64,000 nucleotides of DNA. Source: Blastopirellula sp. Its GTDB lineage: Bacteria; Planctomycetota; Planctomycetia; Pirellulales; Pirellulaceae. Below are positions 1 to 64,000 of the stretch, piece after piece; positions within the stretch are counted from its first letter, which is position 1, and every line of letters begins with the position of its first letter. The DNA is taken from the NCBI GenBank assembly GCA_002701545.1, contig NZVR01000152.1:8790-72789 (forward strand), given 5' to 3'. Position numbers and translations under genes: made by a program. The notes below the pieces were generated by a model. That model did no database searches. It had not been told where the DNA came from and saw only the letters and a program-made list of their open reading frames with translations.

Positions 1-1
1 T

Positions 2-97
2 CCCGATGCGCTGCGCTCGGAATTGATATCCCTGACCGAATACGAGTCGGTGGACTACATCCGTCGTCACGCGCACCGTCTTTTGAGACGTGAGTGA
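2..97 (+). CDS. 3' end of an unidentified CDS entering from upstream of the window (partial)
   Basis: Open frame from base 2 (PDALRSELISLTEYESVDYIRRHAHRLLRRE) ends at TGA 95-97. It is too short to assign a family. Confidence 0.3.
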   Translation, partial: PDALRSELISLTEYESVDYIRRHAHRLLRRE

Positions 98-671
98 TGA
101 CAGGCTCAGGTGAGATCGGTTGCGTTGAGTCGCACGCTTTGCGGCTTGCATAAGATAGGCAGGTGGCGTTGTTCGTGCAAAACGGGGCGATGGATTGCTT
201 GTTGCAATGGATGCAATACGCCGGTGGAGGGTGGGGCAAAATGCAACGGACCAAAGCGGTGCTGGTAAATGGTGCGTCTTGGCAGCGAACCGTTCGCTAG
301 AGAGTGACTTGGTGCTTCAAAAAAAATTTTTCACGGTGAACGTCGCGCGAATGTGGAATACCGAAACGATAGCACTGGGGATGGTTGCGCAGCGTCGTGA
401 GCCGAAGAAACGTTTTCATTTCCCTTAGTTTGCAGGTTATTTGTCGCGCCGAGTTGCGCGAGCGCAGTGCATCTTTGGTCGTGCGCGCAACTTGATGATG
501 CCCCTCTGCAGAATGTGTTGTGAATAGCCAACAAAGGTGAGATGTGTTGGAGCGTATGTGATTTTCCCTGCGCAAAAAGTTTGCCGTCTTTTGAAAATAC
601 TCATACACTCAAAGCCTCTTCACATAGGTCGCTTCTCAAGACCAACACATCCTTGCTAATAGGTCAAGACA

Positions 672-3600
672 ATGCACAGTCGTCTTCATGGGCTATTGGG
701 GGCTTGTCGTTCTGACGAGCTACGTGACGTTCGCCGCCGCTTGCAATTGGAATCGCTTGAGCAACGTCTCGCGTTGACAGCATCCGGAGTGATGGAAGCC
801 GATTCGGCGCTGGTCTCCACGGCGATTGCCGGGGAGGCTGCGGACAACGAAGTAAGCATGCGTGCAGACATTCCAGATCAGGTGTTTGCTCCGTATATGG
901 ATGCCACGTTGTGGCCACCTTTTGATCCAGTGGAATTGGCCAAGGACCAGGGAATCAAGCATGTCACATTTGCTTTTGTCGTGGCAGATCCTGGGACCAG
1001 TGAGCCGAGTTGGGGTGGCTACTACAGTGTGGCGTCGGACTATCGAGGTGACCAATTCGACGCGTTGCGTGAGTTGGGCGGCGAAGTGATGGTGTCATTT
1101 GGTGGTGCCGCCGGAACTCCACTGGCGGCTGCCATCTCGGACGTGGATGACCTGACTCAATCCTATCAGTCGGTGATCGATCAGTATGATCTGACGTGGA
1201 TCGACTTTGATGTCGAGGGTGCCTGGGTTCGAGACGAAGTTTCGATTGACCGTCGTTCGCAGGCGATTCGAAACTTGCAGGATCAGGCGCGCGCCGAGGG
1301 CAGACCCTTGGAAGTCTGGTTCACTTTGCCAGTTTTGCCCAGCGGTCTCACCAGTGACGGCGTTTACGTTGTGGAGTCCGCACTGAGTCATGGCGTTGAT
1401 ATTGGTGGTGTCAACATCATGGCGATGAATTATGGCGATGGACCGGCCCCGAACCCGGAAGGGCAGATGGGTGATTACGCGATTGAAGCGTCATTGAGCC
1501 TGTTTGATCAAATGCAGACAGCTTATGACGCGGCCGGCGTTTCCGTTACGGACGAAGAGATGTGGGGCTTGATTGGCGTGACCCCGATGATTGGCCAGAA
1601 CGACCTCATGTCCGAACGGTTTTATGTGGAAGACGCGCAGAAGTTGTTGGACTTTGCAGAGGACGTTGGGATGGGTTTTCTCTCAGCCTGGTCGATCAAT
1701 CGTGACTCGGCCTGCGATACGCTGGGGGTTCTCGCCTGGGATTGCAGTGGTGTTCCACAAGAGCCCTATGAATTTGCTCAGGCGTTGGGGCAGATCACCA
1801 CCGGGGCCGATCAACCCGTTGACGACACGGACCCGGTTGATGACACCGACCCCGTTGACGACACCGATCCGGTTGACGACACCGATCCGGTTGACGACAC
1901 CGATCCCAACGACTTAGAAGGTCAGGTGTATCTGGTGAATGCCGCCGGTCCCGACATTGTGAACTTTGACGTAACACAAGACCGGTTGGATTTTGGAGAT
2001 ATTTCGGTGCACAACCTGATCATGGGCAAGCTACCAACGGGCGAAGTTGCCATGGTCAACCCATGGGCTTGGACCCCGCAGTATCAAGTGATTCAGGATC
2101 GAACTTACACCGATCTGAGTATTGAAAACTACGGCGTGGTGGCCAACGAACACCTGCGACAGGATCTCGGAGGTGTGGTGTCCTGGGAACAGGGAGTCGG
2201 TCCAAGAGAAGCGGATACAGTTTACGTCCGTTCGCATGAGTACGACGTTCAAGAGCGGATTGATGATTTCGATCCTGCCACGATGAAGCTGAGCTTCCTG
2301 TACTTTGGCACCCGCGAACGGTTGAGTGTCGAAGATACCCCGGAGGGTCTGTTGATCTCGACGCAGCCGACGAATCAGAGTCTCTTGCTGGCGGGGATTT
2401 CCAAGAGCGATTTAGTACCTGCCAACATCGAGTTTCACCATGACCAGATTGTGGAAGATCAACTGGAGGTTCCGTTCGGTTTCACGGAGGACCAACTGAC
2501 ATTGGTCAGTCGTGCCGAATTGCTGACTCCAACCGCACCTGACGGCGAGATCACCGATGGCCATCAGACACGACCAGGCAGCGAGAACCACCACGATCAT
2601 GATGACCACGTGATGGTATCGGTCGCCGACGTGGTCGTAACGGAAGGGTCACCTGGCAGTCTCTCCAGCGGAGTGCTGTCGACGCAGGGGAACCAGATTG
2701 TGGATGCCGCGGGTCAGCCGGTGCGTCTGGCGGGGGTAAGTTGGTTTGGGTTCGAGACCACCAATTTTGTACCGCATGGCCTGTGGTCCCGAGGTTATGT
2801 CGAGATGATGGATCAAATGAAGGCCGAAGGGTTCAATACCATTCGACTGCCTTACAGCGATGAATTGTTTGACACTGGGAGTACGCCGAACGGGATTGAC
2901 TACAGTAAGAATCCGGATCTCGAAGGTTTGAGTGGTCCGGAAATCATGGATCGTATCATTGCCCAGGCCGACGAGATTGGGATGCGTGTGATTCTCGATC
3001 ACCACCGCTCGGCCGCTGGCAATAGCGCCAATGAATCAGGCCTCTGGTATACGCCTGAGTACCCGGAGTCTGTGTGGATTGAAAACTTGACTCACTTGGC
3101 GACCCGCTACGCGGAAAACCCATCGGTGGTCGGTATCGATTTGCATAACGAACCTCATGGCCCTGCGCGATGGGGTGATGATTCGGCGAATGACTGGCGT
3201 TTGGCCGCAGAGCGTGCTGGAAACGCCGTGTTGGCCGCCAATCCCAACCTGTTGATTATTGTCGAAGGTGTTGAGACAACTTCGTCGGGTAGTTACTGGT
3301 GGGGCGGGAATCTGTCCAATGCGGGCGCGGCACCGGTGCGACTGGATGTTGCCGATCGGCTGGTTTACTCCGCTCATGATTATCCTGCCAGCGTCTATCA
3401 GCAGCCGTATTTCAATGATCCGTCTTATCCGGATAACCTCAACGAGATTTGGAATCGCAACTGGGGTTACTTGTTCCGAGACGGTATTGCACCCGTGCTG
3501 CTGGGGGAATTCGGCAGTAAGCTGGAGACCGCCAGTGATCAGCAGTGGTTTGATTCGATGGTCGACTATCTGGATGGTGATCTGGATGGTGATGGGGCCA

Positions 3601-6050
3601 GCGACCTGGAGGCGAATCAGCAGGGCATCAGTTGGACCTATTGGTCGTGGAATCCAAATTCCGGCGACACCGGCGGAATCCTCGAAGATGACTGGGTCTC
3701 GATTCACGACAACAAAGTCGATGCGCTCGAGTCGATTCAGTCTGATTTTGCAGACCTGAACCGGGGTGCGTTGATTACCGTTCGCTTGTCGATGCCGGCA
3801 ATGCATACGGTGACGGTCGGTTATGCGACGGCGGATAAGACGGCAGTGGCTGAGGGCGACTATGATCACGTGACCGGGACGCTCGAGTTTCTCCCGGGCG
3901 AAACCGTAAAGACATTTCGGGTGAACGTCACACCGGATGCGTTGGTGGAGGGGAACGAGCAGTTTGAGGTGAATCTCTTCGATGTTTCCAACGCCATGAT
4001 GGGAGACGGTTCGGCGTTGGTTACGATTGTGGATGACGATACCGATGCCCCCGGTTTGCCGACGATCAGCGTTGCGGATGCTTCGGTGACCGAAGCGGAT
4101 ACAGAAGTTGCTGAAATGACGTTCGAAGTTGTCTTGTCCAAAGCGGCAACAGAAGACGTCACGTTGGATTTCGAAACGGTAGCCGGTTCTGCATTGGCAC
4201 CGGATGACTTTGAGGCGGTCAATGGAACGCTCACGATCCCTGCAGGTGAGACGAGTGGAGAAATCAAAGTGCTGATCTCCGGTGACCTGCTGGAAGAAGG
4301 AGATGAGTCCTTTAAAGTGAATCTCAGCAATGCTGTGAATGCAACATTCGCTGTGAGCACGGCAACAGGAACCATTGTGGACAATGACCGTACGGTCGCC
4401 GCGCCGGGATTTGCTTATCGAACGACGGAGGATTGGGGAAGTGGCTTCAATGGCGAAATCACCATCACCAATCGAGACGAGGAAGCTTGGTCGACTTGGC
4501 GCGTCGAGTTTGAGTGGGAGCATCAAATCAACGAGATTTGGGATGCCGTTCTCGTTGAACAAAACGATGGAAAATTTGTTGTTGATAACGAGTTTTGGAA
4601 TGGAACGGTGGCTCCGGGCAAGAGCGTGACCTTTGGGTTTGGGGGCAGTCCCGGTAATGTGACGACCGTGCCAACCAAGGTCTACGTCAACGGAGTGGCT
4701 GCAGAAGTGGGACAAGCGGCTCCCACCCTCTCGGTCGCAGATGTCAAATTGCCCGAGGGTGACAGCGGAAAAACGTTGGCCAATTTTGCGCTGACGTTAT
4801 CGAAAGCCTTGCCGGACGACGTCACGGTGAATTACAAAACCGAGGCAGGGTCGGCATCGGCGGGAGTCGATTATCAGTCGCAAACCGGTACGATCACGAT
4901 TCCAGCAGGCAGCCTGTCCGCAGTGATTCCCGTGTCAGTCTATGGCGATACAGACGAAGAGGCCGACGAAACCTTCCAAGTGGTTCTGTGGGCACCCACC
5001 GGTGCGACGCTAGATAAGAGTAAGGCCACCGCGCTGATTCAGGACGATGATGCTCCGGCGGGCAATAGTGCTGCGGCATATCGCACCGTGAATGATTGGG
5101 GCTCCGGGTTTACCGGGGAACTGAAGTTGACGAACCAAACGAACGAGGCTTGGGATGATTGGGAAGTCAAATTCGAATGGGGACACAACCTGACCCAATT
5201 CTGGAATGGGACATTGGTCAGCCACGAAGGTAATACCTACGTCGTCAAGAACGTGAGCTGGAATGCTCGCGTCGAACCGGGGGCGAGCGTGACGTTTGGG
5301 TTTAGTGGTAACCCAGGCAATGTGACGACCGAACCTCGGAACATTGTCATCAATGGTCCGGCAGCTGATGACGCGGACGATGCCGATGACCCGGCAGAAG
5401 TTCCTATCGAAATGAACATCAGCAACGCGTCTGCGGTCGAACCGGACGAGGGAACACAAACGATGACCTTTAAAGTCAAGCTGTCGCGTGCAGTTCCTGA
5501 TGGACAGACGGCGTCAGTTGACTACGCGACTGTAGCTGGTACGGCGACAGCAGATGAAGACTTTATTCCTGTGAACGGTACGCTCGAGTTCATGCCGGGA
5601 GAATTGGAGAAAACCATTGACGTTGTCTTCAAGGGGGATACCGTCGTCGAAGCCGATGAAACCTTTGAGGTGGTATTGAGTCAGATCGTGAATGCCAAAT
5701 TCGGCGTCAAGACGGCTGTCGGTACCATTGAAGATAACGATGTGGATTTGACCAGTAGCGTGAAGTGGAGCGTGTCGAGCTCTTGGGCTACTGGGTATGT
5801 TGCATCGATTGTGATCTCCAACAAAGAAACCGAAGCCTGGACAGATTGGGAGCTTGAATTTGATTCAACCCATGAAATCTCGAGTATTTGGGGAGCGGAG
5901 ATCGTGAGTCGTGTGGGAACACGGTACCGCATACGAGCGCTTTCCTGGAATCGGGCACTGGCGCCGGGAGGGACGGTCAGCATTGGTTACCGCGTTGATA
6001 CAGGAGGTCCGCTCGAACCGACGAACTTCCTTCTCAAGCGGACCAAGTAG
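672..6050 (+). CDS. Secreted multidomain glycoside hydrolase: GH18-like + GH5 cellulase-like catalytic modules followed by alternating Calx-beta and CBM2-like modules
   Basis: Uninterrupted 1792-aa ORF with the N-terminal 'LESLEQRLALTA' motif common in planctomycete secreted proteins. GH18-like block: FAFV, SFGGAAG, IDFDVEG (DxDxE). A PVDDTD x5 linker follows. GH5-like block: NEPHG, LLGEFGS, WSWNPNSGDTGG. Four Calx-beta-like modules (GDYD..GTLEF.PGE..K type) alternate with three CBM2-like modules (WGSGF.GE..ITN..W..W.VEFEW). Confidence 0.9.
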   Translation: MHSRLHGLLGACRSDELRDVRRRLQLESLEQRLALTASGVMEADSALVSTAIAGEAADNEVSMRADIPDQVFAPYMDATLWPPFDPVELAKDQGIKHVTFAFVVADPGTSEPSWGGYYSVASDYRGDQFDALRELGGEVMVSFGGAAGTPLAAAISDVDDLTQSYQSVIDQYDLTWIDFDVEGAWVRDEVSIDRRSQAIRNLQDQARAEGRPLEVWFTLPVLPSGLTSDGVYVVESALSHGVDIGGVNIMAMNYGDGPAPNPEGQMGDYAIEASLSLFDQMQTAYDAAGVSVTDEEMWGLIGVTPMIGQNDLMSERFYVEDAQKLLDFAEDVGMGFLSAWSINRDSACDTLGVLAWDCSGVPQEPYEFAQALGQITTGADQPVDDTDPVDDTDPVDDTDPVDDTDPVDDTDPNDLEGQVYLVNAAGPDIVNFDVTQDRLDFGDISVHNLIMGKLPTGEVAMVNPWAWTPQYQVIQDRTYTDLSIENYGVVANEHLRQDLGGVVSWEQGVGPREADTVYVRSHEYDVQERIDDFDPATMKLSFLYFGTRERLSVEDTPEGLLISTQPTNQSLLLAGISKSDLVPANIEFHHDQIVEDQLEVPFGFTEDQLTLVSRAELLTPTAPDGEITDGHQTRPGSENHHDHDDHVMVSVADVVVTEGSPGSLSSGVLSTQGNQIVDAAGQPVRLAGVSWFGFETTNFVPHGLWSRGYVEMMDQMKAEGFNTIRLPYSDELFDTGSTPNGIDYSKNPDLEGLSGPEIMDRIIAQADEIGMRVILDHHRSAAGNSANESGLWYTPEYPESVWIENLTHLATRYAENPSVVGIDLHNEPHGPARWGDDSANDWRLAAERAGNAVLAANPNLLIIVEGVETTSSGSYWWGGNLSNAGAAPVRLDVADRLVYSAHDYPASVYQQPYFNDPSYPDNLNEIWNRNWGYLFRDGIAPVLLGEFGSKLETASDQQWFDSMVDYLDGDLDGDGASDLEANQQGISWTYWSWNPNSGDTGGILEDDWVSIHDNKVDALESIQSDFADLNRGALITVRLSMPAMHTVTVGYATADKTAVAEGDYDHVTGTLEFLPGETVKTFRVNVTPDALVEGNEQFEVNLFDVSNAMMGDGSALVTIVDDDTDAPGLPTISVADASVTEADTEVAEMTFEVVLSKAATEDVTLDFETVAGSALAPDDFEAVNGTLTIPAGETSGEIKVLISGDLLEEGDESFKVNLSNAVNATFAVSTATGTIVDNDRTVAAPGFAYRTTEDWGSGFNGEITITNRDEEAWSTWRVEFEWEHQINEIWDAVLVEQNDGKFVVDNEFWNGTVAPGKSVTFGFGGSPGNVTTVPTKVYVNGVAAEVGQAAPTLSVADVKLPEGDSGKTLANFALTLSKALPDDVTVNYKTEAGSASAGVDYQSQTGTITIPAGSLSAVIPVSVYGDTDEEADETFQVVLWAPTGATLDKSKATALIQDDDAPAGNSAAAYRTVNDWGSGFTGELKLTNQTNEAWDDWEVKFEWGHNLTQFWNGTLVSHEGNTYVVKNVSWNARVEPGASVTFGFSGNPGNVTTEPRNIVINGPAADDADDADDPAEVPIEMNISNASAVEPDEGTQTMTFKVKLSRAVPDGQTASVDYATVAGTATADEDFIPVNGTLEFMPGELEKTIDVVFKGDTVVEADETFEVVLSQIVNAKFGVKTAVGTIEDNDVDLTSSVKWSVSSSWATGYVASIVISNKETEAWTDWELEFDSTHEISSIWGAEIVSRVGTRYRIRALSWNRALAPGGTVSIGYRVDTGGPLEPTNFLLKRTK
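1815..1904 (+). repeat. In-frame 18-bp tandem repeat x5 encoding the PVDDTD linker
   Basis: cccgttgacgacacggac-like units repeat head to tail and translate to PVDDTDPVDDTDPVDDTDPVDDTDPVDDTD, between the GH18-like module and the rest of the protein. Confidence 0.9.
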
Positions 6051-6213
6051 CCCGTGGTGCGGCAGTGAATGCACGTCGTGCTGAGTCCTCAAGTGGGGGC
6101 GAGTTTCAGATGGTCGAGTCGGACTTCTGAGCTCGTCCCCATTTTCCACTGAGTGAGGTGTTTCCGTCGGACGAGGTGCCTTCCAGCCTCGGTTGGGTTG
6201 TACCGCGGGTGGC

Positions 6214-9200
6214 TTACTCGGTGTCATCCTCTGACGTGTTTGCCTGATCCTGACTCAGTTCTTCCAGCAGTTCGACCAATTCCGTATCACCACGGTTTTT
6301 CGCAAGTTGGATAGCGGAACGTCGATTGTCGATCCTGGCCCGCGGATCAAGTCCTGCTGCGATGAGGACACGGGCAACCTGTAAACGTCTTTCAGAGACC
6401 GCAAATTGAGCGAAGTGGTTGTCACCAAATTGCTTGGCCGTGCTGCGGATCTCTGCTAGTTCTTGCAGTGGGTTGCGTCCGGCTCTTGTGATTTGTGTCG
6501 CCGTTGCACCGGCATCCAGCAGGAGTTGCGTAAGTTCCGGACCACCCCATTTGGCAGCCTCGTGGATCGGTCGATAACCACTGAAATTGCTGCCATTGGG
6601 ATCGGACCCCAATGCCAGAAGCAGCTTTGCCGTTTCCACATGATTTCCGAAGCAAGCAGCTTTCAGGGCATCCATACCGTAAATGCCTGTTTGTTTTTTG
6701 AGATCGACACCCGAGTCGGCAAGCAACTGTAAGGCGTCCGTGGAGCCGTGAAGTGCGGCTGCCAAGACCGGCGTCGCGAATTGGTTGCCGTAGCCGGTAG
6801 AACCTGCGTCCGTGTTGGCGATTTCGTTAAGCAGCTCTGCATCGTTGATTTCGTCGATCACAGACTGGAGCGTTTCCGCGTCATTTTGCATGGCAGCCTG
6901 AGCCAGTTTTTGATGCGTTCTTTGTGTCGCCAGATTGGCTGTGCGGCGCAAGGATTGCGTCCAGGGTTCGGCAGCGTTTGCGTCCAAAACAGGATATAGG
7001 TCGTACCATCGTTTCTGCGCTGTCAGGAGCTGGGCATGTAAAAGCGACGGGACCACCAAGTCGGGTGTTGCGGCCATTTCCGCTTCGGCGATATCGCGTC
7101 CCAGAGGCACAACCACCATATTCTTGAAGGTCAGTTGTGAGTTGGTTCCCATGGCTTGAATCGCGAACTCACCGGACATGTCACGGCCGGGCTGGCTATC
7201 GAAGATGTTGTTCAACAGCAAGTCACCATAGCTGAAGCGAAGGTGATTGCCCCGCATCTCTAAAGTTATCTTGCTGCCCTCAGGCAGGTCTTGCATTTTC
7301 TGCAGGAGGTCGAGGCTCGATTCGGTTTGACTGCGGGCCAGTGCTACTGGTTTGTGGTCGATTCCGATCAAGACGGCTTGCCCACGATCGGCGATGACCA
7401 GCGGACGAGGATAGTTGTCGTTGATGAATTTGCCGTGGAAGTTGCCGACATTCAGGTTTTGCGATCCGACCAGGTCAGCCTGGTATCCTTGTCTCAGATA
7501 AGGATGCAGATAGTTTGCCTGATAGACATTCGAAGTGTCAGGTGCAAAGTGTGTGCGTCCATCAAAACCGCTGTTGCCAAACAGTTTTGCGATCTCGACT
7601 TGAATTCGGAAGTCGGCAAAATGGCCGCCTATCCAAGTGACGTACTGATTGTTGGTGGCGGCCCACTTGCGTTCTTCCAGTAGTGAAACACCCGAGTCTT
7701 TGGCTTCCCACCAATCAGCCAATCCATCCCATTCGCTTATCAACTCGGGGCTGGTCAAATCCACCGGATCGGATTCATGCGACTGGTCCGTGTATGCCTG
7801 ACTGCGAATCTCCAGCAGTTGAGGCAAGCGGGCCATGTGTTGCAGCATGGCGAGGGCGAATTCAGGCGTCTGGGGGTATTCGTAATGCTGCTGAATGAGT
7901 TTGATCTGGTGATATCTGGTTGCCGCTGCTGACGTGGTGGCATCGGTAGATAGCTTCATGGCTTGACTGAGCACGCGGGGAGTGATTTGTCTGGCCACGA
8001 GCGCGAGTGCTAGATCGATCGGTTGATCGGAGGCAACTTCGGAATCGTAAAATTGACCGGCTTGCGCGAGGTGTTCGGTCAGGGCCGGTAAGTTGTCGTT
8101 GGGTTGGATAAAGTCGACCTGCCGTGCCGCGGAGTGGCGTTCAAACCAATTCTGGAAGGCTTGCAACGCGGGATGAGTTGGTTGGTATGCGGGGCTGGGT
8201 TTCGCCGATAGCAGGGATTGAAAATAAAGGAAGAACAAATTCCCATCTTCCGCGCCAATGTCTGTCAGATCGAATTGCTCCCAATTGGGTAAATGGTTTT
8301 GGGCTAAGGGGGCGGTGGCACGCAGTTGCACTATGCCAACGTTTGGCTGACCAGCGGAGATGTCGCTGCGGGCCACACGTAGCGTCAGTGTTTTTTGTCC
8401 GTCCCACGGCCCACTTTCGACAGGCTCCCAGTCCGCCAGCAGGCCACCTGACGAAACTTGGATTGGCAAAGGAGCAGCCAACGCGTGACCGTCATCAGCG
8501 CGCAGCACGAGTGGACGCTGTTGTTGATCGGTAGCGATCAGGAACAATCCCAGTGGGTCAAAAATAAAATCGTCCATCCGCAGGTCAGCAGGAAGCTGCG
8601 GCAGCAAGATCGGTCGGCCGTCGATCAGGCTGTGCATGGCCAGCACGCCGGCGGGATCCAAAATAGCCAACCGAGTTCCTTCGGGGCTGACCAGCGCTCG
8701 TCGGATACCAGGGATGGTAACTGCGTGCACGGTATCCAGGCTTTCATCCTCGGCACTGGTCAGGCAGAGTTGACCGTCTTCCTCGATGGTCAGAAACTGT
8801 CGTTGCATTGGCAGGAATTGGATGAGCTGAACGTCAGAGTCGTTTGCAACGGTGCGTACGGGCTGTGCCGGGTCAGCAGCGTCGTACAGTTGATAGCCGT
8901 CTTCCGCTGTCACGAGAAATACGGTCTGGCCGTCTGATGACAAGCAGGCGTGCGTGATCTCAGCGGTGTCTGGTAGTTCGATTTCGGCGACGATCGACGG
9001 AGTATCTTGGTGGCTGATGAGCACAGCCCGGTTGCCTGCGGACAGCAGCACGCGGTTGTCGACCAGGGAGACTTGATCGAGGGCTGCGGGCTGCGGGAAA
9101 TTGGGAGTATCGGCAAATAATTCGCTCACGTTCGTGACGTTTCCGTTGTCACGTTGCACCAGCAAGACGCGTCCGTCTTGCTCCAGGACGCCAACGTGTT

Positions 9201-11256
9201 TTTCGTTGGCAGTCAAGGCAGCAATCTGGCTTTGGGCGTTGAATTGCACGGCCGGAGGATTGTCCGTTGTTGCTGTCCCGGGGTGGGGCACCACATGGAC
9301 TTGGTGATTGCCATTCACGTAAGCGACTGCCTGAATGGACGGCAGTTCAAAGCACTGTGTGACGGAATGCTGGTCGGGCTCGGTGCGATATGGGTGAAAC
9401 AGATGCTTCTGACTGAGGTAGCTGATTGCCGACCGCAAGAGATCGTTGTCTGTGGTGTCTCGTTGATAGGCTGTTTGCAGGACATTCAGGCACTCCGCCA
9501 GATTGTCAGCGTCAAATGCCTCCTGGGCAGCCAAGATGCTTTCTCTGCGGTAGCTGAGCGTCAATTGCTTCTTGGATTCCACTGCCTCAGCAGTCGCTCG
9601 GTTGGCAAGTTTTTCATTCTTGCGAGCTTGTGCCATGGCCAGCATGGCGAGAATGGAGGCCACGATTGCGACGGCAGCTACAGCGCCTGTAATCCGAGAT
9701 TGACGTTTGAATTTTCTGGCCGAAGCGGTTTGTTCTTGAGCCAGTCGCTCTTGTGACTCGGCCAGCTCTTGGGCTTGGCGTAATTCGCGTTGTCGGTTTT
9801 CCTCTGCCACGCGAGCCGCTTCGTGCTGGTCTCGATCGCTTGCTTCGAGAAACTCAACGGCGACCGGGAAGTTCGTGTCGTAGCGAGCGGCCCAAGCTTC
9901 GTTGGGGTTGGCCGTTTCGAGCCAGGACAAAGCAATTTGCAGGTCGGGATCGCGGTACAAGCCAGCGTGATTTTGTTTCCACAGGATCGCTGTTTCCGAC
10001 AGACGCTTGTAGATGCGTACTGACTGGGATTCCTCTTCGACCCAGGTCTTCAGTCGTTTCCAGACACGCATCAAGCTTTCATGGGAAATGTCGATAACCA
10101 TTCCATCGTCCAGAGGCGTGTTGCTGAACGGCATCAGAAAGGTGCGGCCCGGGGCGCGATACGCCTCGATAATGGTGTTCAACAGCTCGGTAGAGGCTCC
10201 CGTGATTTGGCGCAGCAAGTCCAATCGCGTGGGGCGGCGAATGCCACGATTGTCAACGCCTTTTTCGGTTAACGCGCGAAACACCCGTTCGGTCGCGTTG
10301 AGTACGGTCGTTGAGTCGCCCACCGATTCTTGGATTTCGAGCAGGATTTCGTCGGCGTGATTTGACAGCGCATCGGTCATGCCTCCGACCGCCTCGTAGT
10401 CTTCCAGGTCCATTTGAGGTGCTGTGTCGGCAGCTCTCTGGTGGCAATGATCCCAGCTGCGCATCAGCGAATGTTGCAAGACAGGCAGTTGGTCTGCATG
10501 CTCGCCCACATCGTTGAGCAGCCGTTGGATCAAGCGACGACTCACTTCCCCGCCGGCGACTTTGACAGGACCTTCGATTGCCTGTTGCACTTGATCCCGT
10601 GTCAGTTTCGGCACCAGGTATTCACCGTGATTGATCGCTTCGGCTAATCCGGTAAAGCGAGCGCAATCACCCAGGAAGTCGGAACGCATGGTCAAGACGA
10701 CATAGATCGGGACGTCATCTTGTTGCACCGCATGTATCAACCAGCGGATGAAATCTGGTGCCTGCTGCTGGCCCTTGTTGCCAGCTTCGTGAAAACGAAA
10801 GATTTCCTCAAACTGATCAACCACAATGAGCATGTTGCTGCCAGTCGGGAGTTCCGATTGCTTGACCGCTTCCACCAGACCGTTGGTCGAGCGATTGATG
10901 GTGGCCATGACTTGATGAACCGTGTCTTCATCATCTTCGTCGTAGATGTCTGCATCGAGTAAGGACTGGGCCAGATTGGAAAGCGGGTCGCCGCCGGGTT
11001 GCATCACGGCGATGTGCCAATCCGACCCGGCGTCCAGCATCATGCCACCCTGTAGTTGGCTCAGCAGGCCACACCGGACCAAGGACGATTTGCCACTTCC
11101 CGAGGAACCCACGACTGCGAGAAAACGATGTTCTCTCAGTAATTTCATCAGCTCGGAGATCTGCTCTTCACGACCAAAGAACAGGTAATCTTCCTCGCTT
11201 TGGAAGGGGCGCAAACCGGGAAAGGGGTTGAATGCGTTCATCGGTTTCGATTTCAC
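6214..11256 (-). CDS. nSTAND-type P-loop NTPase with one TM helix, beta-propeller-like repeats, a DUF1080/LamG-like module and C-terminal ankyrin repeats
   Basis: 1680-aa ORF. The N-terminus 'PFPGLRPFQSEEDYLFFGREEQISEL..FLAVVGSSGSGKSSLVRCGLL' (Walker A) plus 'MLIVVDQFEEIF' (Walker B) and 'DQLPVLQHSLMRSW' is the signature of the FGRE-type novel STAND NTPases. Downstream come a coiled-coil stretch and the hydrophobic helix ITGAVAAVAIVASILAMLAMA. Repeats such as 'SSDGQTVFLV' and 'SPEGTRLAIL' follow, then a DUF1080-like block (FADFRIQVE...LRFSYGD...FKNMVVVPL) and ankyrin repeats (GSTDALQLLADSGVDL, GNHVETAKLLLALGSDPN, RPIHEAAKWGGPELTQLLLDAGA). Confidence 0.85.
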   Translation of the reverse strand: MKSKPMNAFNPFPGLRPFQSEEDYLFFGREEQISELMKLLREHRFLAVVGSSGSGKSSLVRCGLLSQLQGGMMLDAGSDWHIAVMQPGGDPLSNLAQSLLDADIYDEDDEDTVHQVMATINRSTNGLVEAVKQSELPTGSNMLIVVDQFEEIFRFHEAGNKGQQQAPDFIRWLIHAVQQDDVPIYVVLTMRSDFLGDCARFTGLAEAINHGEYLVPKLTRDQVQQAIEGPVKVAGGEVSRRLIQRLLNDVGEHADQLPVLQHSLMRSWDHCHQRAADTAPQMDLEDYEAVGGMTDALSNHADEILLEIQESVGDSTTVLNATERVFRALTEKGVDNRGIRRPTRLDLLRQITGASTELLNTIIEAYRAPGRTFLMPFSNTPLDDGMVIDISHESLMRVWKRLKTWVEEESQSVRIYKRLSETAILWKQNHAGLYRDPDLQIALSWLETANPNEAWAARYDTNFPVAVEFLEASDRDQHEAARVAEENRQRELRQAQELAESQERLAQEQTASARKFKRQSRITGAVAAVAIVASILAMLAMAQARKNEKLANRATAEAVESKKQLTLSYRRESILAAQEAFDADNLAECLNVLQTAYQRDTTDNDLLRSAISYLSQKHLFHPYRTEPDQHSVTQCFELPSIQAVAYVNGNHQVHVVPHPGTATTDNPPAVQFNAQSQIAALTANEKHVGVLEQDGRVLLVQRDNGNVTNVSELFADTPNFPQPAALDQVSLVDNRVLLSAGNRAVLISHQDTPSIVAEIELPDTAEITHACLSSDGQTVFLVTAEDGYQLYDAADPAQPVRTVANDSDVQLIQFLPMQRQFLTIEEDGQLCLTSAEDESLDTVHAVTIPGIRRALVSPEGTRLAILDPAGVLAMHSLIDGRPILLPQLPADLRMDDFIFDPLGLFLIATDQQQRPLVLRADDGHALAAPLPIQVSSGGLLADWEPVESGPWDGQKTLTLRVARSDISAGQPNVGIVQLRATAPLAQNHLPNWEQFDLTDIGAEDGNLFFLYFQSLLSAKPSPAYQPTHPALQAFQNWFERHSAARQVDFIQPNDNLPALTEHLAQAGQFYDSEVASDQPIDLALALVARQITPRVLSQAMKLSTDATTSAAATRYHQIKLIQQHYEYPQTPEFALAMLQHMARLPQLLEIRSQAYTDQSHESDPVDLTSPELISEWDGLADWWEAKDSGVSLLEERKWAATNNQYVTWIGGHFADFRIQVEIAKLFGNSGFDGRTHFAPDTSNVYQANYLHPYLRQGYQADLVGSQNLNVGNFHGKFINDNYPRPLVIADRGQAVLIGIDHKPVALARSQTESSLDLLQKMQDLPEGSKITLEMRGNHLRFSYGDLLLNNIFDSQPGRDMSGEFAIQAMGTNSQLTFKNMVVVPLGRDIAEAEMAATPDLVVPSLLHAQLLTAQKRWYDLYPVLDANAAEPWTQSLRRTANLATQRTHQKLAQAAMQNDAETLQSVIDEINDAELLNEIANTDAGSTGYGNQFATPVLAAALHGSTDALQLLADSGVDLKKQTGIYGMDALKAACFGNHVETAKLLLALGSDPNGSNFSGYRPIHEAAKWGGPELTQLLLDAGATATQITRAGRNPLQELAEIRSTAKQFGDNHFAQFAVSERRLQVARVLIAAGLDPRARIDNRRSAIQLAKNRGDTELVELLEELSQDQANTSEDDTE

Positions 11257-11264
11257 AGAAGGGA

Positions 11265-13610
11265 CTATTGAATGTTTTCTACAAAGCTCAGGAGTTCTTT
11301 CGTTTCGGAGAAGCCGTCTGCGGGCTCTTGGACAATTGCCGCATGATGGCTTTTGAAACGTTCCTTGCGTTTGTCGAAGGGGGGCGCGATGTAGACCGCA
11401 ACTTGAGGAATGGGGGTGGTCCGACCATAGCCCGCAGCCTTGAGTGTGTCTCGTAGCTTAATGTCGACCCAGCTTTTGCGAACACCGCCATAGAAAATGA
11501 TCACCGCATCGCACTCGCATAATGTCTGTAAGTGCAACTGGCTGACTTCGTCTTGAGGGCAGTCGAAGTCGGGTAGAGAGACTTCCAGCCCCTGTTGGAA
11601 CAAGAAGTTTTCGAGCGATTCTGTTGCGTCTTCATCCACACTGTCGCAGATCAGGTAGACCATGCGGATGTTCTCGTCTTTGGTGGGCTTGTCCGAATCC
11701 TCAGGTGTTGCGTTGCGCAAGGATGTGAGGTGCTGAGAGACTGCCTCTTTGAGGAGGCTCAAGTGGCCTTCGACGAGCTCGCAATTGGCGTGCGCGGCGT
11801 CTTGCGTTCGTAACTGTTCCAGGAACGTGTTTTGTCTGGCATCAGCGATCTCGCCGGCTTCACACCAGACGAACTGCTGAGCCGGATGGGATGCGAGCCA
11901 CTCGCGGATTTCCGCCGCTTGTAATTCCATCACGCTGTGTTGCGCATTTTCCGGAACGATGCCGTAGCTGCTGCCCGCCAGCTGGACGATCAATTCCGCA
12001 TCCTTCAAATAGCCTGTAACCTCGGCGACCAACGCGCCGTGCTCCAGAGTCAAAGGCTTGTCTGGTACGACTCGATAGCCCTGTTCTGTTAACTCGCGAC
12101 AGATGACCTCGTATTCATTACGCACATCCGAAGTGGTTACGGCGACGTACGCGACCGGATGAGATGCGGTTTCCACCACGGTTGCATCCGGATCGCTGGT
12201 GAGCGTTTGGTTGAGTTCGTAGGCGACGTCGTAGATTTTTTCGTAGTATCGCCGCTTTAGGTCTTCGCCGAACGATTCTTCGTACTCCAGCACGCGGCCC
12301 GAATCGTCCTGTTCGAAAAAGTTGTGGTCGTTGACCTGAGTCAAAACGTCCGTTCCGATTCCTTGCAGCCGTTTCTCGTCGACAGGCGTCTTGACCACCT
12401 TGATCAGGCGTGAGTCAGCGTTGGCTCCCCCTTCAATGAACGTCTGCACCTCTTGGGCGCACGGTGTCGAGTTAGCGAATGGAGGAGAGACAACCGTCAG
12501 CAATGACTTGGCCTTGGGCAGTTCCGAGAGTAAGGCCGGCTCAAGGTTTTCGTCGTGCTCTTTGCGAAGTGGGCGGTAGACGTTGACTTCCCGGCCGGCG
12601 AGCTGTTGGAGCCGAACTTTCAGATTGCGATGAAATCTCGAAATCCAACCTTCGTCGTCGCTGGACAGAGACTGATCGTCCAGCGCCGAATAGCTAATGT
12701 AAACGTCGCTTTCCGCCGGTGAGCCCTGCGAATAGTCCGCAGTGGACGGCGCGCCACTACAACCCTCCTTGATCGCGGTGAGCATTTCTTGGGGGCTCTG
12801 AAAACGCTCGGCTTTGTCTTTCGCCAGAGCTCGGAGTACCACATGGGCCAGCGAGTCACTGACGTGTGGATTCCATTCGCTCCGCGGAGGTGGATCCTGA
12901 TTGATAATCTTGTTGATGACTTCGCCGATGGCCTGACCCTCGAAAGGTAACTTGCCGTTCAGCATCTGATAGAGAATGACACCGACACTGAACAAGTCAC
13001 TCAGGTGATCGACCTCGGAACCAAGCGCCTGCTCGGGGCTCATGTAGTTGGGGGTTCCGAGCAGACTGCCTGTCATGGTCAAGTTGTGTTCCATCGTGGC
13101 GTCGTTGACGTTCTGTTGCACGGCCAGACGTTTCGCCAAGCCAAAATCCAGAATCTTGGCAATGCCGCGCTGGTTGATGGAAATGTTCCCCGGTTTGAGA
13201 TCGCGATGCACAATGTTTTGCTCGTGAGCGACCGTTAAGCCCGCTAAAACCTGGCAGATGATATCGACCGTTTCCTCGATGGGCAGGGGATTTGGGGCTT
13301 GCAGTTTCGCTTCCAACGTTTCCCCATCGATATACTCCATGCACAGATAAGGCTGCTGGGTCTCCGTCTCACCCACTTCGTAAATGGTACATACGTTGGG
13401 GTGGTTCAGCGCCGAAGCCGATTGGGCCTCTTGCAGAAAACGTTTGCGCAGATGCTCGTCCTGGCAGAGATTCTGGGGAAGCACTTTGATTGCAACCGCG
13501 CGGCCTAGCTTGGAATCATGGGCGAGGTAGACTTCGCCCATGGCACCGGCGCCGAGCATCTCGGTTACCGTAAAATGAGCTATCTTTTGGTCGGTCATCT
13601 TCAGGGTCAC
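11265..13610 (-). CDS. Ser/Thr protein kinase fused to three TIR-like (flavodoxin-fold) modules
   Basis: 781-aa ORF. The kinase motifs are complete: LGAGAMGEV, VAIK, HRDLKPGN, DFGLAK, GTPNYMSPE. Three modules with TIR-like starts follow: 'SDVYISYSALDD..WISRFHRNL', 'HPVAYVAVTTSDVRNEYE' and 'IRMVYLICDSVDEDATESLENFL'. The stop lies 9 bp upstream of the NTPase start, so an operon is likely. Confidence 0.85.
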   Translation of the reverse strand: MTLKMTDQKIAHFTVTEMLGAGAMGEVYLAHDSKLGRAVAIKVLPQNLCQDEHLRKRFLQEAQSASALNHPNVCTIYEVGETETQQPYLCMEYIDGETLEAKLQAPNPLPIEETVDIICQVLAGLTVAHEQNIVHRDLKPGNISINQRGIAKILDFGLAKRLAVQQNVNDATMEHNLTMTGSLLGTPNYMSPEQALGSEVDHLSDLFSVGVILYQMLNGKLPFEGQAIGEVINKIINQDPPPRSEWNPHVSDSLAHVVLRALAKDKAERFQSPQEMLTAIKEGCSGAPSTADYSQGSPAESDVYISYSALDDQSLSSDDEGWISRFHRNLKVRLQQLAGREVNVYRPLRKEHDENLEPALLSELPKAKSLLTVVSPPFANSTPCAQEVQTFIEGGANADSRLIKVVKTPVDEKRLQGIGTDVLTQVNDHNFFEQDDSGRVLEYEESFGEDLKRRYYEKIYDVAYELNQTLTSDPDATVVETASHPVAYVAVTTSDVRNEYEVICRELTEQGYRVVPDKPLTLEHGALVAEVTGYLKDAELIVQLAGSSYGIVPENAQHSVMELQAAEIREWLASHPAQQFVWCEAGEIADARQNTFLEQLRTQDAAHANCELVEGHLSLLKEAVSQHLTSLRNATPEDSDKPTKDENIRMVYLICDSVDEDATESLENFLFQQGLEVSLPDFDCPQDEVSQLHLQTLCECDAVIIFYGGVRKSWVDIKLRDTLKAAGYGRTTPIPQVAVYIAPPFDKRKERFKSHHAAIVQEPADGFSETKELLSFVENIQ

Positions 13611-13658
13611 TTCGTACTACGAACAAATGCGCCTGATCGGAAACGGACGTTGCCGGTC

Positions 13659-13684
13659 TCAGGTGGGTATTTCAGGTGGGTATT
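13659..13684. repeat. Perfect 13-bp tandem direct repeat (tcaggtgggtatt x2) about 50-75 bp upstream of the kinase start
   Basis: Read directly: tcaggtgggtatt at 13659-13671 and again at 13672-13684, in the leader/promoter region of the kinase-NTPase operon. Confidence 0.7.
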
Positions 13685-13883
13685 TCACACGTGGACTCCA
13701 GCGGCATGTGGGCAGCGAGTGGTGAATCGCTGCTGATGGCTGGAGGCAATCTGCGCCGGAGCCAGGACGTGTGATGTGAAACGGCCTGACAATCGCTGCA
13801 AGGATTGCCAGAGCCGTTGGTCATCACGACTTCGTTAGCTCGTCAACGCGGTGGCGCAGGTTTTGGGCTATCCCATGATTCTC

Positions 13884-14879
13884 CTATTCCGCGGCTTTCA
13901 AAACAATGACCGGTTCGTCTTCGTCCACCGGCACGCCATTGAGCGTCCGCGAGATGATTGTGTGACGAAAGACGCCGGGTTCCGAGAAGTCAAATTGACA
14001 GAATTCATGGATTTTCCCAGCTGGGCCTTCGCCACTGCGTTCCCACAGTAACTTGCCATTGTTGGCGGCTACGAGTTCACCACGTATCATGACGCCGCTT
14101 GAGGTCTGGTACTGTTTGACGACTCGCCCTGTCTTTGCATTGTAACTATAGACTGCGCGGACTTCGAAAGCTTGATCGGCACTGGTTCCGGCTTGCTGCA
14201 TGGTCCAGTTGTGCGTGATGACACTGCCCGTCGCGGAGCGTTTACCCGAGCACTGAACTTTATAGACCGCCTTGTCCGCTCCATAAGCGTCGCTGCCAGG
14301 GTTCTCGAAATCGCCCTGATACGTTTTTAGAAGAGGCTCCAGGACATCGATTTTTTCGGGAGCAACATTCTCGCCGGTCGCCGTCTTTTTGGTCCAGATA
14401 TGGGTTTCTTGCTCCAGGTCCCAGGTGGCAAACAAACGATTGCCTTTGATTTGAGCAATGACTGAAAAATCGAACGGGCGCCAGTCGTGAGCTTCCTCTT
14501 TGGGGAGAATTCGCCGGTTTTCAACGAATTCCAGGGTCAGCAGGTCACGTGTCGTTACCTCCGCAATAAACTTGGCTTCCCACAATGACTCGTTCGATTT
14601 GTCCGGGGTGGTCATCTGGAACGTGTGCTCAAATTGCCCGGCTTTTTCTCCAGCACGTACCGTCCACGTAATGGTCGTCGGCTTACCGTCCACGTTGATG
14701 TGTTTTCGGGTCCAGGTTCCAACCAATTGCTCAAGTTGCTGTTCTGGAGTCAGTTCGGGAGCGGCGGTCGCGTCGTCTGCCAAGCTCACCGTAGCGGTTA
14801 GCAAGATGGTCAGCGCGAAGGTGGAGAGATACGAGGGTAAGGTCCATGGGCATTGCTGCGGCATCTGGGGTGCTTTCAA
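13884..14879 (-). CDS. Hypothetical secreted protein (two-lobed, unknown function)
   Basis: 331-aa ORF with a signal-like N-terminus (LSTFALTILLTATVSLADD). I recognise no diagnostic motif. Confidence 0.65.
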   Translation of the reverse strand: MKAPQMPQQCPWTLPSYLSTFALTILLTATVSLADDATAAPELTPEQQLEQLVGTWTRKHINVDGKPTTITWTVRAGEKAGQFEHTFQMTTPDKSNESLWEAKFIAEVTTRDLLTLEFVENRRILPKEEAHDWRPFDFSVIAQIKGNRLFATWDLEQETHIWTKKTATGENVAPEKIDVLEPLLKTYQGDFENPGSDAYGADKAVYKVQCSGKRSATGSVITHNWTMQQAGTSADQAFEVRAVYSYNAKTGRVVKQYQTSSGVMIRGELVAANNGKLLWERSGEGPAGKIHEFCQFDFSEPGVFRHTIISRTLNGVPVDEDEPVIVLKAAE

Positions 14880-15342
14880 TTCAAAGAGGGAATGGGATCA
14901 GGAGAGTTAATTGACGGTGCGAAGCGTCGCAAGATGGTGCCGCGAGCGCAGGCTCACGACCTACTGACAAGTGCGAGATTGCTGCCAGTTTTCCATGAAA
15001 GCACCTGATCTTTGGCGGATTGCCGCCATGTAGTGGGGCGTGCGGAGGGGATCTCCGAGGGTGCTGCTTCCCCTCGTCACTTTTTGTCGCGCCGGTCCGA
15101 GCAGGCTCTCCGGCAGCAGAGCTTCGGAGCCTCCAGGCGGACATTTCTGGTGGGAGTTCGCAGGCAGCGCTCTGCGATCGTGTGCAACGCTGCACGACGA
15201 TTTTGCGTCTTTCGTTGGCGGTGAGGAGATTTGTTGACGCACCGCGCCCGCCCTGTTCCATTGCAGCATACGCAGCGCGCCTGGGTCGAGTCGGCGGTGC
15301 TCGGACAACCATGGGTGATCCCTGATTCTGAGGAGAATGTAG

Positions 15343-16293
15343 ATGTGCACCAAGCCAGCGCGAATGTTTGCAACGTTGGTCCTGTTTAGTGGGTTGAGTT
15401 GGATATCGGGTAGCCCCGCGTTAGCTCAGCAACTGCCTGGTTCCCAGGCGAACGGCCAGTTGAACGTGTGCGACTTCGGCGCCAAAGGGGATGGGCAGAC
15501 GAACGATCGAGCTGCCTTTGTCGCTGCTATCCAGGCGTTACCGGAGCGGGGTGGGAGTCTCTTTGTGCCGGCGTCGGATCAAGACTACATCTGGCGAGGC
15601 TCCGGGATTGTGATCGAGAAACCGGTGCACATCGTTGGTGCGGTGTCCGCTGCCAGTCGAATCCGATTTGAAGGTCAGGGGACGCCGCTGGAATTCCGCG
15701 ATGTCGCCTCCGGAGGGCTGGAACGTCTCTCTTTTTTTGCTGGCCCGAATTCCACGAACGGACCGTGTCTCGTTCTGGATAAAGTTCGAGATCTGGTGGT
15801 CAGTAAGATTCACATTCAAGGTTTTGCGAACGGAGTGGTTTGCCGTAGCAATGGGACGATGCACGTGTCGATTGAGAATTCGCGGCTCATTGGCATTGTC
15901 AGCGACAGCGCGGCAGGGTGGCAAAAGAACAGCATCGGGATTTACGTCGAACCGCCAGGACCGACGTCAGTCCGTATCACCAATGTGTATTGCCAACATT
16001 TCGAAACGCTGATCCGCAGCGGGGGAGATGGGACGATGTTGAGTGGAAATGTTTTGGAAGCCGCGTGGTATGGCGTGCAGGTAGACACAGGAACGCTCAC
16101 CAGCTTTGGCGATTGGTTTGATCCGGGGCGGGATGATTCGCCGAAGAATTTCATGCGTGCCCCTTTTGTCATCAAGCCTCCTGTTTCATCGGTGGGAGTT
16201 TTTCACCCGCGGGGAATTCTGCCTAAGCATATTCATATGGATGGTGTGCCCCGCAAACGCGTCGTGGGCATGCTCGAAGCTTCGGGGCGGTAG
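15343..16293 (+). CDS. Secreted right-handed beta-helix (pectate-lyase superfamily / GH28-related) protein
   Basis: 316-aa ORF with a signal peptide. The 'NVCDFGAKGDGQTNDRAAFVAAIQAL' N-terminal motif is typical of Pectate_lyase_3-type beta-helix proteins. The start could be M1 or M8. Confidence 0.7.
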   Translation: MCTKPARMFATLVLFSGLSWISGSPALAQQLPGSQANGQLNVCDFGAKGDGQTNDRAAFVAAIQALPERGGSLFVPASDQDYIWRGSGIVIEKPVHIVGAVSAASRIRFEGQGTPLEFRDVASGGLERLSFFAGPNSTNGPCLVLDKVRDLVVSKIHIQGFANGVVCRSNGTMHVSIENSRLIGIVSDSAAGWQKNSIGIYVEPPGPTSVRITNVYCQHFETLIRSGGDGTMLSGNVLEAAWYGVQVDTGTLTSFGDWFDPGRDDSPKNFMRAPFVIKPPVSSVGVFHPRGILPKHIHMDGVPRKRVVGMLEASGR

Positions 16294-16609
16294 GCAGGAT
16301 GCGGCGCAGGCAGCCTTGGAAAGCCGCACCCCGTATGGCACTGGGTGAAGGACCAGCGGTTCATTGCGTCGAGACGTTGCGGTAGCGAAACAATGCGTGG
16401 TTGGTGAATCGTTTACTGGAGAGTCAGCCGGCTTGGGACCGCGATTGCGTCTGCGATTGGCAGGCTTCTACCTGTTTTTTCAAAAGGATTTGTGTTGGTG
16501 GCAACCCAGCGTCGACTCACGTTGGCGGCGTGATACAATAGAAAGAGACGAGCCACCTGCCACCGCGCCCCCCCTCAATACCAGCGCGTTTTGCGTTGTC
16601 ACTTGCCGA

Positions 16610-19045
16610 ATGATGCGTGCATTACTTTCTGTTTGCTCCAGCCCTCTTCTGTTTGACAGGCTGTTTTGGTCGCTGGTCGTTGCCAGTCTGCTGCCGATAA
16701 TCGCGGACAGTTTGTCTGCGGAGGAGACGCGTGCGTTGACGCTTCCGGACGGTGTGCAAACATTCCTGCGACGGCAGTGTTACGATTGCCACCAAGGCTC
16801 AACTGCGGAAGCGGGTTTGGATTTGCTGAAACTGAAAACGACGCTCGGCGATGGGGTTTCCGAACGACGTTGGGTGCGAATCTTGGATCGTGTGGCGGCA
16901 GGAGAAATGCCGCCACGAGATAGCGAGCAGCCGCCGGAATCAGTACGCGCAAGTTTCTTATCGGACATGACCGAGTGGATACGTACTCAGCAGCAGACCC
17001 GTTTTCGAGAGCGCGGGCGTGTGCAGGCTCGGCGGTTGACGCGAATTCAGGTCGAGCGATCTTTGCATGACTTGCTGGGGATTGATATTCCGCTGGCGGA
17101 TAAGTTGCCGGAGGATGCACGCAGTCATGGATTCACGACAGTCGCAGACGGTCAGGCGATGTCGCATTTCCAACTGCAGAGGCATTTGGCGGTGGTGGAC
17201 CTGGCGTTAGACGAAGCATTCCGCAGGGCGTTGACTGGACCAGACGATTACACGCGTGAATTTGATGCTCGCGGGATTGCGCGGCGGAATCCCCGGCGCC
17301 GCTGTCGCGAGCCGGAGATGCTGGACGATCAGGCAGTCGTTTGGAATGGGACGGTGACCTTTTACGGGCGTCTCCCGGCGACGACCGCTCCTGTGGATGG
17401 CTGGTATCAGTTTGAAATTACTGTGGCTGCCTTGAAGCCGCCCGAGTCAGGCGGTGTCTGGTCGACGGTCCGCACGGGTTTATGTGTATCCAGTGCCCCG
17501 CTGCTGACGCATGTGAAGTCGTTCGAAGCGACAGCGCAACCCAGGACGATCGCGTTTCAAGCTTGGTTGCCGCAAGGTCATATGTTGGAGGTCCGACCGG
17601 GGGATGCCACGTTAAAGCGTGCTCGATTTTCCGGAGGTCAGATCGGTGCTGGCGAGGGTGAGCCGCAAGACGTGCCGGGCATTGCGATGAGCCGTTTGGT
17701 GATGAAACGGGTTCACCGAGATGGCGGTGACCAAGCCATTCGTCGGATGTTATTCGGAGACCTCAAAGTAGCCGCAACTGGCAAGCGGGAAGGTCGCCTG
17801 CAATCGAGTGCACCGCAGGAGGATGTGAGGCGTTTGCTGGTTGCGTTTGCTCGCCGAGCATTTCGTCAGCCAACGACCCAACAAGAAATTGCGCCGTACA
17901 TTGACCAGGTGTTGGCAGCGATGGACGCGGGGGATGATTTGATCTCGGCACTGCGACTCGGGTATCGGGCGTTACTCTGCTCGCCGCGATTTCTCTACTT
18001 CAACGAGACTCCAGGGCAACTGAATCAGCATCAGGTGGCGGCGCGACTCAGCTACCTACTCACCGGCAGCACGCCGGACGCACAACTGTCAGCTTTGGCA
18101 GATGCTGGCAAGTTGTTGGAGCGGACACGACTCAAGCGGGAGACCGATCGGTTGCTGGAACAGCACGGCCGTCAATTTGTCGAAGATTTTGCTGCCGAGT
18201 GGCTGGATCTCGATCAGATTGATTTCACCGTTCCGGATCGCAAATTGTTCCCCCAATTTGATCCGGTCGTTCAACGTGCCATGTTGGGCGAGACGCATGC
18301 ATTTTTGTCCGATCTGCTCGCGAGGAACGGGAGTGTGACGCGGCTCATTGACGCGGACTACACTTTTTTGAACAGTCGGTTGGCCCGGTATTATGACATA
18401 CCCGATGTGATGGGTGACGAGTTACGCCGTGTTGCTTTGGGCGCGGAGACGCGACGCGGTGGTGTGTTGACGCAAGGAGCAATTTTGAAGGTTACGGCGA
18501 ACGGCTCCAATACGTCTCCCGTCGTGCGAGGAGTCTGGGTCTCAGAACGTTTGCTGGGCCTGCCGATTCTTCCTCCTCCGGACAATGTGCCAGCCATTGA
18601 ACCGGATATTCGCGGGACAACCACCATTCGAGAACAGTTGGCAAAACATCGCTCGCAAGCGTCCTGTGCCAATTGTCATGTGAAGATTGATCCCCCCGGA
18701 TTTGCTTTGGAGAATTATGATCCGGCAGGGCAATGGCGCGATCGTTACTTGCAAAGCGTGCGAGGTCGGCGCAGGAAAGGGGCGCAAGTCGACGCCAGCT
18801 ATGCGTTGCCAGACGGCCGTAAATTCGAGGGGATTGATGGTTTTCAGCGTTTGATTGTCAAGCAACCACGTCGGCTGGCTGCGAATGTGGCCGAAAAACT
18901 ACTGGTCTATGGGTGTGGTGCGCCGATGGCTTTCGCAGATCGGCAGTATGTAGAAAAGATTGTTGAGGATGTTGCCGAAGATGACTATGGTTTACGATCG
19001 ATCGTACACGCGGTGGTCACCAGTCCTGTTTTTCTGATGAAGTAG
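16610..19045 (+). CDS. DUF1592/DUF1595/DUF1587/DUF1588/DUF1585 family protein with an N-terminal cytochrome-c-like CxxCH
   Basis: CYDCH haem-binding motif. 'RRLTRIQVERSLHDLLGIDIP' is DUF1587-like, 'GVLTQGAILKVTANGSNTSPVVRGVWV' is DUF1588-like, and 'CANCHVKIDPPGFALENYDPAGQWR' is DUF1585-like. The ORF-track start at 16364 adds 82 unlikely residues. ATG 16610 (MMRALLSV..) gives a signal-like N-terminus. Confidence 0.85.
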   Translation: MMRALLSVCSSPLLFDRLFWSLVVASLLPIIADSLSAEETRALTLPDGVQTFLRRQCYDCHQGSTAEAGLDLLKLKTTLGDGVSERRWVRILDRVAAGEMPPRDSEQPPESVRASFLSDMTEWIRTQQQTRFRERGRVQARRLTRIQVERSLHDLLGIDIPLADKLPEDARSHGFTTVADGQAMSHFQLQRHLAVVDLALDEAFRRALTGPDDYTREFDARGIARRNPRRRCREPEMLDDQAVVWNGTVTFYGRLPATTAPVDGWYQFEITVAALKPPESGGVWSTVRTGLCVSSAPLLTHVKSFEATAQPRTIAFQAWLPQGHMLEVRPGDATLKRARFSGGQIGAGEGEPQDVPGIAMSRLVMKRVHRDGGDQAIRRMLFGDLKVAATGKREGRLQSSAPQEDVRRLLVAFARRAFRQPTTQQEIAPYIDQVLAAMDAGDDLISALRLGYRALLCSPRFLYFNETPGQLNQHQVAARLSYLLTGSTPDAQLSALADAGKLLERTRLKRETDRLLEQHGRQFVEDFAAEWLDLDQIDFTVPDRKLFPQFDPVVQRAMLGETHAFLSDLLARNGSVTRLIDADYTFLNSRLARYYDIPDVMGDELRRVALGAETRRGGVLTQGAILKVTANGSNTSPVVRGVWVSERLLGLPILPPPDNVPAIEPDIRGTTTIREQLAKHRSQASCANCHVKIDPPGFALENYDPAGQWRDRYLQSVRGRRRKGAQVDASYALPDGRKFEGIDGFQRLIVKQPRRLAANVAEKLLVYGCGAPMAFADRQYVEKIVEDVAEDDYGLRSIVHAVVTSPVFLMK

Positions 19046-19106
19046 TTGAGTGTTTTCCCCAAAGTCGGGCGTGCCGATGAAGGTAGTCTTTGGCGATACG
19101 GGGTAA

Positions 19107-19146
19107 CCGAGGAATCAAGTGATGGCCCGAGGAATCAAGTGATGGC
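19107..19146 (+). repeat. Perfect 20-bp tandem duplication spanning the RBS and start codon of the DUF1552 gene
   Basis: ccgaggaatcaagtgatggc occurs at 19107-19126 and identically at 19127-19146. Each copy carries gaggaa (SD-like) and ATG. The first ATG (19122) runs into TGA after 6 codons. The second (19142) opens the 426-aa frame. Confidence 0.9.
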
Positions 19147-20422
19147 ATATGTGAACTTGCAACGACACCTGAACCGTCGGACCGTCTTGCGTGGTGCGGG
19201 AGTTGCCATGGCCATGCCTTGGCTGTCCGCGATGCGTCCCGCCTTTGCAGCTGCAGAGACGCGACCGCCGAAACGATTTGTCGCCATCACACTCGGATTG
19301 GGGCTGCACGCCGAGAACTTGTTTCCCGAACAGCCCGGGCGTGATTACCAACCTGCCCGCTATCTGGAACCACTGCAGGACATGCGGCAACATTACAGTG
19401 TCATTTCGGGGACCTCGCATCCGGGGGTTTCGGGAGGTCACCGGGCAGAGGCCAGCCTGTTAAGCGCTGCGCCGATGAGCGCGGCTGCGGCCGGTCGCAA
19501 TTCCATTTCCTTAGACCAGTTGCTGGCCAAGCACCTGGGGCATCACACACGTTTTCCCTCCTTGGTGTTGAGTTTGTCCGGGAGCAACAGTCCATCCTAC
19601 ACCAGCAGTGGCTCGATGATTCCGGCCGAGAACTCACCGGCCCGGCTGTTCACTCGATTATTTATCAACGACTCCCAACGCGAACAGAAGCAACAGATCG
19701 CGCGCGCTCGACAGGGCCGCAGCATCATGGATTTGGTGGCGGATGACGTTCGGGCTCTGCAACGAAAACTGGGTAGCGGAGATCGGCAGCGGTTGGAAGC
19801 GTATTTCAACAGTGTGCGCGAGTTGGAAAAGCGACTTGCGGAAAATGAAGCTTGGGCTGGTCGCCCCAAGCCGACCGTCGATGTCGAGAAACCGGTCGAT
19901 ATCGGAAACCCGAATGATTTCATCGGGCGCCAACGTTTGATGAGCGACATGGTTCGCTTGGCTTTGGCCACGGATTCCACTCGTTTCGTCACATTGCATC
20001 TTGGCGGCGGTGGTGGAGTGGTGCGAGTCAAAGGAGTTGACGAAGGTTATCACTCGCTCAGCCACCATGGACGCGATGAAGAAAAACTAGCGCAACTCGC
20101 CTTGGTGGAATCTGCGATCATTCACGCCTGGGGAGACTTCTTGCGAAGTTTGCAGGATACCTCTGATCAGGGCACGCACCTGCTGGATCACACCTCGGTG
20201 TTGTTAACCAGCAACCTGGGAAATGCGTCGAGTCACGATAATCGCAACATGCCGGTGTTGTTTGCCGGTGGCGGATTTCGTCACGGTCAACATCTGGCAT
20301 TCGATCGCAAAAAGAATTATCCGCTCCCCAATCTCTATCTTTCGGTGTTGCAGCAAACCGGGTTGGAAGTGGAGCGATTTGCGACCAGCACGGGAACGAT
20401 GGCTGGCATGGAACCGGCGTGA
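19142..20422 (+). CDS. DUF1552 domain protein (Tat-signal), partner of the upstream DUF1592-family gene
   Basis: '[18 protein letters not shown]' is a twin-arginine-type signal, and '[14 protein letters not shown]' is a typical DUF1552 motif. Its position directly after the DUF1592-family gene is the usual planctomycete pairing. Confidence 0.85.
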
Positions 20423-20524
20423 CTCGGTGCCGCGAGCTGCGCATGAGCGGTGTCTGCGGAGTAAGATACGGGGGTCAGCTTTTAGAATTAGCTCTCTCGG
20501 CGATTGGTCGCAGTGGTGAAAGAC

Positions 20525-23188
20525 ATGCAGCGTGTTCCGCTTAGCTTTTGGTTGGTGCTAATACTGGGTGTTGCAAGCCAGTCAGCGAAAGCGGCTTCGC
20601 CCCCGTGGATGGACACGTTTTACCAATATCGCATTCCTGTTCGTGTGGATGTGAAAACCGCTGGCTGGAACGTGATTCCGTTGTCAGCGTCGGACATCTG
20701 CAAGGCGATTAGCGATCGCGAGCAGTACGCATTTGATCCAGCATTTCTGGCCTATAACCATGTTCTGCTGACCCAGGTCACAGAGTCCGGCGACCATCAG
20801 CCGTTAGCGGAGGCGGGATTTCATCTGATTTCTCGCGGTGACGAGCTGTTAGGGGCAGACCCCGGAGCGCCTGTGCCCACCGACCGACACGGTTACTATC
20901 TGGTGCGGTTTGTGAGTGAGGGCGGTAAGTTTCCACCCACGCTTCCCTACGAACAGGTCTTTCCGATCGGCGAGCCGCCGCGGACGCACGCGTATCTCAG
21001 TTCATACGTTCCTCGCCTGCTGCCAAAGGCTCGGCTGCGGCATGAATGTCTCTTGCGGTCGGATGGCAAGGACTTACGGCTGGCCATGGGGCAGACGACT
21101 ACGGCGACCGAGCTTTCCGTCCGGCAGTGTACGATTGCTTTGTTGGCAAAGTTTGCCACACCCGGACGTAAAGAGCTGGTGGTGTATTACCAGCCATGCG
21201 GAGCGCACTATCTCAAAATACCGCAGCGGCGACGGTCCGACGTTCCCGGCGCAACGGTGGCAATGCAGGGCGTTGGCAAAGCAGAGAAGTATCTGGGAAA
21301 TACCCAATATTCACTCGTTAACGACGAGGGTTGTGATGTTTGGTTTGCAGAGACGACCGTCAAATTGACGCCGAAGAGTGCGCCTCCAAGTGCAAAGCGT
21401 GCTGCAGTGCAGGTGACCACGGCCGCCCATGAATCGCAATCCTGGCAACTGGTGCTCACGCCGCGCCAAGATTTTGACTTCGCGGGCATCCGGTGCTCGG
21501 AGCTGACAAATGGTAATCACCAACTAGATGCTCGCCACTTGGAAGTCCAGACGATTGACTATGTACCAGTGACCAGGAAAGCGCGTGTCAATCAAGTTTC
21601 GTTTTTTGGCGAGATTGGTGATCCCTTGGTGCCGGTGACGGCTAGGCGCTTGAGCCGCCAGGATGGGAGTCGTGCTTTTTGGTTCACCTTGCGTACACCC
21701 TCAACCGCCCCTGCTGGCAAGTATCGTGGCACGATCTCTATTTTGCGGCGCGGAGGACGGGCGATCGAAATCCCTTTAGAGGTTCAGGTGTATGACTTTG
21801 CTTTGCCTGAGTATTCGACGTTTCGTTCCAATATGGGAGGCCAGTTCTTTGCGAAGAATAGCGGCAATCCCGCAATTCAACCGACGATGGCGTATCACGG
21901 TGTGAAGACGAAGCAAGACGTCCAGCGGCTTGCGCGAACTTACTATGAAGTGATGGCGCGGGAAAAATTCTATCCCAAGAACGTTGCGCTGTTCACCGAA
22001 GTCGGGATGCAGTGGAAGGCCCCGCCGCGAGGTTATCAGGTAGCAGACAAAGAGAATGTGTTCGAGCTGTTCGCGTGGGACTTTGAAGCATTCAATCGTG
22101 AGATGAAACACTTTATCGATGACCTCAAAGTCAATTCGGTCTGCCTGACTCACACCAACCCCAGTGTCAGTCATGTGTTCAAACACTTGCCCGGACGCCC
22201 AGCAAAAGTTTGGAGGTCAGATCCCGGACATGTCACCATGGCCTGGCAAACGTTTCGCGAGATGACCCAGGCGACTTACGGTAAGCAACCGGGCGATCCT
22301 TGGCAGGACACGAGTGTCGAGGTCTCGCGACATCAATGGGACCAGCTGGTGCTCGACTATTATCGCGCTATGGCACGCAACCTGAAAAAGCATGGATGGC
22401 TCGACAAGTTCTATATTTTTGTGGACGAAACTGCAGGAACCGAAAAAATTCTGCACCTCATTCGGCTGCTGAAAAGTGACCCCGAAACCGCCTCGATTCG
22501 TGTCGCCCACTGCCTGCAGGGGTTTGAAAGTTTATGGCATCAGGAGGACGGTAAGTACCAGTTCAACAAACTGGTGACCCATGTCCCGCAAATCGACGAG
22601 AATTACTATCGATGGGAAGACTATTACTGGGACGACTACCAGATTCCGCGAGAACGGGATCGTTTGTGGAGTTACGCCGCCTACAGTAGTCGGTTGGGGA
22701 TCAATGTCCCGGGACTGACGAATCGCCAAGTCGGATTGGAAGTGTTCCGTCTGGGAGGCAGTGGGTACGTCATTTGGGATACCTGGATGTGGCATCATGC
22801 TTACGGTCACGAAGGCGATCCTCACAACCCTTGGAAGGAACCATTTACGCGTCTGGCAAACGGCGCGCTCAGTTATTTTTATCCGCCTCGCCGAGACGGG
22901 ATGGCGACCACGCCTGACTTCACGATCACACCGTCATTGCGCATCATGACGTTTCGGGAGAGTGTCGATGACTACGAATATGCCCGGATTCTGGAAGAGC
23001 TTGTCGAACAAGCCACGCGCAACGGCGACGATGTCACGGATGCGAGACGAGTTCTCGGAGACATCAAGAAAATGTTTCCCAGCTCGGTCGAATGGACGCT
23101 GAATGACGCCTGGTATCTGGAATTGCGAGACCGGATGGCTCGCCAGATTGTCCGCTTGCGTGGACGGACTTCCCGGTTGCAACCTTAG
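20525..23188 (+). CDS. Large secreted hypothetical protein, possibly glycoside-hydrolase-like (DUF4091-type C-terminus)
   Basis: About 888 aa from ATG 20525 with signal peptide MQRVPLSFWLVLILGVASQSAKA. The C-terminal 'SLRIMTFRESVDDYEYARILEE' resembles DUF4091/GH123-like proteins, but that assignment is only tentative. Confidence 0.6.
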   Translation: MQRVPLSFWLVLILGVASQSAKAASPPWMDTFYQYRIPVRVDVKTAGWNVIPLSASDICKAISDREQYAFDPAFLAYNHVLLTQVTESGDHQPLAEAGFHLISRGDELLGADPGAPVPTDRHGYYLVRFVSEGGKFPPTLPYEQVFPIGEPPRTHAYLSSYVPRLLPKARLRHECLLRSDGKDLRLAMGQTTTATELSVRQCTIALLAKFATPGRKELVVYYQPCGAHYLKIPQRRRSDVPGATVAMQGVGKAEKYLGNTQYSLVNDEGCDVWFAETTVKLTPKSAPPSAKRAAVQVTTAAHESQSWQLVLTPRQDFDFAGIRCSELTNGNHQLDARHLEVQTIDYVPVTRKARVNQVSFFGEIGDPLVPVTARRLSRQDGSRAFWFTLRTPSTAPAGKYRGTISILRRGGRAIEIPLEVQVYDFALPEYSTFRSNMGGQFFAKNSGNPAIQPTMAYHGVKTKQDVQRLARTYYEVMAREKFYPKNVALFTEVGMQWKAPPRGYQVADKENVFELFAWDFEAFNREMKHFIDDLKVNSVCLTHTNPSVSHVFKHLPGRPAKVWRSDPGHVTMAWQTFREMTQATYGKQPGDPWQDTSVEVSRHQWDQLVLDYYRAMARNLKKHGWLDKFYIFVDETAGTEKILHLIRLLKSDPETASIRVAHCLQGFESLWHQEDGKYQFNKLVTHVPQIDENYYRWEDYYWDDYQIPRERDRLWSYAAYSSRLGINVPGLTNRQVGLEVFRLGGSGYVIWDTWMWHHAYGHEGDPHNPWKEPFTRLANGALSYFYPPRRDGMATTPDFTITPSLRIMTFRESVDDYEYARILEELVEQATRNGDDVTDARRVLGDIKKMFPSSVEWTLNDAWYLELRDRMARQIVRLRGRTSRLQP

Positions 23189-23412
23189 CTTGAAACCACG
23201 CATCGATGGGCGTTGGATTGGGGGTGGCAACAGAGGGAAGTGCGTGGTTGTGCCCGCGAGTTGACGCGCACGTGATGGGTGCCGCTGTCGCTCGTCGTAT
23301 GGCGAACCGTGGAGTGGTTCATCATCAATCTGGATGACCATGCCCTCTTGATAGGGCGCGATGGCTTTGGTGAAAATGTTTGCTGAACACGAGGGCGTGC
23401 GATGTTGACGGG

Positions 23413-23438
23413 TTTGGCGTTGACGTTTGGCGTTGACG
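23413..23438. repeat. 13-bp tandem repeat (tttggcgttgacg x2, plus partial third) upstream of the esterase gene
   Basis: Read directly. It gives three TTGACG hexamers within 40 bp, ending about 25 bp before ATG 23465. Confidence 0.6.
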
Positions 23439-23464
23439 TTTGGAAAACGAAATAAGGTCGAGTC

Positions 23465-25120
23465 ATGAAAACATTTGTCTTGTTCACCGCGACATTACTG
23501 GCAGTGCTGCCCGGTTCGCTGGCACGTGCTGAGCTGCGTTTGCCCAATATCTTTGGTGACCAGATGGTGCTGCAGCGCGACAAGCCGATTCGTGTTTGGG
23601 GATGGGCGAAGCCTGCTGCGGCGGTCGAGGTGTCCCTGGGGGCTCAGTCGATGCAAGCCACGGCGGATGATCAAGGTCACTGGCAAGTGCAACTCGAGGC
23701 GCTACCTGCGAGTTGGGATGCCATGGTGTTGCAAGTAAGCTCTGGTGATGAAACGCTGAGCGTGAACGACATCCTGGTCGGGGACGTTTGGTTATGTGGC
23801 GGGCAAAGTAACATGGAGTGGACTTTGCGCGGGACGCGGGATGCCGATGTCGAAATCCCTTCAGCAAATTTCCCCGCCATTCGCTTCATTCGTTTGCCCA
23901 AGGTGGCGAACCTGACGCCTCAGGATGATTTTCCCGTAAGCGATGCCAAGAATCCGGTGGGCAATTGGCGACAATGCACCAGCGAGCAAATTGAGAACTG
24001 TACCGCTGTGGGCTATTACTTCGCCCGCCGCATTCATCGCCGACTGCGGGTCCCGATTGGGCTGATCGACACGTCGTGGGGAGGCACCATGGCGCAACAC
24101 TGGGTGACAAAAGAGACTTTGGAACAGATTCCGGAGATGCAGCCCTATCGCAAGGAGTTTTCGGACAAGCTGCAGGCGTGGCAGGATGGAGGGGGAAAAG
24201 CGGGTGCTGAGCAACGTTACCAAGCTGACTTGCAGGCGTGGGAGCAAGCCCGTGCTGCGGCGAAGGCCAAGGGGGAGCGTGAACCGCGAGCGCCGAACCA
24301 AAGAAACTACGCCGATCCCGCTACCCAACGTCAGCCCGGCGGAATGCTGAATGGTTGTATCATGCCGCTGGCGCATTGTGCCTTGAAAGGCGTGCTGTTT
24401 TACCAGGGTGAAAATAACTCATTCACCGTCGGGTGGAAGCCATTTCCAAAGACGTATCCCGCCGTCATTTCGGACTGGCGAAAGATCTTTCGCGATGAAC
24501 AGCTTCCCTTTGGACTGGTTCAGATTGCCGGCTGGAGCAACCGTCGGAGTATGGAATATGACATGAATCACCACTGTAACATTGTGCGTGAAGTCCAATT
24601 CAACACCTGGAGGTCGACACCGAACACCGGGCTGGTGGTCACGTTTGATACGAATTCGTCCCAGAGTATTCATCCCAGTCGCAAGGTCCCTGTGGGCGAG
24701 CGGCTGGCGCGGTGGGCACTGGCCGAAGTGTATCAGGCGGAAAGTTATGCCAAGAGCCAGCCGCTGCAATGGCGTGGGCCCGTGTATCAGGCGATGGAGC
24801 GGCGGGACGACAAGATTGTGATTTCTTTTGAAGAACCGACCGCTACCGGCTTGGTATTGGATCAGGATGTCGAGGTTGGTTTTTATATTGCTGGCGACGA
24901 TCGTGTCTTCCATCACGCGCGGGCGCGCGTGGATAAAGGCAAGAACCAACTGGTGGTCTGGAGTGATGAAGTGCCCGATCCGGTGGCGGTCCGCTACGGT
25001 TGGTCCAATTTGCCAGCCGGCGGTTTGATGAATCGGCGAGAGCTTCCAGCATACCCCTTTCGCACAGATACCTGGCCGATGACTCCCCATCAGTCCACCG
25101 GTTCTTATCAAGTGCAGTAG
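23465..25120 (+). CDS. Sialate O-acetylesterase-like carbohydrate esterase (SASA family)
   Basis: Signal peptide, then 'GDVWLCGGQSNMEW' and 'GVLFYQGENN' motifs characteristic of 9-O-acetylesterases. 551 aa. Confidence 0.85.
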   Translation: MKTFVLFTATLLAVLPGSLARAELRLPNIFGDQMVLQRDKPIRVWGWAKPAAAVEVSLGAQSMQATADDQGHWQVQLEALPASWDAMVLQVSSGDETLSVNDILVGDVWLCGGQSNMEWTLRGTRDADVEIPSANFPAIRFIRLPKVANLTPQDDFPVSDAKNPVGNWRQCTSEQIENCTAVGYYFARRIHRRLRVPIGLIDTSWGGTMAQHWVTKETLEQIPEMQPYRKEFSDKLQAWQDGGGKAGAEQRYQADLQAWEQARAAAKAKGEREPRAPNQRNYADPATQRQPGGMLNGCIMPLAHCALKGVLFYQGENNSFTVGWKPFPKTYPAVISDWRKIFRDEQLPFGLVQIAGWSNRRSMEYDMNHHCNIVREVQFNTWRSTPNTGLVVTFDTNSSQSIHPSRKVPVGERLARWALAEVYQAESYAKSQPLQWRGPVYQAMERRDDKIVISFEEPTATGLVLDQDVEVGFYIAGDDRVFHHARARVDKGKNQLVVWSDEVPDPVAVRYGWSNLPAGGLMNRRELPAYPFRTDTWPMTPHQSTGSYQVQ

Positions 25121-25516
25121 TGCTCCCGGTGCGCGCCGCTCGCTGTTGTGATCAGGTGGACCCGGTGCGCTCCCCGCACGACCAGCAATTTGCGAACGAT
25201 CGAACGAGGTTGACTTTTCGTCCATCCATTTGCAGCAGAACGCTGGGCCTGTTTGCTTTGCGGCGGAGGTACACTTCCAGGTTGCTTGGAGCCGTTCCTG
25301 CGAGAGGTTGCTGCGTTGCGCCTGAAAAGCCGTAACGTGACTGGCAATTACCAGGATCGCCCAGTTCCGCAAGTCAGGTTGCAGACCTGCCCACGGAAAT
25401 CGAGCAGCAGTGTATCTTGACCAGAGTGTCCATCGATCTTGGATCGAGATACGAGCCACCCTGAAGAACTTCAGCGTACGCTGATTTGCACTTACGCCAT
25501 CAGAAGGTCCGCCGCG

Positions 25517-28186
25517 ATGAGCTCACGCACCACGCCGCACGCCGGCAGTGAAACCAGCTCGGTTCACGAATCGACCACTCGCGCAACGCACGTTGTTCTG
25601 TTGTTGCTGCTCTTTCTTGCCAGCGGTTGTGCGGCACTGATTTATGAAATCGTTTGGTTTCAGTTGTTGCAACTGTCCATCGGATCCTCTGCCGTTTCGT
25701 TGGGAGTGCTGCTGAGTGCGTTTATGGGCGGGATGTGTCTGGGCAGCTTATTCCTTCCGCGTTTTGTGTCTCCGCAGTATCACCCGCTGCGTATCTATGC
25801 GTTGTTAGAACTGGCGATTGGCGTCCTGGGAATGATTTCGCTGTTGGGGATTCCTCTGGTGACGACGTTGTATTCGCAGCTGGCCAGCACGGGCAGTTCC
25901 GACGTGTTGATGCGGGCTACGATTTGCTTGATTTGTTTATTGCCACCGACCGTTTTGATGGGCGCGACGTTGCCAGCGGTTGCGAGGTGGGTCGAGCCTA
26001 CGGCTCAGGGGGCATCTCGTCTCGGTTTCTTTTACGGTGCTAATATCGTAGGGGCGGTTTTGGGCTGTTTGCTGGCCGGCTTTTACCTGTTGCGAATCTA
26101 CGATCTGACCACGGCGACGTACGTTGCTGTGGCGATTAACTTTTTGGCGGCCGCGTTGGCTCTGATTGCGGCACGGTGGATTCCCTATGCGCCCCAGTGT
26201 TTGTCTGAGGAAGATCGCGAAGGGCATTCAGAATCGGCCGCAGCGACACCGTGGGTGGGTGCTCATCTGCGTACGCATTGGCTTGTGTATGTAGCGATCT
26301 TGTTATCGGGTTGCTGTGCTTTGGGTGCGGAAGTGATTTGGACGCGACAACTGGCGTTAGTTTTGGGCGCCACCGTCTATTCGTTCAGTATCATTCTGGC
26401 TGTTTTTCTTACGGGCCTGGGGCTGGGCAGCAGTTGTGGCGCTCTGCTAGCGCGGCGACTTGCGGCGCCCGGCGCGATGCTAGGCTGGTTTCAGCTTCTG
26501 GCGGCTGGATCTTTGGTGTGGGCCAGTGTGATGCTTGCCAAGTCCATTCCTTATTGGCCGTTTCTAGCGGAACTAGCGACCTCACCATGGCATGTGTTTC
26601 CCACGGACATTCTCCGTGCCGCGTGTGCCGTCTTGCCGGGCGCGTTCTTTTGGGGCGCCAGCTTTCCTTTAGCATTGGCGGCGGTGACAGGCGGGCAGCG
26701 TGATACCGGCCGTTTGGTTGGGCTAGTCTATGCGGCCAATACGTTAGGTTCGATTGTGGGCGCCCTGAGCTTTAGTGTGATCTTGATCGGTTGGACGGGA
26801 ACGCAGCTCGGCCAACAAAGCTTGATCGTTGGCTGTGGGATTGCTGCGACCCTGGCAATGGTCTCCGCCTCGGTCGCTCAGAAACGTCGTGGTGAGGCAC
26901 CTCAGGCGGGATGGCTGTGGGGGAATGCTCCGGTGATTGGCTTGTTGTCGGCATCCACCGTGCTCTTCGTTTGGTTGGTGCCGCAGACACCGGCGGAACT
27001 GATTGGCTTCGGACACCGACTGCCCTACTTTCGCTTTCACGACAAGATTGGGAACGATCCACTACCGGAGTTCATCTATACCGAGGAAGGTATGAACGCG
27101 TCAGTGGCTGTCTCGAAACACGAAGATGGAAATCGAGGGTTTCACGTTAACGGCAAGGTGGTTGCTTCGACCGGGTTTTTGGATATGCGACTGCAACGCA
27201 TGTTGGGGCATTTGCCAGCGCTGATTCACAAACAACCGAAGTCGGTGTTGGTGGTTGGCTGTGGGGCGGGAGTCACGGCGGGAACATTTACGTGCTACCC
27301 GTCGGTGGAACGCATTGTGATCTGTGAAATCGAACCTCTCATCCCCGAGGTGGCAGGAACCTATTTTGTGCAAGAAAATCATCGGGTCATGAACGATCCG
27401 CGAGTCGAGGTGCATATCGATGATGCTCGTCATTTCATGCTGACGACGAATGAAAAGTTTGACATCATCACCTCGGATCCGATTCACCCCTGGGTCAAGG
27501 GCGCCGCCAGCCTGTACTCGCTGGAATATTTTGAGCTGTGCAAACAGAGGCTTCGGCCAGGTGGTGTGGTGACGCAGTGGGTGCCACTGTATGAAACCAA
27601 TGTTCCTGCCGTCAAAAGCGAGTTGGCGACGTTCTTTGCAGCTTTCCCTCAGGCAACGGTTTGGTGCAACGAAATGGATGCCCTTATTCAGCCACCGACG
27701 ACCTTCAACGAAGGGCAACCGCGCGGGCTTTCTCACGACATTGTGTTGCTGGGTCAACAGCAAGCGACTCAGGTGGATGTGGCTGCCTTGGCGGAACGGA
27801 TTGCTGAGAATGACCAACTGCGTGCGGCGCTGCAAGCACTTGAACTGGCGGATCCGGTAACGCTGCTGTCCACCTTCGCGGGGCAAGCGAGTGATCTGCA
27901 GGAATGGCTGGCCGATGCCCAGATGAATCGCGACGCGAATTTGCGACTTCAGTTCCTGGCCGGGTTGGCTGTCAGCGAGCATGCCTCGCCTCAGATTCTT
28001 GGCGATATCGTCGAGCAGCGAACCTACCCAGAAGGACTCTTCGTGAACGGAGCGGAAACCCCGCAAGCGGAGTTGCTGCTAAGTGCGATTCGCGGCAATA
28101 TTGCGGATGACGCGGAGGGCGAGGATCTTCTCCGTGAGCTGCGTAAAACGATGGACGCCTTGCATCCGACGCCTGCGAACGAATGA
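25517..28186 (+). CDS. Fused polytopic membrane domain + spermidine-synthase-like methyltransferase-fold protein
   Basis: About 12 hydrophobic segments, followed by 'VLVVGCGAGVTAG', 'DIITSDPIHPW' and 'GGVVTQWVPLYE', which are spermidine synthase-like motifs. ATG 25517 is preferred over the ORF-track start 25439. Confidence 0.8.
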   Translation: MSSRTTPHAGSETSSVHESTTRATHVVLLLLLFLASGCAALIYEIVWFQLLQLSIGSSAVSLGVLLSAFMGGMCLGSLFLPRFVSPQYHPLRIYALLELAIGVLGMISLLGIPLVTTLYSQLASTGSSDVLMRATICLICLLPPTVLMGATLPAVARWVEPTAQGASRLGFFYGANIVGAVLGCLLAGFYLLRIYDLTTATYVAVAINFLAAALALIAARWIPYAPQCLSEEDREGHSESAAATPWVGAHLRTHWLVYVAILLSGCCALGAEVIWTRQLALVLGATVYSFSIILAVFLTGLGLGSSCGALLARRLAAPGAMLGWFQLLAAGSLVWASVMLAKSIPYWPFLAELATSPWHVFPTDILRAACAVLPGAFFWGASFPLALAAVTGGQRDTGRLVGLVYAANTLGSIVGALSFSVILIGWTGTQLGQQSLIVGCGIAATLAMVSASVAQKRRGEAPQAGWLWGNAPVIGLLSASTVLFVWLVPQTPAELIGFGHRLPYFRFHDKIGNDPLPEFIYTEEGMNASVAVSKHEDGNRGFHVNGKVVASTGFLDMRLQRMLGHLPALIHKQPKSVLVVGCGAGVTAGTFTCYPSVERIVICEIEPLIPEVAGTYFVQENHRVMNDPRVEVHIDDARHFMLTTNEKFDIITSDPIHPWVKGAASLYSLEYFELCKQRLRPGGVVTQWVPLYETNVPAVKSELATFFAAFPQATVWCNEMDALIQPPTTFNEGQPRGLSHDIVLLGQQQATQVDVAALAERIAENDQLRAALQALELADPVTLLSTFAGQASDLQEWLADAQMNRDANLRLQFLAGLAVSEHASPQILGDIVEQRTYPEGLFVNGAETPQAELLLSAIRGNIADDAEGEDLLRELRKTMDALHPTPANE

Positions 28187-28292
28187 TCTCGTAATGTCGG
28201 GAGTGCCCATGGCCGCGGTGGGCCAGTACACTATGGGGATTCCCCGTTGCCGGGTGCTACTCTCTCCAGGCTTGTGTAAATGAGGTGCTGCT

Positions 28293-28988
28293 GTGAAATC
28301 GTTCCTTCGTAATTCATATCACTGTGTGCTCGGCTTCCTCTTGGTAGGCCTGCTCGTTGCCAACGCCGTTGCCGCAGATCCGAATGCACCGCTCGATGTT
28401 GCAGACTACGACGGTGTCATCCGTGTGGCTTGCGTGGGAGATAGTATCACCGCCGGTGTTGGCGCAGCGCGCGGCAAATCGTACCCCGCCCAGTTGGGGC
28501 AGCTGTTAGGCGATCGCTGGGAGGTGCGTAATTTTGGTAACAGCGGATCCACGCTGCTCAACAAGGGAAATAAGCCCTATCAGAAACAAAAACAGTTTTC
28601 CGGAGCCCTCGCTTACAATCCCCAAGTGGTCATCATCATGCTGGGGACCAACGACACCAAGCCCAATAACTGGAAACTGAAAGATCAGTTCGTGGCGGAC
28701 TACCTCGATCTGCTGGGTCATTTTTCCAAACTGGAGGCCAAGCCGAGAATCTTTGTTTGCTACGCCGTGCCAGTTCCCGGTAAGGGAAATTTTGGAATCA
28801 ATGAGGCGGGGGTTCAGGAGCAGCGACCGATGATTGCCAAGATCGCGAAGCAGGCAGAGGTTGGTGTGATTGATATGCATGCTGCATTGGCTGATCGCCC
28901 CGAAACGCTGCCGGATCGTGTGCACCCCAATACAGAGGGTGCCGGTCTGATGGCGAAAGCGGCGCATGCGGTGCTCACCGGCAAGTAG
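28293..28988 (+). CDS. Secreted SGNH/GDSL hydrolase (acetylesterase-like)
   Basis: 'VACVGDSITAG' (block I Ser), 'GTNDTK' (block III) and 'DRVHPN' (block V Asp-x-x-His), plus a signal peptide. Confidence 0.85.
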   Translation: MKSFLRNSYHCVLGFLLVGLLVANAVAADPNAPLDVADYDGVIRVACVGDSITAGVGAARGKSYPAQLGQLLGDRWEVRNFGNSGSTLLNKGNKPYQKQKQFSGALAYNPQVVIIMLGTNDTKPNNWKLKDQFVADYLDLLGHFSKLEAKPRIFVCYAVPVPGKGNFGINEAGVQEQRPMIAKIAKQAEVGVIDMHAALADRPETLPDRVHPNTEGAGLMAKAAHAVLTGK

Positions 28989-29155
28989 CAAAGAATGGGC
29001 AAACCTGCGTCTGTCGCTCGCGTGACGTATCGGAGCAGGTTGCAGAGCGAACGGCGCGATGGTTCGTGTTGCTGGTGGGAGTTCCTTACCGGGCAGGTGC
29101 GATGGATTTCCAGCGATACCGGTTCTTGTCTGACGTTAGCGATTATAATTCACGC

Positions 29156-32071
29156 ATGTTCGCTTCACTCCTTGCTGCTGTTTCTCCGAGTAACAGCCTG
29201 GGCCATCGCATGGCGTGGCTAGCCGTCTGGCTGGTCGTCGCGTGCGCGCTGCGTGTAGTGGAGGTTGATGCTGAGGAAAAAGCGTTTGCCGATTCCTGGA
29301 AACGTAATGGATTGGCGACACCCGTTTTTGAGATCAACGGAACCGAAGGGCGAAATAATCCGATTCGCAGACGGCTCAAGAAACCGTTGGCAGCGGACGA
29401 CGTGTACGTTCGCTATCGCATCCGGTATCAGCAGGATTCAGTCGATACACCGACAGAAGACGAAGGTGAGTTCGTTGTTCTGTGGCTTGATCAAGCGGAA
29501 GGCAACGATGCATCGCAGCATAATGGAGGCGTTCCCAATGTCGGTATCCACGTTGCCGGCGACAAGAATCGGTTTATGGTGCGTTTCGCTTCCGGGAAGG
29601 AGCGGTTTGGCACCGAGTTGACTGGGGGCCGTGATTTTCTGGTGGTGGCCCGACTGTGGAAGTCACGACCGGGAGTGGACGAACCGTTTGATCAGCTGAA
29701 CTTGTGGGTCAATCCACAGGAGGACGCGGAAACGAAGCCAGAAGCGTCGGTTGAGAGTGGTAAATCGATCACACAAGTCCAGTGGATCGGATTTGCTACC
29801 GGTGGCAAGACGGAGTTGGAAGATCGTATTTTTGTGTGGGATGTAGGAGTGGCATCCAGCTGGCGTGAGATACTGGGGCTTCCACCGAAAGCAGCCACTG
29901 AACCGCACTCTCCCGTCACGGTCACGAAGCGGACGATCGACTTTGACAAACACGTCTACCCGGTGTTAAAGGCCAAGTGTTTTTCCTGCCATGCGGGTGA
30001 CGATGCGGAAGTGCGATTGGATGTTCAAGACGAAGTGTTAAATCGTTGCCAGCCGGGCAATGCAGATGCCAGCCCGTTGTTTCAAATGGTTGCCCAACAC
30101 AAGATGCCTCCGGAGGACGCACCGCCGCTTTCCGAAGATGAGCTGGGGGTTCTGCGGCGGTGGATTGATGAAGGGGTGCTGTGGAACGAAGAACGTTTAC
30201 CAGTGCCTCAACCACAAACGCAACACTGGGCGTTCCAGCCGGTAGTGCGTCCCAAAATCCCGACGGTGACTCGTAAAGGATGGGTGCAGACCCCGGTCGA
30301 CGCGTTCATTGCCCGCCAGCAGGAAGCGCAAGGGATTTTTCCGGCACCGCCTGCGGATCGTCGTACGTTGGCGCGTCGGATGTCGCTCGACATGCACGGC
30401 CTGCCAAATGACAAAACGGAGGTCACCGTCGATGCGCTGCTGCAGCATCCGGCATACGGGCAGCGCTGGGGGCGACACTGGCTAGATGTCGCTCGTTGGG
30501 CGGAAAGCAACGGTCATCAACACAATCGCTTTCGACCGCATGCGTGGCGATATCGTGATTGGGTGGTGGAGGCGTTTCACCAGGATCTGCCGTTTGATCA
30601 GTTTCTCACGGCGCAGATTGCCGGAGATGAACTGGCTCCGACGTCGGTAGAAAACGATAACCGCCATTTGGTGGCCACCGGGTTTCTTGCCGCAGCGCGT
30701 TACTCAGGCAACGAGTTAGACAAGCGGATTCAGAGGAATGATATTCTGGTGGATCTGGTGAACACGACCGCCAGTGCGTTTCTCGGCATGACCATCGGAT
30801 GCGCTCAATGCCATAGCCACAAGTTCGATCCGATATCGATTCGCGACTACTACCGAATGCAGGCTTTCTTTGCCACCGGTCAGCCGGGTAATCTTGGTCT
30901 GACGAGTGATCAGGAGGCTTCCGCTGTGCTCGTTCAAAAGCGGTGGGAGATCTATGACCGTACGTTCGAGCGGCTGGTGAAGATTCGTCGCCGCAAGGGT
31001 GAGCCGAATCCTGAGTTGGTGACTCCCAATACGGTGGTCTCCAAGATGCGCCCAGAGGATCGCAAGCAATTCAACGCGTTGGAACAGCAGATTGCCGAAC
31101 TGCAACAGACATGGGGATTTTATTCATCCGCGACCGCACCGCAGCAACGCAATCGCTTGCCGCACGCCATGCGATGGCCGTTGCCGCGCGATCCTGAGGT
31201 TACGGGCACTTTGGCGACACGGATTTTATTGCGAGGTGATGTCAATGCGCCGGGGCCGACAGTCCAAGCTGGCTGGCCATTGGTTTTCGGTAGAACGGGG
31301 CAAGTTGGGGCACAGCCACGAATCGCTCTGGCTGAGTGGATGGTCGGTGACAAGAATCCGCTGACCGCGCGGGTGTGGGTGAATCGAATTTGGTATTGGC
31401 ACTTTGGTCAGGGATTGGTGGCATCCGTCAGCGACTTCGGTCACCAGGGAACGCCACCGACGCATCCGCAGTTGCTGGACTTTCTCGCTGCCGAGTTGAT
31501 GGAAAATGATTGGAGGACATCGCATATCCATCGATTGATTTTGGACTCCGCAACCTACCAGCAGTCCAGTCGCTACGCGTCAGAAAATGCAGCTTTGGAT
31601 CCGCAGAATCGAACTTACTGGCGGTGGGTGCCGCGGCGACTCGAAGCAGAAGCGATTCGTGACTGCATGCTGTCGGTGGCAGGTCAGCTGGATTCGACCA
31701 TTGGCGGACCCTCCGATGCTGCCCACCAGGATTCCCGTCGACGCAGTTTGTATCTTCGCCAACATCGCGAACGGCTGCCCGTGCAGCAGCAACTATTCGA
31801 CGGTGCCGAAGGCGTTGTTAGCTGTGCCCGTCGGAATGTGTCGACGAATGCATTGCAACCTTTGTGGCTGCTGAATTCGAAGTTGAGTCAGCAGGTGGCC
31901 CAGGCGTTGGCGACCCGAGCGGGTACCGTTGAGAACGCATTCCGGCGGTGTCTCGGTCGCGATCCGTCACCGGAGCAGTTGCAGTCGTTACGGATGCATG
32001 CCGAACGCCACGGTCTGGTCAGTGCGTGTTTGGTGATCATCAATTCCAGTGAGTTCCTCTACATTCCCTAG
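29156..32071 (+). CDS. PSCyt/DUF1549/DUF1553 (PSD1) family protein
   Basis: 'CFSCHAGDD' cytochrome-like motif, 'RWGRHWLDVARWAESNG' (DUF1549), 'CAQCHSHKFDPISIRDYYRMQAFF' and 'NRIWYWHFGQGLV' (DUF1553). The start is uncertain (candidates 29102, 29156, 29210; ORF-track start 29066). Confidence 0.85.
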   Translation: MFASLLAAVSPSNSLGHRMAWLAVWLVVACALRVVEVDAEEKAFADSWKRNGLATPVFEINGTEGRNNPIRRRLKKPLAADDVYVRYRIRYQQDSVDTPTEDEGEFVVLWLDQAEGNDASQHNGGVPNVGIHVAGDKNRFMVRFASGKERFGTELTGGRDFLVVARLWKSRPGVDEPFDQLNLWVNPQEDAETKPEASVESGKSITQVQWIGFATGGKTELEDRIFVWDVGVASSWREILGLPPKAATEPHSPVTVTKRTIDFDKHVYPVLKAKCFSCHAGDDAEVRLDVQDEVLNRCQPGNADASPLFQMVAQHKMPPEDAPPLSEDELGVLRRWIDEGVLWNEERLPVPQPQTQHWAFQPVVRPKIPTVTRKGWVQTPVDAFIARQQEAQGIFPAPPADRRTLARRMSLDMHGLPNDKTEVTVDALLQHPAYGQRWGRHWLDVARWAESNGHQHNRFRPHAWRYRDWVVEAFHQDLPFDQFLTAQIAGDELAPTSVENDNRHLVATGFLAAARYSGNELDKRIQRNDILVDLVNTTASAFLGMTIGCAQCHSHKFDPISIRDYYRMQAFFATGQPGNLGLTSDQEASAVLVQKRWEIYDRTFERLVKIRRRKGEPNPELVTPNTVVSKMRPEDRKQFNALEQQIAELQQTWGFYSSATAPQQRNRLPHAMRWPLPRDPEVTGTLATRILLRGDVNAPGPTVQAGWPLVFGRTGQVGAQPRIALAEWMVGDKNPLTARVWVNRIWYWHFGQGLVASVSDFGHQGTPPTHPQLLDFLAAELMENDWRTSHIHRLILDSATYQQSSRYASENAALDPQNRTYWRWVPRRLEAEAIRDCMLSVAGQLDSTIGGPSDAAHQDSRRRSLYLRQHRERLPVQQQLFDGAEGVVSCARRNVSTNALQPLWLLNSKLSQQVAQALATRAGTVENAFRRCLGRDPSPEQLQSLRMHAERHGLVSACLVIINSSEFLYIP

Positions 32072-32107
32072 GTCCGCTTCCGAGTTATTTGAAACGTGGT
32101 TTTTCGT

Positions 32108-33502
32108 ATGCATGCTTTCTCGCGTCGACAATTTGCTGTGGCTGGCCTGGGTGCCGGCGCCATTGCTTGGCGGACCTTGTTGGCTGACGATCTGCCACTT
32201 GGCAAAGGGCAACTGAATTCATCGGCGCATCCGGCGGCGACGGCCAAGCGTGTTATTTTCCTGTTCATGTCCGGGGGGCCGAGTCAGGTAGATACCTTTG
32301 ACCCGAAACCGGAACTCGCGCGGTTGGCTGGTGAAGACGTTCCCGAGTCCCTTGCCAGTCGCGTGCCTCGGATCAAGCGAGCAGGACTGAAAAATCTGAT
32401 GGCGTCTCCTTGGGGATTTGCCTCGCATGGTGAAAGTGGTTTGCCTGTCTCGGACTTATTTCCCGAGGTTGCGAAACATGTGGACGATCTGTGTTTGATT
32501 CGCTCGTTGACACACCGCAACCCGGTTCACGGCCCCGGCGAATGTGTCATGTTGACCGGATCAGGAAACGGCGAGCGTCCGAGCCTGGGTGCCTGGTCCC
32601 TGTATGGTCTGGGGCACGCCCGGGAACAGTTACCGACGTTCATTGCGATGAACCTGCATACCGATGGCATGCAGCATCCCCAGGCGGCCGGTTGGCGAGC
32701 GGGATTTCTTCCGTCGCAGTATCAAGGCACCGTCGTCGATGCCGCGCAAGGTATTCGCTATGTCACGATGCCAGAAGGGACAAGCCGAGAACGCCGGTTG
32801 GATGAGATCGCCCTGATCCAGCAGCTGAATACCAGGTTCTTGGCAACCGTCCGGCAGCACAGCGAACTGGAAGCGCGGAGTAAGAGCTACCAGACGGCCT
32901 TTGATATGCAAACAGCTGCTCCCGAACTTTTTGCTCTCGAGTCAGAGTCCGCACAGACTCAACAGCAGTACGGTTTGGATGACGCGGCGACACAAGTTGT
33001 CGGACGCGGCTGCCTGCTCGCTCGGCGGATGGTGCAGCGAGGAGTGAGGTTTGTGCAGGTGCGGGTCGGCGGTTGGGATGCACACGGGAACATTCAAGGG
33101 AACCACGCAAAGATGGCGGCGCGCACCGATCGTCCGGTCGCTGCCCTGTTGCAAGACCTCAAACAGCAAGGCTTGTTGGAGTCCACGCTGGTGGTTTGGG
33201 GAGGTGAATTCGGGAGAACGCCGACCATGGAGGGGCTTGGTAAAGGACGCGATCACTCGCCCGCCGCGTATACCGTCTGGTTGGCCGGCGGTGGTGTCCA
33301 GGGAGGGCAGATCATTGGCAGCACGGATGAAATTGGCTACACCGTCACCGAGCGACCGGTCGGTCCCCAAGATCTCCATGCCACCATCCTGCACGCCTTG
33401 GGAATGGATGCCAAGCGACTCGTGTATGATCACCATGGCTTGCAGGAAACGCCTTTAGGAGTCACCGGGGGAGCTCCGGTCCTGGAGGTATTCGGTGGAT
33501 GA
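32108..33502 (+). CDS. DUF1501 (sulfatase-fold) protein with Tat signal
   Basis: 'SRRQFAVAGLGAGA' Tat-like signal. 'FMSGGPSQVDTFDPKP', 'WDAHG' and 'GGEFGRTPT...GRDH' are hallmark DUF1501 motifs. Confidence 0.9.
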   Translation: MHAFSRRQFAVAGLGAGAIAWRTLLADDLPLGKGQLNSSAHPAATAKRVIFLFMSGGPSQVDTFDPKPELARLAGEDVPESLASRVPRIKRAGLKNLMASPWGFASHGESGLPVSDLFPEVAKHVDDLCLIRSLTHRNPVHGPGECVMLTGSGNGERPSLGAWSLYGLGHAREQLPTFIAMNLHTDGMQHPQAAGWRAGFLPSQYQGTVVDAAQGIRYVTMPEGTSRERRLDEIALIQQLNTRFLATVRQHSELEARSKSYQTAFDMQTAAPELFALESESAQTQQQYGLDDAATQVVGRGCLLARRMVQRGVRFVQVRVGGWDAHGNIQGNHAKMAARTDRPVAALLQDLKQQGLLESTLVVWGGEFGRTPTMEGLGKGRDHSPAAYTVWLAGGGVQGGQIIGSTDEIGYTVTERPVGPQDLHATILHALGMDAKRLVYDHHGLQETPLGVTGGAPVLEVFGG

Positions 33503-33586
33503 CCAGCGTTTGCGTTCCATCGCTTTGGCTCACCTGGCTCGTCTGATGGATCAGGACCGGGCATGTCGACGGTTGGACGAGCAGGG

Positions 33587-34480
33587 TTACGTTGAGGATG
33601 ACTGCTTTTTGCGCCCGGGATATTCGGAAGGCGGCCAGCCCATGCAGCGTTTGAACGTGGCCGAAAAGACGAACGGGTTTTGGTAACCAACTTGACTGGC
33701 GATCGATTCGATCTTGCCTCCTTGTGTGGTCAGGAGTTCCGCGGCGCGCTGCATTCGGAGCCAGATCAGATGTTGTCGTGGTGTCCGCCCTAGCTCGCGA
33801 CGACAAACCCGTTCCAGCTGCTTTTCACTGAGATGAACTTCGCGGGCCAATTGGGCGCTGGTCCATGCATGCGTCAGATCGGCGGAGACCTTTTCCCACA
33901 GGTCCCAAATGCGGGGATCCACGCGGCGCGATTTGATGAAGCCACCGACGTAACGTTGAATCAACTGGACCCAATGATCCAAGGTTGCAGGGATGCTGGT
34001 GTGACTGGACTCGTGATGCAAGCCCATCACCGCGAGGCGCAGAGGCTCGACATCAAACTGAGCCAGGATGGGCGAATTGACCGAAGCGATCGGTTGCTGT
34101 CCTGCTTGCTCCTGGTAGCGGACCCAGCAGAATTCCCAGTGGTGGTCCTGTTCTGCATGAAACGCATGTCGCGTCCGAGGTTGCAACAAGAACGCTGCAC
34201 CGGCACCGCAAGGTTGCCACCGGCCATCGATCAGCACGCGCCCCCGACCTCCAAAACAGGCTAAAAAATAGCTGCCGCGAAGGTTGGACCGCACGATTTC
34301 GAAGGGTGCTGGTGTCCGAACCACCCCGAGATGGCTGATTTGATACTGTTTTAGTAGGGGGCAAACGGAGGCCTCGGCCAGCCACGCCCGCCGATCGGCG
34401 GTATCCGCCCGCACCGTCCAAAACTGGCCTGCGGGATTGCGGATGGCGGTTTCAGATAGGTGAAGGTCGCGTGAGGTCAT
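33587..34480 (-). CDS. AraC-family transcriptional regulator (cupin-like sensor + HTH)
   Basis: C-terminal 'LSEKQLERVCRRELGRTPRQHLIWLRMQRAAELL...IASQVGYQNPFVFSATFKRCMGWPPSEY' is the AraC double-HTH signature. It is divergent from the 34629 gene. Confidence 0.85.
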   Translation of the reverse strand: MTSRDLHLSETAIRNPAGQFWTVRADTADRRAWLAEASVCPLLKQYQISHLGVVRTPAPFEIVRSNLRGSYFLACFGGRGRVLIDGRWQPCGAGAAFLLQPRTRHAFHAEQDHHWEFCWVRYQEQAGQQPIASVNSPILAQFDVEPLRLAVMGLHHESSHTSIPATLDHWVQLIQRYVGGFIKSRRVDPRIWDLWEKVSADLTHAWTSAQLAREVHLSEKQLERVCRRELGRTPRQHLIWLRMQRAAELLTTQGGKIESIASQVGYQNPFVFSATFKRCMGWPPSEYPGRKKQSSST

Positions 34481-34628
34481 GGAAGCAGGAGGTCGGTCCG
34501 GTATTATATACTGTAGCTGATTAGTTAATAATGTATTTGGTCATCTTACCAAGACAAAGTTCGTCCCCTGTGCATCACCAGTGTTTTGTCGATCCTGAAT
34601 AGGTTTCGCAGGGGGTTTCTGGAGAACC
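34481..34628. promoter_or_regulatory. Divergent intergenic control region between the AraC regulator and a PSCyt/DUF1553 operon
   Basis: There is a conspicuous AT-rich patch (ggtattatatactgtagctgattagttaataatgtatttgg) in an otherwise GC-rich window, between two divergent starts. No specific -35/-10 or operator can be assigned by eye. Confidence 0.3.
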
Positions 34629-37502
34629 ATGATGCGGCGCGTCCCTGTTTTCGTGTTGATTCTGCTGGCCTTTTGGACAGGTTCCGGTCAAGCAGCCGAC
34701 CAGGTTGCTTTCAGTCATGATGTGCAGCCGATCTTTGCTCGACGTTGCCTACAGTGTCATGGTTCGGGTAAGCAAGAGGGCGGCTTGCGATTGGATCACC
34801 GTGAGGGTGCGTTAGCCTCGCTGGAGAGTGACGCGCGGGCAGTTGTGCCCGGGGACTTGGAAGCCAGTGCTTTGTTGGCGCGGGTGACTTCGGACGATCC
34901 TGATCTGCGGATGCCTCCTGAAGGCAAGCCACTTACCGAAGCCGAAGTGGCCAGCTTGCGAGCTTGGATCAAGCAGGGTGCGGAGTGGCAGGGTCACTGG
35001 GCTTTTGAGCCACCGGTGGCGCCACAACCTCCAGCTGTCAAAAACAAAGCGTGGGTGCGCAGTCCGATCGACGCGTTTATTCTCAGCCGTCTCGAAGCCA
35101 AAGGGCTTGCTCCCGCTGCGCCGGCCGACAAGGTCGCTTTGATTCGTCGGGCCTACTATGACCTGACCGGCTTACCGCCGACGCCGGAGCAAGTGGACGC
35201 GTTTGTGGCGGATGCATCGCCAAAAGCCTTTGAAAAAGTAATCGATGACTTACTCGAATCACCCCAATACGGTGAAAAATGGGCGCGGCATTGGTTGGAT
35301 CTGGTGCGTTACGCCGAAACCAATGGTTACGAGCGTGACAGTCGCAAAGATTTGATTTGGAAGTACCGCGACTACGTGATCCGCGCGTTGAATGAAGACA
35401 AGCCATATGATCGCTTCATCAAGGAGCAACTGGCTGGGGACGAACTTCCGGACAAAGACAGCGACAGTGTGACGGCAACAGGCATCTATCGCTTGGGGAT
35501 CTGGGATGATGAGCCGGCAGATCGACCACTGGCCCGCTACGACTATCTGGATGACATTCTCCGGACGACCGGTGAGACCTTGTTGGGGATGACGATCGGT
35601 TGTGGGCGTTGTCACGACCACAAGATCGATCCGATCGCGCAAAAAGATTACTACTCGATGCTGTCGTTCTTTTCGGATATCTCACCGCATGGTGGTGGCA
35701 AGGCCAACCACGTGCCCATTTCTTCGTTCGCGGATCAGGCGGCTTACGAGAAGAAAGTTGCGGACAAGCAGCGTTTGGAGAAAGAGCTGACTGAGAAAAT
35801 CTTTCAGATCGAGACGAGCTTTCTGACCGAACTGAAAGTCAAGCATCCTGAGTTGAAAGTGGACTCGGCAAAGCCAGCTGGTCCGGCGGATGGTGTGGTA
35901 CTGGCGGACTCTCGCAAAGCGGGACAGGAGTGGGAATACACACTTGATAAACCCGCAGGCAACTGGTTTGAGATTGCGTTTGACGACAGCAAGTGGAAGA
36001 AGGGCCCAGGCGGATTTGGTACGCGGGGGACTCCGGGAAGTGTCGTCCGCACGGAATGGCGAACGGGTGAGATTTGGCTGCGAAAAGATTTCGGGCTGAC
36101 CGAAATTCCGGCCAAATTGACGCTGACCATCCACCATGACGAAGACGCCGAAGTGTATCTCAACGGTCAGCAGATCGCGACGTTCAAAGGGTATGTAGGC
36201 AAATACAAACAGCTGGACGTCACGATGCGGGCGGCCGATTTGTTGCAAACGGGGCGCAACACCGTGGCCGTTCATTGTCGGCAAACGGGCGGTGGTCAGT
36301 ATATCGATGTCGGTTTGGTTGGTGACTTTAGCGTGACGACTGCTGCTAGTCTGGCCCGCAAATACGGTAAAGAGATTCTTGGCGCAGCTCGGCTCGATGA
36401 ATGGAAGCAGATGCAACGCCAATTGGCTCAAAGTCAATCGCAGAAACTGGAGCTCAAGACCGAGTACGTGATGGCGGTGGCCGAACGTGGTCGCAATAAA
36501 ACTTGGATCTTGGGACGTGGTAATCCTTCGATGCAAGGCGAGGAAGTGGGTCCGGCATTTCCTCAGGTCCTGAATCCTCCGGTTGCTGAGATTCCCGAGG
36601 AATACAACACGGGTGCCACCACGGGGAAACGCCGCAGGTTGGCAGAGTGGATCGCCAGCAACGACAACCCGTTGACCGCTCGGGTGATCGTCAATCGCCT
36701 CTGGCAGCACCACTTTGGCCGAGGCATTGTCCGCTCGTCCAGTGATTTTGGTTTTCAAGGGACGGCGCCAACCCATCCGGAGTTGTTGGACTGGTTGGCG
36801 GTTGAGTTCCAGCGTGGTGGTTGGAAAATGAAGGCGATGCATAAGCGATTGATGCTGTCCGCCACATACCAGATGTCGTCCGCTCACAATGCCCAAGCGT
36901 ATGCGGCTGACCCGACCAACGATCTCTTTTGGCGATTTGACATTCGCCGTTTGACCGCTGAAGAGATTCGCGACTCGATCCTGGCCGTGACCGGCACATT
37001 GAATCTGCAGATGTTTGGCCCCAGTATTTATCCACCGTTGCCTCAGGAGGTGTTGGCGACCGCTTCGCGGCCCGGCGCCGCTTGGGGGCGATCTTCACCT
37101 GAAGAAGCGGCGCGACGGACAATCTACATTCACGTGAAACGCTCGCTACGCCCGCCCATGTTGGCGAACTTTGATGTCCCGGATACCGACACTCCCTGTG
37201 CCGTGCGCATGTCAACGACCGTTCCCACGCAATCTCTGGGAATGTTGAACAGCAAGTTTCTCAACGATCAGGCTGCCGAGTTTGCAAACCGCTTGCGGGA
37301 AGAAAACGGTGACAGTCGCCAGCAGCAGGTTGCCGCCGCGATCCGCCTTACCACGGGTCGTGTGCCTACGGACAAAGAGGTGCAAGGCGATTTGGAGTTT
37401 CTCGACGAACTTGTCAAAGAAGAACAACTTTCCGCAGCTGACGCGTTACGTCATTACGCGCTGTTGATGTTGAACACGAACGAATTCATCTACCTGGACT
37501 GA
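34629..37502 (+). CDS. PSCyt/DUF1549/DUF1553 family protein with an inserted galactose-binding-like module
   Basis: 'CLQCHGSGK', 'KWARHWLDLVRYAETNGYE', 'CGRCHDHKIDPIAQKDYY' and 'NRLWQHHFGRGIV'. An insert of about 130 aa (WEYTLDKPAGNWFEIAFDDSKWKKGPGGFG...LTIHHDEDAEVYLNGQ) lies between the DUF1549 and DUF1553 parts. Confidence 0.9.
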   Translation: MMRRVPVFVLILLAFWTGSGQAADQVAFSHDVQPIFARRCLQCHGSGKQEGGLRLDHREGALASLESDARAVVPGDLEASALLARVTSDDPDLRMPPEGKPLTEAEVASLRAWIKQGAEWQGHWAFEPPVAPQPPAVKNKAWVRSPIDAFILSRLEAKGLAPAAPADKVALIRRAYYDLTGLPPTPEQVDAFVADASPKAFEKVIDDLLESPQYGEKWARHWLDLVRYAETNGYERDSRKDLIWKYRDYVIRALNEDKPYDRFIKEQLAGDELPDKDSDSVTATGIYRLGIWDDEPADRPLARYDYLDDILRTTGETLLGMTIGCGRCHDHKIDPIAQKDYYSMLSFFSDISPHGGGKANHVPISSFADQAAYEKKVADKQRLEKELTEKIFQIETSFLTELKVKHPELKVDSAKPAGPADGVVLADSRKAGQEWEYTLDKPAGNWFEIAFDDSKWKKGPGGFGTRGTPGSVVRTEWRTGEIWLRKDFGLTEIPAKLTLTIHHDEDAEVYLNGQQIATFKGYVGKYKQLDVTMRAADLLQTGRNTVAVHCRQTGGGQYIDVGLVGDFSVTTAASLARKYGKEILGAARLDEWKQMQRQLAQSQSQKLELKTEYVMAVAERGRNKTWILGRGNPSMQGEEVGPAFPQVLNPPVAEIPEEYNTGATTGKRRRLAEWIASNDNPLTARVIVNRLWQHHFGRGIVRSSSDFGFQGTAPTHPELLDWLAVEFQRGGWKMKAMHKRLMLSATYQMSSAHNAQAYAADPTNDLFWRFDIRRLTAEEIRDSILAVTGTLNLQMFGPSIYPPLPQEVLATASRPGAAWGRSSPEEAARRTIYIHVKRSLRPPMLANFDVPDTDTPCAVRMSTTVPTQSLGMLNSKFLNDQAAEFANRLREENGDSRQQQVAAAIRLTTGRVPTDKEVQGDLEFLDELVKEEQLSAADALRHYALLMLNTNEFIYLD

Positions 37503-37541
37503 TTGCTGTAGCGATCAGTCTGCGATTGTGAGGATATAAAC

Positions 37542-39008
37542 ATGACTAACGCACCGCGTGGAAATTTCTGTGGACGTACCCGCCGTGAGTTTTTATGGCA
37601 AGCTGGTGGTGGGTTTACCGCGCTGCCATTGCTTTCGATGCTGTCCAACGACGGGTTTCTGGCCAATCAGGCAACCGCTGCTGATGGCGCGACGCAATAC
37701 GTGAACCCGCTGGCTCCGAAGCAACCGCATTTTCAGCCGAAGGCCAAGAACGTCATCTTTCTGTTCATGTACGGTGGGCCAAGTCAAATCGACACGTTTG
37801 ACTACAAGCCAAAAATGTACGGAATGGATGGCAAGACGGTGGACGTCAAGACCTTTGGTCGCGGTGGCAAGAAAAACGGGGGGCGAATTGTCGAGCCACG
37901 GTGGAAATTCAAACAGTATGGAGAGTGCGGCAAGTGGGTCAGTGACCTGTTTCCCAATCTGGGGACCTGTGTGGATGACATTGCCTTCTTGCATTCCATG
38001 ACTGCGGATTCGCCCATCCATGGCTCGGCGATGTTGATGATGAATTCTGGCAAGGTTCTCAGCGGGAGCCCTGCTCTCGGGTCGTGGGTGAATTATGGCT
38101 TGGGTACCGAGAACGAAAACCTGCCCGGTTTTGTTGTCATGCTCGATCGTACCGGAGGGCCCATCAGTGGCGCCAAGAATTGGTCGAGTGGCTATATGCC
38201 GGCTTCGTACCAGGGCGTTGTCATGCGATCCTCAGGGGCGCCGATTCTGGATTTGCAGCCACCCGCCGGGATGAGTCGCGCGACACAACGCAAGCTGTTG
38301 GATCGCCTGATTGAGAAAAACAAACAGCACCAGTTAAAGCGTGTTCAGAATTCGGATCTGGCAGCGAGAATCGCCAGCTATGAGTTGGCATACAAGATGC
38401 AACAGTACGCTCCTGAGGCGGTCGATTTGAAAGACGAAACCGCGGAAACGCAGGAACTCTATGGATTGGAGAATCCGCGAACCGAGGATTTTGCCCGCAA
38501 GTGTATTCTGGCGCGTCGTCTGGTCGAACGAGGTGTGCGTTTCATCCAAATCTACTCGGGTGGCAATCATAACGATGCGAACTGGGATGCGCATGGTGAT
38601 TTGGAGAAAAATCACAACTACCATGCGGGGAACACAGACAAGCCGATTGCCGGGCTGTTGAAAGATCTGAAACGTCGCAATTTGCTCGACGAAACGCTCG
38701 TTGTCTGGGGCGGTGAGTTTGGACGTCAGCCAACGGCCGAGTACGCGAAAGGATCGGGGCGAGACCACAACAGCTATGGCTTTACCATGTGGATGGCTGG
38801 CGGAGGTATTCGAGGTGGCGTGAGCGTCGGGACAACCGATGAACTTGGCTCCAAAGCGGTTGAAAAACCATTTCACGTCAAGCATCTGCACGCAACCATT
38901 TTGAACCAGCTGGGCTTTGATCCCAACCAACTATCCTATTTTTATGGCGGGCTGGACCAGAAACTGGTCGGCGTGGAGCACGTGGAGCCGATCCAGGAGA
39001 TCATCTGA
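37542..39008 (+). CDS. DUF1501 protein with Tat signal
   Basis: 'RTRREFLWQAGGG', 'FMYGGPSQIDTFDYKP' and 'GGEFGRQPT...GRDHN'. Confidence 0.9.
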   Translation: MTNAPRGNFCGRTRREFLWQAGGGFTALPLLSMLSNDGFLANQATAADGATQYVNPLAPKQPHFQPKAKNVIFLFMYGGPSQIDTFDYKPKMYGMDGKTVDVKTFGRGGKKNGGRIVEPRWKFKQYGECGKWVSDLFPNLGTCVDDIAFLHSMTADSPIHGSAMLMMNSGKVLSGSPALGSWVNYGLGTENENLPGFVVMLDRTGGPISGAKNWSSGYMPASYQGVVMRSSGAPILDLQPPAGMSRATQRKLLDRLIEKNKQHQLKRVQNSDLAARIASYELAYKMQQYAPEAVDLKDETAETQELYGLENPRTEDFARKCILARRLVERGVRFIQIYSGGNHNDANWDAHGDLEKNHNYHAGNTDKPIAGLLKDLKRRNLLDETLVVWGGEFGRQPTAEYAKGSGRDHNSYGFTMWMAGGGIRGGVSVGTTDELGSKAVEKPFHVKHLHATILNQLGFDPNQLSYFYGGLDQKLVGVEHVEPIQEII

Positions 39009-39474
39009 GCAACGGAATCGTTGCCGCTTGGTTCGTCTGTTGCACAGGATCGTACTGCGATTCCGTCGTGATAACGCACTGCACCGGGTGCGGATCTTGC
39101 GAACGCAGGCTGCAAAGGATGGTGGTGGGATGCGGAAACTGCTCCACCCGCTGAGCCATGCGCCGCTGGGCCATGGGAATCGCGGGAGGCTGTCTTGGTC
39201 CCGCCGCACCCTTGGCGCGGGTGCTGAATTCGCCTTACAACAGTGCAAGACGTGGTGTCGTTGCCCCTCCGTAATTCCCAAGGGACGTCCAGTTTGTTAC
39301 GGTGTGCTGTAGGGATCGATCTGGCGTCTGCAGACGATACCTGCAGACGGTGGAAGCTGACATTGGCGACGCTTTTTACCTCCATTTGGGGTGTGTGCAT
39401 TGACCGTAATCGACTGCGGTGGAGACGTTACCAGGAGGGCCTGAGTTGGCCTTGATGTGGAGAAAGGAAATCTG

Positions 39475-40011
39475 ATGACTGATGATCATCTGGCTGGAAA
39501 TATGAGCTCGGCAACTCGGGATGAAGTTCGCGGATTGCTCGCGCAGTTGGAAAGTGATGACGCTGCTACCCGATTGGAGGCACGCTCGAAGTTAAGTGAA
39601 GTTGGGGTAGCCGCTGCCGAAGGACTACGGACGTGTCTTTATGATCCCCAGCAGCATGTGCGCTGGGAAGCAGCCAAGACACTGGTTACGATTGCCGACC
39701 CACACGCCGCCGCCGCGTTGGTGCACGCTTTGGATGACGAAGATCAAGATGTGCGGTGGGTCGCTGGGGAAGCGTTGATTGCCCTTGGCGAAGCGGGTAT
39801 CCCAGCACTGTTGATGGGTTTGATCCGACACAGTGGATCCGGAGATTTTCTGCGTGCAGCCCATCATGTCTTGCATGACCTGGCGCAAAAACATGCCAAC
39901 GTTGCTTTGCAGGAAGTCTTGGATGCCATTGACGGTGCGGAGCCAGCGGTTGCCGTGCCTCCCACGGCGCTGACCGTGCTGAGATCCTTGACCATTGATG
40001 GCGATGCTTGA
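39475..40011 (+). CDS. Small HEAT-repeat (PBS-lyase HEAT-like) protein
   Basis: Repeats 'DDAATRLEARSKLSEVG', 'PQQHVRWEAAKTLVTIADPHAAAALVHALDDEDQDVRWVAGEALIALG'. ATG 39475 follows a ggagaaagga SD-like element. Confidence 0.7.
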   Translation: MTDDHLAGNMSSATRDEVRGLLAQLESDDAATRLEARSKLSEVGVAAAEGLRTCLYDPQQHVRWEAAKTLVTIADPHAAAALVHALDDEDQDVRWVAGEALIALGEAGIPALLMGLIRHSGSGDFLRAAHHVLHDLAQKHANVALQEVLDAIDGAEPAVAVPPTALTVLRSLTIDGDA

Positions 40012-40213
40012 CCGCCCCTTCGGTTGGCACTCTTCCACAGATGTTCTGTCGACCAGCTGAGAGGCTGTTCCAGCTTCCATCCGTCGACCATGGCCTGCCC
40101 TGTGTCTGGTGACGCGGCGGCGTCGTTGCGTACCACGCACATTTCCATGCAGATTGCAGAGTTGGTACGATGTCGTCCAAGCACATCGATGACAGGTACC
40201 TGAGGAGAGCGTT

Positions 40214-41689
40214 ATGGCCGCACCGGATTGTTCGCGACGCAATTTTCTTCAGTCGACCGCTGCGTCCGGAGCGGTTGCGGGATTATTGGCTACGACCGCA
40301 GCACGGGCAGGCGGAGCGAATCAACGCTTGCGCATAGGCGTGATTGGAGCCGGCAATCGCGGTTTCAACACGCTGACGAAGACGCTGAGCAGACTTCGTC
40401 AAGCCGGGCGGCAACTGGATCTGGTCTCCGTTGCTGATGTCTATGCCGTGCATCGTCAGAGGTGGGTGGACTATGTCCAGCAACAGACGGGCGTGAAGGC
40501 GTCGTCGCACCTGGACTATCATGATCTGCTGCAAGAGAAGAACCTGGACGCCGTAGTCATTGCCACCCCTGACCATTGGCATGCCAAGATCACGTTGGAT
40601 GCGCTCGCAGCAGGCAAAGATGTCTACTGTGAAAAGCCGATGACACACACGATCGAAGAAGGCCGCCAGGTGGTGTCGGCTTGGAAGAACAGCGGTCGAG
40701 TGATGCAAGTGGGTGTGCAGTTGACCAGTTTGCCCGTCTGGGACATGGCTCGCGAAATGATTAACCAAGGCAAGCTTGGGAAAGTCGTGCAGTTCCAAAC
40801 CGAAAGTGCGCGCAACAGTAAGTTTGGCATGTCTCGACACAATGTCATCACGAAAGAAATGACGCCGCAGACAGTCGACTTTCGTCGATTCCTCGGGGTC
40901 GACGAGGGCTTTCACCCGGAGGTGCCATTTGATCGCTCACTCTTTGGGCAATGGCGATGTTACTGGGCGTTTGGTTATGGGATGTATTCTGATTTATTCG
41001 TGCATCGTGTGACCGGGATGCTGAAGGCCACCGGTTTGCGAATGCCCGGACGGGTGGTCGGCGGCGGCGGCATCTTTTTGGAATACGATGATCGGCAAGT
41101 GGCAGATGTTGCGTCGATCATCGCCGACTTCTATGAAGGGGTGCAAGGACTGGTCAGCAGCGCCATGGTCAGCGAAGAATTAAAACTGGAGCATGTCATT
41201 CGAGGGCATCATGGGCTGCTGCGTTTCGACAAGAACTGCTCAGGAAATAGTGGTAAAGGAACATTTGAGTTTCTGCCAGAACGACCACAGGTCACGCGTG
41301 ACAGTGACAGCAAAGCGGAAACGTTCGAAGCTGCCACCCAATTGAATATCGTTGCGACCCATATGAGCAATTGGCTGGACGCCATCGAGTCAGGTCGGCC
41401 CGAGATGGTGAATAACGACCCGGCTTTGGGGGCGGCAGCGGTGATGTTGGTGAATCTGGCGGTTCGTAGCTATCGCGAAGGCAAAGTGTTTCAGGTGGAC
41501 CGCCAGGGCGAGATTCAGAACGGTGACGGCAGCTGGGCCGCTCGCTGGGAGCAGATGTCGCAGACGCAAGCCAAACCGCAGCATGTGCCGGGCTGGGCAG
41601 CAGCGGAGGTCGGCAGCGTGCTTTACCCGCCCGAGTACCAGAAACTTGCCGGGCCGTGGAAGGATGGTCGGCCACCGGAAGCCGGCTAA
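40214..41689 (+). CDS. Gfo/Idh/MocA-family oxidoreductase with Tat signal
   Basis: 'SRRNFLQSTAASGAVAGLLATTA' Tat signal, 'RIGVIGAGNRG' Rossmann motif and 'DAVVIATPDHWHA...VYCEKP' family motifs. Confidence 0.85.
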   Translation: MAAPDCSRRNFLQSTAASGAVAGLLATTAARAGGANQRLRIGVIGAGNRGFNTLTKTLSRLRQAGRQLDLVSVADVYAVHRQRWVDYVQQQTGVKASSHLDYHDLLQEKNLDAVVIATPDHWHAKITLDALAAGKDVYCEKPMTHTIEEGRQVVSAWKNSGRVMQVGVQLTSLPVWDMAREMINQGKLGKVVQFQTESARNSKFGMSRHNVITKEMTPQTVDFRRFLGVDEGFHPEVPFDRSLFGQWRCYWAFGYGMYSDLFVHRVTGMLKATGLRMPGRVVGGGGIFLEYDDRQVADVASIIADFYEGVQGLVSSAMVSEELKLEHVIRGHHGLLRFDKNCSGNSGKGTFEFLPERPQVTRDSDSKAETFEAATQLNIVATHMSNWLDAIESGRPEMVNNDPALGAAAVMLVNLAVRSYREGKVFQVDRQGEIQNGDGSWAARWEQMSQTQAKPQHVPGWAAAEVGSVLYPPEYQKLAGPWKDGRPPEAG

Positions 41690-41774
41690 CCACTGACGGG
41701 TTGGTGGCATCAGCGGCAGGAACGTCTCACCCGGCGCCTTGGATGCAAAAACGCAGAGCGATTATAATGCCCGT

Positions 41775-44630
41775 ATGGCATTCCAGCGTCTCATTCTCAT
41801 GGTGGTAGCTTGCACACTGCCGCTCCTGTTCGTATCGATTCATCGAGCGGAAGAGCCAGCGCTGTTGTTTGAGACGCAGGTTCAGCCGGTGTTGATGAAA
41901 AAGTGTGGGAAGTGCCATAGCCAGCGCGTGCAGAAGGCAGCGCTGAATCTGTCAACGTTCGCGGGCTTACGACGCGGTGGTGAGTCAGGAGAACCCTTGC
42001 TTGCCGAGACTCTGGCGGACAGTTTGTTGTGGACCATGATCGATGGTGGTGACATGCCGCCGGCAGGTGAGCCGCCTTTAAGTGACGCCGAAGTGGCTGG
42101 GATCCGCAAGTGGATTCGCGCGGGTGCTCCGTCGCAGCAGCCAGCGACTCCCGAGCAGGAGGTCCACCAACACGATGTGCTGCCTATTGTTCTGTTGCGC
42201 TGCACCGTTTGTCATGGCGGGCGTCTCCAGGATGGCGGTCTCGATCTGCGTACGCCGGCGGCGATGCTGCGTGGCGGCGATAGCGGCCCGGCGTTTGTAC
42301 CTGGCGATCCCGATGGCAGTCGCATGTTGCAGCGGATTGCAAGCGAAGCCTGTCCGCCACGCGACAAGCTGTTGAAATTCTTTGTTCGGCGACCGCCGCC
42401 CAATGAAGTTGAGGTGCTGCGCCAGTGGATTGCCGCGGGAGCTCCGGTGGTGGATATGAGTCCGGATGTCGCGACACGCGATCCGGACCCACTGGTCTCC
42501 GACACGGATCGTCAGCACTGGGCCTTTCGGCCGTTGTCGCAGACTGAAACCGCGCGCTCCGTGGATGAATTCGTTCTGCCGAAGCTGCAAGCCGCGGGGC
42601 TGAGTTTCTCGGCGTTCGCCGACCGGGATACGCTCATACGCCGCGCCTACCTGGATTTGATCGGCATGCCCCCGAGTGTTGACGAATGGAAACGCTGGCG
42701 TGCTTGTGAAGACTCGGATTGGTATCGCCAGATGGTCGACGCGTTGCTTGATTCGCCACACTATGGCGAACGTTGGGGACGGTATTGGCTGGACGTTGCG
42801 GGCTATGCCGATTCAGAAGGAGGAGTGTCGGCGGATCCGGTGCGGCAAGTTGCCTGGAAGTATCGCGATTACGTGATTCGAGCGTTTAATCGCGACAAAC
42901 CTTACGACCGCTTTCTGACCGAGCAAATCGCCGGCGACGAGTTGCACGACTACGAAAACGCACCGCGCGTTACCGACGAGATGGTCGAGCATTTGATCGC
43001 CACGGGATTTTTGCGAATGGGAATTGATCAGACCGGTTCGCGAACGATGAACTTTGTTCCGGAAAGGTTAGGGGTGATCGATGACGCCATTCGCGTGCTC
43101 GGTTCCGGTGTCCTGGGCCTGACTCTGGAATGCGCCCGCTGTCATTCGCACAAATACGACCCGGTGCCCCAACGCGACTACTATCGATTCAAAGCGATTT
43201 TTCAAGGTGCTTTGGATGAGCACGATTGGCTGACGTTTAAGAATCGATCTTTGAACGTGGCAACTGCCACAAGGCGTCAGCGCGTGGCGAAACGCAATCC
43301 GCCTTTGTTGGCTGAGATCAAGAAGCAGACGAATCGGCACAAGCGGGCGATCGCTGAGCAGCAGCTGGAGACGTTGCGTCAGCACTATCCGGGGCAGTCC
43401 GAGGCAGATCGCACTGCGACGTTGCAAGCCTTACGGATCGCCGACAACAACCGCTCGCAAACACAGCGGATTTTGGTTGAGCAACTTCAATCGGCCGAGG
43501 TGATTCCCGCCGCGGAGCAGCCTCAGGCAGTATTGGATGCGCGGTCCCGAGTGGCCGCAATGGAGCACGAGATAGCAAATCTGCGACGACAGTTAGAGGA
43601 ACCGCTGACGATTCGAGCTTTATGGGATCGTGGTAAGCCTTCGCCCACCTATCTGCTGCGGCGCGGCGAGCATGATCAACCAGGTCAATGGGTTGGCCCA
43701 GGGGTGCCGTCGGTGTTGACCGATGGCAAAACGCCCTTCCAGGTGACGCCTCCGTTTGTAGGTAAGACCGGGCGTCGTTTGGCGTTTGCGCGTTGGTTGA
43801 CGTCACCCGAGCATCCGCTCACCGCACGTGTCATGGTGAATCGCATCTGGCATCATCATTTCGGCACGGGGCTGGTCAAGAGTTTGGAGAATTTTGGACT
43901 CCAAGGCGAACGACCATCTCATCCCGAGTTATTGGATTGGTTGGCCGCCGAATTCATGGCACGCGGCTGGAGCGTGAAAGCCATGCATCGTTTGATCATG
44001 AACTCGCGGACGTATCGGCAGTCGAGTCGGATTGTCGGTGATCGGCAGCAGCGAGATCCTCAGAATCGGTTGCTGTCGCACATGCCGTTACGGCGCATGG
44101 ATGCAGAGACGTTGCGGGATTCGCTGCTGCGCGTTTCGGGTAAACTGGACGTCACTCCGTTTGGTGTGCCGGATGCAGTTGCGGTCAATCATGCTGGGTT
44201 GGTGAGTGTGTTGCCGACGCCGAAGGGTGGCTGGCGGAGGAGCATCTATATTCAGTACCGACGTACTGAGATTCCCACCATGATGGATACGTTTGACTAT
44301 CCGGAGATGGGTCCGAACTGCGTCGTTCGCAATGTGTCGAATGTGTCACCGCAGTCATTGATGTTGATGAACAACGGGCATGTGCACGCATTGGCAGGCG
44401 CGATGGCCAAACGCATTCTCGCTCAGGAGATACCGGAGGGCGAACATGGATTGCTGGTCGATGCGGTTTATCAACTAGCGCTCACGCGACAGCCTACCCC
44501 ACGCGAACGTGACTTGGGTGTGGAGACTTACGGCAAGTTGTCTGCTGCCTGGCAACATGATTCGATGGCGGCCATGACCTCTTACTGCCATCTGATTCTG
44601 AATTCGGCCGCGTTTCTTTATATCGATTGA
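41775..44630 (+). CDS. PSCyt (two CxxCH motifs)/DUF1549/DUF1553 family protein
   Basis: 'CGKCHS' and 'CTVCHGG', 'RWGRYWLDVAGYADSEG', 'CARCHSHKYDPVPQRDYYRFKAIF' and 'NRIWHHHFGTGLV'. ATG 41775 (MAFQRLILMVV) is preferred as the start. Confidence 0.9.
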   Translation: MAFQRLILMVVACTLPLLFVSIHRAEEPALLFETQVQPVLMKKCGKCHSQRVQKAALNLSTFAGLRRGGESGEPLLAETLADSLLWTMIDGGDMPPAGEPPLSDAEVAGIRKWIRAGAPSQQPATPEQEVHQHDVLPIVLLRCTVCHGGRLQDGGLDLRTPAAMLRGGDSGPAFVPGDPDGSRMLQRIASEACPPRDKLLKFFVRRPPPNEVEVLRQWIAAGAPVVDMSPDVATRDPDPLVSDTDRQHWAFRPLSQTETARSVDEFVLPKLQAAGLSFSAFADRDTLIRRAYLDLIGMPPSVDEWKRWRACEDSDWYRQMVDALLDSPHYGERWGRYWLDVAGYADSEGGVSADPVRQVAWKYRDYVIRAFNRDKPYDRFLTEQIAGDELHDYENAPRVTDEMVEHLIATGFLRMGIDQTGSRTMNFVPERLGVIDDAIRVLGSGVLGLTLECARCHSHKYDPVPQRDYYRFKAIFQGALDEHDWLTFKNRSLNVATATRRQRVAKRNPPLLAEIKKQTNRHKRAIAEQQLETLRQHYPGQSEADRTATLQALRIADNNRSQTQRILVEQLQSAEVIPAAEQPQAVLDARSRVAAMEHEIANLRRQLEEPLTIRALWDRGKPSPTYLLRRGEHDQPGQWVGPGVPSVLTDGKTPFQVTPPFVGKTGRRLAFARWLTSPEHPLTARVMVNRIWHHHFGTGLVKSLENFGLQGERPSHPELLDWLAAEFMARGWSVKAMHRLIMNSRTYRQSSRIVGDRQQRDPQNRLLSHMPLRRMDAETLRDSLLRVSGKLDVTPFGVPDAVAVNHAGLVSVLPTPKGGWRRSIYIQYRRTEIPTMMDTFDYPEMGPNCVVRNVSNVSPQSLMLMNNGHVHALAGAMAKRILAQEIPEGEHGLLVDAVYQLALTRQPTPRERDLGVETYGKLSAAWQHDSMAAMTSYCHLILNSAAFLYID

Positions 44631-44634
44631 CCAG

Positions 44635-46104
44635 ATGGAAAATCAGCGAACAACTCGCCGTGATTTTTTTGCCCGCACCAGCGATGGCATCATGGGAGCT
44701 GCGCTGACGCATTTGTTGGCCAACGATTTTTGGGGTGGCACGTCAGCGTTGGCCGAGGATGCAGCGGAGCCGTCGTCTTTCGACCTCAAACCGAAACATC
44801 CTCATCACCCGGCACAAGCGACATCCGTCATTCAACTGTTCATGAATGGCGGTCCGAGTCAGATGGACTTGTTCGATCCCAAACCGCTGCTGACCAAATT
44901 GGACGGGCAGCCGTTTCCGGGCAGTATCGAAGAGATTGGTAACTCGAACACGGCCGACATCGGTGTCATGATGGGCGGTCAGTTCCCCTTCGCTCGGCAC
45001 GGTGACAGCGGGATGTGGATGGCGGACGTGTTGCCCCACACGGCAGCGTTAGCCGATGAGCTCTGTGTGGTGAACTCGATGTGGACCGACCATCCTAACC
45101 ATGACAATGCGCTATACAAAATTCATAGCGGTCGGTTATTCATGGGGTATCCGACGTTGGGTTCCTGGACCGTTTACGGCTTGGGGAGTGAGAATCAGAA
45201 TTTACCTGCTTACGTCGTGCTGAGTGATCCGCTCGGTCTGCCCAAAAATGGGACGCGTAACTGGACTGCCGGGTTTCTACCGCCGCTGTATCAAGGGACG
45301 CGATTGAGGCCCACAGGGTCTCCGCTGTTGAACTTGCAGCCACAGTATGAACAGCCATCCGCGGTGACAGAAGCAGCTCGGGGACTGCTGACGCAACTCG
45401 ACGAGATTCACCGCGAGCAGCGACCGCATTACCCCGAGCTCGATGCACGGATTGAGTCTTACAGTCTGGCGGCCAGGATGCAGATGTCCGCTGGTGAAGC
45501 GCTGGATTTGTCACGTGAATCCCAGCACACGCTGGAGCTGTATGGCGTGGGAGAGCGGTGGACGGATTCCTATGCTCGCCGCTGCCTGTTGGCCCGCCGA
45601 TTGGTGGAACGTGGCGTCCGGTTTGTACAAATTTTTCTCGAAGAGCAGCCGTGGGATAGCCATGCCGACTTGGGGCCGAACCATCAAGGGGCGTGCTTGC
45701 GAACGGACAAGCCGGTCGCCGGGCTGCTGCGCGATTTGAAGCAGCGCGGTCTGTTGGATTCGACTTTGGTCATCTGGGGTGGTGAGTTTGGGCGTACGCC
45801 GACGACCCAGCGATCGGCTAATGGGTACTCAGGTCGTGATCACAACATGCAGGCGTTCACGTCCTGGATGGCCGGCGGTGGCGTGCAAGGAGGTACCACG
45901 TACGGGGCGACAGACGACTTTGGACATCAAGTGGTGGATGCGCCTGTCAGCGTTCATGACTTTCACGCCACGATTTTGCATCTGCTCGGTTTGCATCATC
46001 ATCGCTTGTTCTTTCCACGAAACGGTCTGGAAGAACGTTTGACCGGTTTCGATCCACCTCGCGTGGTACACGAGATTCTCAAAGCTGCCCAGGTGAAGGC
46101 ATGA
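44635..46104 (+). CDS. DUF1501 protein with Tat signal
   Basis: 'TRRDFFARTSDG', 'FMNGGPSQMDLFDPKP' and 'GGEFGRTPT...GRDHN'. Confidence 0.9.
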   Translation: MENQRTTRRDFFARTSDGIMGAALTHLLANDFWGGTSALAEDAAEPSSFDLKPKHPHHPAQATSVIQLFMNGGPSQMDLFDPKPLLTKLDGQPFPGSIEEIGNSNTADIGVMMGGQFPFARHGDSGMWMADVLPHTAALADELCVVNSMWTDHPNHDNALYKIHSGRLFMGYPTLGSWTVYGLGSENQNLPAYVVLSDPLGLPKNGTRNWTAGFLPPLYQGTRLRPTGSPLLNLQPQYEQPSAVTEAARGLLTQLDEIHREQRPHYPELDARIESYSLAARMQMSAGEALDLSRESQHTLELYGVGERWTDSYARRCLLARRLVERGVRFVQIFLEEQPWDSHADLGPNHQGACLRTDKPVAGLLRDLKQRGLLDSTLVIWGGEFGRTPTTQRSANGYSGRDHNMQAFTSWMAGGGVQGGTTYGATDDFGHQVVDAPVSVHDFHATILHLLGLHHHRLFFPRNGLEERLTGFDPPRVVHEILKAAQVKA

Positions 46105-47867
46105 TGCAGCGACGTGAGGTTCTGCGAGCGGCCGCGGGGGCAGGAATTGGGGCGGTGTTGTCTGCCCGTTCCGGACGGACGCGTGCGGACGCGCCCACCA
46201 CGGCCACCGCGCCCTCAATCATCGACACCAACGTCCACCTGTTTCGTTGGCCGTTTCGGCACTTGCCGTTGGAGGATACCGGCGCCTTGGTCAAGCAGTT
46301 GCGTGCACTGGGGGTCGGGGAGGCCTGGGCTGGGAGTTTCTCAGCAATATTGCACCGCGATCTGGGGGAGGTGAATCGACGCTTGGCAGATGCCTGCCGC
46401 CAGTCCAATTTGCTCGTGCCAGTGGGGGCCGTCAACGTGACTTTGCCGAACTGGCAGCACGACGTCCGCGCTTGCTTTGAACAACACCAGATGCCGGGGC
46501 TCCGCTTGTACCCGAATTATCATGGGTACACGCTTGAGGATCCGCGATTCGTGCAACTGATCGGGCTGGCGACGGAAGCGGGGCGATTCGTTCAGATTGC
46601 CAAGACCATGGAAGACAGACGCACGCAAGCTTCGCAGTTGATGGTTCCCGATGTCGATTTAATGCCTTTGCCAAAAGTGATGCGCCGGTTTCGCGGGGCG
46701 CGAGTTCAGATTCTCAACGAGCGGCCGCGAGGACCGTTTGTGGAGATGGTAAAACAAACAGCCGGAGTGTTTCTGGATACGGCCCGTGTGGATAGCACGG
46801 ATGGAGTTCCGAAGCTTGTGAAACAGTTACCTCCGGGGCGCGTTTTGTTTGGATCTCACGCGCCTTTCTTGATACCACAGGCAGCACTGATCCGTACTCA
46901 CGAGTCGTCTCTGTTGGATGATGCCGAGTTGCGTGATGTGTTGCTGGATAATGCGCGCACCTTTTCGACACCGCAAGCAGGTGGTGAGGGAGAGGCGCAA
47001 GGAGAAGCGACAGCGGCGTTCCAGCCCGGGTTGCCTGCCGAGCCGTTATTGGCATCTTATCGCATATGGGATTCTTACTTCACTCCTGCACACAGTCACC
47101 CGGGTCCGGATGGTCAGTCGCGATTGCGGGCCGATATGGTGCGTGCGTTGCCGGCGATCCGTGCAGCAAAAATGGAAAAACTGTGTTACTTTCCGCATGT
47201 CGGCCTGGGAACGACCAGTGATCCCGCATTGGAAACATTACTGCAGACCAAGCCACAGCTCATCACCAAACCACTGGAAGACTTCCCCGAGCAATTGATC
47301 GGGATGATTCAAGTGAATGCCCACGATGTCCGGGCATCGTTAGATGCGATCAACCGCTGGTTACGGGATGGACCGATGTTGGGGGTCTATTTTCCCGGCG
47401 GTGGTCCTGGTGCTCTGGCGTGTTCGCATCGCAATATGAACCCCTTGATCGAACGTATCGCTGACTTGCAGGGGGGCGTGATGCAGCACACCTGGTTCAA
47501 TTCGTTGGGTAAACAAAGTCCTGGGGCATCAACACCTGCTGAGCTGGCGGTGGTGGCCAAGCGTTTTCCTCAACAGAAATTTCTCTGCGCGCATGCGGGA
47601 GGCGAGTGGGAGCAAGGGATTCGTGCTGTGCGTGATCAAGAGAATATTCTCGTAGAAACGTCAGGGTTTGACGCGACAGCGGGTTTTATTGAAATGGCGG
47701 TGCGTGCACTGGGAGCCGAGCGGATTGTGTTTGGGAGTCATTTGCCGTCGCGATCGTTAGGGACGGAGCTGGGTAAAGTCATTGCCGCCAGGATTACGGA
47801 AAAAGAAAAACGTTTGATTCTGGGCGAGAACTACCGTCGCCTGTTACGCCTGTCGGACAAACGATGA
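46101..47867 (+). CDS. Tandem-domain amidohydrolase_2-like (TIM-barrel metal hydrolase) protein with Tat-like signal
   Basis: 'RREVLRAAAGAGIGAVL' signal. 'IIDTNVHLFRWPF' and 'VLFGSHAPF' mark the first barrel, and a second similar half ends 'IVFGSHLPS'. There is a 4-bp ATGA overlap with the upstream DUF1501 gene. Confidence 0.7.
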   Translation: MMQRREVLRAAAGAGIGAVLSARSGRTRADAPTTATAPSIIDTNVHLFRWPFRHLPLEDTGALVKQLRALGVGEAWAGSFSAILHRDLGEVNRRLADACRQSNLLVPVGAVNVTLPNWQHDVRACFEQHQMPGLRLYPNYHGYTLEDPRFVQLIGLATEAGRFVQIAKTMEDRRTQASQLMVPDVDLMPLPKVMRRFRGARVQILNERPRGPFVEMVKQTAGVFLDTARVDSTDGVPKLVKQLPPGRVLFGSHAPFLIPQAALIRTHESSLLDDAELRDVLLDNARTFSTPQAGGEGEAQGEATAAFQPGLPAEPLLASYRIWDSYFTPAHSHPGPDGQSRLRADMVRALPAIRAAKMEKLCYFPHVGLGTTSDPALETLLQTKPQLITKPLEDFPEQLIGMIQVNAHDVRASLDAINRWLRDGPMLGVYFPGGGPGALACSHRNMNPLIERIADLQGGVMQHTWFNSLGKQSPGASTPAELAVVAKRFPQQKFLCAHAGGEWEQGIRAVRDQENILVETSGFDATAGFIEMAVRALGAERIVFGSHLPSRSLGTELGKVIAARITEKEKRLILGENYRRLLRLSDKR

Positions 47868-47998
47868 ACATAGGTTGGAGGCCACGTGCGACGTGAACGC
47901 TTCTTGGTCTTGGCAAGAGGATTGGAATTTGTGTCAAGGCAGGCGAGGACATTGGGGAATGACCGTCTCGCCTGCGCTTGGCCAAGTGGAGTACCAGA

Positions 47999-48970
47999 AT
48001 GAAATGTGAATATGGTTTGCGGCATCTGGCAACCTCGCTGGGTAGCTTGATTTTACTCGGAATGGTGTTGGCGACCTCGGTGTCGGCTGCGCCGCAACCG
48101 GCGGGTAGCGAAAAGAAGCCCGCGAAAAAACCGACGAAGCCTTTCCGTTGGGTGAACCCTTTGCCGAAAGGGAAATGGCCTGCGGGACTTCAGCACGCCA
48201 CCTTTCAGAGTCCTTCGATGAAAACCCAGGTTGGCTACTGCATTTACTTGCCGCCGGATTACCGGGCGAAGTCGAACGCTGGCAAGCGATTTCCGGTGGT
48301 GTATTACCTCCATGGTGGACGCCCTGGAAGCGAGGCCAAGTCGGTGCATCTGACGACAGAGATTGATCGAGCGATGAAACGGGGTGATGTGCCCGGGATG
48401 ATTTACGTGTTTGTGAATGGTGGGAAGGTCAGCCACTACAACACGCCGCAATTCGATTCCTTGGGCGAAGACGTCTTTGTTCGAGAACTGATTCCGCATG
48501 TGGACGCCACATATCGAACGATTGCCGCTCGCGCGGGGCGCGGTTTGGAAGGGTTTTCCCAAGGGGGGCGTGGTACGACGCGGATCATGTTTCGCCATCC
48601 GCAACTCTTTGCGTCTTGTGCTCCGGGAGGTGCTGGGTATGCGACCGAGAAGTTGATTTCCGAAAATCAGGGTCGGGAAAATGATCGGCTGACCTTCGCT
48701 GTGGGGGACAATACCTGGGACCTCGCCCGCAAATACGCTCGCCGCCCCCAACCTCGGATCAAGATCCTGGTGCATGTGGGAACCGACGGTTTTAACTATG
48801 ACAACAACCTCGAATACATGCGTTTTTTAACGTCACTGAAGATTCCTTACCAACGCTTGATCGTGCCTGGTGTTCCGCACAGTGCGAAGAAGATCTATCA
48901 GAAAAGTGGGCTCGAATTGATGCGTTTTCATGCCAAAAACTTTGGTCTTTTGACGGAACCACCAGGTTGA
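47999..48970 (+). CDS. Secreted alpha/beta-hydrolase esterase (esterase D / CE1-like)
   Basis: Signal peptide. 'FPVVYYLHGG' and 'GFSQGG' (nucleophile elbow GxSxG) are typical of the putative-esterase family. Confidence 0.75.
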   Translation: MKCEYGLRHLATSLGSLILLGMVLATSVSAAPQPAGSEKKPAKKPTKPFRWVNPLPKGKWPAGLQHATFQSPSMKTQVGYCIYLPPDYRAKSNAGKRFPVVYYLHGGRPGSEAKSVHLTTEIDRAMKRGDVPGMIYVFVNGGKVSHYNTPQFDSLGEDVFVRELIPHVDATYRTIAARAGRGLEGFSQGGRGTTRIMFRHPQLFASCAPGGAGYATEKLISENQGRENDRLTFAVGDNTWDLARKYARRPQPRIKILVHVGTDGFNYDNNLEYMRFLTSLKIPYQRLIVPGVPHSAKKIYQKSGLELMRFHAKNFGLLTEPPG

Positions 48971-49030
48971 ACTGGTAACATACGACTCGGTGCGCGCGAT
49001 CGAGAACATCTTGGATGCAAGGAGACGAAT

Positions 49031-50704
49031 GTGTCACGTCATTCCGTTACGGCGTTGGGCATGGTTTGGCTGGTATTCTCGTCAGTCGGATTTGCCGACG
49101 ACCAGCTGATTGCACATTGGAAGTTGGCCTCCGATGCTCGGGATTCGGTCGGGCAGCACCATGCTATCCAACACGGTGGCGTGGACTTTCAAGAGCAATG
49201 TGCCGTGTTTGATGGCATCGACGGCTGGCTGGAAGTTCCTGCGGTCGATCGTTTGAAGTTGGGTCGCCAGGACTTTTCGCTGGCGATGTGGATTCACACT
49301 GCGCGGCAATTGGACGATGTGCTTGGCGACGTCGTGACGTGTTACGACCCGGAGACGCGCAATGGTTTCAACTTGACTCTGATGAATTATTCCGGGGTCA
49401 CATCCGCTCAATCCAATTGGCGAAATCTTTTGTTTGGTATCGACGCGGGCCAGATCGACTCGGAGTGGAACGACTGTGGCCGTCCGGGGACCAATCAGCA
49501 AGTGAAGTCATTGGTGGTGTACCGCGGCGGTTTGTATGCTGCCGTTTGGGAGCCGGGCAAAGATCAGGCGGGACATGTATATCGTTACGCAGGAGGGACT
49601 CGATGGGTGGATTGTGGTAGTCCGGATCCCGCTAATGCGATGACTGGGATGGCGGTTTTCGATGGCAGGCTGTATGCCGGTTCCGAGTTGTATAGTGGCG
49701 GCGGCTCTTCGTTGCCACTTTCACCGAATGAAAATCACGGTGGACGCGTCTACCGTTATGAGGGAGGGACACGTTGGACAGACGTTGGCAAGATTGCCGA
49801 CGTGCGAAGTGTCAGCGGTTTAGCTAGTTTTCAGGGGCAGTTGTATGCCGGGACAGGGACGACGGGCGCTTGGCGCGATTCGCCGCGGACACGCGGGATG
49901 TATCGTTACGCCGGTGGCGACCAATGGGTCTCCTGTGGCTGCCCTGGGACACGGATTGTGCATTTAAGCGTACACAACGGTTCCCTGTTTGGACTCAGCT
50001 ATGACGATGGTGGCTTCTTTCGTTATCTGGGAGGCACGCGCTGGGAGCAGTTGGGTCCGGTGCCGGATACCACGCAAGTTTACGCGACTGCGGTTTACCA
50101 GGGTCAGATCCACGCAGCCACTTGGCCCACCGGTTCCGTATTTCGATACGAGGGTCCGCAGCAGTGGACCCATACCGGCAGACTCGGCCAGGAAAAGGAA
50201 GTGATGGGCATGGCTGTTTATAACGGCAAGCTGTATGCCGGTACCCTGCCCTTGGCTCGGGTGTATCGTTATGACGGCGAAAATCGTTGGGTCTCCACCG
50301 GGCAACTCGATACAACTCCCGACGTGCGTTATCGACGCGCTTGGGTGACTGCGGTTTATGACGGCAAGCTGTTTTGTGGCGTGTTGCCGTCCGGGCGTGT
50401 TCGTTCGCTGGAGGCTGGTAAGAGTGTGACGTATGACCATGCTTTGCAACCCGGTTGGCGGCACATCGCGGCCGTTCGCAATAAGAACGTTTTGCAACTT
50501 TATGTCGATGGCAAGCGCGTTGCTGTCAGTAGCCGCTTCGCGCCGGAGCAATTCGATCTCGATGCCGGTCAGTCGCTCAAGATCGGTTTCGGGCAACATG
50601 ATCATTTCAATGGCAAGATGAGAGATTTGCGTTTGTATCGCCGTGCGTTGTCAGGTGCGGAAATCGCCAAGCTTGCTCAGGCAGGAGAGGGTTCAAATGA
50701 CTAA
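49031..50704 (+). CDS. Secreted LamG/concanavalin-like lectin-fold protein interrupted by a beta-propeller-like repeat region
   Basis: N-terminal 'AHWKL..DARDSVG...FDGIDGWLEV...DFSLAMWIH' and C-terminal 'LQLYVDGKRVA...FNGKMRDLRLYRRALSGAEI' are the two halves of a LamG jelly-roll. Between them are at least six repeats of the type 'VYRYxGGTRWxxxG...LY(A)G'. Confidence 0.7.
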   Translation: MSRHSVTALGMVWLVFSSVGFADDQLIAHWKLASDARDSVGQHHAIQHGGVDFQEQCAVFDGIDGWLEVPAVDRLKLGRQDFSLAMWIHTARQLDDVLGDVVTCYDPETRNGFNLTLMNYSGVTSAQSNWRNLLFGIDAGQIDSEWNDCGRPGTNQQVKSLVVYRGGLYAAVWEPGKDQAGHVYRYAGGTRWVDCGSPDPANAMTGMAVFDGRLYAGSELYSGGGSSLPLSPNENHGGRVYRYEGGTRWTDVGKIADVRSVSGLASFQGQLYAGTGTTGAWRDSPRTRGMYRYAGGDQWVSCGCPGTRIVHLSVHNGSLFGLSYDDGGFFRYLGGTRWEQLGPVPDTTQVYATAVYQGQIHAATWPTGSVFRYEGPQQWTHTGRLGQEKEVMGMAVYNGKLYAGTLPLARVYRYDGENRWVSTGQLDTTPDVRYRRAWVTAVYDGKLFCGVLPSGRVRSLEAGKSVTYDHALQPGWRHIAAVRNKNVLQLYVDGKRVAVSSRFAPEQFDLDAGQSLKIGFGQHDHFNGKMRDLRLYRRALSGAEIAKLAQAGEGSND

Positions 50705-52205
50705 TCGGATGACTGCCCCGCGGCGATCCATCTCCCGCAGCAGGGTTCTGTCTGCAGGGGTGCTGCTTATCGGTTGGCTGGTTACAGCGCAGGCATGGAG
50801 TGCTGATGGCTTGTTGGTTGGAGTTGCCGAAACGGATGTGACGCCGCCGACGGGGTTTCCGATCGCCGGGTACTACCACGAACGTTTGGCCACGGGAACA
50901 CTGGATCCTCTGAAAGCCAAAGCGATCGTATTTCGCGATGGCGAAACACGTGCTGCGTTGGTGGTGTGTGACTTGGGTGCCATCGCGGCGGACCTCAGTC
51001 GTGAAGTCAGGAACAAGGCGGCTGAGCGTACGGGCATTCCGGTGCAGAATATGGTGATTGCAGCGACGCACTCGCACACCGCACCGGATTATTTTAAAGA
51101 TCTCTATCTGTACTTGGCGGGACGTCAGGATCATAAGTTGCGGAGCGACTACGTTGCCCGTTTGATTGACGGTATTGTGCAAGCCATTGTGGTTGCAGAC
51201 GAGGCAGTCAAGCCGGTGCGGTTGGAGGCAGGGACTGTTCGGCAGCAAGTCCCTGTGGCGTTCAATCGTCGCTTTGTCATGAAAGATGGAACTGCCCGGA
51301 CGTGGGCCAAGCTGACGCAGCCCAATGTGATCCGTGCCGCGGGTCCGATTGATCCACAGATCAGTCTCCTGAAGGTAAGCTCGCCAGACGGACGTTCTAC
51401 CCGTGGCGTTGTGAGTAATTTTGCGCTTCACCTTGATACGGTTGGCGGGCTGAAGTGGAGCGCGGACTATCCTTATTTCATAGAACAGAAGATTCGGCAG
51501 AAATTGGGTGGGGAGGTGGTTTCCCTGTTTTCTACCGGTTGCTGCGGCGACATTAATCATTCCGATCCCACTCGGACGGAACGCAACAAGACCGATTTTA
51601 TCGGGAACGCTTTGGGTCAAACGATGGTCGGTAAGCTGGGAAGTCTCCGACCGCTGGAGGAAACCGAGTTGCGTGTGCATTCGGCGGTTGTCCCGCTTCC
51701 ACTGGCTGAAGTCACGCAAGACCAAGTCGATCGAGCGGTGGAGATTTTGACGGCGGCCAAGCGGCAAGAGAAGGTTGACTTTTATGAACAAGTTGCCGCT
51801 TACAAGCACATCATCCTCGATCAACTTCGCAATCGTTCGCCGCGCGTCAAGCCCGAGGCGTTTGTTTCCTGGGGATTGTCTCACTGTTGGGCGGGCGTCG
51901 GAGAGGCGTTGCCGGTCGAAATCCAGGTGATCGCGCTGGGTGACGAAGTGGCGTTGGTTTGCCTTCCGGGTGAAGTCTTTGTCGGATTGGGGCTGGCTAT
52001 CAAGCAGGGGTCGCCCTTCCGCACGACATTGGTTGTCGAGTTGTCAGGATGCGCGGAAACGTTGTACATTCCCACGCGCGCGGCGTTTGCTCAGGGGAGC
52101 TATGAAGTGACGAACTCGGCATTGCAGCCCGGGGCCGGGGAAATGTTGGTCGAGGGGGCACTGAAGCTGCTGCGTCAGGCCGCGTCTGAGGGTGAATCAC
52201 CGTGA
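50697..52205 (+). CDS. Neutral/alkaline ceramidase-like hydrolase (N-terminal domain family)
   Basis: 'GVAETDVTPPTGFPIAGYYHER', 'ATHSHTAPD' and 'CCGDINH' resemble the non-lysosomal ceramidase family. ATG 50697 overlaps the upstream stop by 8 bp. Confidence 0.7.
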   Translation: MTNRMTAPRRSISRSRVLSAGVLLIGWLVTAQAWSADGLLVGVAETDVTPPTGFPIAGYYHERLATGTLDPLKAKAIVFRDGETRAALVVCDLGAIAADLSREVRNKAAERTGIPVQNMVIAATHSHTAPDYFKDLYLYLAGRQDHKLRSDYVARLIDGIVQAIVVADEAVKPVRLEAGTVRQQVPVAFNRRFVMKDGTARTWAKLTQPNVIRAAGPIDPQISLLKVSSPDGRSTRGVVSNFALHLDTVGGLKWSADYPYFIEQKIRQKLGGEVVSLFSTGCCGDINHSDPTRTERNKTDFIGNALGQTMVGKLGSLRPLEETELRVHSAVVPLPLAEVTQDQVDRAVEILTAAKRQEKVDFYEQVAAYKHIILDQLRNRSPRVKPEAFVSWGLSHCWAGVGEALPVEIQVIALGDEVALVCLPGEVFVGLGLAIKQGSPFRTTLVVELSGCAETLYIPTRAAFAQGSYEVTNSALQPGAGEMLVEGALKLLRQAASEGESP

Positions 52206-52435
52206 CTTTTGGCGAAAGACGCGAAACGAGCGGTGGTCGTTGTGCCCGATTCACCGTGACAGTATCCGGCGTGCCTGCTATTCTCCGGCTGTGATGCTTC
52301 TCCAATTCATGACCCTGATTGACATCTTGCGAGCTTTTCCCACGGTGATCGGTTACGATACGGGTGCGTGCGATGGTCTTGCGCTGCCCAATCGGGTGTA
52401 GTCAATTTCCAGCTTGTTCCGTGGCAGAATGCGAA

Positions 52436-55360
52436 ATGAACGTTTTGCGTTACTTGCTCATATCAACAGTTCTCGTCTTGTGTAGTGCAAGTCTTGGAAC
52501 AACGTTGGCTCAAGGCCCCTCAAGGTCGCCGCGCGAGATAATTAAAGCATCCGAACGGATCATCGAGGGCGATCGCAAGCGAGGAGTCGATACAAAGGCC
52601 AGCATTTATTACTTCTTGTCGAGCGCTCATCTTCAAGTTGGTACGCCTGACGAAGCGTTGAAGGCGATTTTGACGGGGCGAGAAGTTGCAGCAAAGAATG
52701 GCGAAGACCTGGTGACCGCAAATCTGATTTTGCTGCAGTCCGTGGCTTTGAATCAGTTGGATCGCAGCGAGGAGGGGGTCGCCGTCTTACGAGAAGGGTT
52801 GAAGCTGTCTCGTGAACTTGGGAATCGTCGCCTGGAAGTAAAAATGCAGACCGAATTGGGTAGCAATTTGTTCCAGCTAACACAAAGTAGCGAGGCCGTT
52901 GCTGCGTACGGCCGGGCCATCCGGTTGGCGAATGATATTGGTGACCAGGAACTCGCTACGCCAGCCAAGTTGAACCTCGTGACGCTGTTGTCGGACTTCG
53001 CGACGGAAGATATGGCCGTCGATAAGTTGAAAGAGATGCTGCAGCAGGCGAATCGCACAAAGAACCCCCTCTGGCGGTGTTCGATCGAATTAAATCTCGC
53101 ATCTTCTTTGGCTGACGTCGGTCGGTTTGACGAGGCCAAGAAACACATTCGTAGTGTGCAGGAACAGTTGCAGGTCAGTGATAACCACTTTCTGTCAGCG
53201 ACTGCCTGGTTCAACTTGGCAGTGATTTACGAGCATGAAGGGAATGCGGACGCCGCCGCACGCTGTTTGGAGGCCGCGCATTTTCAAGCCCAGCTTGGTG
53301 GCAGGAAGGAACTCTCGGATGCGATTCAGCAAAAGATTGCCCTGAATAACCTCAATAGTATTACGACGCTGGATGCCTTCGTAGGCAACCTCGAAGACCA
53401 GTTAGATGAAAAACCGCCGCGGCAGCGCCGTCGCGAGATCTTGCAGGCACTCGCGGAATGCGAGGCACTGCGGGGTAATTGGCGGCGCGTAGCGAGCTAT
53501 CAAACCGAACTGTACCGGCTGTCCAAAACGCAAAATGTGAAGACGATTCAAGCGGAAGTAAACGACCTGCTCGAGCAGCTCGAAGTACAACAGCGCGAAC
53601 TCCGGATCGCGGTCGAACAATCCGCACGGTTGATTGCCGAGAATCGCGTGGAAAAACAATTGCGCAAGTCGCAGTTGGGCGCGACACGACTCTCCTATGG
53701 CTTGCTGGCAGCCGTCTTATGCTGTGTCACTCTGGTGATTTGGGTGCTGGTGCGACGTGCATTCATTCGACGCTGGACATTGTCCCAAAAGCAAGTTGAA
53801 GGTGTCTTGCGTACGGCTAACAAGACTTGGAAAACTACGTTTGATGCGTTGGATGACGCCGTCTGTACGGTCACCGAGGATGGGAGTATCGAATTATTTA
53901 ACAATGCCTTTGAAGAGCTTTTCAGTGCGAGTCTGCAGCAGCACGCGGACCTGAGCGTTGATGATCTCATCGCCCATTACTTTGACAAAGATGATGTGCC
54001 CTTTAAAGGAATCAGAAAACTACGATATGGAAGTGATGGGTTTGAGAAGTGGTTTCGCATCGACAGACTCGCGTTACCGTCTGGCAGCGAACCTATGGGG
54101 GAAGTCGATTCGATTCTCGTGATTCGCGATGTGTCTGCCGATATCCGAATTCGTGAAACGATGTTGGCGAGTCAGCGTGCGGCCGAAGACGCCACGAAGG
54201 TGAAATCGGAATTCGTGGCGATTGTAAGTCATGAACTGCGCACGCCATTGGCTGCGATCTGCGGTGCGATTGATTTGATCCGTGAGGAATGCGAACTCAC
54301 GGCGGCCAGTGACCCGCTGTTTGATGCGATTTCAAACGCCTCGCTGCGGTTGTCACGTTTGATTGACGACCTGTTGGACTATTCCAGTATTGAGCGTGGC
54401 AAAATCATTTTGACAAATGCTCCGTTCAATCTGGTGCAAACGGTGGAAGATTGTGTACGCCCCATCGCCCACCTGCGACCGGATCTCGACGTGATCCTGA
54501 ATGTGGACAAGCCTGTTCCCAAGTTCTTGTTGGGTGATGTTGTGCGGTACTCTCAGGTATTGTCCAACTTGCTGGCAAATGCTGAACGTGCGACGGACGT
54601 CGGGCGAATCAAGATCAACATTACGGCCAATTTTCCGACGAATCAGGGTGTGGAGTTGGTTACGGAGATTGAGGATACGGGAATTGGCATTCCTCTAGAA
54701 AAGCAACAGCGGGTATTTGAACCTTTTGAGCAGGCAAGTTGTTCTGACCGGCGGAGGAACGGCGGTGCGGGGCTTGGATTGGCGATCTGCAAAAGTCTGA
54801 CTCAAGCGATGGGCGGAGAGATCACGATGGCCAGCGCGCCCGACTCTGGAAGTACCTTTTCTTTTTCCACCCGCTTTGGCATCGTGGACGAATCGAGGGT
54901 GGTGGAAGATGGCGCGCCGGCAGAACAGAGCCAACTCCGCGTCCTGGTGGTGGATGATGATAAGATCTGCCGGATGATCACTGCGCGGCTGGTCGAGAGC
55001 TTGGGACATCAGGTCATGACTGCCGCAAGCGGTGTGGAGGCCATTCAAATGGGCGCGGTCGAACTGGCTACGTTCGATTTGATCATCATGGACCTGATGA
55101 TGCCAGGTATGACCGGCTTTGAGGCAGCAGCCAAGATTCGGACCTGGGCGGCTGCCGACGATTTGCCCATCTTTGCTTTGACTGCGAAGACCGGAGCTGC
55201 TGATCGGCAGACATCCCGGTCAGCTGGGATCAACGCCTATCTGGTGAAACCGTTGACCCGCGACCAACTGGCCGCGAAGCTTGCACTCGTGAATCCGAAA
55301 GTGCGGACTGCTGACCAATTGCAGCAAGAATCGCTGGTCAGTTCGAGAGCGGCAAGCTGA
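52436..55360 (+). CDS. Hybrid sensor histidine kinase/response regulator with N-terminal TPR-like region and PAS domain
   Basis: Signal/TM, a TPR-like helical region, a coiled coil and a second TM (LLAAVLCCVTLVIWVLV). Then a PAS-like segment, HisKA 'FVAIVSHELRTPL', HATPase 'GGAGLGLAICK' and REC 'VLVVDDD...DLIIMDLMMPGM...K'. Confidence 0.9.
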   Translation: MNVLRYLLISTVLVLCSASLGTTLAQGPSRSPREIIKASERIIEGDRKRGVDTKASIYYFLSSAHLQVGTPDEALKAILTGREVAAKNGEDLVTANLILLQSVALNQLDRSEEGVAVLREGLKLSRELGNRRLEVKMQTELGSNLFQLTQSSEAVAAYGRAIRLANDIGDQELATPAKLNLVTLLSDFATEDMAVDKLKEMLQQANRTKNPLWRCSIELNLASSLADVGRFDEAKKHIRSVQEQLQVSDNHFLSATAWFNLAVIYEHEGNADAAARCLEAAHFQAQLGGRKELSDAIQQKIALNNLNSITTLDAFVGNLEDQLDEKPPRQRRREILQALAECEALRGNWRRVASYQTELYRLSKTQNVKTIQAEVNDLLEQLEVQQRELRIAVEQSARLIAENRVEKQLRKSQLGATRLSYGLLAAVLCCVTLVIWVLVRRAFIRRWTLSQKQVEGVLRTANKTWKTTFDALDDAVCTVTEDGSIELFNNAFEELFSASLQQHADLSVDDLIAHYFDKDDVPFKGIRKLRYGSDGFEKWFRIDRLALPSGSEPMGEVDSILVIRDVSADIRIRETMLASQRAAEDATKVKSEFVAIVSHELRTPLAAICGAIDLIREECELTAASDPLFDAISNASLRLSRLIDDLLDYSSIERGKIILTNAPFNLVQTVEDCVRPIAHLRPDLDVILNVDKPVPKFLLGDVVRYSQVLSNLLANAERATDVGRIKINITANFPTNQGVELVTEIEDTGIGIPLEKQQRVFEPFEQASCSDRRRNGGAGLGLAICKSLTQAMGGEITMASAPDSGSTFSFSTRFGIVDESRVVEDGAPAEQSQLRVLVVDDDKICRMITARLVESLGHQVMTAASGVEAIQMGAVELATFDLIIMDLMMPGMTGFEAAAKIRTWAAADDLPIFALTAKTGAADRQTSRSAGINAYLVKPLTRDQLAAKLALVNPKVRTADQLQQESLVSSRAAS

Positions 55361-55534
55361 TACCGACTCGATAACCGCTTGATACGCGAAGTTGATTGGT
55401 TGCCGTGGGCGGTTGGTTTACGGTGCGCGGTGCTCTGCGTTGCTGAGGGCAGCAAAAAAGAGTGCAGCAAAAACTCTCCGTGTGCTCCGGGATCCGTCCA
55501 CCGCGAGGCGTTACGGTCGTGAGCGACGTTGCCA

Positions 55535-56968
55535 TTAAGCCAGGATCTTGGAAATGACCTGACCGGGTTGGCCGTCGAGTAGAGATTCCTCGCGTCGACT
55601 TCGCTGATAAGTAAGTTGTTCCGGGGCGAGTCCCAAAAGCTTCATCAGCGTTGCGTGATAGTCGTAGTGATTGACAATTTCGTCCACTGCATGATGTCCG
55701 AATTCATCTGTCGCACCATGCACGTGTCCCGCTTTGAAGCCGCCTCCTGCAACCCACATGCTGAAGCCGTAGGTGTTGTGATCGCGTCCCACTTTGTCAC
55801 GCCCGGCGTCATTTTGAATCACCGGCAACCGCCCCATTTCCCCACCCCAGTGTACGATGGTGGACGACAATAGGCCGCGTTGTTTCAAGTCGATCATCAA
55901 GCCGGCAATCGGTTTGTCTGTTTTACGGCAGGACGCGGGCAGCGAGTTCAAGATGCCGCTGTGATGATCCCAGTATTGGTTTTTAGTGAACAGCTGGATG
56001 AATCGTACGCCACGTTCCACCAGTCTCCGAGCGATCAGGCAGCGTTTACCATACTCTTCGGTTTCTTTTTGATCGATTCCGTAGAGCCGGTGGGTGGCAG
56101 CGGTTTCACGCGAGAGATCCAGTGCCTCGGCCGCTGCGGTTTGCATACGTGCTGCGAGTTCGTAGTTGGTGATCCGGGCATCGAATTCGGCCCGGTCAGG
56201 ATGGATCTCGGCGTGTTCACGATTGAGCGATTGTAAAAAATCCAGATAGTTGCGTTGTGCCGTTCCGCGCAGGTGCGTGGGGGCTTCTAGATTCAAAATG
56301 CGAGGTTCGCGAGGACGGATGACGGTTCCTTGATACAGCGAAGGCAGCCAGCCATTGGACCAATTCAGCACGCCCTCGACCGGTAAACCTTTGGGGTCTG
56401 TCATCGCCACGTAGGCCGGCAATTCGTCACTTTCCGAACCGAGGCCATAGGTGATCCAGCTGCCCAAGGCGGGTCGACCCCGTTGGGTGCGTCCCGAGTT
56501 CATGGCGTGAATCGACTGACCGTGGTTGTTGACGCCTGTATGCATGGAACGGATGACGGTGATGTCGTCCACAACCTGGGCGAGATGTGGCAGTAATTCC
56601 GAGACGGGCGTACCAGCCTGACCATGCTTGCGGAATTTCCAGGGGCTCCCCAAGATCTTTTTGCTGGCTCCCCCGACATCGTCGTATTTGATTTTGCCGG
56701 GAAAGTCTTGGCCATCCAGGCGAGTCAATGCGGGTTTGGGATCGAGCAGATCGACCTGGCTTGGACCACCTTGCATGAACAACGAGATCATGGCGGTGGC
56801 CGAGGGAGGCTTGGCTGGTGACTTGGCAGACAGCGTGTGCGTTTGCCGTTCCAGCAACGGTTTGACAGGTTCTGCGCGAACTTGACGTTGCTCCAGCCAG
56901 GAGAGTGCCAACGGAGAAAGGCTGAAAGCACTGGTTTGCAGGAAGTGGCGACGTGTCAGGCAACGCAT
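55535..56968 (-). CDS. DUF1501 protein with Tat signal
   Basis: 'TRRHFLQTSAFS', 'FMQGGPSQVDLLDPKP' and 'GGEMGRLP...GRDHN'. ATG at 56968 lies 8 bp after the upstream stop, and the ORF-track N-terminal extension overlaps that gene. Confidence 0.9.
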   Translation of the reverse strand: MRCLTRRHFLQTSAFSLSPLALSWLEQRQVRAEPVKPLLERQTHTLSAKSPAKPPSATAMISLFMQGGPSQVDLLDPKPALTRLDGQDFPGKIKYDDVGGASKKILGSPWKFRKHGQAGTPVSELLPHLAQVVDDITVIRSMHTGVNNHGQSIHAMNSGRTQRGRPALGSWITYGLGSESDELPAYVAMTDPKGLPVEGVLNWSNGWLPSLYQGTVIRPREPRILNLEAPTHLRGTAQRNYLDFLQSLNREHAEIHPDRAEFDARITNYELAARMQTAAAEALDLSRETAATHRLYGIDQKETEEYGKRCLIARRLVERGVRFIQLFTKNQYWDHHSGILNSLPASCRKTDKPIAGLMIDLKQRGLLSSTIVHWGGEMGRLPVIQNDAGRDKVGRDHNTYGFSMWVAGGGFKAGHVHGATDEFGHHAVDEIVNHYDYHATLMKLLGLAPEQLTYQRSRREESLLDGQPGQVISKILA

Positions 56969-56975
56969 GTCTGGA

Positions 56976-59771
56976 TTACTCGATATACAAAAAGCGGTTG
57001 GTGCCGAAGAGTGCCTGGCAATAAGTCGCCAGCGCTGCGCGATGGGCATCGGAACCAGGTGGTGGATTGTTGGTGAAATTCTCAGTTTGCTGCTGTAGGA
57101 AACGGTGTGCCCGAGTGAGCTGGACCTGATCAGGGGGTTGGCCAAAGACCAGTTCCCAGCCGCGCCGTAATTGCTCGAGTGGCTGATCAGGTTGGTCGTG
57201 CAAGAGTCGTTCCGCCAGGGCTGCTGAAGTATTCAAAATGAAATCACTGTTCATCAGCATCAAGGATTGAGGAGCGACGTTGGACGATGCTCGATCCGTA
57301 CAATGGGGAGCTAATTCGGGTAAGTCAAAACTGGCCAACACGCTGAGCGGTCTGCTGCGTCGCACTTGAATGTAGACACTGCGGCGAAACGCTTCTTCGC
57401 CCAAGGGAATTGGCTTGGTCGGTTTTCGTTCGCCATCGAGATTCTCTTTTCCCAGAACGATCTGGCCGACCGCGTCTTCCATCACAGGGACGGGTTCGCC
57501 GTACATCTTGGTACTCAGTTCGCCCGTGAGTGTCAGGATCGCGTCCCGCACGGTCTCGGATTCGAGGCGACGCAAGGGCCACCGCCCCCAGAGTTGGTTT
57601 TCGGGATCTCGTAGCACCAGATCGGCACTGCCAACAGCCGTTTGTTGATACACCCCGGATGACAGGATGCGGCGGTGCAAGTGTTTACTGCTCCACTGGG
57701 AGTCGACGAGTTCGGTGGCCAGCCAGTCGAGAAGTTGAGGATGTGTGGGACGATCTCCCAGGAAGCCAAAGTCGCCAGTGGTGGCCACAATCCCGCGACC
57801 AAAATGATGGGCCCAGATACGATTGGCCAAGACGCGTGCCACCAAGGGATGCTGACCGCTAGTGAGGTAGCGGGCAAATTGCATGCGTCGACCGCTGGAT
57901 TTCAGTTGTGGGTTATCCGGGATCGCCTGGGCTTGCAAGACACTGAGCCCCTGCGGTCGGACTTCCTCGCGAGGTTGTTGATGATCACCGCGATGAAAGA
58001 CAAAGGTGGCGGGGATCGCTCCGGGGGCTTCGTTCAGGACACGTAGGAAGTGTTCTTGGGGGATCGTATCGCGAATCGCTTGTGCTTCGCTGGCCAGTTT
58101 CTTGAGTTCGTCTTGGATGCGAAACGAACGGATTTCGGCAACGGCCGTTGTGTAACGTGCTAATTCCTCCGCGCCTTTAGGGTCGGTTTGTGCCAAAGAT
58201 TTTTCGTCGAGGATACCCGGGCCGTTCTGATTGGCGTCTGCCAACCATGCAGCTAGTTGGTCTGCACGTCGCTGTTCCAAGTCCTTGGCCCGTGCTTCAC
58301 GTCTGCGCTCGTAGAGGTAGAGTGAGCCTTCCGTGATGTTGGCTACGTTGACATGCGATTCCAACAGTTGTTTTTGCTCGGGGGTACGTTTGGCTGCTGG
58401 GGTCTTGAAGGCGGTACGCAAGGGTTGCTGCAATGACGTGTCCACCATGAGCAATTCATGTTCCAACGTCTTGTCGATGAAGAAGGTGACGCGTTCTTTG
58501 CGTCGCGCATCCACCAGCTTGGCTTGGGATTCAATGTCCGTCCGCTGTTGTTTGTCCTGATCGCTATAGAGCGAGACGAGGCGTTGGGAAGGTGTTTGCC
58601 ATTGTTTCCAATTCAGGGCGGGCTCGAAAATCGCACGCAGTTGGTAATAGTCGCGTTGTGGTATCGGATCATAACGGTGGTCGTGGCATTGCGCGCATTG
58701 CACGGTCAGTCCGAGCACCGCGCCGCTGACAATCTGAAGTGTGTCCGCAATGACTTGATTGCGCGCCACGTTTTGATCGATACCAGACGACGCCGTACCG
58801 TCAGGGGCCATGCGCAAGAACCCCGTCGCGGCCAGAGTTTCGATCGTCTCGGGGCTCAAGTCAGTATGTGGCCAACCCGCTAACTCATCGCCGGCCAGTT
58901 GTTCGAGGAGGAACTGCGAGTAGGGCTTGTCCGCATTGAAGGCGCGAATGACATAGTCGCGATATCGCCAGGCATGTTCCCGAACCCGATCTTCGTCGTT
59001 GTAGCCTTCCGAGTCGGCGTAGCCTGCGACATCCAGCCAATGACGCCCCCAACGTTCCCCATAACGGGGTGACGCCAGTACGCGATCGATCAACCGTTGC
59101 CAGGCATCGGGACGCGGGTCAGCGAGAAAACGTTGGATCGCTTCCGGTGTCGGAGGAATGCCGAGCATGTCGAGAAAAATCCGCCGCACCAAGGTTGGCT
59201 GGTCGGCTCGAGGCGAAAGGCCGACGGGCGTTGCCTCCGAGGGAGCGTCTGGCGTGGAGGCGTTCAATTGGTTCAGGACAAATGCGTCGATTCCTTCGTC
59301 GATGGCGAATGAGGTGCTCGGCAACAGGGGACGCGCCACGGGACGAAAAGACCACCAGTTGCGTTCCTCTTGCGTAAAGTAATTGCCAGCGTCGAGAGAC
59401 TCGGGTTCCGCCTTCTCGGTAGGTGCCCCAGCTTGGATCCAGCGTCGCAGAATCGCTACGGCTTCGGGGGCCAGTTGTTTGTCCTGGTCCGGTGGCATTT
59501 CCCCAGCGGCAACACGTTGCAGTAGCAGACTGTTTTCCGCATCACCCGGTACGATGGCTTGGCCGGATTCTCCGCCTTTCAGGATGAAGCGACGCAGACG
59601 CAAATCTAAGCCGGCTTCTGTCACGCCCCGTTCGCCATGACAATGAAAACAGTGTTCTTTGAGTAGCGGGCGGACGTCTTTTTCGTATTGCAGTTCGGTC
59701 GCGCTGACCGTGACACTGACGGCCGCTGTGAACAGGAACGCGTGAAGGATGAGTAGCCGCATCGGAGCCAT
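56976..59771 (-). CDS. PSCyt/DUF1549/DUF1553 family protein
   Basis: 'CFHCHGERG', 'RWGRHWLDVAGYADSEGY', 'CAQCHDHRYDPIPQRDYYQLRAIF' and 'NRIWAHHFGRGIV'. Start ATG 59771 (MAPMRLLILHAFLF, signal-like). Confidence 0.9.
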   Translation of the reverse strand: MAPMRLLILHAFLFTAAVSVTVSATELQYEKDVRPLLKEHCFHCHGERGVTEAGLDLRLRRFILKGGESGQAIVPGDAENSLLLQRVAAGEMPPDQDKQLAPEAVAILRRWIQAGAPTEKAEPESLDAGNYFTQEERNWWSFRPVARPLLPSTSFAIDEGIDAFVLNQLNASTPDAPSEATPVGLSPRADQPTLVRRIFLDMLGIPPTPEAIQRFLADPRPDAWQRLIDRVLASPRYGERWGRHWLDVAGYADSEGYNDEDRVREHAWRYRDYVIRAFNADKPYSQFLLEQLAGDELAGWPHTDLSPETIETLAATGFLRMAPDGTASSGIDQNVARNQVIADTLQIVSGAVLGLTVQCAQCHDHRYDPIPQRDYYQLRAIFEPALNWKQWQTPSQRLVSLYSDQDKQQRTDIESQAKLVDARRKERVTFFIDKTLEHELLMVDTSLQQPLRTAFKTPAAKRTPEQKQLLESHVNVANITEGSLYLYERRREARAKDLEQRRADQLAAWLADANQNGPGILDEKSLAQTDPKGAEELARYTTAVAEIRSFRIQDELKKLASEAQAIRDTIPQEHFLRVLNEAPGAIPATFVFHRGDHQQPREEVRPQGLSVLQAQAIPDNPQLKSSGRRMQFARYLTSGQHPLVARVLANRIWAHHFGRGIVATTGDFGFLGDRPTHPQLLDWLATELVDSQWSSKHLHRRILSSGVYQQTAVGSADLVLRDPENQLWGRWPLRRLESETVRDAILTLTGELSTKMYGEPVPVMEDAVGQIVLGKENLDGERKPTKPIPLGEEAFRRSVYIQVRRSRPLSVLASFDLPELAPHCTDRASSNVAPQSLMLMNSDFILNTSAALAERLLHDQPDQPLEQLRRGWELVFGQPPDQVQLTRAHRFLQQQTENFTNNPPPGSDAHRAALATYCQALFGTNRFLYIE

Positions 59772-59784
59772 GATCAGTTTGCGC

Positions 59785-61119
59785 TTAAAACAGCTGAGGG
59801 ATCGGACGACCGTCTTCCGGGACGATGGGGATCGGTCGACCTCGTGAGTTAGTCCAGTGAGCATGGAGATCGATTCCCAGATGCTTGAACGTTGTGGCAG
59901 CAAGATCTTGGGGACGCACGGCGTCAGTGTTGATCGCGCCGCCACGCGCATCGGTCGAACCAATGACTTGGCCGTGCTGCAAGCCTCCTCCGGCCATGAG
60001 CATGGACATGACATTGGTCCAGTGGTCGCGTCCTGCATCTTTGTTGATGACCGGCGACCGCCCGAATTCACCCATCATCATGACCAGCGTGCTATCCAGC
60101 AATCCTCGCTGTTCTAAATCCTGAATCAAGGTATGTAGGGTGCGATCGACTCGAGGTAGTAAAGGAGTAAGCCCTTTTTCAATACCGCCCCAGCGGACCT
60201 GATCGCCGTGATGGTCGAAATAGCCCCAGGCTCCACTGACCAAGACAAAGGTGACTCCGGCTTCGACCAGACGCCGTGCCAGGAGCGCTTTTTCACCGAT
60301 GCTTTCCTTGCCATAGGCCTGACGAGTCGCGTCTGATTCTTGCCCCAGGTCAAACGCTTGCTGGACATTTCCAGATCGGACCATCTCGTAGGCTTGTCGG
60401 GTAAAGCGATCAACGCGATCGAGGGTGCGGTTGTTGTCGAGTTGGCGACCAAAGCGGTCGAGCTGCTGTTTCAGGGTGTCGCGGTCTTGTAGCCGAGGAA
60501 CGGTCACTCCGGAAGGCATCGCGAATTTGCCTGCTAACTTGTGGCCTTTCACAGGCGCGTAGCGGCTGCCCATGTCTCCTGCTTCCCAGACGTCGGACGT
60601 CCAGGTATTTGCCAGACCGACGAAAGCTGGCATTTCCTCGCTATTCGATCCGCGGAACTTTGCTGCGATGGAACCCATCGATGGGTACCCGCCACCGTCG
60701 CGGCCATCGTTCGTGCGACGTGCCAGTGGATTGCCCGCTTGCATGGTGATCGGCGTGTGATTGCTGGCGCTACAGTCGACCGAGCGGATGATCGACAGTT
60801 TGTCTGCAATACTCGCTTGTAGAGGGAGATGTTCACCGAACTGAACACCGGGAAGTCGGGTGGGAATCACGCCATAAGGTCCGCGGATTTCACTCGGAGC
60901 ATTTGGCTTCGGGTCCCACATGTCGATGTGACTTGGACCACCAGATAGCCAGAATAAAATCACGGCTCCCCGACCCGAGTTCGCGGGCGCTGCTTGGGCG
61001 CCCAAGTTCATCCAGGGGGCAAGTGAAGCCGTACCCATACCTGCCAGTCCGGCTTGCAACAGCCAGCGCCGTGAACCAACGCGGATAGTCGGCGAACTCG
61101 AAGAGGTTGGAGGGAGCAT
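59785..61119 (-). CDS. DUF1501 protein with Tat signal
   Basis: 'SRRWLLQAGLAGMG', 'FWLSGGPSHIDMWDPKP' and 'MGEFGRSP...GRDHW'. Confidence 0.9.
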   Translation of the reverse strand: MLPPTSSSSPTIRVGSRRWLLQAGLAGMGTASLAPWMNLGAQAAPANSGRGAVILFWLSGGPSHIDMWDPKPNAPSEIRGPYGVIPTRLPGVQFGEHLPLQASIADKLSIIRSVDCSASNHTPITMQAGNPLARRTNDGRDGGGYPSMGSIAAKFRGSNSEEMPAFVGLANTWTSDVWEAGDMGSRYAPVKGHKLAGKFAMPSGVTVPRLQDRDTLKQQLDRFGRQLDNNRTLDRVDRFTRQAYEMVRSGNVQQAFDLGQESDATRQAYGKESIGEKALLARRLVEAGVTFVLVSGAWGYFDHHGDQVRWGGIEKGLTPLLPRVDRTLHTLIQDLEQRGLLDSTLVMMMGEFGRSPVINKDAGRDHWTNVMSMLMAGGGLQHGQVIGSTDARGGAINTDAVRPQDLAATTFKHLGIDLHAHWTNSRGRPIPIVPEDGRPIPQLF

Positions 61120-61330
61120 GCTTGGACCTCATGCTTGTGGTATCAGTCTCATCCAATCAGGCGGGTACGTTAATCTATCAATAATGACCGATGGGAACAA
61201 TCAAAACCAGGAAGTCAGGTGAATCTTGCAAAGATTATGGCGCGAATTGCCCGCATCTCAGGCTGACAGGTGTGTTCACCCATCGTTCCACCTGTCTGAC
61301 GAGGAATGGTCGGTCCGCAAGAGGTGGTCT

Positions 61331-61372
61331 AGAAGAAACGCTCCTGATCTGAGAATTCAGACCAGGAGCGTT
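61331..61372 (-). terminator. Probable intrinsic terminator of rsr
   Basis: On the minus strand, 21 nt after the rsr TAA: AACGCUCCUGGUCUGA-AUUC-UCAGAUCAGGAGCGUU, a 16-position stem with one mismatch and a 4-nt loop. It is followed by UCUUCU. Confidence 0.55.
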
Positions 61373-61393
61373 GGTTGCAACGATCAAGCCGTG

Positions 61394-63034
61394 TTACAGC
61401 TCAATCGACTCGACTTCGCGGACGAACCTTGCGGCATCGTCGCTCAGGTACGAGGCGACGACGTGGAACACCGCGTCACTGAAGCCACCGATGTTCAGGA
61501 TATCGTCACGTTCCGGAGCTTGTGTCGATCCGTACGGCTGGACGTCGATGCAGACCAGCTTTGGCGAGCGTGTCCCCATCCGCTGCTGGTTTGCTACGAA
61601 CGCCTGCCACTCGGTCAGGACGCCCGTTGCACTCCGGCCGCCGTAAGCGAACGGTCGGTCACTGTCGATCCAACTCTCGTTGTCGCTGACCAGCACCACG
61701 CCCGCGAACGTTCGCTTGCGGTACTTGGTGTTTGCCTGATGCAGCGGGGTGGAGCAGTCGGTTCCACCGCCACCGTAAGTCGCCAGCCGTTCCGACAGAC
61801 TCAAGATCGAGTCGGACGGATCGATGCGGACGTCGTACGCTCGCGTGTCAAACGGAATGACCACGCTGTCCGGGTTCTTACGCAAGATCGCCGCGGCGAA
61901 CAGGGCCGCCACGTCGACACAGCGCATCTTGGTCGTGCCACCTCGAGCACCGTAACCCGTAATCGGGCAGCTCATCGAACCGGATGTATCCAGACCGATG
62001 ACCACCGGGCCCGGCAGCTCCGGCACATTGCCGCAGGCGATCTCGGCTGCGCGATGCAGCGCCGTATTGATCTGGTGCGGAAGTTCCGGGGCGGCGTTCA
62101 GGTACGCAGCCAAGAACTGGTACGGGAACTGGCGTGAGCGGCGGATCGCATGTGCATCCGTCAGGCGACTTGCCACGTAACTGACCATCTCCCGCCCTGC
62201 CTTATCGCTCGTCAGCACCTCGTGACGCAGGAGCGTGTTGAGATTCATCCGCAGCGCCTGAGGTCCCATCTGGCGAGCGATTGCCTTCCAGACCAGCGGC
62301 CCCTTGGCAGCGTCAGCCAGCAGATCCCAGCGTACAGACAGGTGACCCGCAATCCGTGCCTGGGCTTGAGCGGTAGTCGCCTGGCGGTACGCGATCAAAC
62401 CCTGGACTTGCGCCGGCAGGTCAGTTGCGTTGGCCGGAGCCCACTTTTCGATCTCCTTGCCCGTTAACCAACCGAACAGCGCACGTCGCGCGTTGTCCCG
62501 CGGGGTTGGTCGAGCCAGCCTGAGGACATCGCGCAGGCTCGGATCGTTACCGATCGAAGCCGACAGCAACTGATTCACGGACGCTTCGTTCAGCCATCGC
62601 TGGAACGCGCGCTGCAGGCTGGACGACAAGCTGGTGCGACCGAACTGTCCTGAGCGGATCATCTGGAACATGGTGCGCAGCACGCGACCGTTATCCACGA
62701 CCCGATCAAACGTCCGGTGCAGTAGCTCGGTGTCACGCTTGGACAGCACGACCAACAGCGCCGCTGGCATGTCCTTCATGTAGGCGCGTTCCCGGGCGTA
62801 GACGGCCAGCTTGGCCAGGAAGACGTTGTCGTCGACCTGATCGATCAGCGTGCGCATTTCGTCTAGCTGGTGTTCGGCACGGGTGTAGTAGGTGCCGTTG
62901 AAGCAGCCGGTGGCAGCCATCTGGGCCAGCGCGTGCTTGGGAGTGAACTTGTACGCCCGACCTCCAGCCTCGTTGACCGTATTGGTCCGCACGAACCGAC
63001 TCTTGATACTGGAAAACAAAGTCTTGTTGGCCAT
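61394..63034 (-). CDS. rsr: Ro60/Rsr orthologue (TROVE domain + C-terminal vWA domain)
   Basis: '[44 protein letters not shown]' is the conserved bacterial Ro60 N-terminus. HEAT-like TROVE repeats follow. The C-terminal vWA has the MIDAS motif '[11 protein letters not shown]'. ATG 63034 is preceded by GAAGGAGG (63039-63046). The ORF-track TTG at 63049 is not needed. Confidence 0.9.
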
Positions 63035-63047
63035 CGTGACCTCCTTC

Positions 63048-63120
63048 AAAAATGACCCGACGAAATCTTGGGTGCAGAGACTCGGCTGGTGGTGTTGGAC
63101 TCCGCGCCGGCAGTCGGATC
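63048..63120 (-). ncRNA. Candidate Y-RNA-like unit Y3 (short form, no T-arm), ending in U5 directly before the rsr RBS
   Basis: Closing helix GAUCCGAC (63113-63120) / GUCGGGUC (63054-63061), 8 bp with one G.U. The shared 5' motif UGCCGGCGCGGAGUCCA follows the helix. The 3' side is AUUUUU (63048-63053), abutting GAAGGAGG. Confidence 0.4.
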
Positions 63121-63129
63121 GTGGACGCG

Positions 63130-63277
63130 CACTCGACGAAGTTGTGGGGTAGAGCGAATCCCTGCGAAGCCGCGCACGCGCGGTTCACAGGGTCCGGCCC
63201 CATCGATAGATTTCTCTGAGGGGGCCGGGCGGGAATCGAACCTGCTAAGCCATGGACTCCACTCCGGCAGTCGAGTG
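63130..63277 (-). ncRNA. Candidate Y-RNA-like unit Y2 with a tRNA-like T-arm and loop-closed acceptor-like helix
   Basis: Closing helix CACUCGAC (63270-63277) / GUCGAGUG (63130-63137), perfect 8 bp. D-like arm GCC-GGAGUGGAGUCCAU-GGC. T-arm GCAGG-UUCGAUU-CCCGC (63229-63245, one A.C mismatch). An 8-bp hairpin CCGGCCCC (63221-63228) / GGGGCCGG (63194-63201) follows with a 19-nt loop, then a further stem CCCUG...CAGGG enclosing CCGCG-CGUG-CGCGG. Confidence 0.45.
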
Positions 63278-63319
63278 TGTTTTGTGTGCCGACAGACGCT
63301 GTCTGCCGGAGCGTGTTTT

Positions 63320-63467
63320 AAAAAAATGACCGACGAGGTGTTTGAACCAGAGATTGACGATGCTCTGCCTTTGAGCTACGGCGCTACGTGCTGAAGTCGC
63401 GCCGGTGGGACTCGAACCCACAACCTTCGGGTAATGAACCATGGACTCCACTTCGGCAGTCGGTCAT
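63320..63467 (-). ncRNA. Candidate YrlA-type Y RNA (unit Y1): circularly permuted tRNA mimic with terminal U7
   Basis: Closing helix AUGACCGAC (63459-63467) / GUCGGUCAU (63326-63334), perfect 9 bp, then U-tract to 63320. Inside: T-arm GUGGG-UUCGAGU-CCCAC (63405-63421). Next comes the acceptor-like helix CGGCGC (63399-63404) / GCGCCG (63379-63384), closed by a 14-nt loop. Then U-A plus a canonical D-arm GCUC-AAAGGCA-GAGC (63362-63376). Confidence 0.5.
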
Positions 63468-63475
63468 ATCGGGGT

Positions 63476-63592
63476 GGCGACGAAGTATCGGTCAGATACG
63501 TTTCCATTGCTGCACGGGACTCGAACCCGTCAACCGAGTGCGGTTGCCAGACTCATTGAGCAGAGCCGATGGATTCCGATCCGGTCGTCGCC
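63476..63592 (-). ncRNA. tRNA-like unit Y0 (7-bp acceptor-like helix + ACC, long variable arm, T-arm, extra hairpin)
   Basis: GGCGACG (63586-63592) pairs with CGUCGCC (63476-63482), followed by ACCCC. D-like arm CCG-GAUCGGAAUCCAU-CGG. Stem GGCUC/GAGUC with an 8-nt loop UGCUCAAU. Variable-arm-like hairpin CAACCG-CACU-CGGUUG. T-arm ACGGG-UUCGAGU-CCCGU (63514-63530). A 31-nt insert containing GUAUC-UGACC-GAUAC precedes the 3' acceptor strand. Confidence 0.4.
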
Positions 63593-63617
63593 GTGTTTTT
63601 TCAAGTGTTTCCAAAGG

Positions 63618-63698
63618 CACTCAACGAAGTGGTATCGAGACGGTGCTTATGGCACCAGGTTCACAGCCTGGGATGGAGTCCCGACGGGCAGTTGAGCA
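63618..63698 (-). ncRNA. Candidate Y-RNA-like unit X (short form, no T-arm)
   Basis: Closing helix UGCUCAAC (63691-63698) / GUUGAGUG (63618-63625), 8 bp with two G.U. Shared 5' motif UGCCCGUCGGGACUCCAU. Internal hairpins CCAGG-CUGUGAA-CCUGG and GGUGC-CAUAA-GCACC. Confidence 0.35.
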
Positions 63699-63706
63699 TC
63701 GATGGC

Positions 63707-63784
63707 GACCTTCCAACGAAGGAATGGCTCAGATACGTTTCAGCTCCCAAAGTTGATGTAATCCGAACCGACAGTTGGTTGGTC
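63707..63784 (-). ncRNA. Candidate Y-RNA-like unit W (short form), starting 2 nt after the tRNA-Cys-like gene
   Basis: Closing helix GACC-AA-CCAAC (63774-63784) / GUUGG-AA-GGUC (63707-63717): 5 + 4 bp around an AA/AA internal loop. Shared 5' motif UGUCGGUUCGGAUUACAU, plus the GAAACGUAUCUGA motif also present in Y0. Confidence 0.35.
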
Positions 63785-63786
63785 AG

Positions 63787-63857
63787 AGACGCAGGTGGGA
63801 ATCGAACCCACTTCCACTGCTTTGCAGGCAGTTGCCTGGCCATCTGGCTCCCGCGCC
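63787..63857 (-). tRNA. tRNA-Cys(GCA)-like gene (cloverleaf complete, non-canonical G8/G14, no encoded CCA)
   Basis: Acceptor GGCGCGG/CUGCGUC (7 bp, two G.U). D-arm GCC(A)-GAUGGCC-(A)GGC with A13.A22. Anticodon arm ACUGC-CUGCAAA-GCAGU (anticodon GCA at 63823-63825). 4-nt variable loop. T-arm GUGGG-UUCGAUU-CCCAC (63795-63811). Discriminator U, as expected for tRNA-Cys. Position 8 is G rather than U. Confidence 0.55.
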
Positions 63858-63933
63858 ATTGTATGTGCAAAAAAGTCCTTCCTCGTTGGCCTTCCTGGTT
63901 AGCGTTTCGTCAGTTTGCTTGTTTCGAGGCGAG

Positions 63934-64000
63934 TAGCCCGTCCAGGAATTGAACCTGGTCCAACAGCTTCGGAAGCTGTCATGCGATCCAACACACCCAC
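63934..64000 (-). tRNA. tRNA-Arg(CCG)-like gene, 5' end beyond the window edge (partial)
   Basis: Anticodon arm ACAGC-UUCCGAA-GCUGU (anticodon CCG at 63970-63972). T-arm CCAGG-UUCAAUU-CCUGG (63942-63958). 3' acceptor strand ACGGGCU + discriminator A. The D-arm is weak (GUGU/GCAU with two G.U), and the acceptor 5' strand is not visible. Confidence 0.5.

Follow-up and report, generated by a model that had tools for sequence, protein, structure and literature searches.

The nSTAND1 clade of NTPases was first delineated among predicted counter-invader systems bearing TIR or kinase effectors (Kaur, Burroughs, Iyer & Aravind 2021, eLife; PMC8195603, in the part of the paper that introduces the clade). 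Another relevant family is DUF4062, a TIR-like NADase that depends on a single catalytic glutamate and whose E-to-Q mutants are dead (10.64898/2026.05.01.722283; 10.64898/2026.09.04.749371). This glutamate belongs to the S-x-T-E-x-E motif of DUF4062/NIR domains and corresponds to E97 in KpSwz and E108 in PsAvs2. NIR domains serve as N-terminal effectors of STAND/NLR-like proteins (2026 bioRxiv preprints). Finally, in planctomycetes a kinase commonly combines a cytoplasmic domain with one transmembrane (TM) helix and periplasmic arrays of WD40 or TPR repeats (Odelgard et al. 2024, PMC11032199).

Here we describe a pair of genes that brings these elements together. It lies in what we call the window, the whole 64 kb stretch of DNA that was analysed. 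Gene A encodes a kinase followed by three TIR-like modules (M1, M2 and M3), and gene B a membrane NTPase of the nSTAND1 clade. As the original prediction supposed, the combination has no name in the libraries and literature searched.

Gene layout and leader region

Both open reading frames are on the minus strand, in agreement with the proposed same-strand arrangement (Table 1). Gene A probably starts at the ATG at 13598, which gives a protein of 777 aa identical to P0001, with a TAG stop at 11265-11267. An alternative reading from a GTG gives 781 aa; residue numbers here follow the 777-aa reading. Gene B encodes 1680 aa from the GTG at 11256, or 1675 aa from the ATG at 11241. The ATG (MNAFNPFPGL) is the more likely start: it is the one used among gene B relatives, and P0121 matches gene B identically from this position on. 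The spacer, previously given as 9 bp, measures 8 nt to the GTG or 23 nt to the ATG.

The leader of the operon contains the 13-bp perfect tandem repeat noted earlier, which is real. It is absent from the leaders of 84% and 70% identical relatives (L082 and L005 leaders compared), and TRF reports four further perfect short tandem duplications in the 64 kb window. An Rfam search of the leader returned no match and no sigma-70-like promoter was found in it. A role as operator or riboswitch was rejected on these grounds, and the repeat is probably incidental. A conserved third gene was also rejected, as the upstream 331-aa ORF is common only to the 84% identical relative.

Table 1. Position of the two genes, their domains and the leader repeat in the window.
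Feature	Residues	Position	Strand	Evidence
Gene A, soluble kinase + triple TIR-like protein		11265..13598	(-)	ORF and translation; database protein P0001
Hanks-type Ser/Thr kinase domain	~10-269	12792..13571	(-)	Pkinase E=9e-52, motifs intact
M1, TIR_2, with conserved beta-hairpin + long-helix extension	293-472	12183..12722	(-)	TIR_2 31.2 bits
M2, DUF4062/NIR-like	478-634	11697..12167	(-)	DUF4062 matches in relatives
M3, third five-stranded beta/alpha module	641-777	11268..11678	(-)	AF2 beta-alpha x5 topology
Gene B, membrane nSTAND1 NTPase		6214..11256	(-)	ORF, translation, junction sequence
nSTAND1 NTPase domain	11-430	9967..11226	(-)	PF20703 316.7 bits
Single TM helix ITGAVAAVAIVASILAMLAMA, RKFKRQSR just before		9631..9693	(-)	Hydropathy; predicted N-in/C-out
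Divergent WD40-like beta-propeller region	~575-1010	8227..9534	(-)	Orthologue profile, weak Pfam
DUF1080/3-keto-disaccharide-hydrolase-like (lectin-fold) module	~1215-1400	7057..7614	(-)	PF06439 in orthologues
C-terminal ankyrin repeats	1499-1599	6460..6762	(-)	Ank_2 E=8e-19, Ank_4 E=2e-14
13-bp perfect tandem repeat, 2.2 copies, in 285-nt leader		13659..13687	(.)	TRF, 100% identity

Domains of gene B

The nSTAND signature read in gene B was borne out. The nSTAND1 family (PF20703) scores 316.7 bits against a GA of 27.1 (E=4e-94) and covers model positions 1-375 of 379. Both nucleotide-binding motifs are intact, Walker A as GSSGSGKS and Walker B as LIVVDQ. In terms of STAND layout, the C-terminal repeats are in gene B, while the effector has its own gene upstream and is fused to nSTAND1 in one relative (P0220).

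One hydrophobic segment follows nSTAND1 by ~80-90 aa in 48 of 55 partners. Of 50 partners, 42 have more lysine and arginine on the N-terminal flank of this segment and 2 have more on the C-terminal flank. From hydropathy and this charge bias, gene B is predicted to be single-pass, N-in/C-out, which would place the sensor outside the cytoplasm.

As for the rest of the architecture first proposed, the TM helix and the ankyrin repeats were confirmed, and the propeller and the DUF1080-like module were recovered weakly, via profiles built from orthologues taken from genome loci. The propeller profile matches PDB chains of RACK1, G-beta-like and Sec12 proteins (best E=2e-4), and the window copy has weak Pfam propeller matches in this region. 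PF06439 matches two of five orthologues at the DUF1080-like position (best 5.7e-5), with the window copy itself unmatched, and is strong in another partner (L054, 1.4e-32). A profile search of the PDB with the DUF1080-like region returned nothing meaningful.

The propeller is the fastest-evolving part of the protein, with a dN of 0.266 versus 0.066 for the NTPase; dS is saturated (1.3 to >5, or undefined), so that such values are contrasts of dN only. Selection is purifying overall, with dN << dS throughout. Relatives share 71-86% identity over the first 300 NTPase residues, 61-86% over the first 500 and 10-46% in the propeller/ectodomain. The partners range from ~900 to >3400 aa and carry WD40, TPR, Ank or DUF1080 domains; in most relatives the ectodomain consists of several WD40 propellers.

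Domains of gene A

Gene A was expected to encode a kinase with all its catalytic motifs, and this holds (Table 1): K38, E57, H131-R-D133-x-K135-x-x-N138, D151-F-G and P188-E189 do not vary among 46 homologues. A hydropathy scan found no 19-mer with KD >=1.6, i.e. no hydrophobic segment, and the protein is predicted to be soluble and cytoplasmic. Its AF2 model has a mean pLDDT of 84 and a pTM of 0.40-0.42, the latter being uninformative on domain packing.

M1 passes the gathering threshold of TIR_2, a family of the STIR clan (31.2 bits against 28), over residues 300-405 (304-409 in the 781-aa reading), and the family reaches 41.1 bits in a relative (L080). The M1 profile aligns to the plant TIR structures of RPV1, RUN1 and RPS4. 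Here E383 (codon 12450-12452) aligns with the catalytic glutamate of RUN1, the one replaced in its E100A mutant. [quoted passage not shown] Foldseek with the three-module model retrieved the TIRs of RUN1, RPV1, SNC1, RPP1 and SARM1 at probability 1.0 and TM(target) 0.44-0.60; the output gives no query ranges, so we infer that these matches belong to M1, and none can be assigned to M2 or M3. Generic multi-Rossmann proteins were also retrieved, and the fold library probably predates the KpSwz structure. M1 is an active-looking TIR domain with a glutamate at the catalytic position, and a predicted NADase.

Among the best 150 representatives, this glutamate is kept in 98 of 99 proteins without a head domain versus 9 of 20 headed by a kinase (Fisher p=1.8e-9). 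Considering the PVC genome loci, it is kept in 50 of 73 and lost in 23, about a third, which indicates that NADase activity would not be universal in the family.

M2 scores 20.5 bits with DUF4062 (PF13271), below the threshold of 24.7, over residues 484-559 (488-563 in the 781-aa reading). The same family matches M2 in 10 of 11 aligned members, best 3e-9, and the M2 family profile weakly matches the solved KpSwz TIR/DUF4062 structure in the PDB (E=0.024). When S555-V-M-E-L-Q560 is set against S-F-T-E-K-[E97A] of KpSwz, Q560 (codon 11919-11921) stands at the position of the catalytic glutamate. This position is Gln in 67 and Leu in 6 of 73 loci. In the best 150 representatives it is Gln in ~144, with Leu in a cyclase-headed clade and Glu in four headless proteins. 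M2 is therefore DUF4062-like in fold, with no predicted NADase activity. The catalytic glutamate of NADase TIRs, singled out in the original prediction as a point to check, is kept by M1 only.

M3 has a dN of 0.055 and is the slowest-evolving part of gene A. The window copy has no significant Pfam match, and those of its relatives are all weak: five of 11 members match TIR_2, at E=0.025 at best, and one of 11 matches DUF4062. Alignment of M3 to M2 with hhalign gives a probability of 28% (E=6e-4), and a profile search of the PDB returned nothing meaningful. M3 is divergent and weakly TIR-like. With hhalign, similarity between M1 and M2 or between M1 and M3 is undetectable, so the array did not arise by recent duplication. 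The description of three TIR-like modules thus stands for M1 (TIR_2) and for M2 (DUF4062-like in 10 of 11 relatives), with weak sub-threshold matches for M3. A generic response-regulator or flavodoxin fold is not what these matches point to.

The N-terminal heads vary. Among the best 150 representatives, 99 lack a head, 20 have a kinase, 6 a cyclase, 1 both and 1 a C-terminal kinase. In Pfam terms, the cyclase head is above the gathering score in L015 and just below it in three others. One apparent headless form (P0126) proved to be an assembly artefact, with a kinase+cyclase ORF just upstream and Ns in the contig; three other headless representatives were checked after this and have clean N-termini. 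The kinase-TIR effector first proposed is correct in its triple array, which is the conserved core, and needs amending in its kinase, which is an optional, exchangeable head (kinase, cyclase, both or none).

Pairing and distribution

An nSTAND1 ORF lies <=1 kb downstream of gene A homologues in 65 of 67 testable genome loci, across phyla. The same was observed in metagenome neighbourhoods, both for kinase/cyclase-headed forms (5/5) and for headless ones (3/3), often with overlapping stop and start codons. In addition, P0220 (locus L089) is a natural fusion, TIR-NIR*-M3-nSTAND1, in one gene of 972 aa, where the triple array occupies the spot at which STAND proteins bear their N-terminal effector. 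Gene A and gene B form one conserved unit. Co-occurrence in other genomes, on which the proposed partnership hinged, is thus the rule. Synteny is kept at 84% identity and gone at 70%, so the pair is not part of a syntenic core region.

The family comprises ~1,700 clusters of bacterial proteins from environmental sources (50% identity) at E up to 1e-30 and ~4,000 at E up to 1e-10. Its distribution is patchy, and several genomes have two paralogous copies. Its members include unannotated "hypothetical" or "TIR domain-containing" proteins of Planctomycetota, Verrucomicrobiota and Acidobacteriota.

In ~13 genomic contexts, including the window, the neighbours are mostly metabolic or housekeeping genes and not defence islands; in the window, the pair is surrounded by polysaccharide-degradation genes. 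Two contexts depart from this: L001, with an AbiE pair nearby, and the fused form (L089), whose neighbours are a NACHT/FGE-sulfatase protein, transposases and PIN toxin-antitoxin genes. Carriage by mobile elements was rejected, with no relatives among IMG/VR viral contigs, INPHARED phages or PLSDB plasmids.

Discussion

We consider it somewhat likely that the pair works as one module, in which gene B is an NLR-like sensor spanning the membrane and gene A an output protein that is activated by proximity. The idea of a sensor-effector pair stands, with the corrections given above, on the conserved pairing (65/67) and the natural fusion. We infer the contact between the two proteins, the ligand, the activation through oligomerisation and the biological role, and the sequence of events may be as follows. 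Gene B would hold its nSTAND1 domain in the cytoplasm and, after one membrane crossing, a large fast-evolving repeat ectodomain in the periplasm. A ligand bound by this ectodomain would license NTP-dependent oligomerisation of nSTAND1, and the oligomers would cluster gene A via its triple array, with M2 and M3 acting as a non-catalytic scaffold or as nucleotide-binding pseudo-enzymes. Clustering would then turn on the M1 TIR NADase and the Hanks kinase head, two enzymes that depend on induced proximity, the latter by trans-autophosphorylation. In other lineages the head is a class III cyclase, an enzyme active as a dimer. With 99 of the best 150 representatives headless and the glutamate nonetheless kept in 98 of these 99, TIR catalysis can be argued to be the ancestral output. 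That output would be chemistry on NAD+, to which kinase-headed lineages would add, and for which they would sometimes substitute, phospho-signalling. As for the role, we lean towards a conflict-type response, in which the envelope or periplasm is monitored for damage or non-self.

The pair could instead be a classical abortive-infection anti-phage NLR of the Avs/bNACHT type, in which the NTPase senses a phage protein, the TIR/NIR domains deplete NAD+ and thereby kill the cell or arrest its growth, and the kinase is an accessory regulator. TIR, DUF4062/NIR and STAND are all recurrent defence modules, and NIR is enriched near defence genes and acts as an Avs effector (10.64898/2026.09.04.749371). 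The strong constraint on the TIR glutamate in headless forms (98/99), the fast-evolving sensor region, the paralogous copies, two to a genome in several cases, and the surroundings of L089 (NACHT/FGE-sulfatase, PIN toxin-antitoxin, transposases) and L001 (AbiE) would also fit. However, the sensor repeats lie past the conserved TM helix and are predicted to be periplasmic, where phage capsid, portal and terminase are not sensed, and this extracytoplasmic placement makes the system unlike the cytoplasmic Avs-type sensors. The catalytic glutamate is, moreover, missing from M2 in nearly all homologues and from M1 in 23 of 73 loci. Since PADLOC matches only the generic kinase domain, most neighbourhoods are housekeeping, and phage, plasmid and viral collections lack the family, we regard this explanation as unlikely.

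Equally improbable, in our judgement, is ordinary non-conflict signalling of envelope or environmental cues in PVC bacteria and Acidobacteriota, with a periplasmic receptor, a STAND switch, a kinase or cyclase output and the three TIR-like modules as docking scaffolds whose catalysis plays no part. The exchangeable heads are indeed classic signalling enzymes, and the architecture parallels the kinase-TM-WD40/TPR receptors of planctomycetes (PMC11032199). The metabolic contexts, the polysaccharide-degradation genes around the pair in the window, the lectin-like DUF1080 module of the ectodomain, the overall purifying selection (dN << dS) and the loss of the glutamate from many kinase-headed members all suit such a role. 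It agrees less well with the 99 of 150 best representatives that have no signalling head and yet keep the TIR glutamate in all but one case. The patchy distribution, the loss of synteny at 70% identity and the TIR/DUF4062 chemistry characterised so far, which is NAD+ cleavage in immunity (2026 preprints), also speak against it.

Lastly, that the genes are mere neighbours without a functional link, and their TIR likeness noise from generic flavodoxin-like folds, is hardly credible: M3 has no significant family match, M2 of the window is below the Pfam threshold and Foldseek also gives generic multi-Rossmann proteins, but adjacency in 65 of 67 loci across phyla together with the natural fusion P0220, an M1 that passes TIR_2, plant and SARM1 TIR structures matching the model at probability 1.0, and DUF4062 matches to M2 in 10 of 11 relatives (best 3e-9) effectively refute it.

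Returning to the reading as a transmembrane sensor with a clustered output protein, its widest form is tentative. The pair might represent a widespread bacterial transmembrane pattern-recognition pathway, running from a hypervariable WD40/lectin ectodomain to a membrane STAND NTPase and on to a TIR-array adaptor/effector with a Ser/Thr kinase. To our knowledge, the bacterial NLR-like systems characterised to date sense phage components intracellularly. If true, this would be the first documented case of an NLR-like system that detects extracytoplasmic threats, such as predatory bacteria, damage to the envelope, or phage at adsorption or ejection, and a prokaryotic functional counterpart of the TLR-MyD88-IRAK logic, and two degenerate TIR-like modules would template or gate the assembly of one active TIR. 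Confirmation would extend the space of bacterial innate-immune-type sensing to the cell exterior and give a natural example of TIR pseudo-enzymes working alongside an active TIR. It would also reveal that output passed, in the course of evolution, from NAD+ chemistry to kinase/cyclase signalling, which bears on the origin of TIR-plus-kinase signalling of the eukaryotic kind. The pairing also gives a context and a testable partner to many unannotated proteins of Planctomycetota, Verrucomicrobiota and Acidobacteriota.

Comparison with known systems

No PADLOC model covers the system. The PADLOC search suggested at the outset matched nothing beyond the generic kinase domain, the ankyrin repeats and the P-loop; gene B was matched via the last two only, and the triple module had no match. 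The kinase domain of gene A scores strongly with the PD-T4-6 and MADS Mad6 defence kinases (E down to 9e-99), but the match is to the generic kinase domain only (profile 16-290 of 510), the other parts of these proteins and systems are absent, and no MADS partner genes were seen near the pair. As for Thoeris, the locus has no ThsA-like gene (SIR2 or TM plus SLOG/Macro), and a headless relative (P0156) has a marginal ThsB match only (E=0.0076).

With Avs and other bacterial NLR-like anti-phage proteins the pair shares the plan of effector, STAND NTPase and repeat sensor, and known Avs activation is by oligomerisation. It differs in consisting of two genes, in a sensor predicted to be extracytoplasmic, in its nSTAND1 clade and in having no PADLOC Avs match.

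M2 probably belongs to the same domain family as the DUF4062/NIR NADase systems (Swarozyc, Avs2-NIR, Vulcan, Vesta and Evangelion; 2026 bioRxiv preprints). Unlike them, it has Gln (in some cases Leu) in place of the catalytic glutamate, a replacement made in experiments to abolish activity. It is also flanked by a canonical TIR on one side and the third TIR-like module on the other, and its STAND partner is membrane-anchored. These preprints make no mention of kinases, tandem arrays, transmembrane segments or Planctomycetota.

The planctomycete receptor Ser/Thr kinases (PMC11032199) resemble the pair in phylum, single-pass topology, periplasmic WD40 repeats and a cytoplasmic Hanks kinase output. 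Here, in contrast, the kinase is on a separate soluble protein, the cytoplasmic domain of the membrane protein is a STAND NTPase, and TIR-superfamily domains are interposed.

The nSTAND1 counter-invader systems, as far as the part of PMC8195603 that describes them goes, share the NTPase clade (PF20703), C-terminal sensors of repeat or lectin type, TIR and Ser/Thr kinase effectors, and an enrichment in complex bacteria, planctomycetes among them. With a NACHT/FGE-sulfatase (FGS) protein beside it, the fused relative (L089) is found in the very setting of the first nSTAND1 description in that paper. The differences are that the effector here has its own gene upstream instead of being an N-terminal fusion or an EAD-linked partner, that its core is a fixed triple array of TIR-superfamily domains, and that a conserved TM helix separates NTPase and sensor; the passage of PMC8195603 that defines nSTAND1 mentions neither a split effector nor a triple array nor a TM helix.

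Finally, by analogy only, the gene pair resembles receptor-type innate immune signalling. Like the animal Toll-like receptor/MyD88/IRAK pathway, it combines a repeat ectodomain, one TM helix, a cytoplasmic TIR assembly and a Ser/Thr kinase, which in the animal pathway is activated by induced proximity. Unlike that pathway, it has a STAND NTPase as the switch and carries its TIR on the soluble partner, where it is probably catalytic; no homology of ectodomain or adaptor is claimed.

Organisation of the gene pair and its leader

The ORF listing of the window shows two long ORFs lying head-to-tail on the minus strand: gene A, a kinase followed by three alpha/beta modules (M1, M2 and M3), and, 3' of it, gene B, an nSTAND1 NTPase. 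The ORF lister's alternative start for gene A, GTG 13610, would add 4 residues. The database protein P0001, 100% identical to gene A over the queried residues 293-777, has 777 aa, as expected from the ATG start. The stop codon is followed by 8 nt and then GTG 11256, with ATG 11241 lying 15 nt beyond it; since relatives of gene B begin MNAFNPFPGL, the spacer is probably 23 nt.

Features of the gene pair and its surroundings in the window
Feature	Window position	Residues	Strand	Length	Basis
Gene A, ATG-started	ATG 13598 to TAG 11265-11267		minus	777 aa
M1	12183-12722	293-472 of gene A	minus		AlphaFold2
M2		478-634 of gene A	minus		AlphaFold2
M3		641-777 of gene A	minus		AlphaFold2
Gene B end	6214		minus		ORF
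Divergent WD40-like propeller		~575-1010 of gene B	minus		PDB matches to RACK1, G-beta-like and Sec12 chains, best E=2e-4
3-keto-disaccharide-hydrolase/DUF1080-like module		~1215-1400 of gene B	minus		2/5 orthologues, 5.7e-5
Ankyrin repeats, solid		1499-1599 of gene B	minus		Pfam
Leader	13599-13883		minus	285 nt
Upstream ORF	13884-14879		minus	331 aa
Secreted-type glycoside hydrolase	672-6050		plus	1792 aa
PSCyt/PSD gene, then DUF1552 gene	16364-20422		plus

Lying between the upstream ORF and gene A, the leader has a more stable fold than its shuffled controls (MFE -99.9 kcal/mol, z=-3.83). It matches no Rfam family, and in the 84% identical syntenic relative (L082) the leader sequence is not kept. 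The 13-bp tandem repeat reported in it is real; it is not conserved in relatives and is one of several duplications in the window. Further perfect or near-perfect short tandem duplications are found at 19107-19146 (20 bp x2), 23412-23443 (13 bp x2.5), 3568-3593 (12 bp x2.2) and 1818-1906 (18 bp x4.9, within the giant GH5 gene); this genome seems prone to short slippage duplications.

Conservation of the pair

With the triple module as sole query, hundreds of full-length relatives were found. In all five metagenome neighbourhoods the next gene encodes an nSTAND1 protein, its start codon often overlapping the stop codon before it, and the flanking genes vary. A scan of one genome per species gave 75 triple-module loci in Planctomycetota and Verrucomicrobiota, with a few in Acidobacteriota and Limnocylindrales. 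The original prediction had paired the kinase-TIR gene with the NTPase, and this survey bears it out: an nSTAND1 ORF lies at most 1 kb downstream in 65 of the 67 loci with at least 600 nt of downstream sequence. Furthermore, one complete protein of 972 aa (P0220) is a natural fusion in which M1-M2-M3 run directly into nSTAND1, so that the triple array occupies the place where a STAND protein has its N-terminal effector. The 84% identical relative is still syntenic with the window; at 70% identity no synteny is left.

In its locus (L089 4780-10919, contig JX_farmland_Scaff07944745), the fusion has neither a transmembrane helix nor repeats. A 1072-aa NACHT(faint)/FGE-sulfatase protein lies 5' of it across a 3-nt gap, with PIN/RHH toxin-antitoxin genes and IS110/rve transposases around. 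The arrangement may represent a cytoplasmic form of the system made up of three parts.

In at least seven genomes the pair is present in two divergent copies. Several marine Pirellulaceae/Rhodopirellula MAGs are of this kind, among L010/L059 (NZVD01000004.1) and six other assemblies listed; one copy is window-like with an Ank-type partner of ~1680 aa, and the other is ~37% identical with a WD40-type partner of ~2380 aa. One MAG has both copies on the same 20-kb contig.

Kinase and the three modules of gene A

The kinase of gene A is clear (Pkinase, E=9e-52), and all Hanks catalytic residues are invariant across 46 homologues. The AlphaFold2 model built on the alignment of these homologues (pLDDT 84) shows the kinase, then three separate five-stranded beta/alpha modules with disordered linkers between them. 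By Foldseek, the three-module model matches the TIR domains of RUN1, RPV1, SNC1, RPP1 and SARM1 with probability 1.0.

TIR_2 scores 31.2 bits in gene A, over the GA of 28. The M1 family profile aligns with plant TIR structures, and E383 falls on the residue replaced in the RUN1 E100A crystal structure. As for whether the predicted TIR-like modules keep the NADase catalytic Glu, M1 does, at E383, and M2 has Gln (Q560) in its place. Among solved structures, M1 is matched best by plant TIRs, not bacterial ones. Its motif F-[FY]-E-x-D-x-x-[ST]-G-R-[VIL]-x-E-[FY]-x-E-x-F-G-E (residues ~424-447) is collinear with the plant TNL TIR hallmark FYxVDPSxVRxQxGSFGEAF (HMMER second domain against RPV1 and RUN1).

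For M2, DUF4062 reaches 20.5 bits in gene A itself, under the GA of 24.7, and is matched in 10 of 11 family members (best 3e-9). The match to KpSwz, a solved TIR/DUF4062 chain, is weak (E=0.024). DUF4062, renamed NIR, has TIR-like NADase activity that depends on a single Glu (KpSwz E97, PsAvs2 E108, Vulcan E98), and Glu to Gln at that position is the experimenters' inactivating change (2026 preprints including 10.64898/2026.05.01.722283; 10.64898/2026.09.04.749371). Extending the alignment onto the deposited E97A chain puts E97 at the last position of S-F-T-E-K-[E to A], where M2 reads S555-V-M-E-L-Q560. Of 73 genome loci, 67 have Gln and 6 have Leu at this position; among 150 diverse representatives, ~144 have Gln. 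M2 is thus DUF4062-like and, with Gln there, predicted to be catalytically dead. M3 has the same order of secondary structures, and weak profile similarity to M2 (hhalign probability 28%); its Pfam matches, TIR_2 and DUF4062, are both sub-threshold and no others were found. M3 is at most probably TIR-like.

A core array with exchangeable heads

An exhaustive profile search for the family gave 6,088 clusters at E<=1e-3, 4,017 at 1e-10 and 1,666 at 1e-30. Among the best 150 representatives, 99 are the triple module alone (headless, about 490-530 aa), 20 are kinase-headed, 6 have a class III cyclase and 1 a kinase plus cyclase; a C-terminal kinase and an nSTAND1 fusion occur once each. The triple array is thus the core and the kinase a head, a point new relative to the original prediction. 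Three clean headless examples each have an nSTAND1-TM-WD40 gene immediately 3'. One apparent headless representative (P0126) was discarded as an assembly artefact. Cyclase heads in the Verrucomicrobia loci exceed the Pfam gathering score in L015 only and are marginal in three others. Kinase and class III cyclase together precede the array in some members, P0125 (1043 aa) and L083 6563-9491, and P0176 carries its kinase at the C-terminus instead; head position is flexible.

Of the 99 headless forms, 98 have the catalytic Glu of M1, compared with 9 of the 20 kinase-headed forms (Fisher p=1.8e-9); among the PVC genome loci, 50 of 73 have it. From this pattern we infer that TIR catalysis was the ancestral output and that gain of a kinase relaxed the constraint on this catalysis. 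Gene A of the window keeps both.

Gene B as a predicted membrane protein with a variable ectodomain

Gene B matches nSTAND1 unambiguously (316.7 bits), and its Walker A and Walker B motifs are intact. A single strongly hydrophobic 21-residue helix (residues 522-542) follows ~90 residues past the NTPase module. The regions C-terminal to it were searched with profiles from orthologues cut out of fetched loci. In the proposed order of nSTAND, TM, propeller, DUF1080-like and ANK, the nSTAND and ankyrin assignments are firm, and the propeller and DUF1080-like module find weak support through the orthologue profiles, so that every domain call is at least weakly supported. A DUF1080-like domain scores 1.4e-32 in another family's partner protein.

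Exactly one hydrophobic segment is present in 48 of the 55 nSTAND1 partners long enough to judge, 78-92 residues past the nSTAND1 domain in the examples listed. Of 50 distinct contexts, 42 have more Lys+Arg N-terminal to the segment and 2 have more C-terminal to it. The helix is present whether the partner belongs to a headless, a cyclase-headed or a kinase-headed form; gene A has no hydrophobic segment. That the NTPase partner is a membrane protein also goes beyond the original prediction. Because the NTPase needs cytoplasmic nucleotide, the predicted topology is N-in/C-out, with the repeat "sensor" in the periplasm.

This ectodomain is the variable part of gene B: its identity to relatives is 10-46%, against 71-86% for the first 300 residues of the NTPase and 61-86% for the first 500. 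Against the syntenic relative, where dS is saturated and contrasts rest on dN, the propeller region has a dN of 0.27 and the NTPase 0.066. The slowest-evolving parts of gene A are M3 (0.055) and M1 (0.077).

Proposed mechanism and role

Induced proximity activates three kinds of enzyme: Hanks kinases, by trans-autophosphorylation; class III cyclases, whose active sites lie at the dimer interface; and TIR NADases, whose composite active sites form in oligomers. STAND NTPases oligomerise when they bind ligand. In the most economical model, of four steps, a ligand would bind the periplasmic ectodomain of gene B, nSTAND1 would oligomerise on the inner side of the membrane, the oligomer would recruit and cluster the triple array of gene A, and clustering would turn on the M1 TIR and the kinase head. 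M2 and M3 would act as non-catalytic scaffolds or possibly as nucleotide-binding regulators.

A conflict or defence role of the pair is one candidate reading. It would suit the building blocks (TIR, NIR, STAND), the variable sensor and its paralogues, the patchy distribution, and the NACHT/FGE-sulfatase protein, PIN toxin-antitoxin genes and transposases adjoining the fused form. However, the sensor is predicted to lie outside the cytoplasm, the heads are enzymes of the signalling type and most neighbourhoods hold housekeeping or metabolic genes; moreover, no PADLOC model covers the triple module or its partner, and no copies were found in the viral, phage and plasmid collections searched. These points speak against such a role, or set the pair apart from known systems. 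We keep both readings and lean slightly towards surveillance of the envelope or periplasm.

The closest relatives are in marine Pirellulaceae/Rhodopirellula MAGs. Neighbouring genes in the window encode PSD/PSCyt, DUF1552, GH5/CBM2 and GH123 domains and, with these relatives, mark the organism as a planctomycete. The glycoside hydrolase (GH5 cellulase, four Calx-beta, three CBM_2, CBM49) is convergent with gene B and holds the same position in L082, where the typical planctomycete PSCyt/PSD (DUF1592/1588/1585/1587/1595) and DUF1552 (HXXSHH) genes also flank the system. The 331-aa ORF, immediately upstream of gene A and likewise on the minus strand, matches nothing in Pfam and was rejected as a member of the conserved module, its homologue being in L082 only. 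GC skew, positive (0.03-0.17) up to 60 kb, falls to ~0 over the final 4 kb of the window (60001-64000), where GC content rises to 0.60.

Comparison with known systems

In the literature searched, whose coverage is incomplete, no description was found of the fixed TIR - DUF4062(Gln) - TIR-like array, of its obligatory pairing with a membrane-anchored nSTAND1 or of head swapping. Kaur et al. 2021 (PMC8195603) defined nSTAND1 in systems predicted to counter invaders, with TIR or kinase as effectors, and DUF4062/NIR NADases were characterised in 2026 (preprints). For NIR, the reported frequency near defence systems is 20.0% versus 3.9%. Lastly, in planctomycete receptor kinases a single transmembrane helix joins a cytoplasmic kinase to periplasmic WD40/TPR arrays (PMC11032199), the same layout as predicted here for the nSTAND1 partners.

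Follow-up and report, generated by a model that had tools for sequence, protein, structure and literature searches.

Described Ro60 loci and long tRNA arrays

In Deinococcus radiodurans, the rsr locus comprises Yrn1, Yrn2, a tRNA-Asp gene and the small RNAs a, b and d, among which Yrn2, tRNA-Asp and Yrn1 constitute a polycistronic precursor upstream of rsr; some of these RNAs possess T arms, and a long stem formed by the two ends bears the Rsr site (PMC4201824). In Mycobacterium smegmatis, YrlA and YrlB are derived from a single precursor located upstream of rsr, while tRNA-type modifications (pseudouridine 55 and dihydrouridine) and recognition by tRNA enzymes represent biochemical features of YrlA (PMC4201824). 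The published motif of the Y RNA 5' strand reads GNCGAAN0-1G in its bacterial and GGUCCGA in its metazoan-like form (PMC4201824). Ro60 genes with Y-like RNAs just upstream are also present in mycobacteriophages and in the Thermus phage phiLo (PMC4201824; PMC12135203). Long tRNA arrays, so-called L-arrays, must by definition contain a minimum of 20 tRNA genes, with a density of 2 per kb or more (PMC4758250); they have already been recorded in Planctomycetes (PMC4758250, PMC8421152) and have been reported to spread horizontally (PMC8421152). These papers on such arrays make no mention of Ro60, TROVE or Y RNAs beside them (PMC4758250, PMC8421152).

The locus described here lies in a 64-kb stretch of DNA from Blastopirellula sp., referred to as the window, and its layout corresponds to an enlarged form of a known plan rather than to a new one, given the D. 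radiodurans and M. smegmatis precedents (PMC4201824). The 950 nt upstream of rsr contain, on the strand of that gene, two tRNA genes and exactly six Y-RNA-like units. Judged from its sequence, the interval 63054-63778 (minus strand) is probably an array of six distinct Y RNA genes, the products of which would bind the Rsr protein encoded downstream. The earlier note on this DNA had proposed the Y RNA locus of a planctomycete, and this proposal is supported by the finding of six covarying paralogues that precede rsr and are co-oriented with the tRNA genes. As in D. radiodurans, several small RNAs are thus encoded upstream of rsr on its strand with a tRNA gene in the group, a position that also matches M. 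smegmatis; unlike in D. radiodurans, six units are present here, and up to 11 in relatives, and these share one strongly conserved common module. No description of these planctomycete RNAs was found in the literature.

The rsr gene and its flanks

The rsr gene (61394-63034, minus strand) encodes a protein of 546 amino acids from the ATG at 63034. A mechanically called ORF opens at TTG 63049, yet the Shine-Dalgarno site read from the sequence (GGAGG, 63040-63044, minus strand), located 5 nt before the ATG, belongs to ATG 63034. The previous assignment of 61394-63034 as a bacterial Ro60 was borne out by the TROVE (E 4.6e-11) and vWA_Ro60 (E 8.9e-15) domains detected with Pfam, a combination of a HEAT-repeat ring and a vWA domain expected of Ro60/Rsr proteins, by the MIDAS motif DTSGSMS read in the translation, and by a full-length match to D. 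radiodurans Rsr (PDB 2NVO, E 1.5e-21), its best solved relative. The PDB search also returned phage and animal Ro60, and 80 planctomycete orthologues were identified that exhibit 66-88% identity to the Rsr of the window.

Just past the rsr stop codon, a terminator-like hairpin of 16 bp followed by UUUCUUCU was located at 61337-61372 (minus strand), with a folding energy of -29.3 kcal/mol (z -5.4; none of 200 shuffles folded equally well), and the predicted structure is likely to represent the 3' end of the transcription unit. In agreement with the remark in the earlier note that no rtcB/rtcA-type genes adjoin the locus, no RtcB or RtcA gene was found in the approximately 13 kb scanned beyond rsr (about 48000-61100), and the locus differs from that of Salmonella in having no rtcBA operon or RtcR context. 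The window genes beyond rsr are ordinary planctomycete genes; phage Ro60 loci differ from the present one both in lacking such chromosomal planctomycete flanks and in encoding one or two Y-like RNAs, as opposed to the six to eleven found here and in relatives.

tRNA genes upstream of the array

The Rfam search of the upstream region returned two tRNAs and, as the only non-tRNA signal, a sub-threshold YrlA match within unit UC (see below). The first is a tRNA-Cys(GCA) gene at 63786-63857 (minus strand; ARAGORN, and 50.4 bits with the Rfam tRNA model), which has a U73 discriminator and does not encode CCA. The second, at 63934-64000 (minus strand), has its 5' end cut by the window edge and matches positions 6-71 of the Rfam model with 30.9 bits (gathering score 29); it is read as a probable tRNA-Arg(CCG) because its anticodon loop is UUCCGAA. 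Two tRNA-like genes had previously been proposed; both genes are indeed present, but each represents an ordinary tRNA gene. Their T-arm hairpins are CCAGGUUCAAUUCCUGG (63942-63958) and GUGGGUUCGAUUCCCAC (63795-63811), respectively the Arg and the Cys hairpin.

The window extends 143 nt further upstream than tRNA-Cys and takes in only two tRNA genes. In many relatives, the Y-like array closes a co-oriented array of 10-39 tRNA genes, and the tRNAs corresponding to the two in the window are the last members of these arrays. Among 59 related loci, 37 have a tRNA-Cys gene at the matching position, and in 35 of the 59 the distance from tRNA-Cys to the first Y-like unit is 4-6 nt; in relatives, tRNA-Cys is preceded by Arg tRNAs. 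Where D. radiodurans has a single upstream tRNA gene, relatives thus have the end of a 10-39 gene array. Arrays of 20-39 co-oriented tRNA genes, spaced by about 10 nt and located directly before the Y RNA units, agree with the L-array definition (PMC4758250), which, counting the 6-kb flank alone, applies to eight of 43 loci, with a maximum of 39 tRNA genes; unlike in known L-arrays, Y RNA genes follow the tRNA genes here, and rsr stands last. Ten of the 43 loci with a full flank possess Y-like units without any tRNA gene within 6 kb.

Six units with a common terminal module

All six units are located on the minus strand, 20-745 nt upstream of rsr, and are separated, starting from tRNA-Cys, by spacers of 7, 16, 27, 10, 52 and 14 nt, values that replace the 2-42 nt given in the earlier note. 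Covariance model R1, built on the shared stem and run against both strands of the window with E values up to 10, detected only these six sites, so that the earlier count of six paralogous units stands and no seventh is found in 64 kb. The first unit, U0 (63713-63778; R1 62.7 bits), begins 7 nt past tRNA-Cys; in this short Y-like RNA, the terminal stem is CCAAC/GUUGG and the helix GGUUCGGAU/AUCUGAGCC has 9 bp, and among its 31 homologues, double changes occur in five of eight predicted pairs. UA (63620-63696; 52.5 bits) is likewise short, with stem CUCAAC/GUUGAG, helix GUCGGGAC/GUCUCGAU and two small inner hairpins (14 homologues; compensatory changes in four of 14 pairs). The inner module of UB (63476-63592; 49.9 bits) consists of three consecutive hairpins, the last being a T arm (ACGGGUUCGAGUCCCGU, 63514-63530), and resembles D. 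radiodurans Yrn1 in combining hairpins and a T arm in non-permuted order; eight orthologues show compensatory changes in seven of 30 pairs. UC (63328-63465; 44.4 bits) is discussed below. UD (63132-63275; 49.4 bits) contains a T-arm-like hairpin (GCAGGUUCGAUUCCCGC, 63229-63245) with an A.C mismatch in its stem, together with two further hairpins, one of 8 bp and one long and interrupted; blastn retrieved 13 orthologues, and RNAalifold returned 36 pairs with compensatory changes in 11. UE (63054-63120; 47.4 bits), a short unit, exhibits in its MFE fold an 8-bp terminal stem, GAUCCGAC/GUCGGGUC, followed by UGCC and then by GG-C-GCGGAG/CUCUGC-A-CC; compensatory changes affect six of 14 pairs in nine homologues, while its single-sequence fold is no more stable than shuffles (z +1.35), and its structure therefore rests on comparative evidence. 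The inner modules thus comprise one that is YrlA-like (UC), two others with a T arm and three with plain hairpins, and the short units are similar to hairpin Y RNAs of the YrlB type. The 52-nt spacer between UC and UD (63276-63327, minus strand; fold z -2.96) begins with A-U7 directly after UC, followed by a hairpin of 9 bp (63289-63309). In a three-way comparison with the related loci L001 and L013, the 3' part of the spacer aligns with the CUUCGUYGG end of an extra unit in L013, and the spacer is therefore probably what remains of a seventh unit that has been lost.

Each unit is closed by a terminal stem of 6-8 bp, followed by an internal loop with invariant UGCC and CYUC, a second helix (NGGAN/NUCUN) with an invariant G.U, the motif UMCAU and the variable inner module. 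Sequence features previously reported were recovered: six copies are present of both the 5' motif CRAC-UGCC-GRNN-YGGAN-UMCAU and the 3' motif NUCUR...CYUC-GUYG, CUGUGAACC and GAAACGUAUCUGA occur twice each, and the five T-arm hairpins and the canonical D arm (GCUC-AAAGGCA-GAGC, 63362-63376) are all present, the two hairpins furthest from rsr falling within genuine tRNA genes. At the position of the published motif, UC has exactly GCCGAAG and the other five units have GCCGG, GCCCG, GUCGG or ACCGG; the family consensus U-G-C-C-G-R is related, yet not identical, to GNCGAAN0-1G. The UGCC, GGA/UCU and UMCAU consensus is also distinct from the helix of Yrn1 and Yrn2, which is of the metazoan-like GGUCCGA type. 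The terminal stem and helix 2 together form the long end-to-end stem which, in D. radiodurans Y RNAs, bears the Rsr site, and which is predicted to do so here.

Comparison of the regions upstream of rsr in relatives, as the earlier note had suggested, revealed that the terminal stems of the six units covary across 150 copies. In this alignment, 97.4% of cells in the shared stem and helix 2 are paired, versus 25-49% with slid partners; since the alignment was fitted to a covariance model, which favours pairing, the slid controls and MAFFT-based tests serve to offset this effect. Double changes were observed in seven of 11 pairs, namely five of six in the terminal stem and the two outer pairs of helix 2 (G-C 77, C-G 45, U-A 11, A-U 5), while the inner G.U of helix 2 is exchanged only for isosteric A.C (nine copies) or for G-C (four copies). 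Helix 2 is longer by at least three pairs in 138 of 149 copies, versus 80.5 +/- 4.5 with shuffled partners.

The T-arm hairpins in three units and the D arm in one, together with the position of the units directly behind tRNA genes, at the end or in the interior of large tRNA arrays in relatives, and the probable remnant of a lost unit, would also be expected if the units were functionless tRNA pseudogenes, either decaying or rearranged, that close a tRNA array gained by horizontal transfer. This explanation is considered very improbable: the best-conserved parts (UGCC, GGA/UCU, UMCAU and CYUC-G) are not tRNA features and are near-invariant in the 150 copies, purifying selection and compensated stems are seen across genomes whose Rsr proteins are 66-88% identical to that of the window, three units have no tRNA-like part, and occurrence tracks rsr rather than tRNA arrays, as evident from the ten loci without a tRNA gene nearby.

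A YrlA-like unit

Unit UC has the terminal stem GACCGAC/GUCGGUC and contains, in order, a V hairpin, a 3-bp closing stem, a T arm (GUGGGUUCGAGUCCCAC, 63405-63421), an acceptor-like stem, a UA linker and the D arm. It is the only unit with a permuted tRNA-like domain (T arm, acceptor-like stem, UA, D arm), and it carries a T loop UUCGAGU, a D-loop GG and a U8-A9-like UA. Its match to the Rfam YrlA model RF02553 scored 39.8 bits (E 4.8e-7 in a local search of 1.1 kb), below the gathering score of 69; at that threshold, neither the window nor ten related loci gave a YrlA match. The predicted Rsr-binding stem of the planctomycete RNAs falls outside the Rfam alignment. An alignment of 50 sequences showed 96.4% of cells paired and double changes in 17 of 33 pairs, versus 35-47% paired and at most seven such pairs in slid controls. 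Among the 50 homologues, the T arm and the acceptor-like stem are 100% paired, the latter with four of six pairs compensated, the D arm is 94.5% paired, and all three pairs of the closing stem are compensated. At least one unit, UC, is YrlA-like, and its T, acceptor-like and D helices covary.

UC shares with the YrlA RNAs of Salmonella Typhimurium and M. smegmatis the GNCGAAN0-1G motif, V hairpin, T arm, UA linker and D arm, and its acceptor-like stem is closed by 6 bp (63399-63404 with 63379-63384), as in Salmonella, and flanked by the predicted Rsr-binding stem. Unlike YrlA systems, which have one such RNA, the locus possesses three tRNA-related paralogues of differing architecture.

Distribution in related planctomycetes

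Among 80 related planctomycete rsr loci, R1 returned 383 matches at E<=0.01; each of the 300 matches listed has the orientation of rsr. When the 80 independent loci (857 kb) were scanned with a position weight matrix for which only the six copies of the window had been used, it identified 393 sites on the rsr strand (375 upstream of rsr and 18 elsewhere) versus 25 on the opposite strand, indicating that the repeats are present beyond chance. Related loci contain 1-11 units (median 5), and the proximity, within a few kb, to a Ro60 gene on the same strand that characterizes Y RNAs was found in the window as well as in the 80 loci. The expanded Y RNA locus described previously is real in terms of its six units, but it is not particular to this genome, being clade-wide and reaching 11 units. 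Gene order is retained in L001 and L013 (tRNA-Cys, U0, UA, [extra unit], UB, UC, [extra unit], UD, UE, rsr), where the units are 75-95% identical to those of the window, with fully compensated stem replacements such as GGCGC/GCGCC to ACCUCC/GGAGGU. These data document the existence, structure and conservation of the gene family as well as its linkage to rsr, and the family is, on present sequence evidence, a real, divergent and expanded one of Y RNA genes, for which expression and Rsr binding are predicted.

One related tRNA - Y - rsr block is located in a contig classed as viral, and is in this respect similar to phage Ro60 loci; it adjoins genes for a large serine recombinase, ParB-like proteins and a homing-endonuclease-associated repeat protein. 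Mycobacteriophages with Ro60 also carry large tRNA sets. The neighbours of this block, and the reported horizontal spread of long tRNA arrays (PMC8421152), could be taken to mean that the repeats are parts of mobile elements, i.e., attachment sites, miniature inverted-repeat elements or homing-endonuclease targets, that travel with the tRNA array. Such an origin is deemed extremely improbable, as the copies show no dispersal, the remainder of the 64-kb window having none, and are restricted to rsr loci, have a common orientation, differing inner domains and RNA-type covariation including the G.U to A.C exchange, and as the window genes beyond rsr are ordinary.

Expression and a possible leader function

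UE is directly followed by AUUUUU (63048-63053), and the GGAGG of rsr is positioned 3 nt past this U-run and about 9 nt past the UE closing stem; the order ...GUCGGRUC-AUUUUU-GARAGGAGG-N5-AUG recurs in most related loci. A sigma-70 scan predicted no promoter on the array strand or between units, with the proviso that planctomycete promoters may not fit that consensus. This conserved geometry, the 8-bp closing stem with its U-run and the fact that no promoter was predicted between the array and rsr are compatible with the units, or at least UE, acting in cis as a structured, autoregulatory leader of the rsr mRNA, in which Rsr bound to its own leader would block the ribosome binding site about 10 nt downstream, or the closing stem and U-run would cause transcriptional attenuation. 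A leader role is nevertheless unlikely: in many relatives, most units are 1-2.4 kb from rsr or between tRNA genes, which fits independent RNAs, and the M. smegmatis Y RNAs encoded upstream of rsr are freed from their precursor and bound in trans (PMC4201824). For UE, such a role is compatible with, and not fully exclusive of, the interpretation as Y RNA genes.

As Y RNA genes, the units are most likely expressed from one or a few shared transcripts, since they are 7-52 nt apart, behind tRNA-Cys and before the rsr ribosome binding site, with no sigma-70-type promoter. Such transcripts would join tRNA, Y RNA and rsr sequences, and the RNAs would be freed by tRNA-processing and other endonucleases. 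The units are thus predicted to be transcribed, processed, bound by Rsr and employed as adaptors. Each RNA would close via its own 5' and 3' ends, thereby presenting a common protein-recognition module that comprises the 6-8 bp terminal stem, the UGCC/CYUC loop, a helix of roughly 9 bp (GGA/UCU core with G.U) and UMCAU. As in D. radiodurans and Salmonella, this module may dock on the outer surface of the Rsr ring, while the inner domain, which differs per paralogue (a permuted YrlA-type tRNA mimic, three hairpins ending in a T arm, a T-arm-like hairpin with long hairpins in one unit and simple hairpins in three), may tether Rsr to different partners or substrates, PNPase being the partner in known cases. 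One Rsr protein could in this manner give rise to six different ribonucleoproteins.

Implications

One Ro60 protein may, given this organization, serve many RNA adaptors. A more speculative and rather doubtful extension is that the long tRNA array of relatives constitutes, together with rsr and the Y RNA array, one functional, sometimes mobile, module concerned with tRNA or translation damage. The Salmonella rsr-yrlBA-rtcBA operon is induced by damaged tRNAs, and the planctomycete module would, if this view is correct, represent a 'replace and clear' counterpart of that 'repair' operon: it would provide, next to a spare and inducible set of tRNAs, a Ro60 particle that recruits nucleases via 6-11 interchangeable Y RNA adaptors, of which several are tRNA mimics, for the clearance of damaged or misfolded tRNAs and other RNAs. 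Because permuted (T - acceptor - D) and non-permuted tRNA-derived modules stand side by side, the locus would furthermore preserve a route by which Y RNAs originated from the tRNA genes of the neighbouring array.

Organization of the rsr locus

The gene at 61394-63034 (minus strand) encodes a Ro60/Rsr orthologue of 546 amino acids, as claimed in an earlier note on this DNA: Pfam TROVE and vWA_Ro60 domains were identified, and the closest solved structure is that of Deinococcus radiodurans Rsr (2NVO; E 1.5e-21, residues 18-529 aligned), followed by those of phage, human and Xenopus Ro60. Directly past the rsr stop codon lies a terminator-like hairpin of 16 bp followed by UUUCUUCU (61337-61372, minus strand; fold z -5.4). 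A scan of the minus strand for sigma-70 promoters and terminators returned nothing useful, and was not used for transcript definition because it missed this clear terminator. On the low-coordinate side of rsr (about 48000-61100 of the window scanned), the genes encode DUF1501, PSCyt/DUF1549/DUF1553 and histidine kinase proteins, and neither RtcB nor RtcA was found, in agreement with the previous remark that no rtcB/rtcA-type genes lie alongside. The order DUF1501, PSCyt1/DUF1549/DUF1553 and second DUF1501 at 55535-61119 (minus strand) is a typical planctomycete pairing; the mechanically called ORFs 56976-60071 and 59785-61119 overlap by ~290 nt, and the true start of the former is therefore probably further downstream.

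At the opposite end, rsr is preceded on the same strand by a tRNA-Cys(GCA) gene (63786-63857; ARAGORN and Rfam, 50.4 bits) and a tRNA gene that runs off the window at its 5' end (63934-64000; Rfam, 30.9 bits), which is probably tRNA-Arg(CCG) on account of its anticodon loop UUCCGAA. As 143 nt are visible upstream of tRNA-Cys, only the final two tRNA genes are within view.

Between tRNA-Cys and the rsr ribosome-binding site, six units were delimited by their common ends, all on the minus strand: U0 (63713-63778, 66 nt, terminal stem CCAAC/GUUGG), UA (63620-63696, 77 nt, CUCAAC/GUUGAG), UB (63476-63592, 117 nt, GGCGAC/GUCGCC), UC (63328-63465, 138 nt, GACCGAC/GUCGGUC), UD (63132-63275, 144 nt, CUCGAC/GUCGAG) and UE (63057-63117, 61 nt, or 63054-63120 including the full 8-bp closing stem GAUCCGAC/GUCGGGUC). 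All begin with ..YRAC-UGCC-(4 nt)-YGGAN-UMCAU and end with NUCUR-(about 10 nt)-CYUC-GUYR..., and their outermost 5-8 nt are complementary inside each unit yet different from unit to unit. U0, UA and UE are short. The inner part of UB consists of three hairpins, the last being a T arm, that of UD of a T-arm-like hairpin and two longer hairpins, and that of UC of a V hairpin, a T arm and a closed acceptor-like stem of 6 bp, which a UA linker joins to a D arm. The five T-arm hairpins reported previously all lie at the coordinates given for them, two of them within the tRNA-Cys and truncated tRNA genes and the other three within units. The region is non-coding and consists of genes for structured RNAs; its ORFs are short, overlapping and in several frames, and homologous units are 1-2 nt indels apart.

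The six packed paralogous units of the earlier note thus stand, with spacers that measure, in order from tRNA-Cys, 7, 16, 27, 10, 52 and 14 nt (i.e., 7-52 nt rather than the 2-42 nt proposed). The 52-nt spacer past UC (63276-63327, minus strand) contains a run of seven U and a hairpin of 9 bp, and is probably a decayed seventh unit, since an extra unit of the related locus L013 aligns by its end with the 3' part of this spacer. UE is followed by AUUUUU, and the rsr GGAGG starts 3 nt past this U-run, a geometry which recurs in most relatives.

Conservation and covariation of the units

To place the units among relatives, one genome per species was scanned with the Rsr protein, which yielded 80 planctomycete loci whose Rsr is 66-88% identical. 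A weight matrix of the 5' motif, built from the six window copies alone, gave 393 rsr-strand sites in these loci, 375 of which lie upstream of rsr, against 25 sites on the opposite strand in 857 kb. Furthermore, R1, a covariance model of the common stem trained on 45 real units, returned exactly the six units from both strands of the 64-kb window at E up to 10, and 383 sites in the 80 loci at E<=0.01; all 300 among the matches listed were on the rsr strand.

In the best 150 copies of this stem, 97.4% of cells are paired, compared to 25-49% in controls with slid partner columns. Double changes were observed at five of the six pairs of the terminal stem and also at the two outer pairs of the second helix (G-C 77, C-G 45, U-A 11, A-U 5), whose inner G.U, G-C and A-U pairs are nearly invariant. 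This second helix is extended by at least three pairs, a bulge being allowed, in 138 of 149 copies versus 80.5 +/- 4.5 with shuffled partners. The inner G.U, exemplified by G63762 with U63730 in U0, is replaced by A.C, which keeps the wobble geometry, in nine copies and by G-C in four (columns 17 and 199 of A5, the 150-copy alignment); such exchange is the pattern expected if the wobble geometry itself is recognised. Positions U8 G9 C10 C11, G18 A19, U21 A22 C23 A24 U25 and C-Y-U-C-G are 96-100% conserved, and the module's unpaired and wobble positions, which hardly vary, resemble a surface for recognition by protein. A GGAG/CUUC pairing beside the terminal stem, judged by eye, was rejected, being unsupported in UB, UC and UE.

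Model-free MAFFT alignments, made separately for every unit type, agree with the 150-copy result, and the alignment of related rsr-upstream regions recommended previously does reveal conserved, covarying helices. For example, the 50 UC sequences are 96.4% paired with 17 of 33 pairs compensated, versus 35-47% paired and at most 7 pairs in slid controls. Compensated pairs number 11 of 36 in UD, 5 of 8 in U0, 4 of 14 in UA, 6 of 14 in UE and 7 of 30 in UB, the last being derived from eight true orthologues, as the inner structure collapses when two unit types are mixed. For UC, RNAalifold replaced helix 2 with a tiny CCG/YGG hairpin in the 5' motif; counting the pairs explicitly speaks for helix 2. 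A three-way alignment of the window with its two closest loci, L001 and L013, displays identical unit order, replacement of entire stems (e.g., GGCGC/GCGCC by ACCUCC/GGAGGU) and gain or loss of whole units, such as a ~174-nt unit between UA and UB that is present in both relatives and absent from the window.

The second position of UACAU is C rather than A in five of the six window units (UCCAU, or UCCAA in UE), compared to A in 309 of 363 units elsewhere. The same change affects five of six units in locus L030 and four of five in L027, and shuffling placed five within one locus in 283 of 10000 trials. The change looks concerted, which supports either a common partner, through co-evolution with Rsr, or gene conversion.

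Association with tRNA arrays in relatives

Unit numbers were determined by a conservative matrix scan of the 59 loci whose upstream sequence extends to 2.5 kb or more, and range from 1 to 11 with a median of 5; 11 units are predicted in Stieleria marina K23_9 and 9 in Novipirellula sp. SH528. In 37 of these 59 loci the tRNA preceding the first unit is tRNA-Cys(GCA), and in 35 of those 37 no more than 4-6 nt separate the two. Most surprising was the outcome of ARAGORN analysis of the flanks, where the units proved to be preceded by long co-oriented tRNA arrays with ~10-nt spacers, usually ending in ...Arg-Arg-Cys(GCA), so that the Y RNA array forms their 3' tail. The 6-kb flanks of five loci, for example, contain 39 (L036, 77-4950), 36 (L013, 1297-4972), 31 (L042, 122-3890), 29 (L001, 1401-5087) and 26 (L079, 1100-4182) tRNA genes, all on the rsr strand. 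Among the 43 loci with full flanks, tRNA genes number 10 or more in 15 and 20 or more in 8, and are absent from 10.

Several loci depart from this layout. Duplicate rsr loci occur within single genomes (L023/L024, L051/L058, L013/L041, L046/L061, L070/L074 and L020/L026), including those of strain SH139, Rhodopirellula maiorica SM1 and MAG HK-STAS-PLAN-18; most of these loci come with Y-like units of their own, a single one in the case of L020. At L004, a further group of units is located downstream of rsr. In ten loci (L020, L025, L035, L040, L045, L051, L054, L058, L066 and L076) the final 125 nt before rsr lack the unit-U-run-GGAGG layout and share a CU-rich leader, ...CAAACUUCACCCUUCAC...AAACUU...AUG, with no Shine-Dalgarno site, most of their Y-like units being located ~0.5-2 kb further upstream.

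Viral contigs were scanned with a 14-base pattern, which proved insufficiently stringent: of the 120 matches, nearly all were isolated and due to chance, and only two contigs were real. The viral-classed contig IMGVR_UViG_3300049594_000559 (stretches L153:8566-13216 and L083:1-6610) possesses 32 tRNA genes with interleaved Y-like units, followed by rsr (68% identical). It also encodes an HNH-repeat protein, two ParB-like proteins and a large serine recombinase, indicating that the whole tRNA-Y-rsr block may at times be part of a provirus or mobile element. Genes for a collagen-repeat protein and for glycosyl- and methyltransferases are located upstream.

Comparison with Rfam and known Y RNAs

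A search with Rfam models, suggested for Y RNAs as a check in the earlier note, detected the tRNAs and placed YrlA (RF02553) on UC below the gathering score of 69. This match (39.8 bits, E 4.8e-7 in a 1.1-kb search) is the sole non-tRNA Rfam signal in the region; a permissive-threshold search of 62900-64000 otherwise returned tRNA and chance-level mascRNA and IMPDH matches overlapping the tRNA genes. UC has the architecture of YrlA and a score short of the curated one. In ten related loci YrlA gave 0 matches at threshold, versus 136 for tRNA, and current Rfam-based annotation passes over all these Y RNA genes.

The genes for bacterial Y RNAs lie next to rsr on the same strand. These RNAs bind Rsr mainly via the 5' strand of their end-to-end stem, tether it through the opposite end to an effector such as PNPase, and include at least one tRNA mimic per species; polycistronic precursors upstream of rsr are cut into Y RNAs, as for Yrn2 - tRNA-Asp - Yrn1 of D. 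radiodurans and YrlA - YrlB of M. smegmatis (PMC4201824; bioRxiv 10.1101/312249). Given the point-by-point fit to this plan, the units can be read as six paralogous Y RNAs that share a single putative Rsr-docking module and differ in their six effector ends. Linkage to rsr, covariation and this fit together support the earlier interpretation of an expanded planctomycete Y RNA locus, with the corrections that concern the spacers and the two upstream genes, which are tRNAs.

By analogy, the locus would work like those of D. radiodurans and M. smegmatis, from which it differs in docking-module consensus, in the variety of tRNA-derived modules and in number: six units in the window and up to 11 in relatives, compared to two confirmed Y RNAs in each of those species, with three further small RNAs upstream of rsr in D. 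radiodurans. The long tRNA array of relatives is a further difference. From the tight packing and the fixed 4-7 nt junction with tRNA-Cys we infer that the array would be co-transcribed and the RNAs then freed by RNase Z/P and other endonucleases. The UE-AUUUUU-GGAGG geometry could likewise mark the 3' end of the RNA array or attenuate read-through into rsr; alternatively, it might allow Rsr to repress its own translation.

Long tRNA arrays of Planctomycetes are on record (PMC4758250, PMC8421152), in papers that make no mention of Ro60, TROVE or Y RNAs; nor do the accessible portions of a planctomycete genome paper. In earlier genome papers the units seem to have been taken for degraded tRNAs, and some of the features described may well be T-arm-bearing Y RNAs. 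A full-text literature search combining Y RNA, Ro60 and Planctomycetes found no report. Chen et al. 2014 predicted YrlA in 254 species, and its species list may already include one predicted planctomycete YrlA.

The units thus belong to a genuine gene family that is found across the clade and most probably encodes a divergent and expanded set of Y RNAs, of interest to researchers of Ro60, tRNA mimicry and tRNA arrays; relatives have it physically attached to tRNA arrays. A single Rsr gene accompanied by 6-11 conserved paralogues of this kind, common in putative docking module and different in outer domains, constitutes a natural experiment in adaptor diversity, which bears on Y RNA roles beyond Rsr-PNPase tethering and on why many Y RNAs mimic tRNA. 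Through the physical fusion with long tRNA arrays, whose own function is disputed, two little-understood features are connected, and testable ideas on tRNA quality control suggest themselves. As several carriers (Stieleria, Novipirellula and Neorhodopirellula) are cultured and have complete genomes, the RNAs, their processing and their partners are open to direct study.

Follow-up and report, generated by a model that had tools for sequence, protein, structure and literature searches.

The six structured RNA units (W, X, Y0, Y1, Y2 and Y3) on the minus strand at 63784-63054 of the window, which is the whole 64,000-nucleotide stretch of Blastopirellula sp. DNA that was analysed, are very probably Y RNA genes whose non-coding products partner the Rsr protein encoded immediately downstream. 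Ro60, a human autoantigen and conserved protein of RNA quality control, has Y RNAs as its obligatory partners, and to our knowledge only a few bacterial Y RNAs have been studied (Yrn1 and Yrn2 of Deinococcus, YrlA and YrlB of Salmonella and Mycobacterium). Known Y RNAs depend on Rsr for their accumulation. The array is an unusually large and diverse Y RNA set, new within a known class of RNA. On the minus strand the order is tRNA-Cys(GCA), then W-X-Y0-Y1-Y2-Y3, then rsr, and the features of the locus are as follows.

63934..64000, minus strand: putative tRNA-Arg, cut by the window end (Rfam tRNA 30.9 bits, 5'-truncated)
63786..63857, minus strand: tRNA-Cys(GCA), called by ARAGORN and by Rfam tRNA (50.4 bits), without an encoded CCA
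63784-63707, minus strand: unit W, 78 nt
63698-63618, minus strand: unit X, 81 nt
63592-63476, minus strand: unit Y0, 117 nt
63467-63326, minus strand: unit Y1, 142 nt
63278..63325, minus strand: long spacer between Y1 and Y2, with a U7 tract and the hairpin CCGGCAGAC-AGC-GUCUGUCGG
63277-63130, minus strand: unit Y2, 148 nt
63120-63054, minus strand: unit Y3, 67 nt, with 19 nt from its end to the rsr start codon
63040..63047, minus strand: Shine-Dalgarno-like GAAGGAGG of rsr, read from the sequence
61394..63034, minus strand: rsr, 546 aa, a bacterial Ro60 orthologue

A sequence-only reading had placed six units at 63048-63784, and all of them are present there; it had assigned them to the plus strand, but they are encoded on the minus strand, and the RNAs it quoted are reverse complements of the plus strand. 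Plus-strand open reading frames that overlap the array (63068-63394, 63388-63756 and others) were rejected as coding because they cross unit boundaries and run antisense to conserved RNA structure. A bacterial Y RNA gene is expected no more than about 4 kb from an rsr/Ro60 (TROVE) gene and on the strand of that gene; all six units are so placed, lying 19-750 nt upstream of rsr and, like it, on the minus strand. The first base of W lies 1-2 nt beyond the 3' end of tRNA-Cys. The truncated tRNA, the second-to-last gene of an upstream tRNA array of which the window holds only the last two members, is probably tRNA-Arg because it has CCG in its anticodon loop, and Arg tRNAs precede Cys at the corresponding position in related loci. 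In the long spacer, GUCUGUCGG is a degenerate likeness of the 5' module of the units, and relatives have at this position either an additional unit or a 150-nt spacer; to judge by its sequence, the spacer may be the leftover of a lost unit or a processing site.

The product of rsr is a full-length Rsr with the Pfam domains TROVE (PF05731) and vWA_Ro60 (PF25045). Among PDB structures it comes closest to D. radiodurans Rsr (2NVO, E=1.5e-21, residues 18-529), ahead of phage, human and Xenopus Ro60 (the matches including 9L5Y, 9NEN and 1YVP), so that it combines the TROVE HEAT-repeat ring and C-terminal vWA domain of Ro60/Rsr with full-length similarity to solved structures. Against the NCBIfam model RNA-bind_Rsr (NF041674) it scores 88.6 bits, far under the curated equivalog cut-off of 900, and it is therefore regarded as a divergent orthologue. 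The link to Ro60 suspected earlier is borne out by this full-length Rsr, encoded on the units' strand 19 nt downstream of Y3. A phage origin was also considered and rejected: the nearest phage Rsr, that of Myxococcus phage Mx1 (39% identity), lies among other genes, and the annotation of its surroundings notes no such units. Other genes of the window are typical planctomycete chromosomal pairs (PSCyt/PSD1 with DUF1501).

Each unit is bounded by ends that pair into a helix of its own around a common core, CRAC-UGYC ... YUC-GUYG. The shared module consists of an 8-bp end helix, a 5'-strand bulge UGCC followed by G-R, and the 3' strand YUC-GUYG. The end motifs described from the sequence alone hold in general, with the exceptions that Y0 has GACC after CGAC (not UGYC) and that Y1 ends in CCUC (not YUUC), and the true 3' consensus is YUC. 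The terminal helix is found in both the MFE and the centroid fold of all six units. It comprises 9 bp in Y1, 8 bp in Y2, 8 bp in X (UGCUCAAC/GUUGAGUG, two of them G.U), 8 bp in Y3 (GAUCCGAC/GUCGGGUC, one of them G.U) and 6-7 bp in Y0 (GGCGAC(G)/(C)GUCGCC). In W, the ends pair as had been proposed, though not over all 11 positions: GACC/GGUC and CCAAC/GUUGG are separated by a 2x2 A.A/A.A loop, which leaves 9 of 11 positions paired. Own-arm pairing at the outer positions of the window units reaches 20/24, a value matched by just 4 of 720 permutations of the partners.

Single-sequence folding adds modestly to this (z from -0.8 to -5.0 against shuffles, weak for X, Y1 and Y3), and it is comparative evidence, rather than folding energy, that decides. 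In a set of 80 related loci plus the window, where units were called solely by the two conserved motifs, pairing at the four outer helix positions amounts to 3.18 of 4, compared with 1.78 +/- 0.055 when partners are shuffled. When every 5' column was set against every 3' column in an unbiased mutual-information scan, the five variable helix positions came out as the top five. In 150 units defined by the motifs, pairing in the 8-bp closing helix stands at 88.8%, with double compensatory changes in five of its eight pairs; its covariation score is 0.460 versus 0.222 +/- 0.009 for shuffled data, a score that none of 500 shuffles reached, and sliding the register lowers it to at most 0.228 in every case. 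The inner R:Y pair of the comparative set is G:C in 179 units, A:U in 69, G:U in 10 and A:C in 7. A second helix beside the junction is 70.7% paired and has moderate support. That the end-complementarity might be no better than in shuffled sequence had been set as the outcome that would sink the proposal of a selected helix; the covariation of the helix instead lies above every shuffle and every register-shift control, and, being strong and register-specific across related loci, it upholds the proposal. The helix sequence is thus free to vary, also between paralogues, as long as pairing stays, while the junction is fixed.

The units are not peculiar to this window. Of 67 related Planctomycetota loci, 66 carry such units upstream of rsr, in every case on the strand of that gene and numbering 1-7 per locus, whereas the control region yields 0-1 motif matches; the absence of this architecture from related genomes, likewise named beforehand as a ground for abandoning the idea, is not what is seen. 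All 88 covariance-model matches at E<=1e-3 fall on the rsr strand. Each of the six window units has orthologues, in syntenic order. Cultivable relatives with the locus include Stieleria, Rhodopirellula maiorica, Novipirellula and Gimesia. Terminal inverted complementarity and multiple copies could also mark REP/MITE-like palindromic mobile elements gathered here by chance, but this explanation is exceedingly improbable: the copies are not near-identical, the motif CRACUGYC-N5-GGA has five of its six exact matches in the 64-kb window at the locus (63101-63777, all five on the minus strand, with one elsewhere), and in the 80 related loci units are confined to the rsr strand, upstream of that gene. 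Moreover, a helix that varies around a fixed junction is the reverse of what transposon ends display.

The interiors of the units are of several types: a permuted tRNA mimic (Y1), a mimic in tRNA order (Y0), a T arm with a hairpin (Y2), and simple hairpins in W, X and Y3, which are without a tRNA-like module. W is a hairpin-form Y-like RNA in which the closing helix is followed by UGUC and the inner stem GGUUCGGA/UCUGAGCC; among its 28 orthologues the inner stem has compensatory changes, and in some species the A.A loop becomes Watson-Crick. X is a short form with two apical hairpins, the nine orthologues of which show compensation in the closing helix as well as in the inner stems, and Y3 is the shortest form, with orthologues showing compensatory changes in the outer helix pairs. 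In Y0 the closing helix is followed by two hairpins and then the T arm ACGGGUUCGAGUCCCGU, the canonical arm order of a tRNA, and the consensus structure with six orthologues keeps the three hairpins and the closing helix. Y1 has the T arm GUGGG-UUCGAGU-CCCAC, a 6-bp acceptor-like stem with abundant covariation, and the D arm GUAGCUCAAAGGCAGAGC / UAGCUCAAAGGCAGAGC. An alignment of 60 Y1-type sequences has compensatory changes in 16 of 26 pairs, supporting the closing helix, T arm, acceptor-like stem and D arm. In Y2, for which a consensus structure was derived from 10 orthologues (fold z-score -4.99), the closing helix is joined by a second, long helix; the T arm has an internal mismatch that is conserved, the acceptor-like stem measures 8 bp, and the place of the D arm is taken by a long GC hairpin. 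The division into units with T arms and short forms, earlier likened to that between YrlA and YrlB, is correct and parallels YrlA versus YrlB/Yrn2, but Y0 and Y2 are not simple YrlA copies.

Of the six, only Y1 has the YrlA arm order (T arm, acceptor-like stem-loop, D arm), and in a permissive search it matches the Rfam YrlA family (RF02553) over the T and D arms at 39.8 bits (E=4.8e-7). Both this score and those of its orthologues (36-52 bits in seven related loci) fall below the family's gathering score of 69 bits, so that Y1-type units are overlooked by Rfam-based annotation; by its sequence features, Y1 is best classed as a divergent YrlA. The other five units match no Rfam family, the YrlA model giving nothing for them, and at gathering thresholds Rfam yielded just tRNAs and one group II intron domain in the window and 15 related loci. 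With a tRNA defined as a cloverleaf called by ARAGORN or a match to Rfam RF00005 of at least 29 bits, none of the units qualifies: ARAGORN calls tRNA-Cys only, and the best RF00005 match inside a unit is 15.3 bits (E=6). A covariance model built from the units' 5' and 3' ends joined by AAAA recovered W (36.2 bits, E=1.5e-9) and Y3 (33.1 bits, E=1.6e-8) in the window and, with filters on or off, missed X, Y0, Y1 and Y2. This model reaches interiors of up to about 90 nt and does not allow the long forms to be counted, and motif-based counts were therefore used.

The T arms of three units, the additional D arm of Y1 and the tRNA genes immediately preceding the array could suggest that the units are functionless tRNA pseudogenes or fragments of tandem-tRNA junctions, all the more so as the YrlA arm order is that of a tandem-tRNA junction, a source of false positives according to Chen et al. 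(PMC4201824). Such remnants should show a neutral substitution pattern, which the covariation contradicts: compensatory substitutions in the closing helix and inner stems across genera with 66-88% identical Rsr are not expected of pseudogenes. The syntenic order of the units, and the presence of the same end module in W, X and Y3, which are devoid of tRNA features, also speak against this explanation, and it is highly improbable.

The fixed junction is the candidate site of Rsr recognition. Chen et al. (2014) proposed GNCGAA(N0-1)G as the Rsr recognition element (PMC4201824). The junction had been put forward as a possible Ro60-binding site before this comparison was made, and the suggestion gains from it, since UGCC-G-R overlaps the element and appears to read G-N-C-G-A/G. 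In the window the exact motif is found only in Y1 (GCCGAAG), and the same position reads GCCGGAG in Y2, GCCGGCG in Y3, GCCCGUC in X, GUCGGUU in W and ACCGGAU in Y0. In the family as a whole, the G-Y-C was required by the search motif that collected the units; the next G follows it in 70%, and of the two A positions the first has G in 61% and A in 24%, the second U in 47%, C in 24% and A in 20%. By this likeness, Rsr would bind the fixed junction of each unit.

By extension from Deinococcus and Salmonella, where Rsr is held on PNPase through a Y RNA, the variable interior of each unit could serve as an effector or tether module once Rsr holds the junction. With six such adaptors, a single Ro60 ring would have several specificities. 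Transcription of the array would be joint with the upstream tRNA or tRNAs, and probably with rsr, and the transcript would then be cut into individual RNAs: 3'-end processing of tRNA-Cys would give W its 5' end, and spacers of 8-9 nt would be trimmed back to the closing helices. A consensus scan found neither a sigma-70-like promoter nor an intrinsic terminator inside the array on the minus strand, with the proviso that planctomycete promoters may differ, and no terminator was found between the array and rsr. There are precedents for such an arrangement: tRNA-Asp-Yrn2-Yrn1 of D. radiodurans forms a polycistronic precursor upstream of rsr, and YrlA-YrlB-rsr of M. smegmatis a single precursor (PMC4201824).

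The same continuity with rsr bears on another explanation, in which the units are a structured 5' leader of the rsr mRNA, with repeated Rsr sites that autoregulate its translation or stability, and are not trans-acting Y RNAs. Y3 ends 19 nt ahead of the ATG, with GAAGGAGG beginning 6 nt past its end and stopping 5 nt short of the ATG; in 33 of 73 loci the unit nearest to rsr, of whatever type, stops 19-26 nt short of its start codon; and no terminator intervenes. However, an operator would hardly need six to seven distinct and conserved paralogues whose interiors are elaborate and tRNA-like, and the RNAs upstream of rsr in characterised systems are processed, stable and Rsr-bound (PMC4201824). 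A mainly cis-acting role is unlikely, and the two roles are compatible, not mutually exclusive.

Beyond the window, 15-29 same-strand tRNA genes lie directly upstream of the units in the flanks examined of related loci. Of the 55 loci with a same-strand tRNA upstream, 44 have tRNA-Cys(GCA) as the final tRNA before the units, and in 24 loci this tRNA adjoins the first unit with nothing in between. Long tRNA arrays have been reported in Planctomycetes, and the papers describing them make no mention of Ro60, TROVE or Y RNA. It is conceivable that in Planctomycetota a giant tRNA operon, all on one strand, has the Y RNA array and rsr as its conserved end module. In this view, the first of the Y RNAs may be fused to tRNA-Cys and freed by tRNA 3' processing, the YrlA-type unit may be the product expected from the junction of two tandem tRNAs, and the placement of the last unit on the ribosome-binding region of rsr may enable Rsr to adjust, by titration, its own synthesis to the output of Y RNAs and tRNAs. 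If so, the locus would picture the origin of Y RNAs from tRNA arrays, and a Ro60 RNP equipped with six to seven adaptors would be dedicated to the surveillance of what the array produces. Taken jointly, these proposals are speculative and on balance doubtful.

As Y RNAs, the units add to the class six to seven conserved, structurally different subtypes for Planctomycetota, one of them recognisable as YrlA. No published description of Y RNAs from this phylum was found in the literature searched; Y1-type units would, given their E-values, probably have passed the cut-off of Chen et al. (2014), and planctomycete YrlA may already be tabulated there. The more than 250 units constitute a natural mutagenesis set, in which a fixed junction (CRAC-UGCC-GR / YUC-GUYG) is set against an outer helix conserved in pairing only, a split that can guide the mapping of the binding site on bacterial Rsr. 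The physical tie to tRNA genes fits both the tRNA mimicry of YrlA and the finding that damaged tRNAs regulate the rsr-yrlBA-rtcBA operon of Salmonella (PMC7790460). The locus extends the present understanding of Y RNAs and overturns nothing.

Comparison with known Y RNAs places the units among several forms. Like the metazoan Y RNAs (hY1, hY3-5 and X. laevis Y3, the last seen with Ro60 in 1YVP), they have a terminal stem of about 8 bp and several paralogues per genome, and a 5'-strand bulge that ends in C is followed by G and A paired to U/C-U and then by an internal loop; the ...C-CGA(A) of the units resembles metazoan GGUCCGA. Column statistics, rather than a structure, suggest a pair-by-pair correspondence. 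The units differ from their metazoan counterparts in a bulge of 4 nt (UGCC) instead of 1 nt, in their tRNA-like interiors, and in being arrayed and probably polycistronic, whereas the metazoan genes are separate Pol III genes.

Among bacterial forms, YrlA is a substrate of TruB and DusA and, in M. smegmatis, of RNase P and CCA addition. It is known from S. Typhimurium, M. smegmatis and more than 250 species (RF02553; Chen et al. 2014, PMC4201824), and a crystal structure is available (6CU1; bioRxiv 10.1101/312249). As with YrlA, the units adjoin rsr on the same strand and their end stem bears a GNCGAA-type motif, and Y1 with its 60 relatives reproduces the permuted tRNA mimic of T arm, acceptor-like stem and D arm. 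Unlike in Salmonella and M. smegmatis YrlA, where only the 5' strand of the Rsr helix is recognisable, both strands are conserved here, and the remaining five window units belong to other forms. RNase P cleavage is associated with a 7-bp acceptor-like stem (PMC4201824), whereas that of Y1, as read from the sequence, has 6 bp. W, X and Y3, with their end module and simple stems, are like YrlB of Salmonella and M. smegmatis and like Yrn2, from which they differ in their apical parts, a pyrimidine-rich small loop not being established in them.

The D. radiodurans rsr locus, in which tRNA-Asp-Yrn2-Yrn1 and the small RNAs a, b and d lie upstream (PMC4201824), offers a likeness of layout. Both loci have a row of several different small RNAs upstream of rsr and beside a tRNA (co-transcription being inferred for the present one), both mix tRNA-like with long-hairpin Y RNAs and retain both helix strands, and Y0 has the hairpin-hairpin-T-arm order of Yrn1. 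In the planctomycete locus, however, the tRNA is Cys instead of Asp, relatives carry 20-30 upstream tRNA genes, and one strict junction consensus is common to all six to seven units.

The locus, on a planctomycete chromosome, is very probably a Y RNA gene array adjoining rsr, a known kind of system, and its elements in the window are the following.

63934-64000, minus strand: tRNA, cut by the window end
63786-63857, minus strand: tRNA-Cys(GCA)
63784-63707, minus strand: unit W
63698-63618, minus strand: unit X
63592-63476, minus strand: unit Y0
63467-63326, minus strand: unit Y1
63277-63130, minus strand: unit Y2
63120-63054, minus strand: unit Y3
63047-63040, minus strand: Shine-Dalgarno-like GAAGGAGG of rsr
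63034, minus strand: ATG start codon of rsr, opening a 546-aa ORF

Judged by its sequence, the 546-aa ORF following the array is a full-length Ro60 orthologue. It carries TROVE and Ro60 vWA domains (Pfam), and its best solved relative is Deinococcus radiodurans Rsr (2NVO, E=1.5e-21, residues 18-529), followed by Thermus-phage, human and Xenopus Ro60. The NCBIfam Rsr equivalog model matches the whole length at 88.6 bits, far under its curated cut-off of 900, and the protein is therefore a divergent Rsr. Elsewhere in the window are at least four PSCyt1/PSCyt2/PSD1 and DUF1501 gene pairs plus one PSD2-5/PSCyt3 and DUF1552 pair (16364-20422, 29066-33502, 34629-39008, 41739-46104, 56976-61119), one of them immediately downstream of rsr. 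PSCyt/PSD1 and DUF1501 pairs are typical of planctomycetes, and all the pairs listed represent expanded, planctomycete-specific families.

The two ends of each unit are complementary, as the sequence-only reading had noted, with four corrections of detail: the arms of W, taken as fully complementary, contain two A.A mismatches within 11 nt; UGYC does not follow CGAC in every unit, as Y0 reads GACC; YUUC is not universal at the 3' end, as Y1 reads CCUC; and the RNAs are encoded on the minus rather than the plus strand. In all six units, the terminal helix is part of both the minimum-energy and the centroid fold. Its outer positions pair with their own partner in 20/24 cases, which 4 of 720 permutations of the partner arms equal, and the 5' module CRACUGYC-N5-GGA has five exact matches inside the array and one in the other 63 kb.

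Retrieval with the Rsr protein yielded 80 related loci from Planctomycetota, mainly Pirellulales and Planctomycetales (66-88% protein identity). The unit architecture recurs there: 66 of the 67 loci with sufficient flank carry 1-7 copies of the 5' module upstream of rsr and on its strand, while a control region of equal length contains it 0-1 times. Among 265 units defined by two conserved motifs alone, leaving outer complementarity unused, the four outer positions pair 3.18/4 versus 1.78 ± 0.055 with shuffled partners, and the pair at the inner R:Y position is G:C in 179, A:U in 69, G:U in 10 and A:C in 7. A blind mutual-information scan of all 5' by 3' column pairs ranked the helix's five variable positions above all others. 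In a gap-free alignment of the ends of 150 units, the 8-bp helix is 88.8% paired, with 39-74 double changes in each of five pairs, and pairing drops to background past 8 bp, indicating that the helix ends there. Behind the junction, a second helix (5' alignment columns 17-23) is moderately supported, as it is 70.7% paired with some covariation. The covariation score of both helices together is 0.460 versus 0.222 ± 0.009 in shuffles, none of 500 reaching the observed value, and register slides of the structure score at most 0.228. That the end complementarity arose by chance is excluded, being contradicted by the permutation, shuffle, register and control-region results. The compensated closing helix is confirmed as an observation and its interpretation is supported. 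In the same alignment, ACA(C) often precedes the units and a U tract often stands right behind the closing helix (3' consensus ...GUCGNNNN-UUU; in the window, 63319-63325 and 63048-63053), a feature reminiscent of the oligo-U at the 3' end of eukaryotic Y RNAs, or of a terminator-like tail.

Each unit has its own orthologues among the related loci (W in 29, X in 9, Y0 in 6, Y1 in 52, Y2 in 10, and Y3 full-length in 4, plus partial matches), and the nearest relatives keep the order Cys-W-X-(a ~176-nt unit absent from the window)-Y0-Y1-Y2-Y3-rsr. The units are therefore old, distinct paralogues and not recent repeats. Mobile repeats, which would also account for multiple copies, are excluded by the strict locus and strand specificity. 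The proposed division into T-arm and short forms holds. In the consensus of Y0, two hairpins precede a T arm, which is the canonical tRNA order. The Y1 consensus (60 sequences) consists of the closing helix, a T arm and a D arm, and between the two arms a 6-bp acceptor-like stem in which compensatory changes abound. In that of Y2, the T arm contains a conserved mismatch, the acceptor-like stem measures 8 bp, and a long hairpin takes the place of the D arm. W folds as a long hairpin, with Watson-Crick pairs replacing its A.A/A.A loop in some species, X as an inner stem with two apical hairpins, and Y3 minimally. Decay of tRNA genes is excluded as their origin, being contradicted by the compensatory changes and by these three units without tRNA features. 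In many relatives a seventh unit (~176 nt), which shares the end module and lacks a T arm, lies between the X and Y0 types (L001 3268-3443, L013 3151-3326, L010 3116-3290; L numbers denote related loci, with local coordinates); it has no counterpart in the window (spacer 63593-63617). In several genomes or MAGs, rsr occurs at two separate loci, and Y-like units lie upstream of it at both (L051+L058, CP197414; L023+L024; L046+L061, R. maiorica SM1; L013+L041; L070+L074; L020+L026), which suggests paralogous Ro60/Y RNA systems within one cell.

The units share an end module with a covarying helix and a fixed junction, have diverse interiors, lie between tRNA-Cys and rsr, and are conserved across the order. 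By analogy with characterised systems, Rsr would bind the junction and helix of each unit, the interior would tether or gate Rsr towards effectors such as PNPase, and the array would be transcribed with the tRNA(s), probably also with rsr, and then processed. Co-transcription and processing are supported by several features: a scan of the array's minus strand detected neither a sigma-70-type promoter nor an intrinsic terminator; tRNA-Cys, without encoded CCA, ends 1-2 nt ahead of W and is immediately adjacent to the first unit in 24 loci; inter-unit spacers are mostly 8-9 nt; and the last unit ends 19-26 nt ahead of the rsr start in 33/73 loci. For that last unit a purely cis-acting autoregulatory leader is possible, but this leaves six to seven elaborate, conserved paralogues unexplained. 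The sole long spacer (63278-63325, minus strand, 48 nt) starts with U7 and contains a 9-bp hairpin, whose 3' arm GUCUGUCGG resembles a degenerate form of the 5' module of the units; at this site an additional unit or a 150-nt spacer is present in relatives.

Upstream, in the 3-4 kb retrieved, related loci carry 15-29 tRNA genes on the same strand, including dense arrays of 24-29 in ~3 kb directly ahead of the Y units (L001 1-3087, L013 38-2972, L036 3-2950, L042 22-3201; window, 63786-64000). At least 10 tRNAs occur at 14/57 loci, and the dense arrays run past the fetched flank; the window stops after the last two tRNAs. Only two opposite-strand tRNAs were seen overall, the array tail is syntenic (...Thr-Arg-Arg-Arg-Cys), and of the 55 loci with a same-strand tRNA upstream, 44 have tRNA-Cys as the last one. 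Surveys mention long tRNA arrays in Planctomycetes, with no reference there to Ro60 or Y RNA. Immediately before tRNA-Cys, L010 has a group II intron domain (2771-2847, Rfam RF00029, 64.2 bits) in the place of further tRNA genes in relatives, and its array may have been interrupted by intron insertion. Inside the array of L072 (403-474 and 1454-1526), ARAGORN predicts two members unusual for such an array, a tRNA whose anticodon has 4 bases (CCUA) and a tRNA-SeC(TCA). Two features merit follow-up above all: the link to the tRNA array, and the position of the last unit, which may be autoregulatory.

More than 250 bacteria and phages have YrlA-like RNAs on the strand of rsr and no farther than 4 kb from it; each studied species has no fewer than two Y RNAs, of which one is tRNA-like and one a long hairpin; transcription is polycistronic (tRNA-Asp-Yrn2-Yrn1 in Deinococcus, YrlA-YrlB-rsr in M. 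smegmatis); and the likely Rsr contact is a 5' motif, GNCGAA(N0-1)G (Chen et al., 2014; PMC4201824). The window array agrees with each of these points, the polycistronic transcription as a prediction and the motif exactly in Y1 alone. A full-text literature search found no paper on Y RNA and Ro60 in Planctomycetes, and the array is a new and unusually rich member of this kind, comprising six units, with a maximum of seven among relatives. With the Rfam YrlA model, Y1 scores 39.8 bits (E=4.8e-7) and Y1-type units from seven related loci score 36-52 bits; none of these values reaches the gathering score of 69, and other unit types give no match. Rfam-based annotation therefore misses all units. 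Rfam fails to recognise five subtypes, and the putative Rsr-binding helix is conserved on both of its strands. The Y1 type is probably within reach of a dedicated search like that of Chen et al. Its arm layout is that of YrlA, and Y0 has the canonical tRNA arm order described for Deinococcus Yrn1 (PMC4201824). The family junction reads U-G-Y-C, followed by a position with G in 70%, a further one with G or A in 85% and a variable base, and that of Y1, U-G-C-C-G-A-A-G, contains GNCGAAG. Column statistics of the aligned ends suggest a junction of an 8-bp stem, a UGCC bulge in the 5' strand, a G:C pair (75%), an R:U pair (95%) and an internal loop, the same plan as in metazoan Y RNAs, with their stem, bulged C and G.U/A.U pairs.
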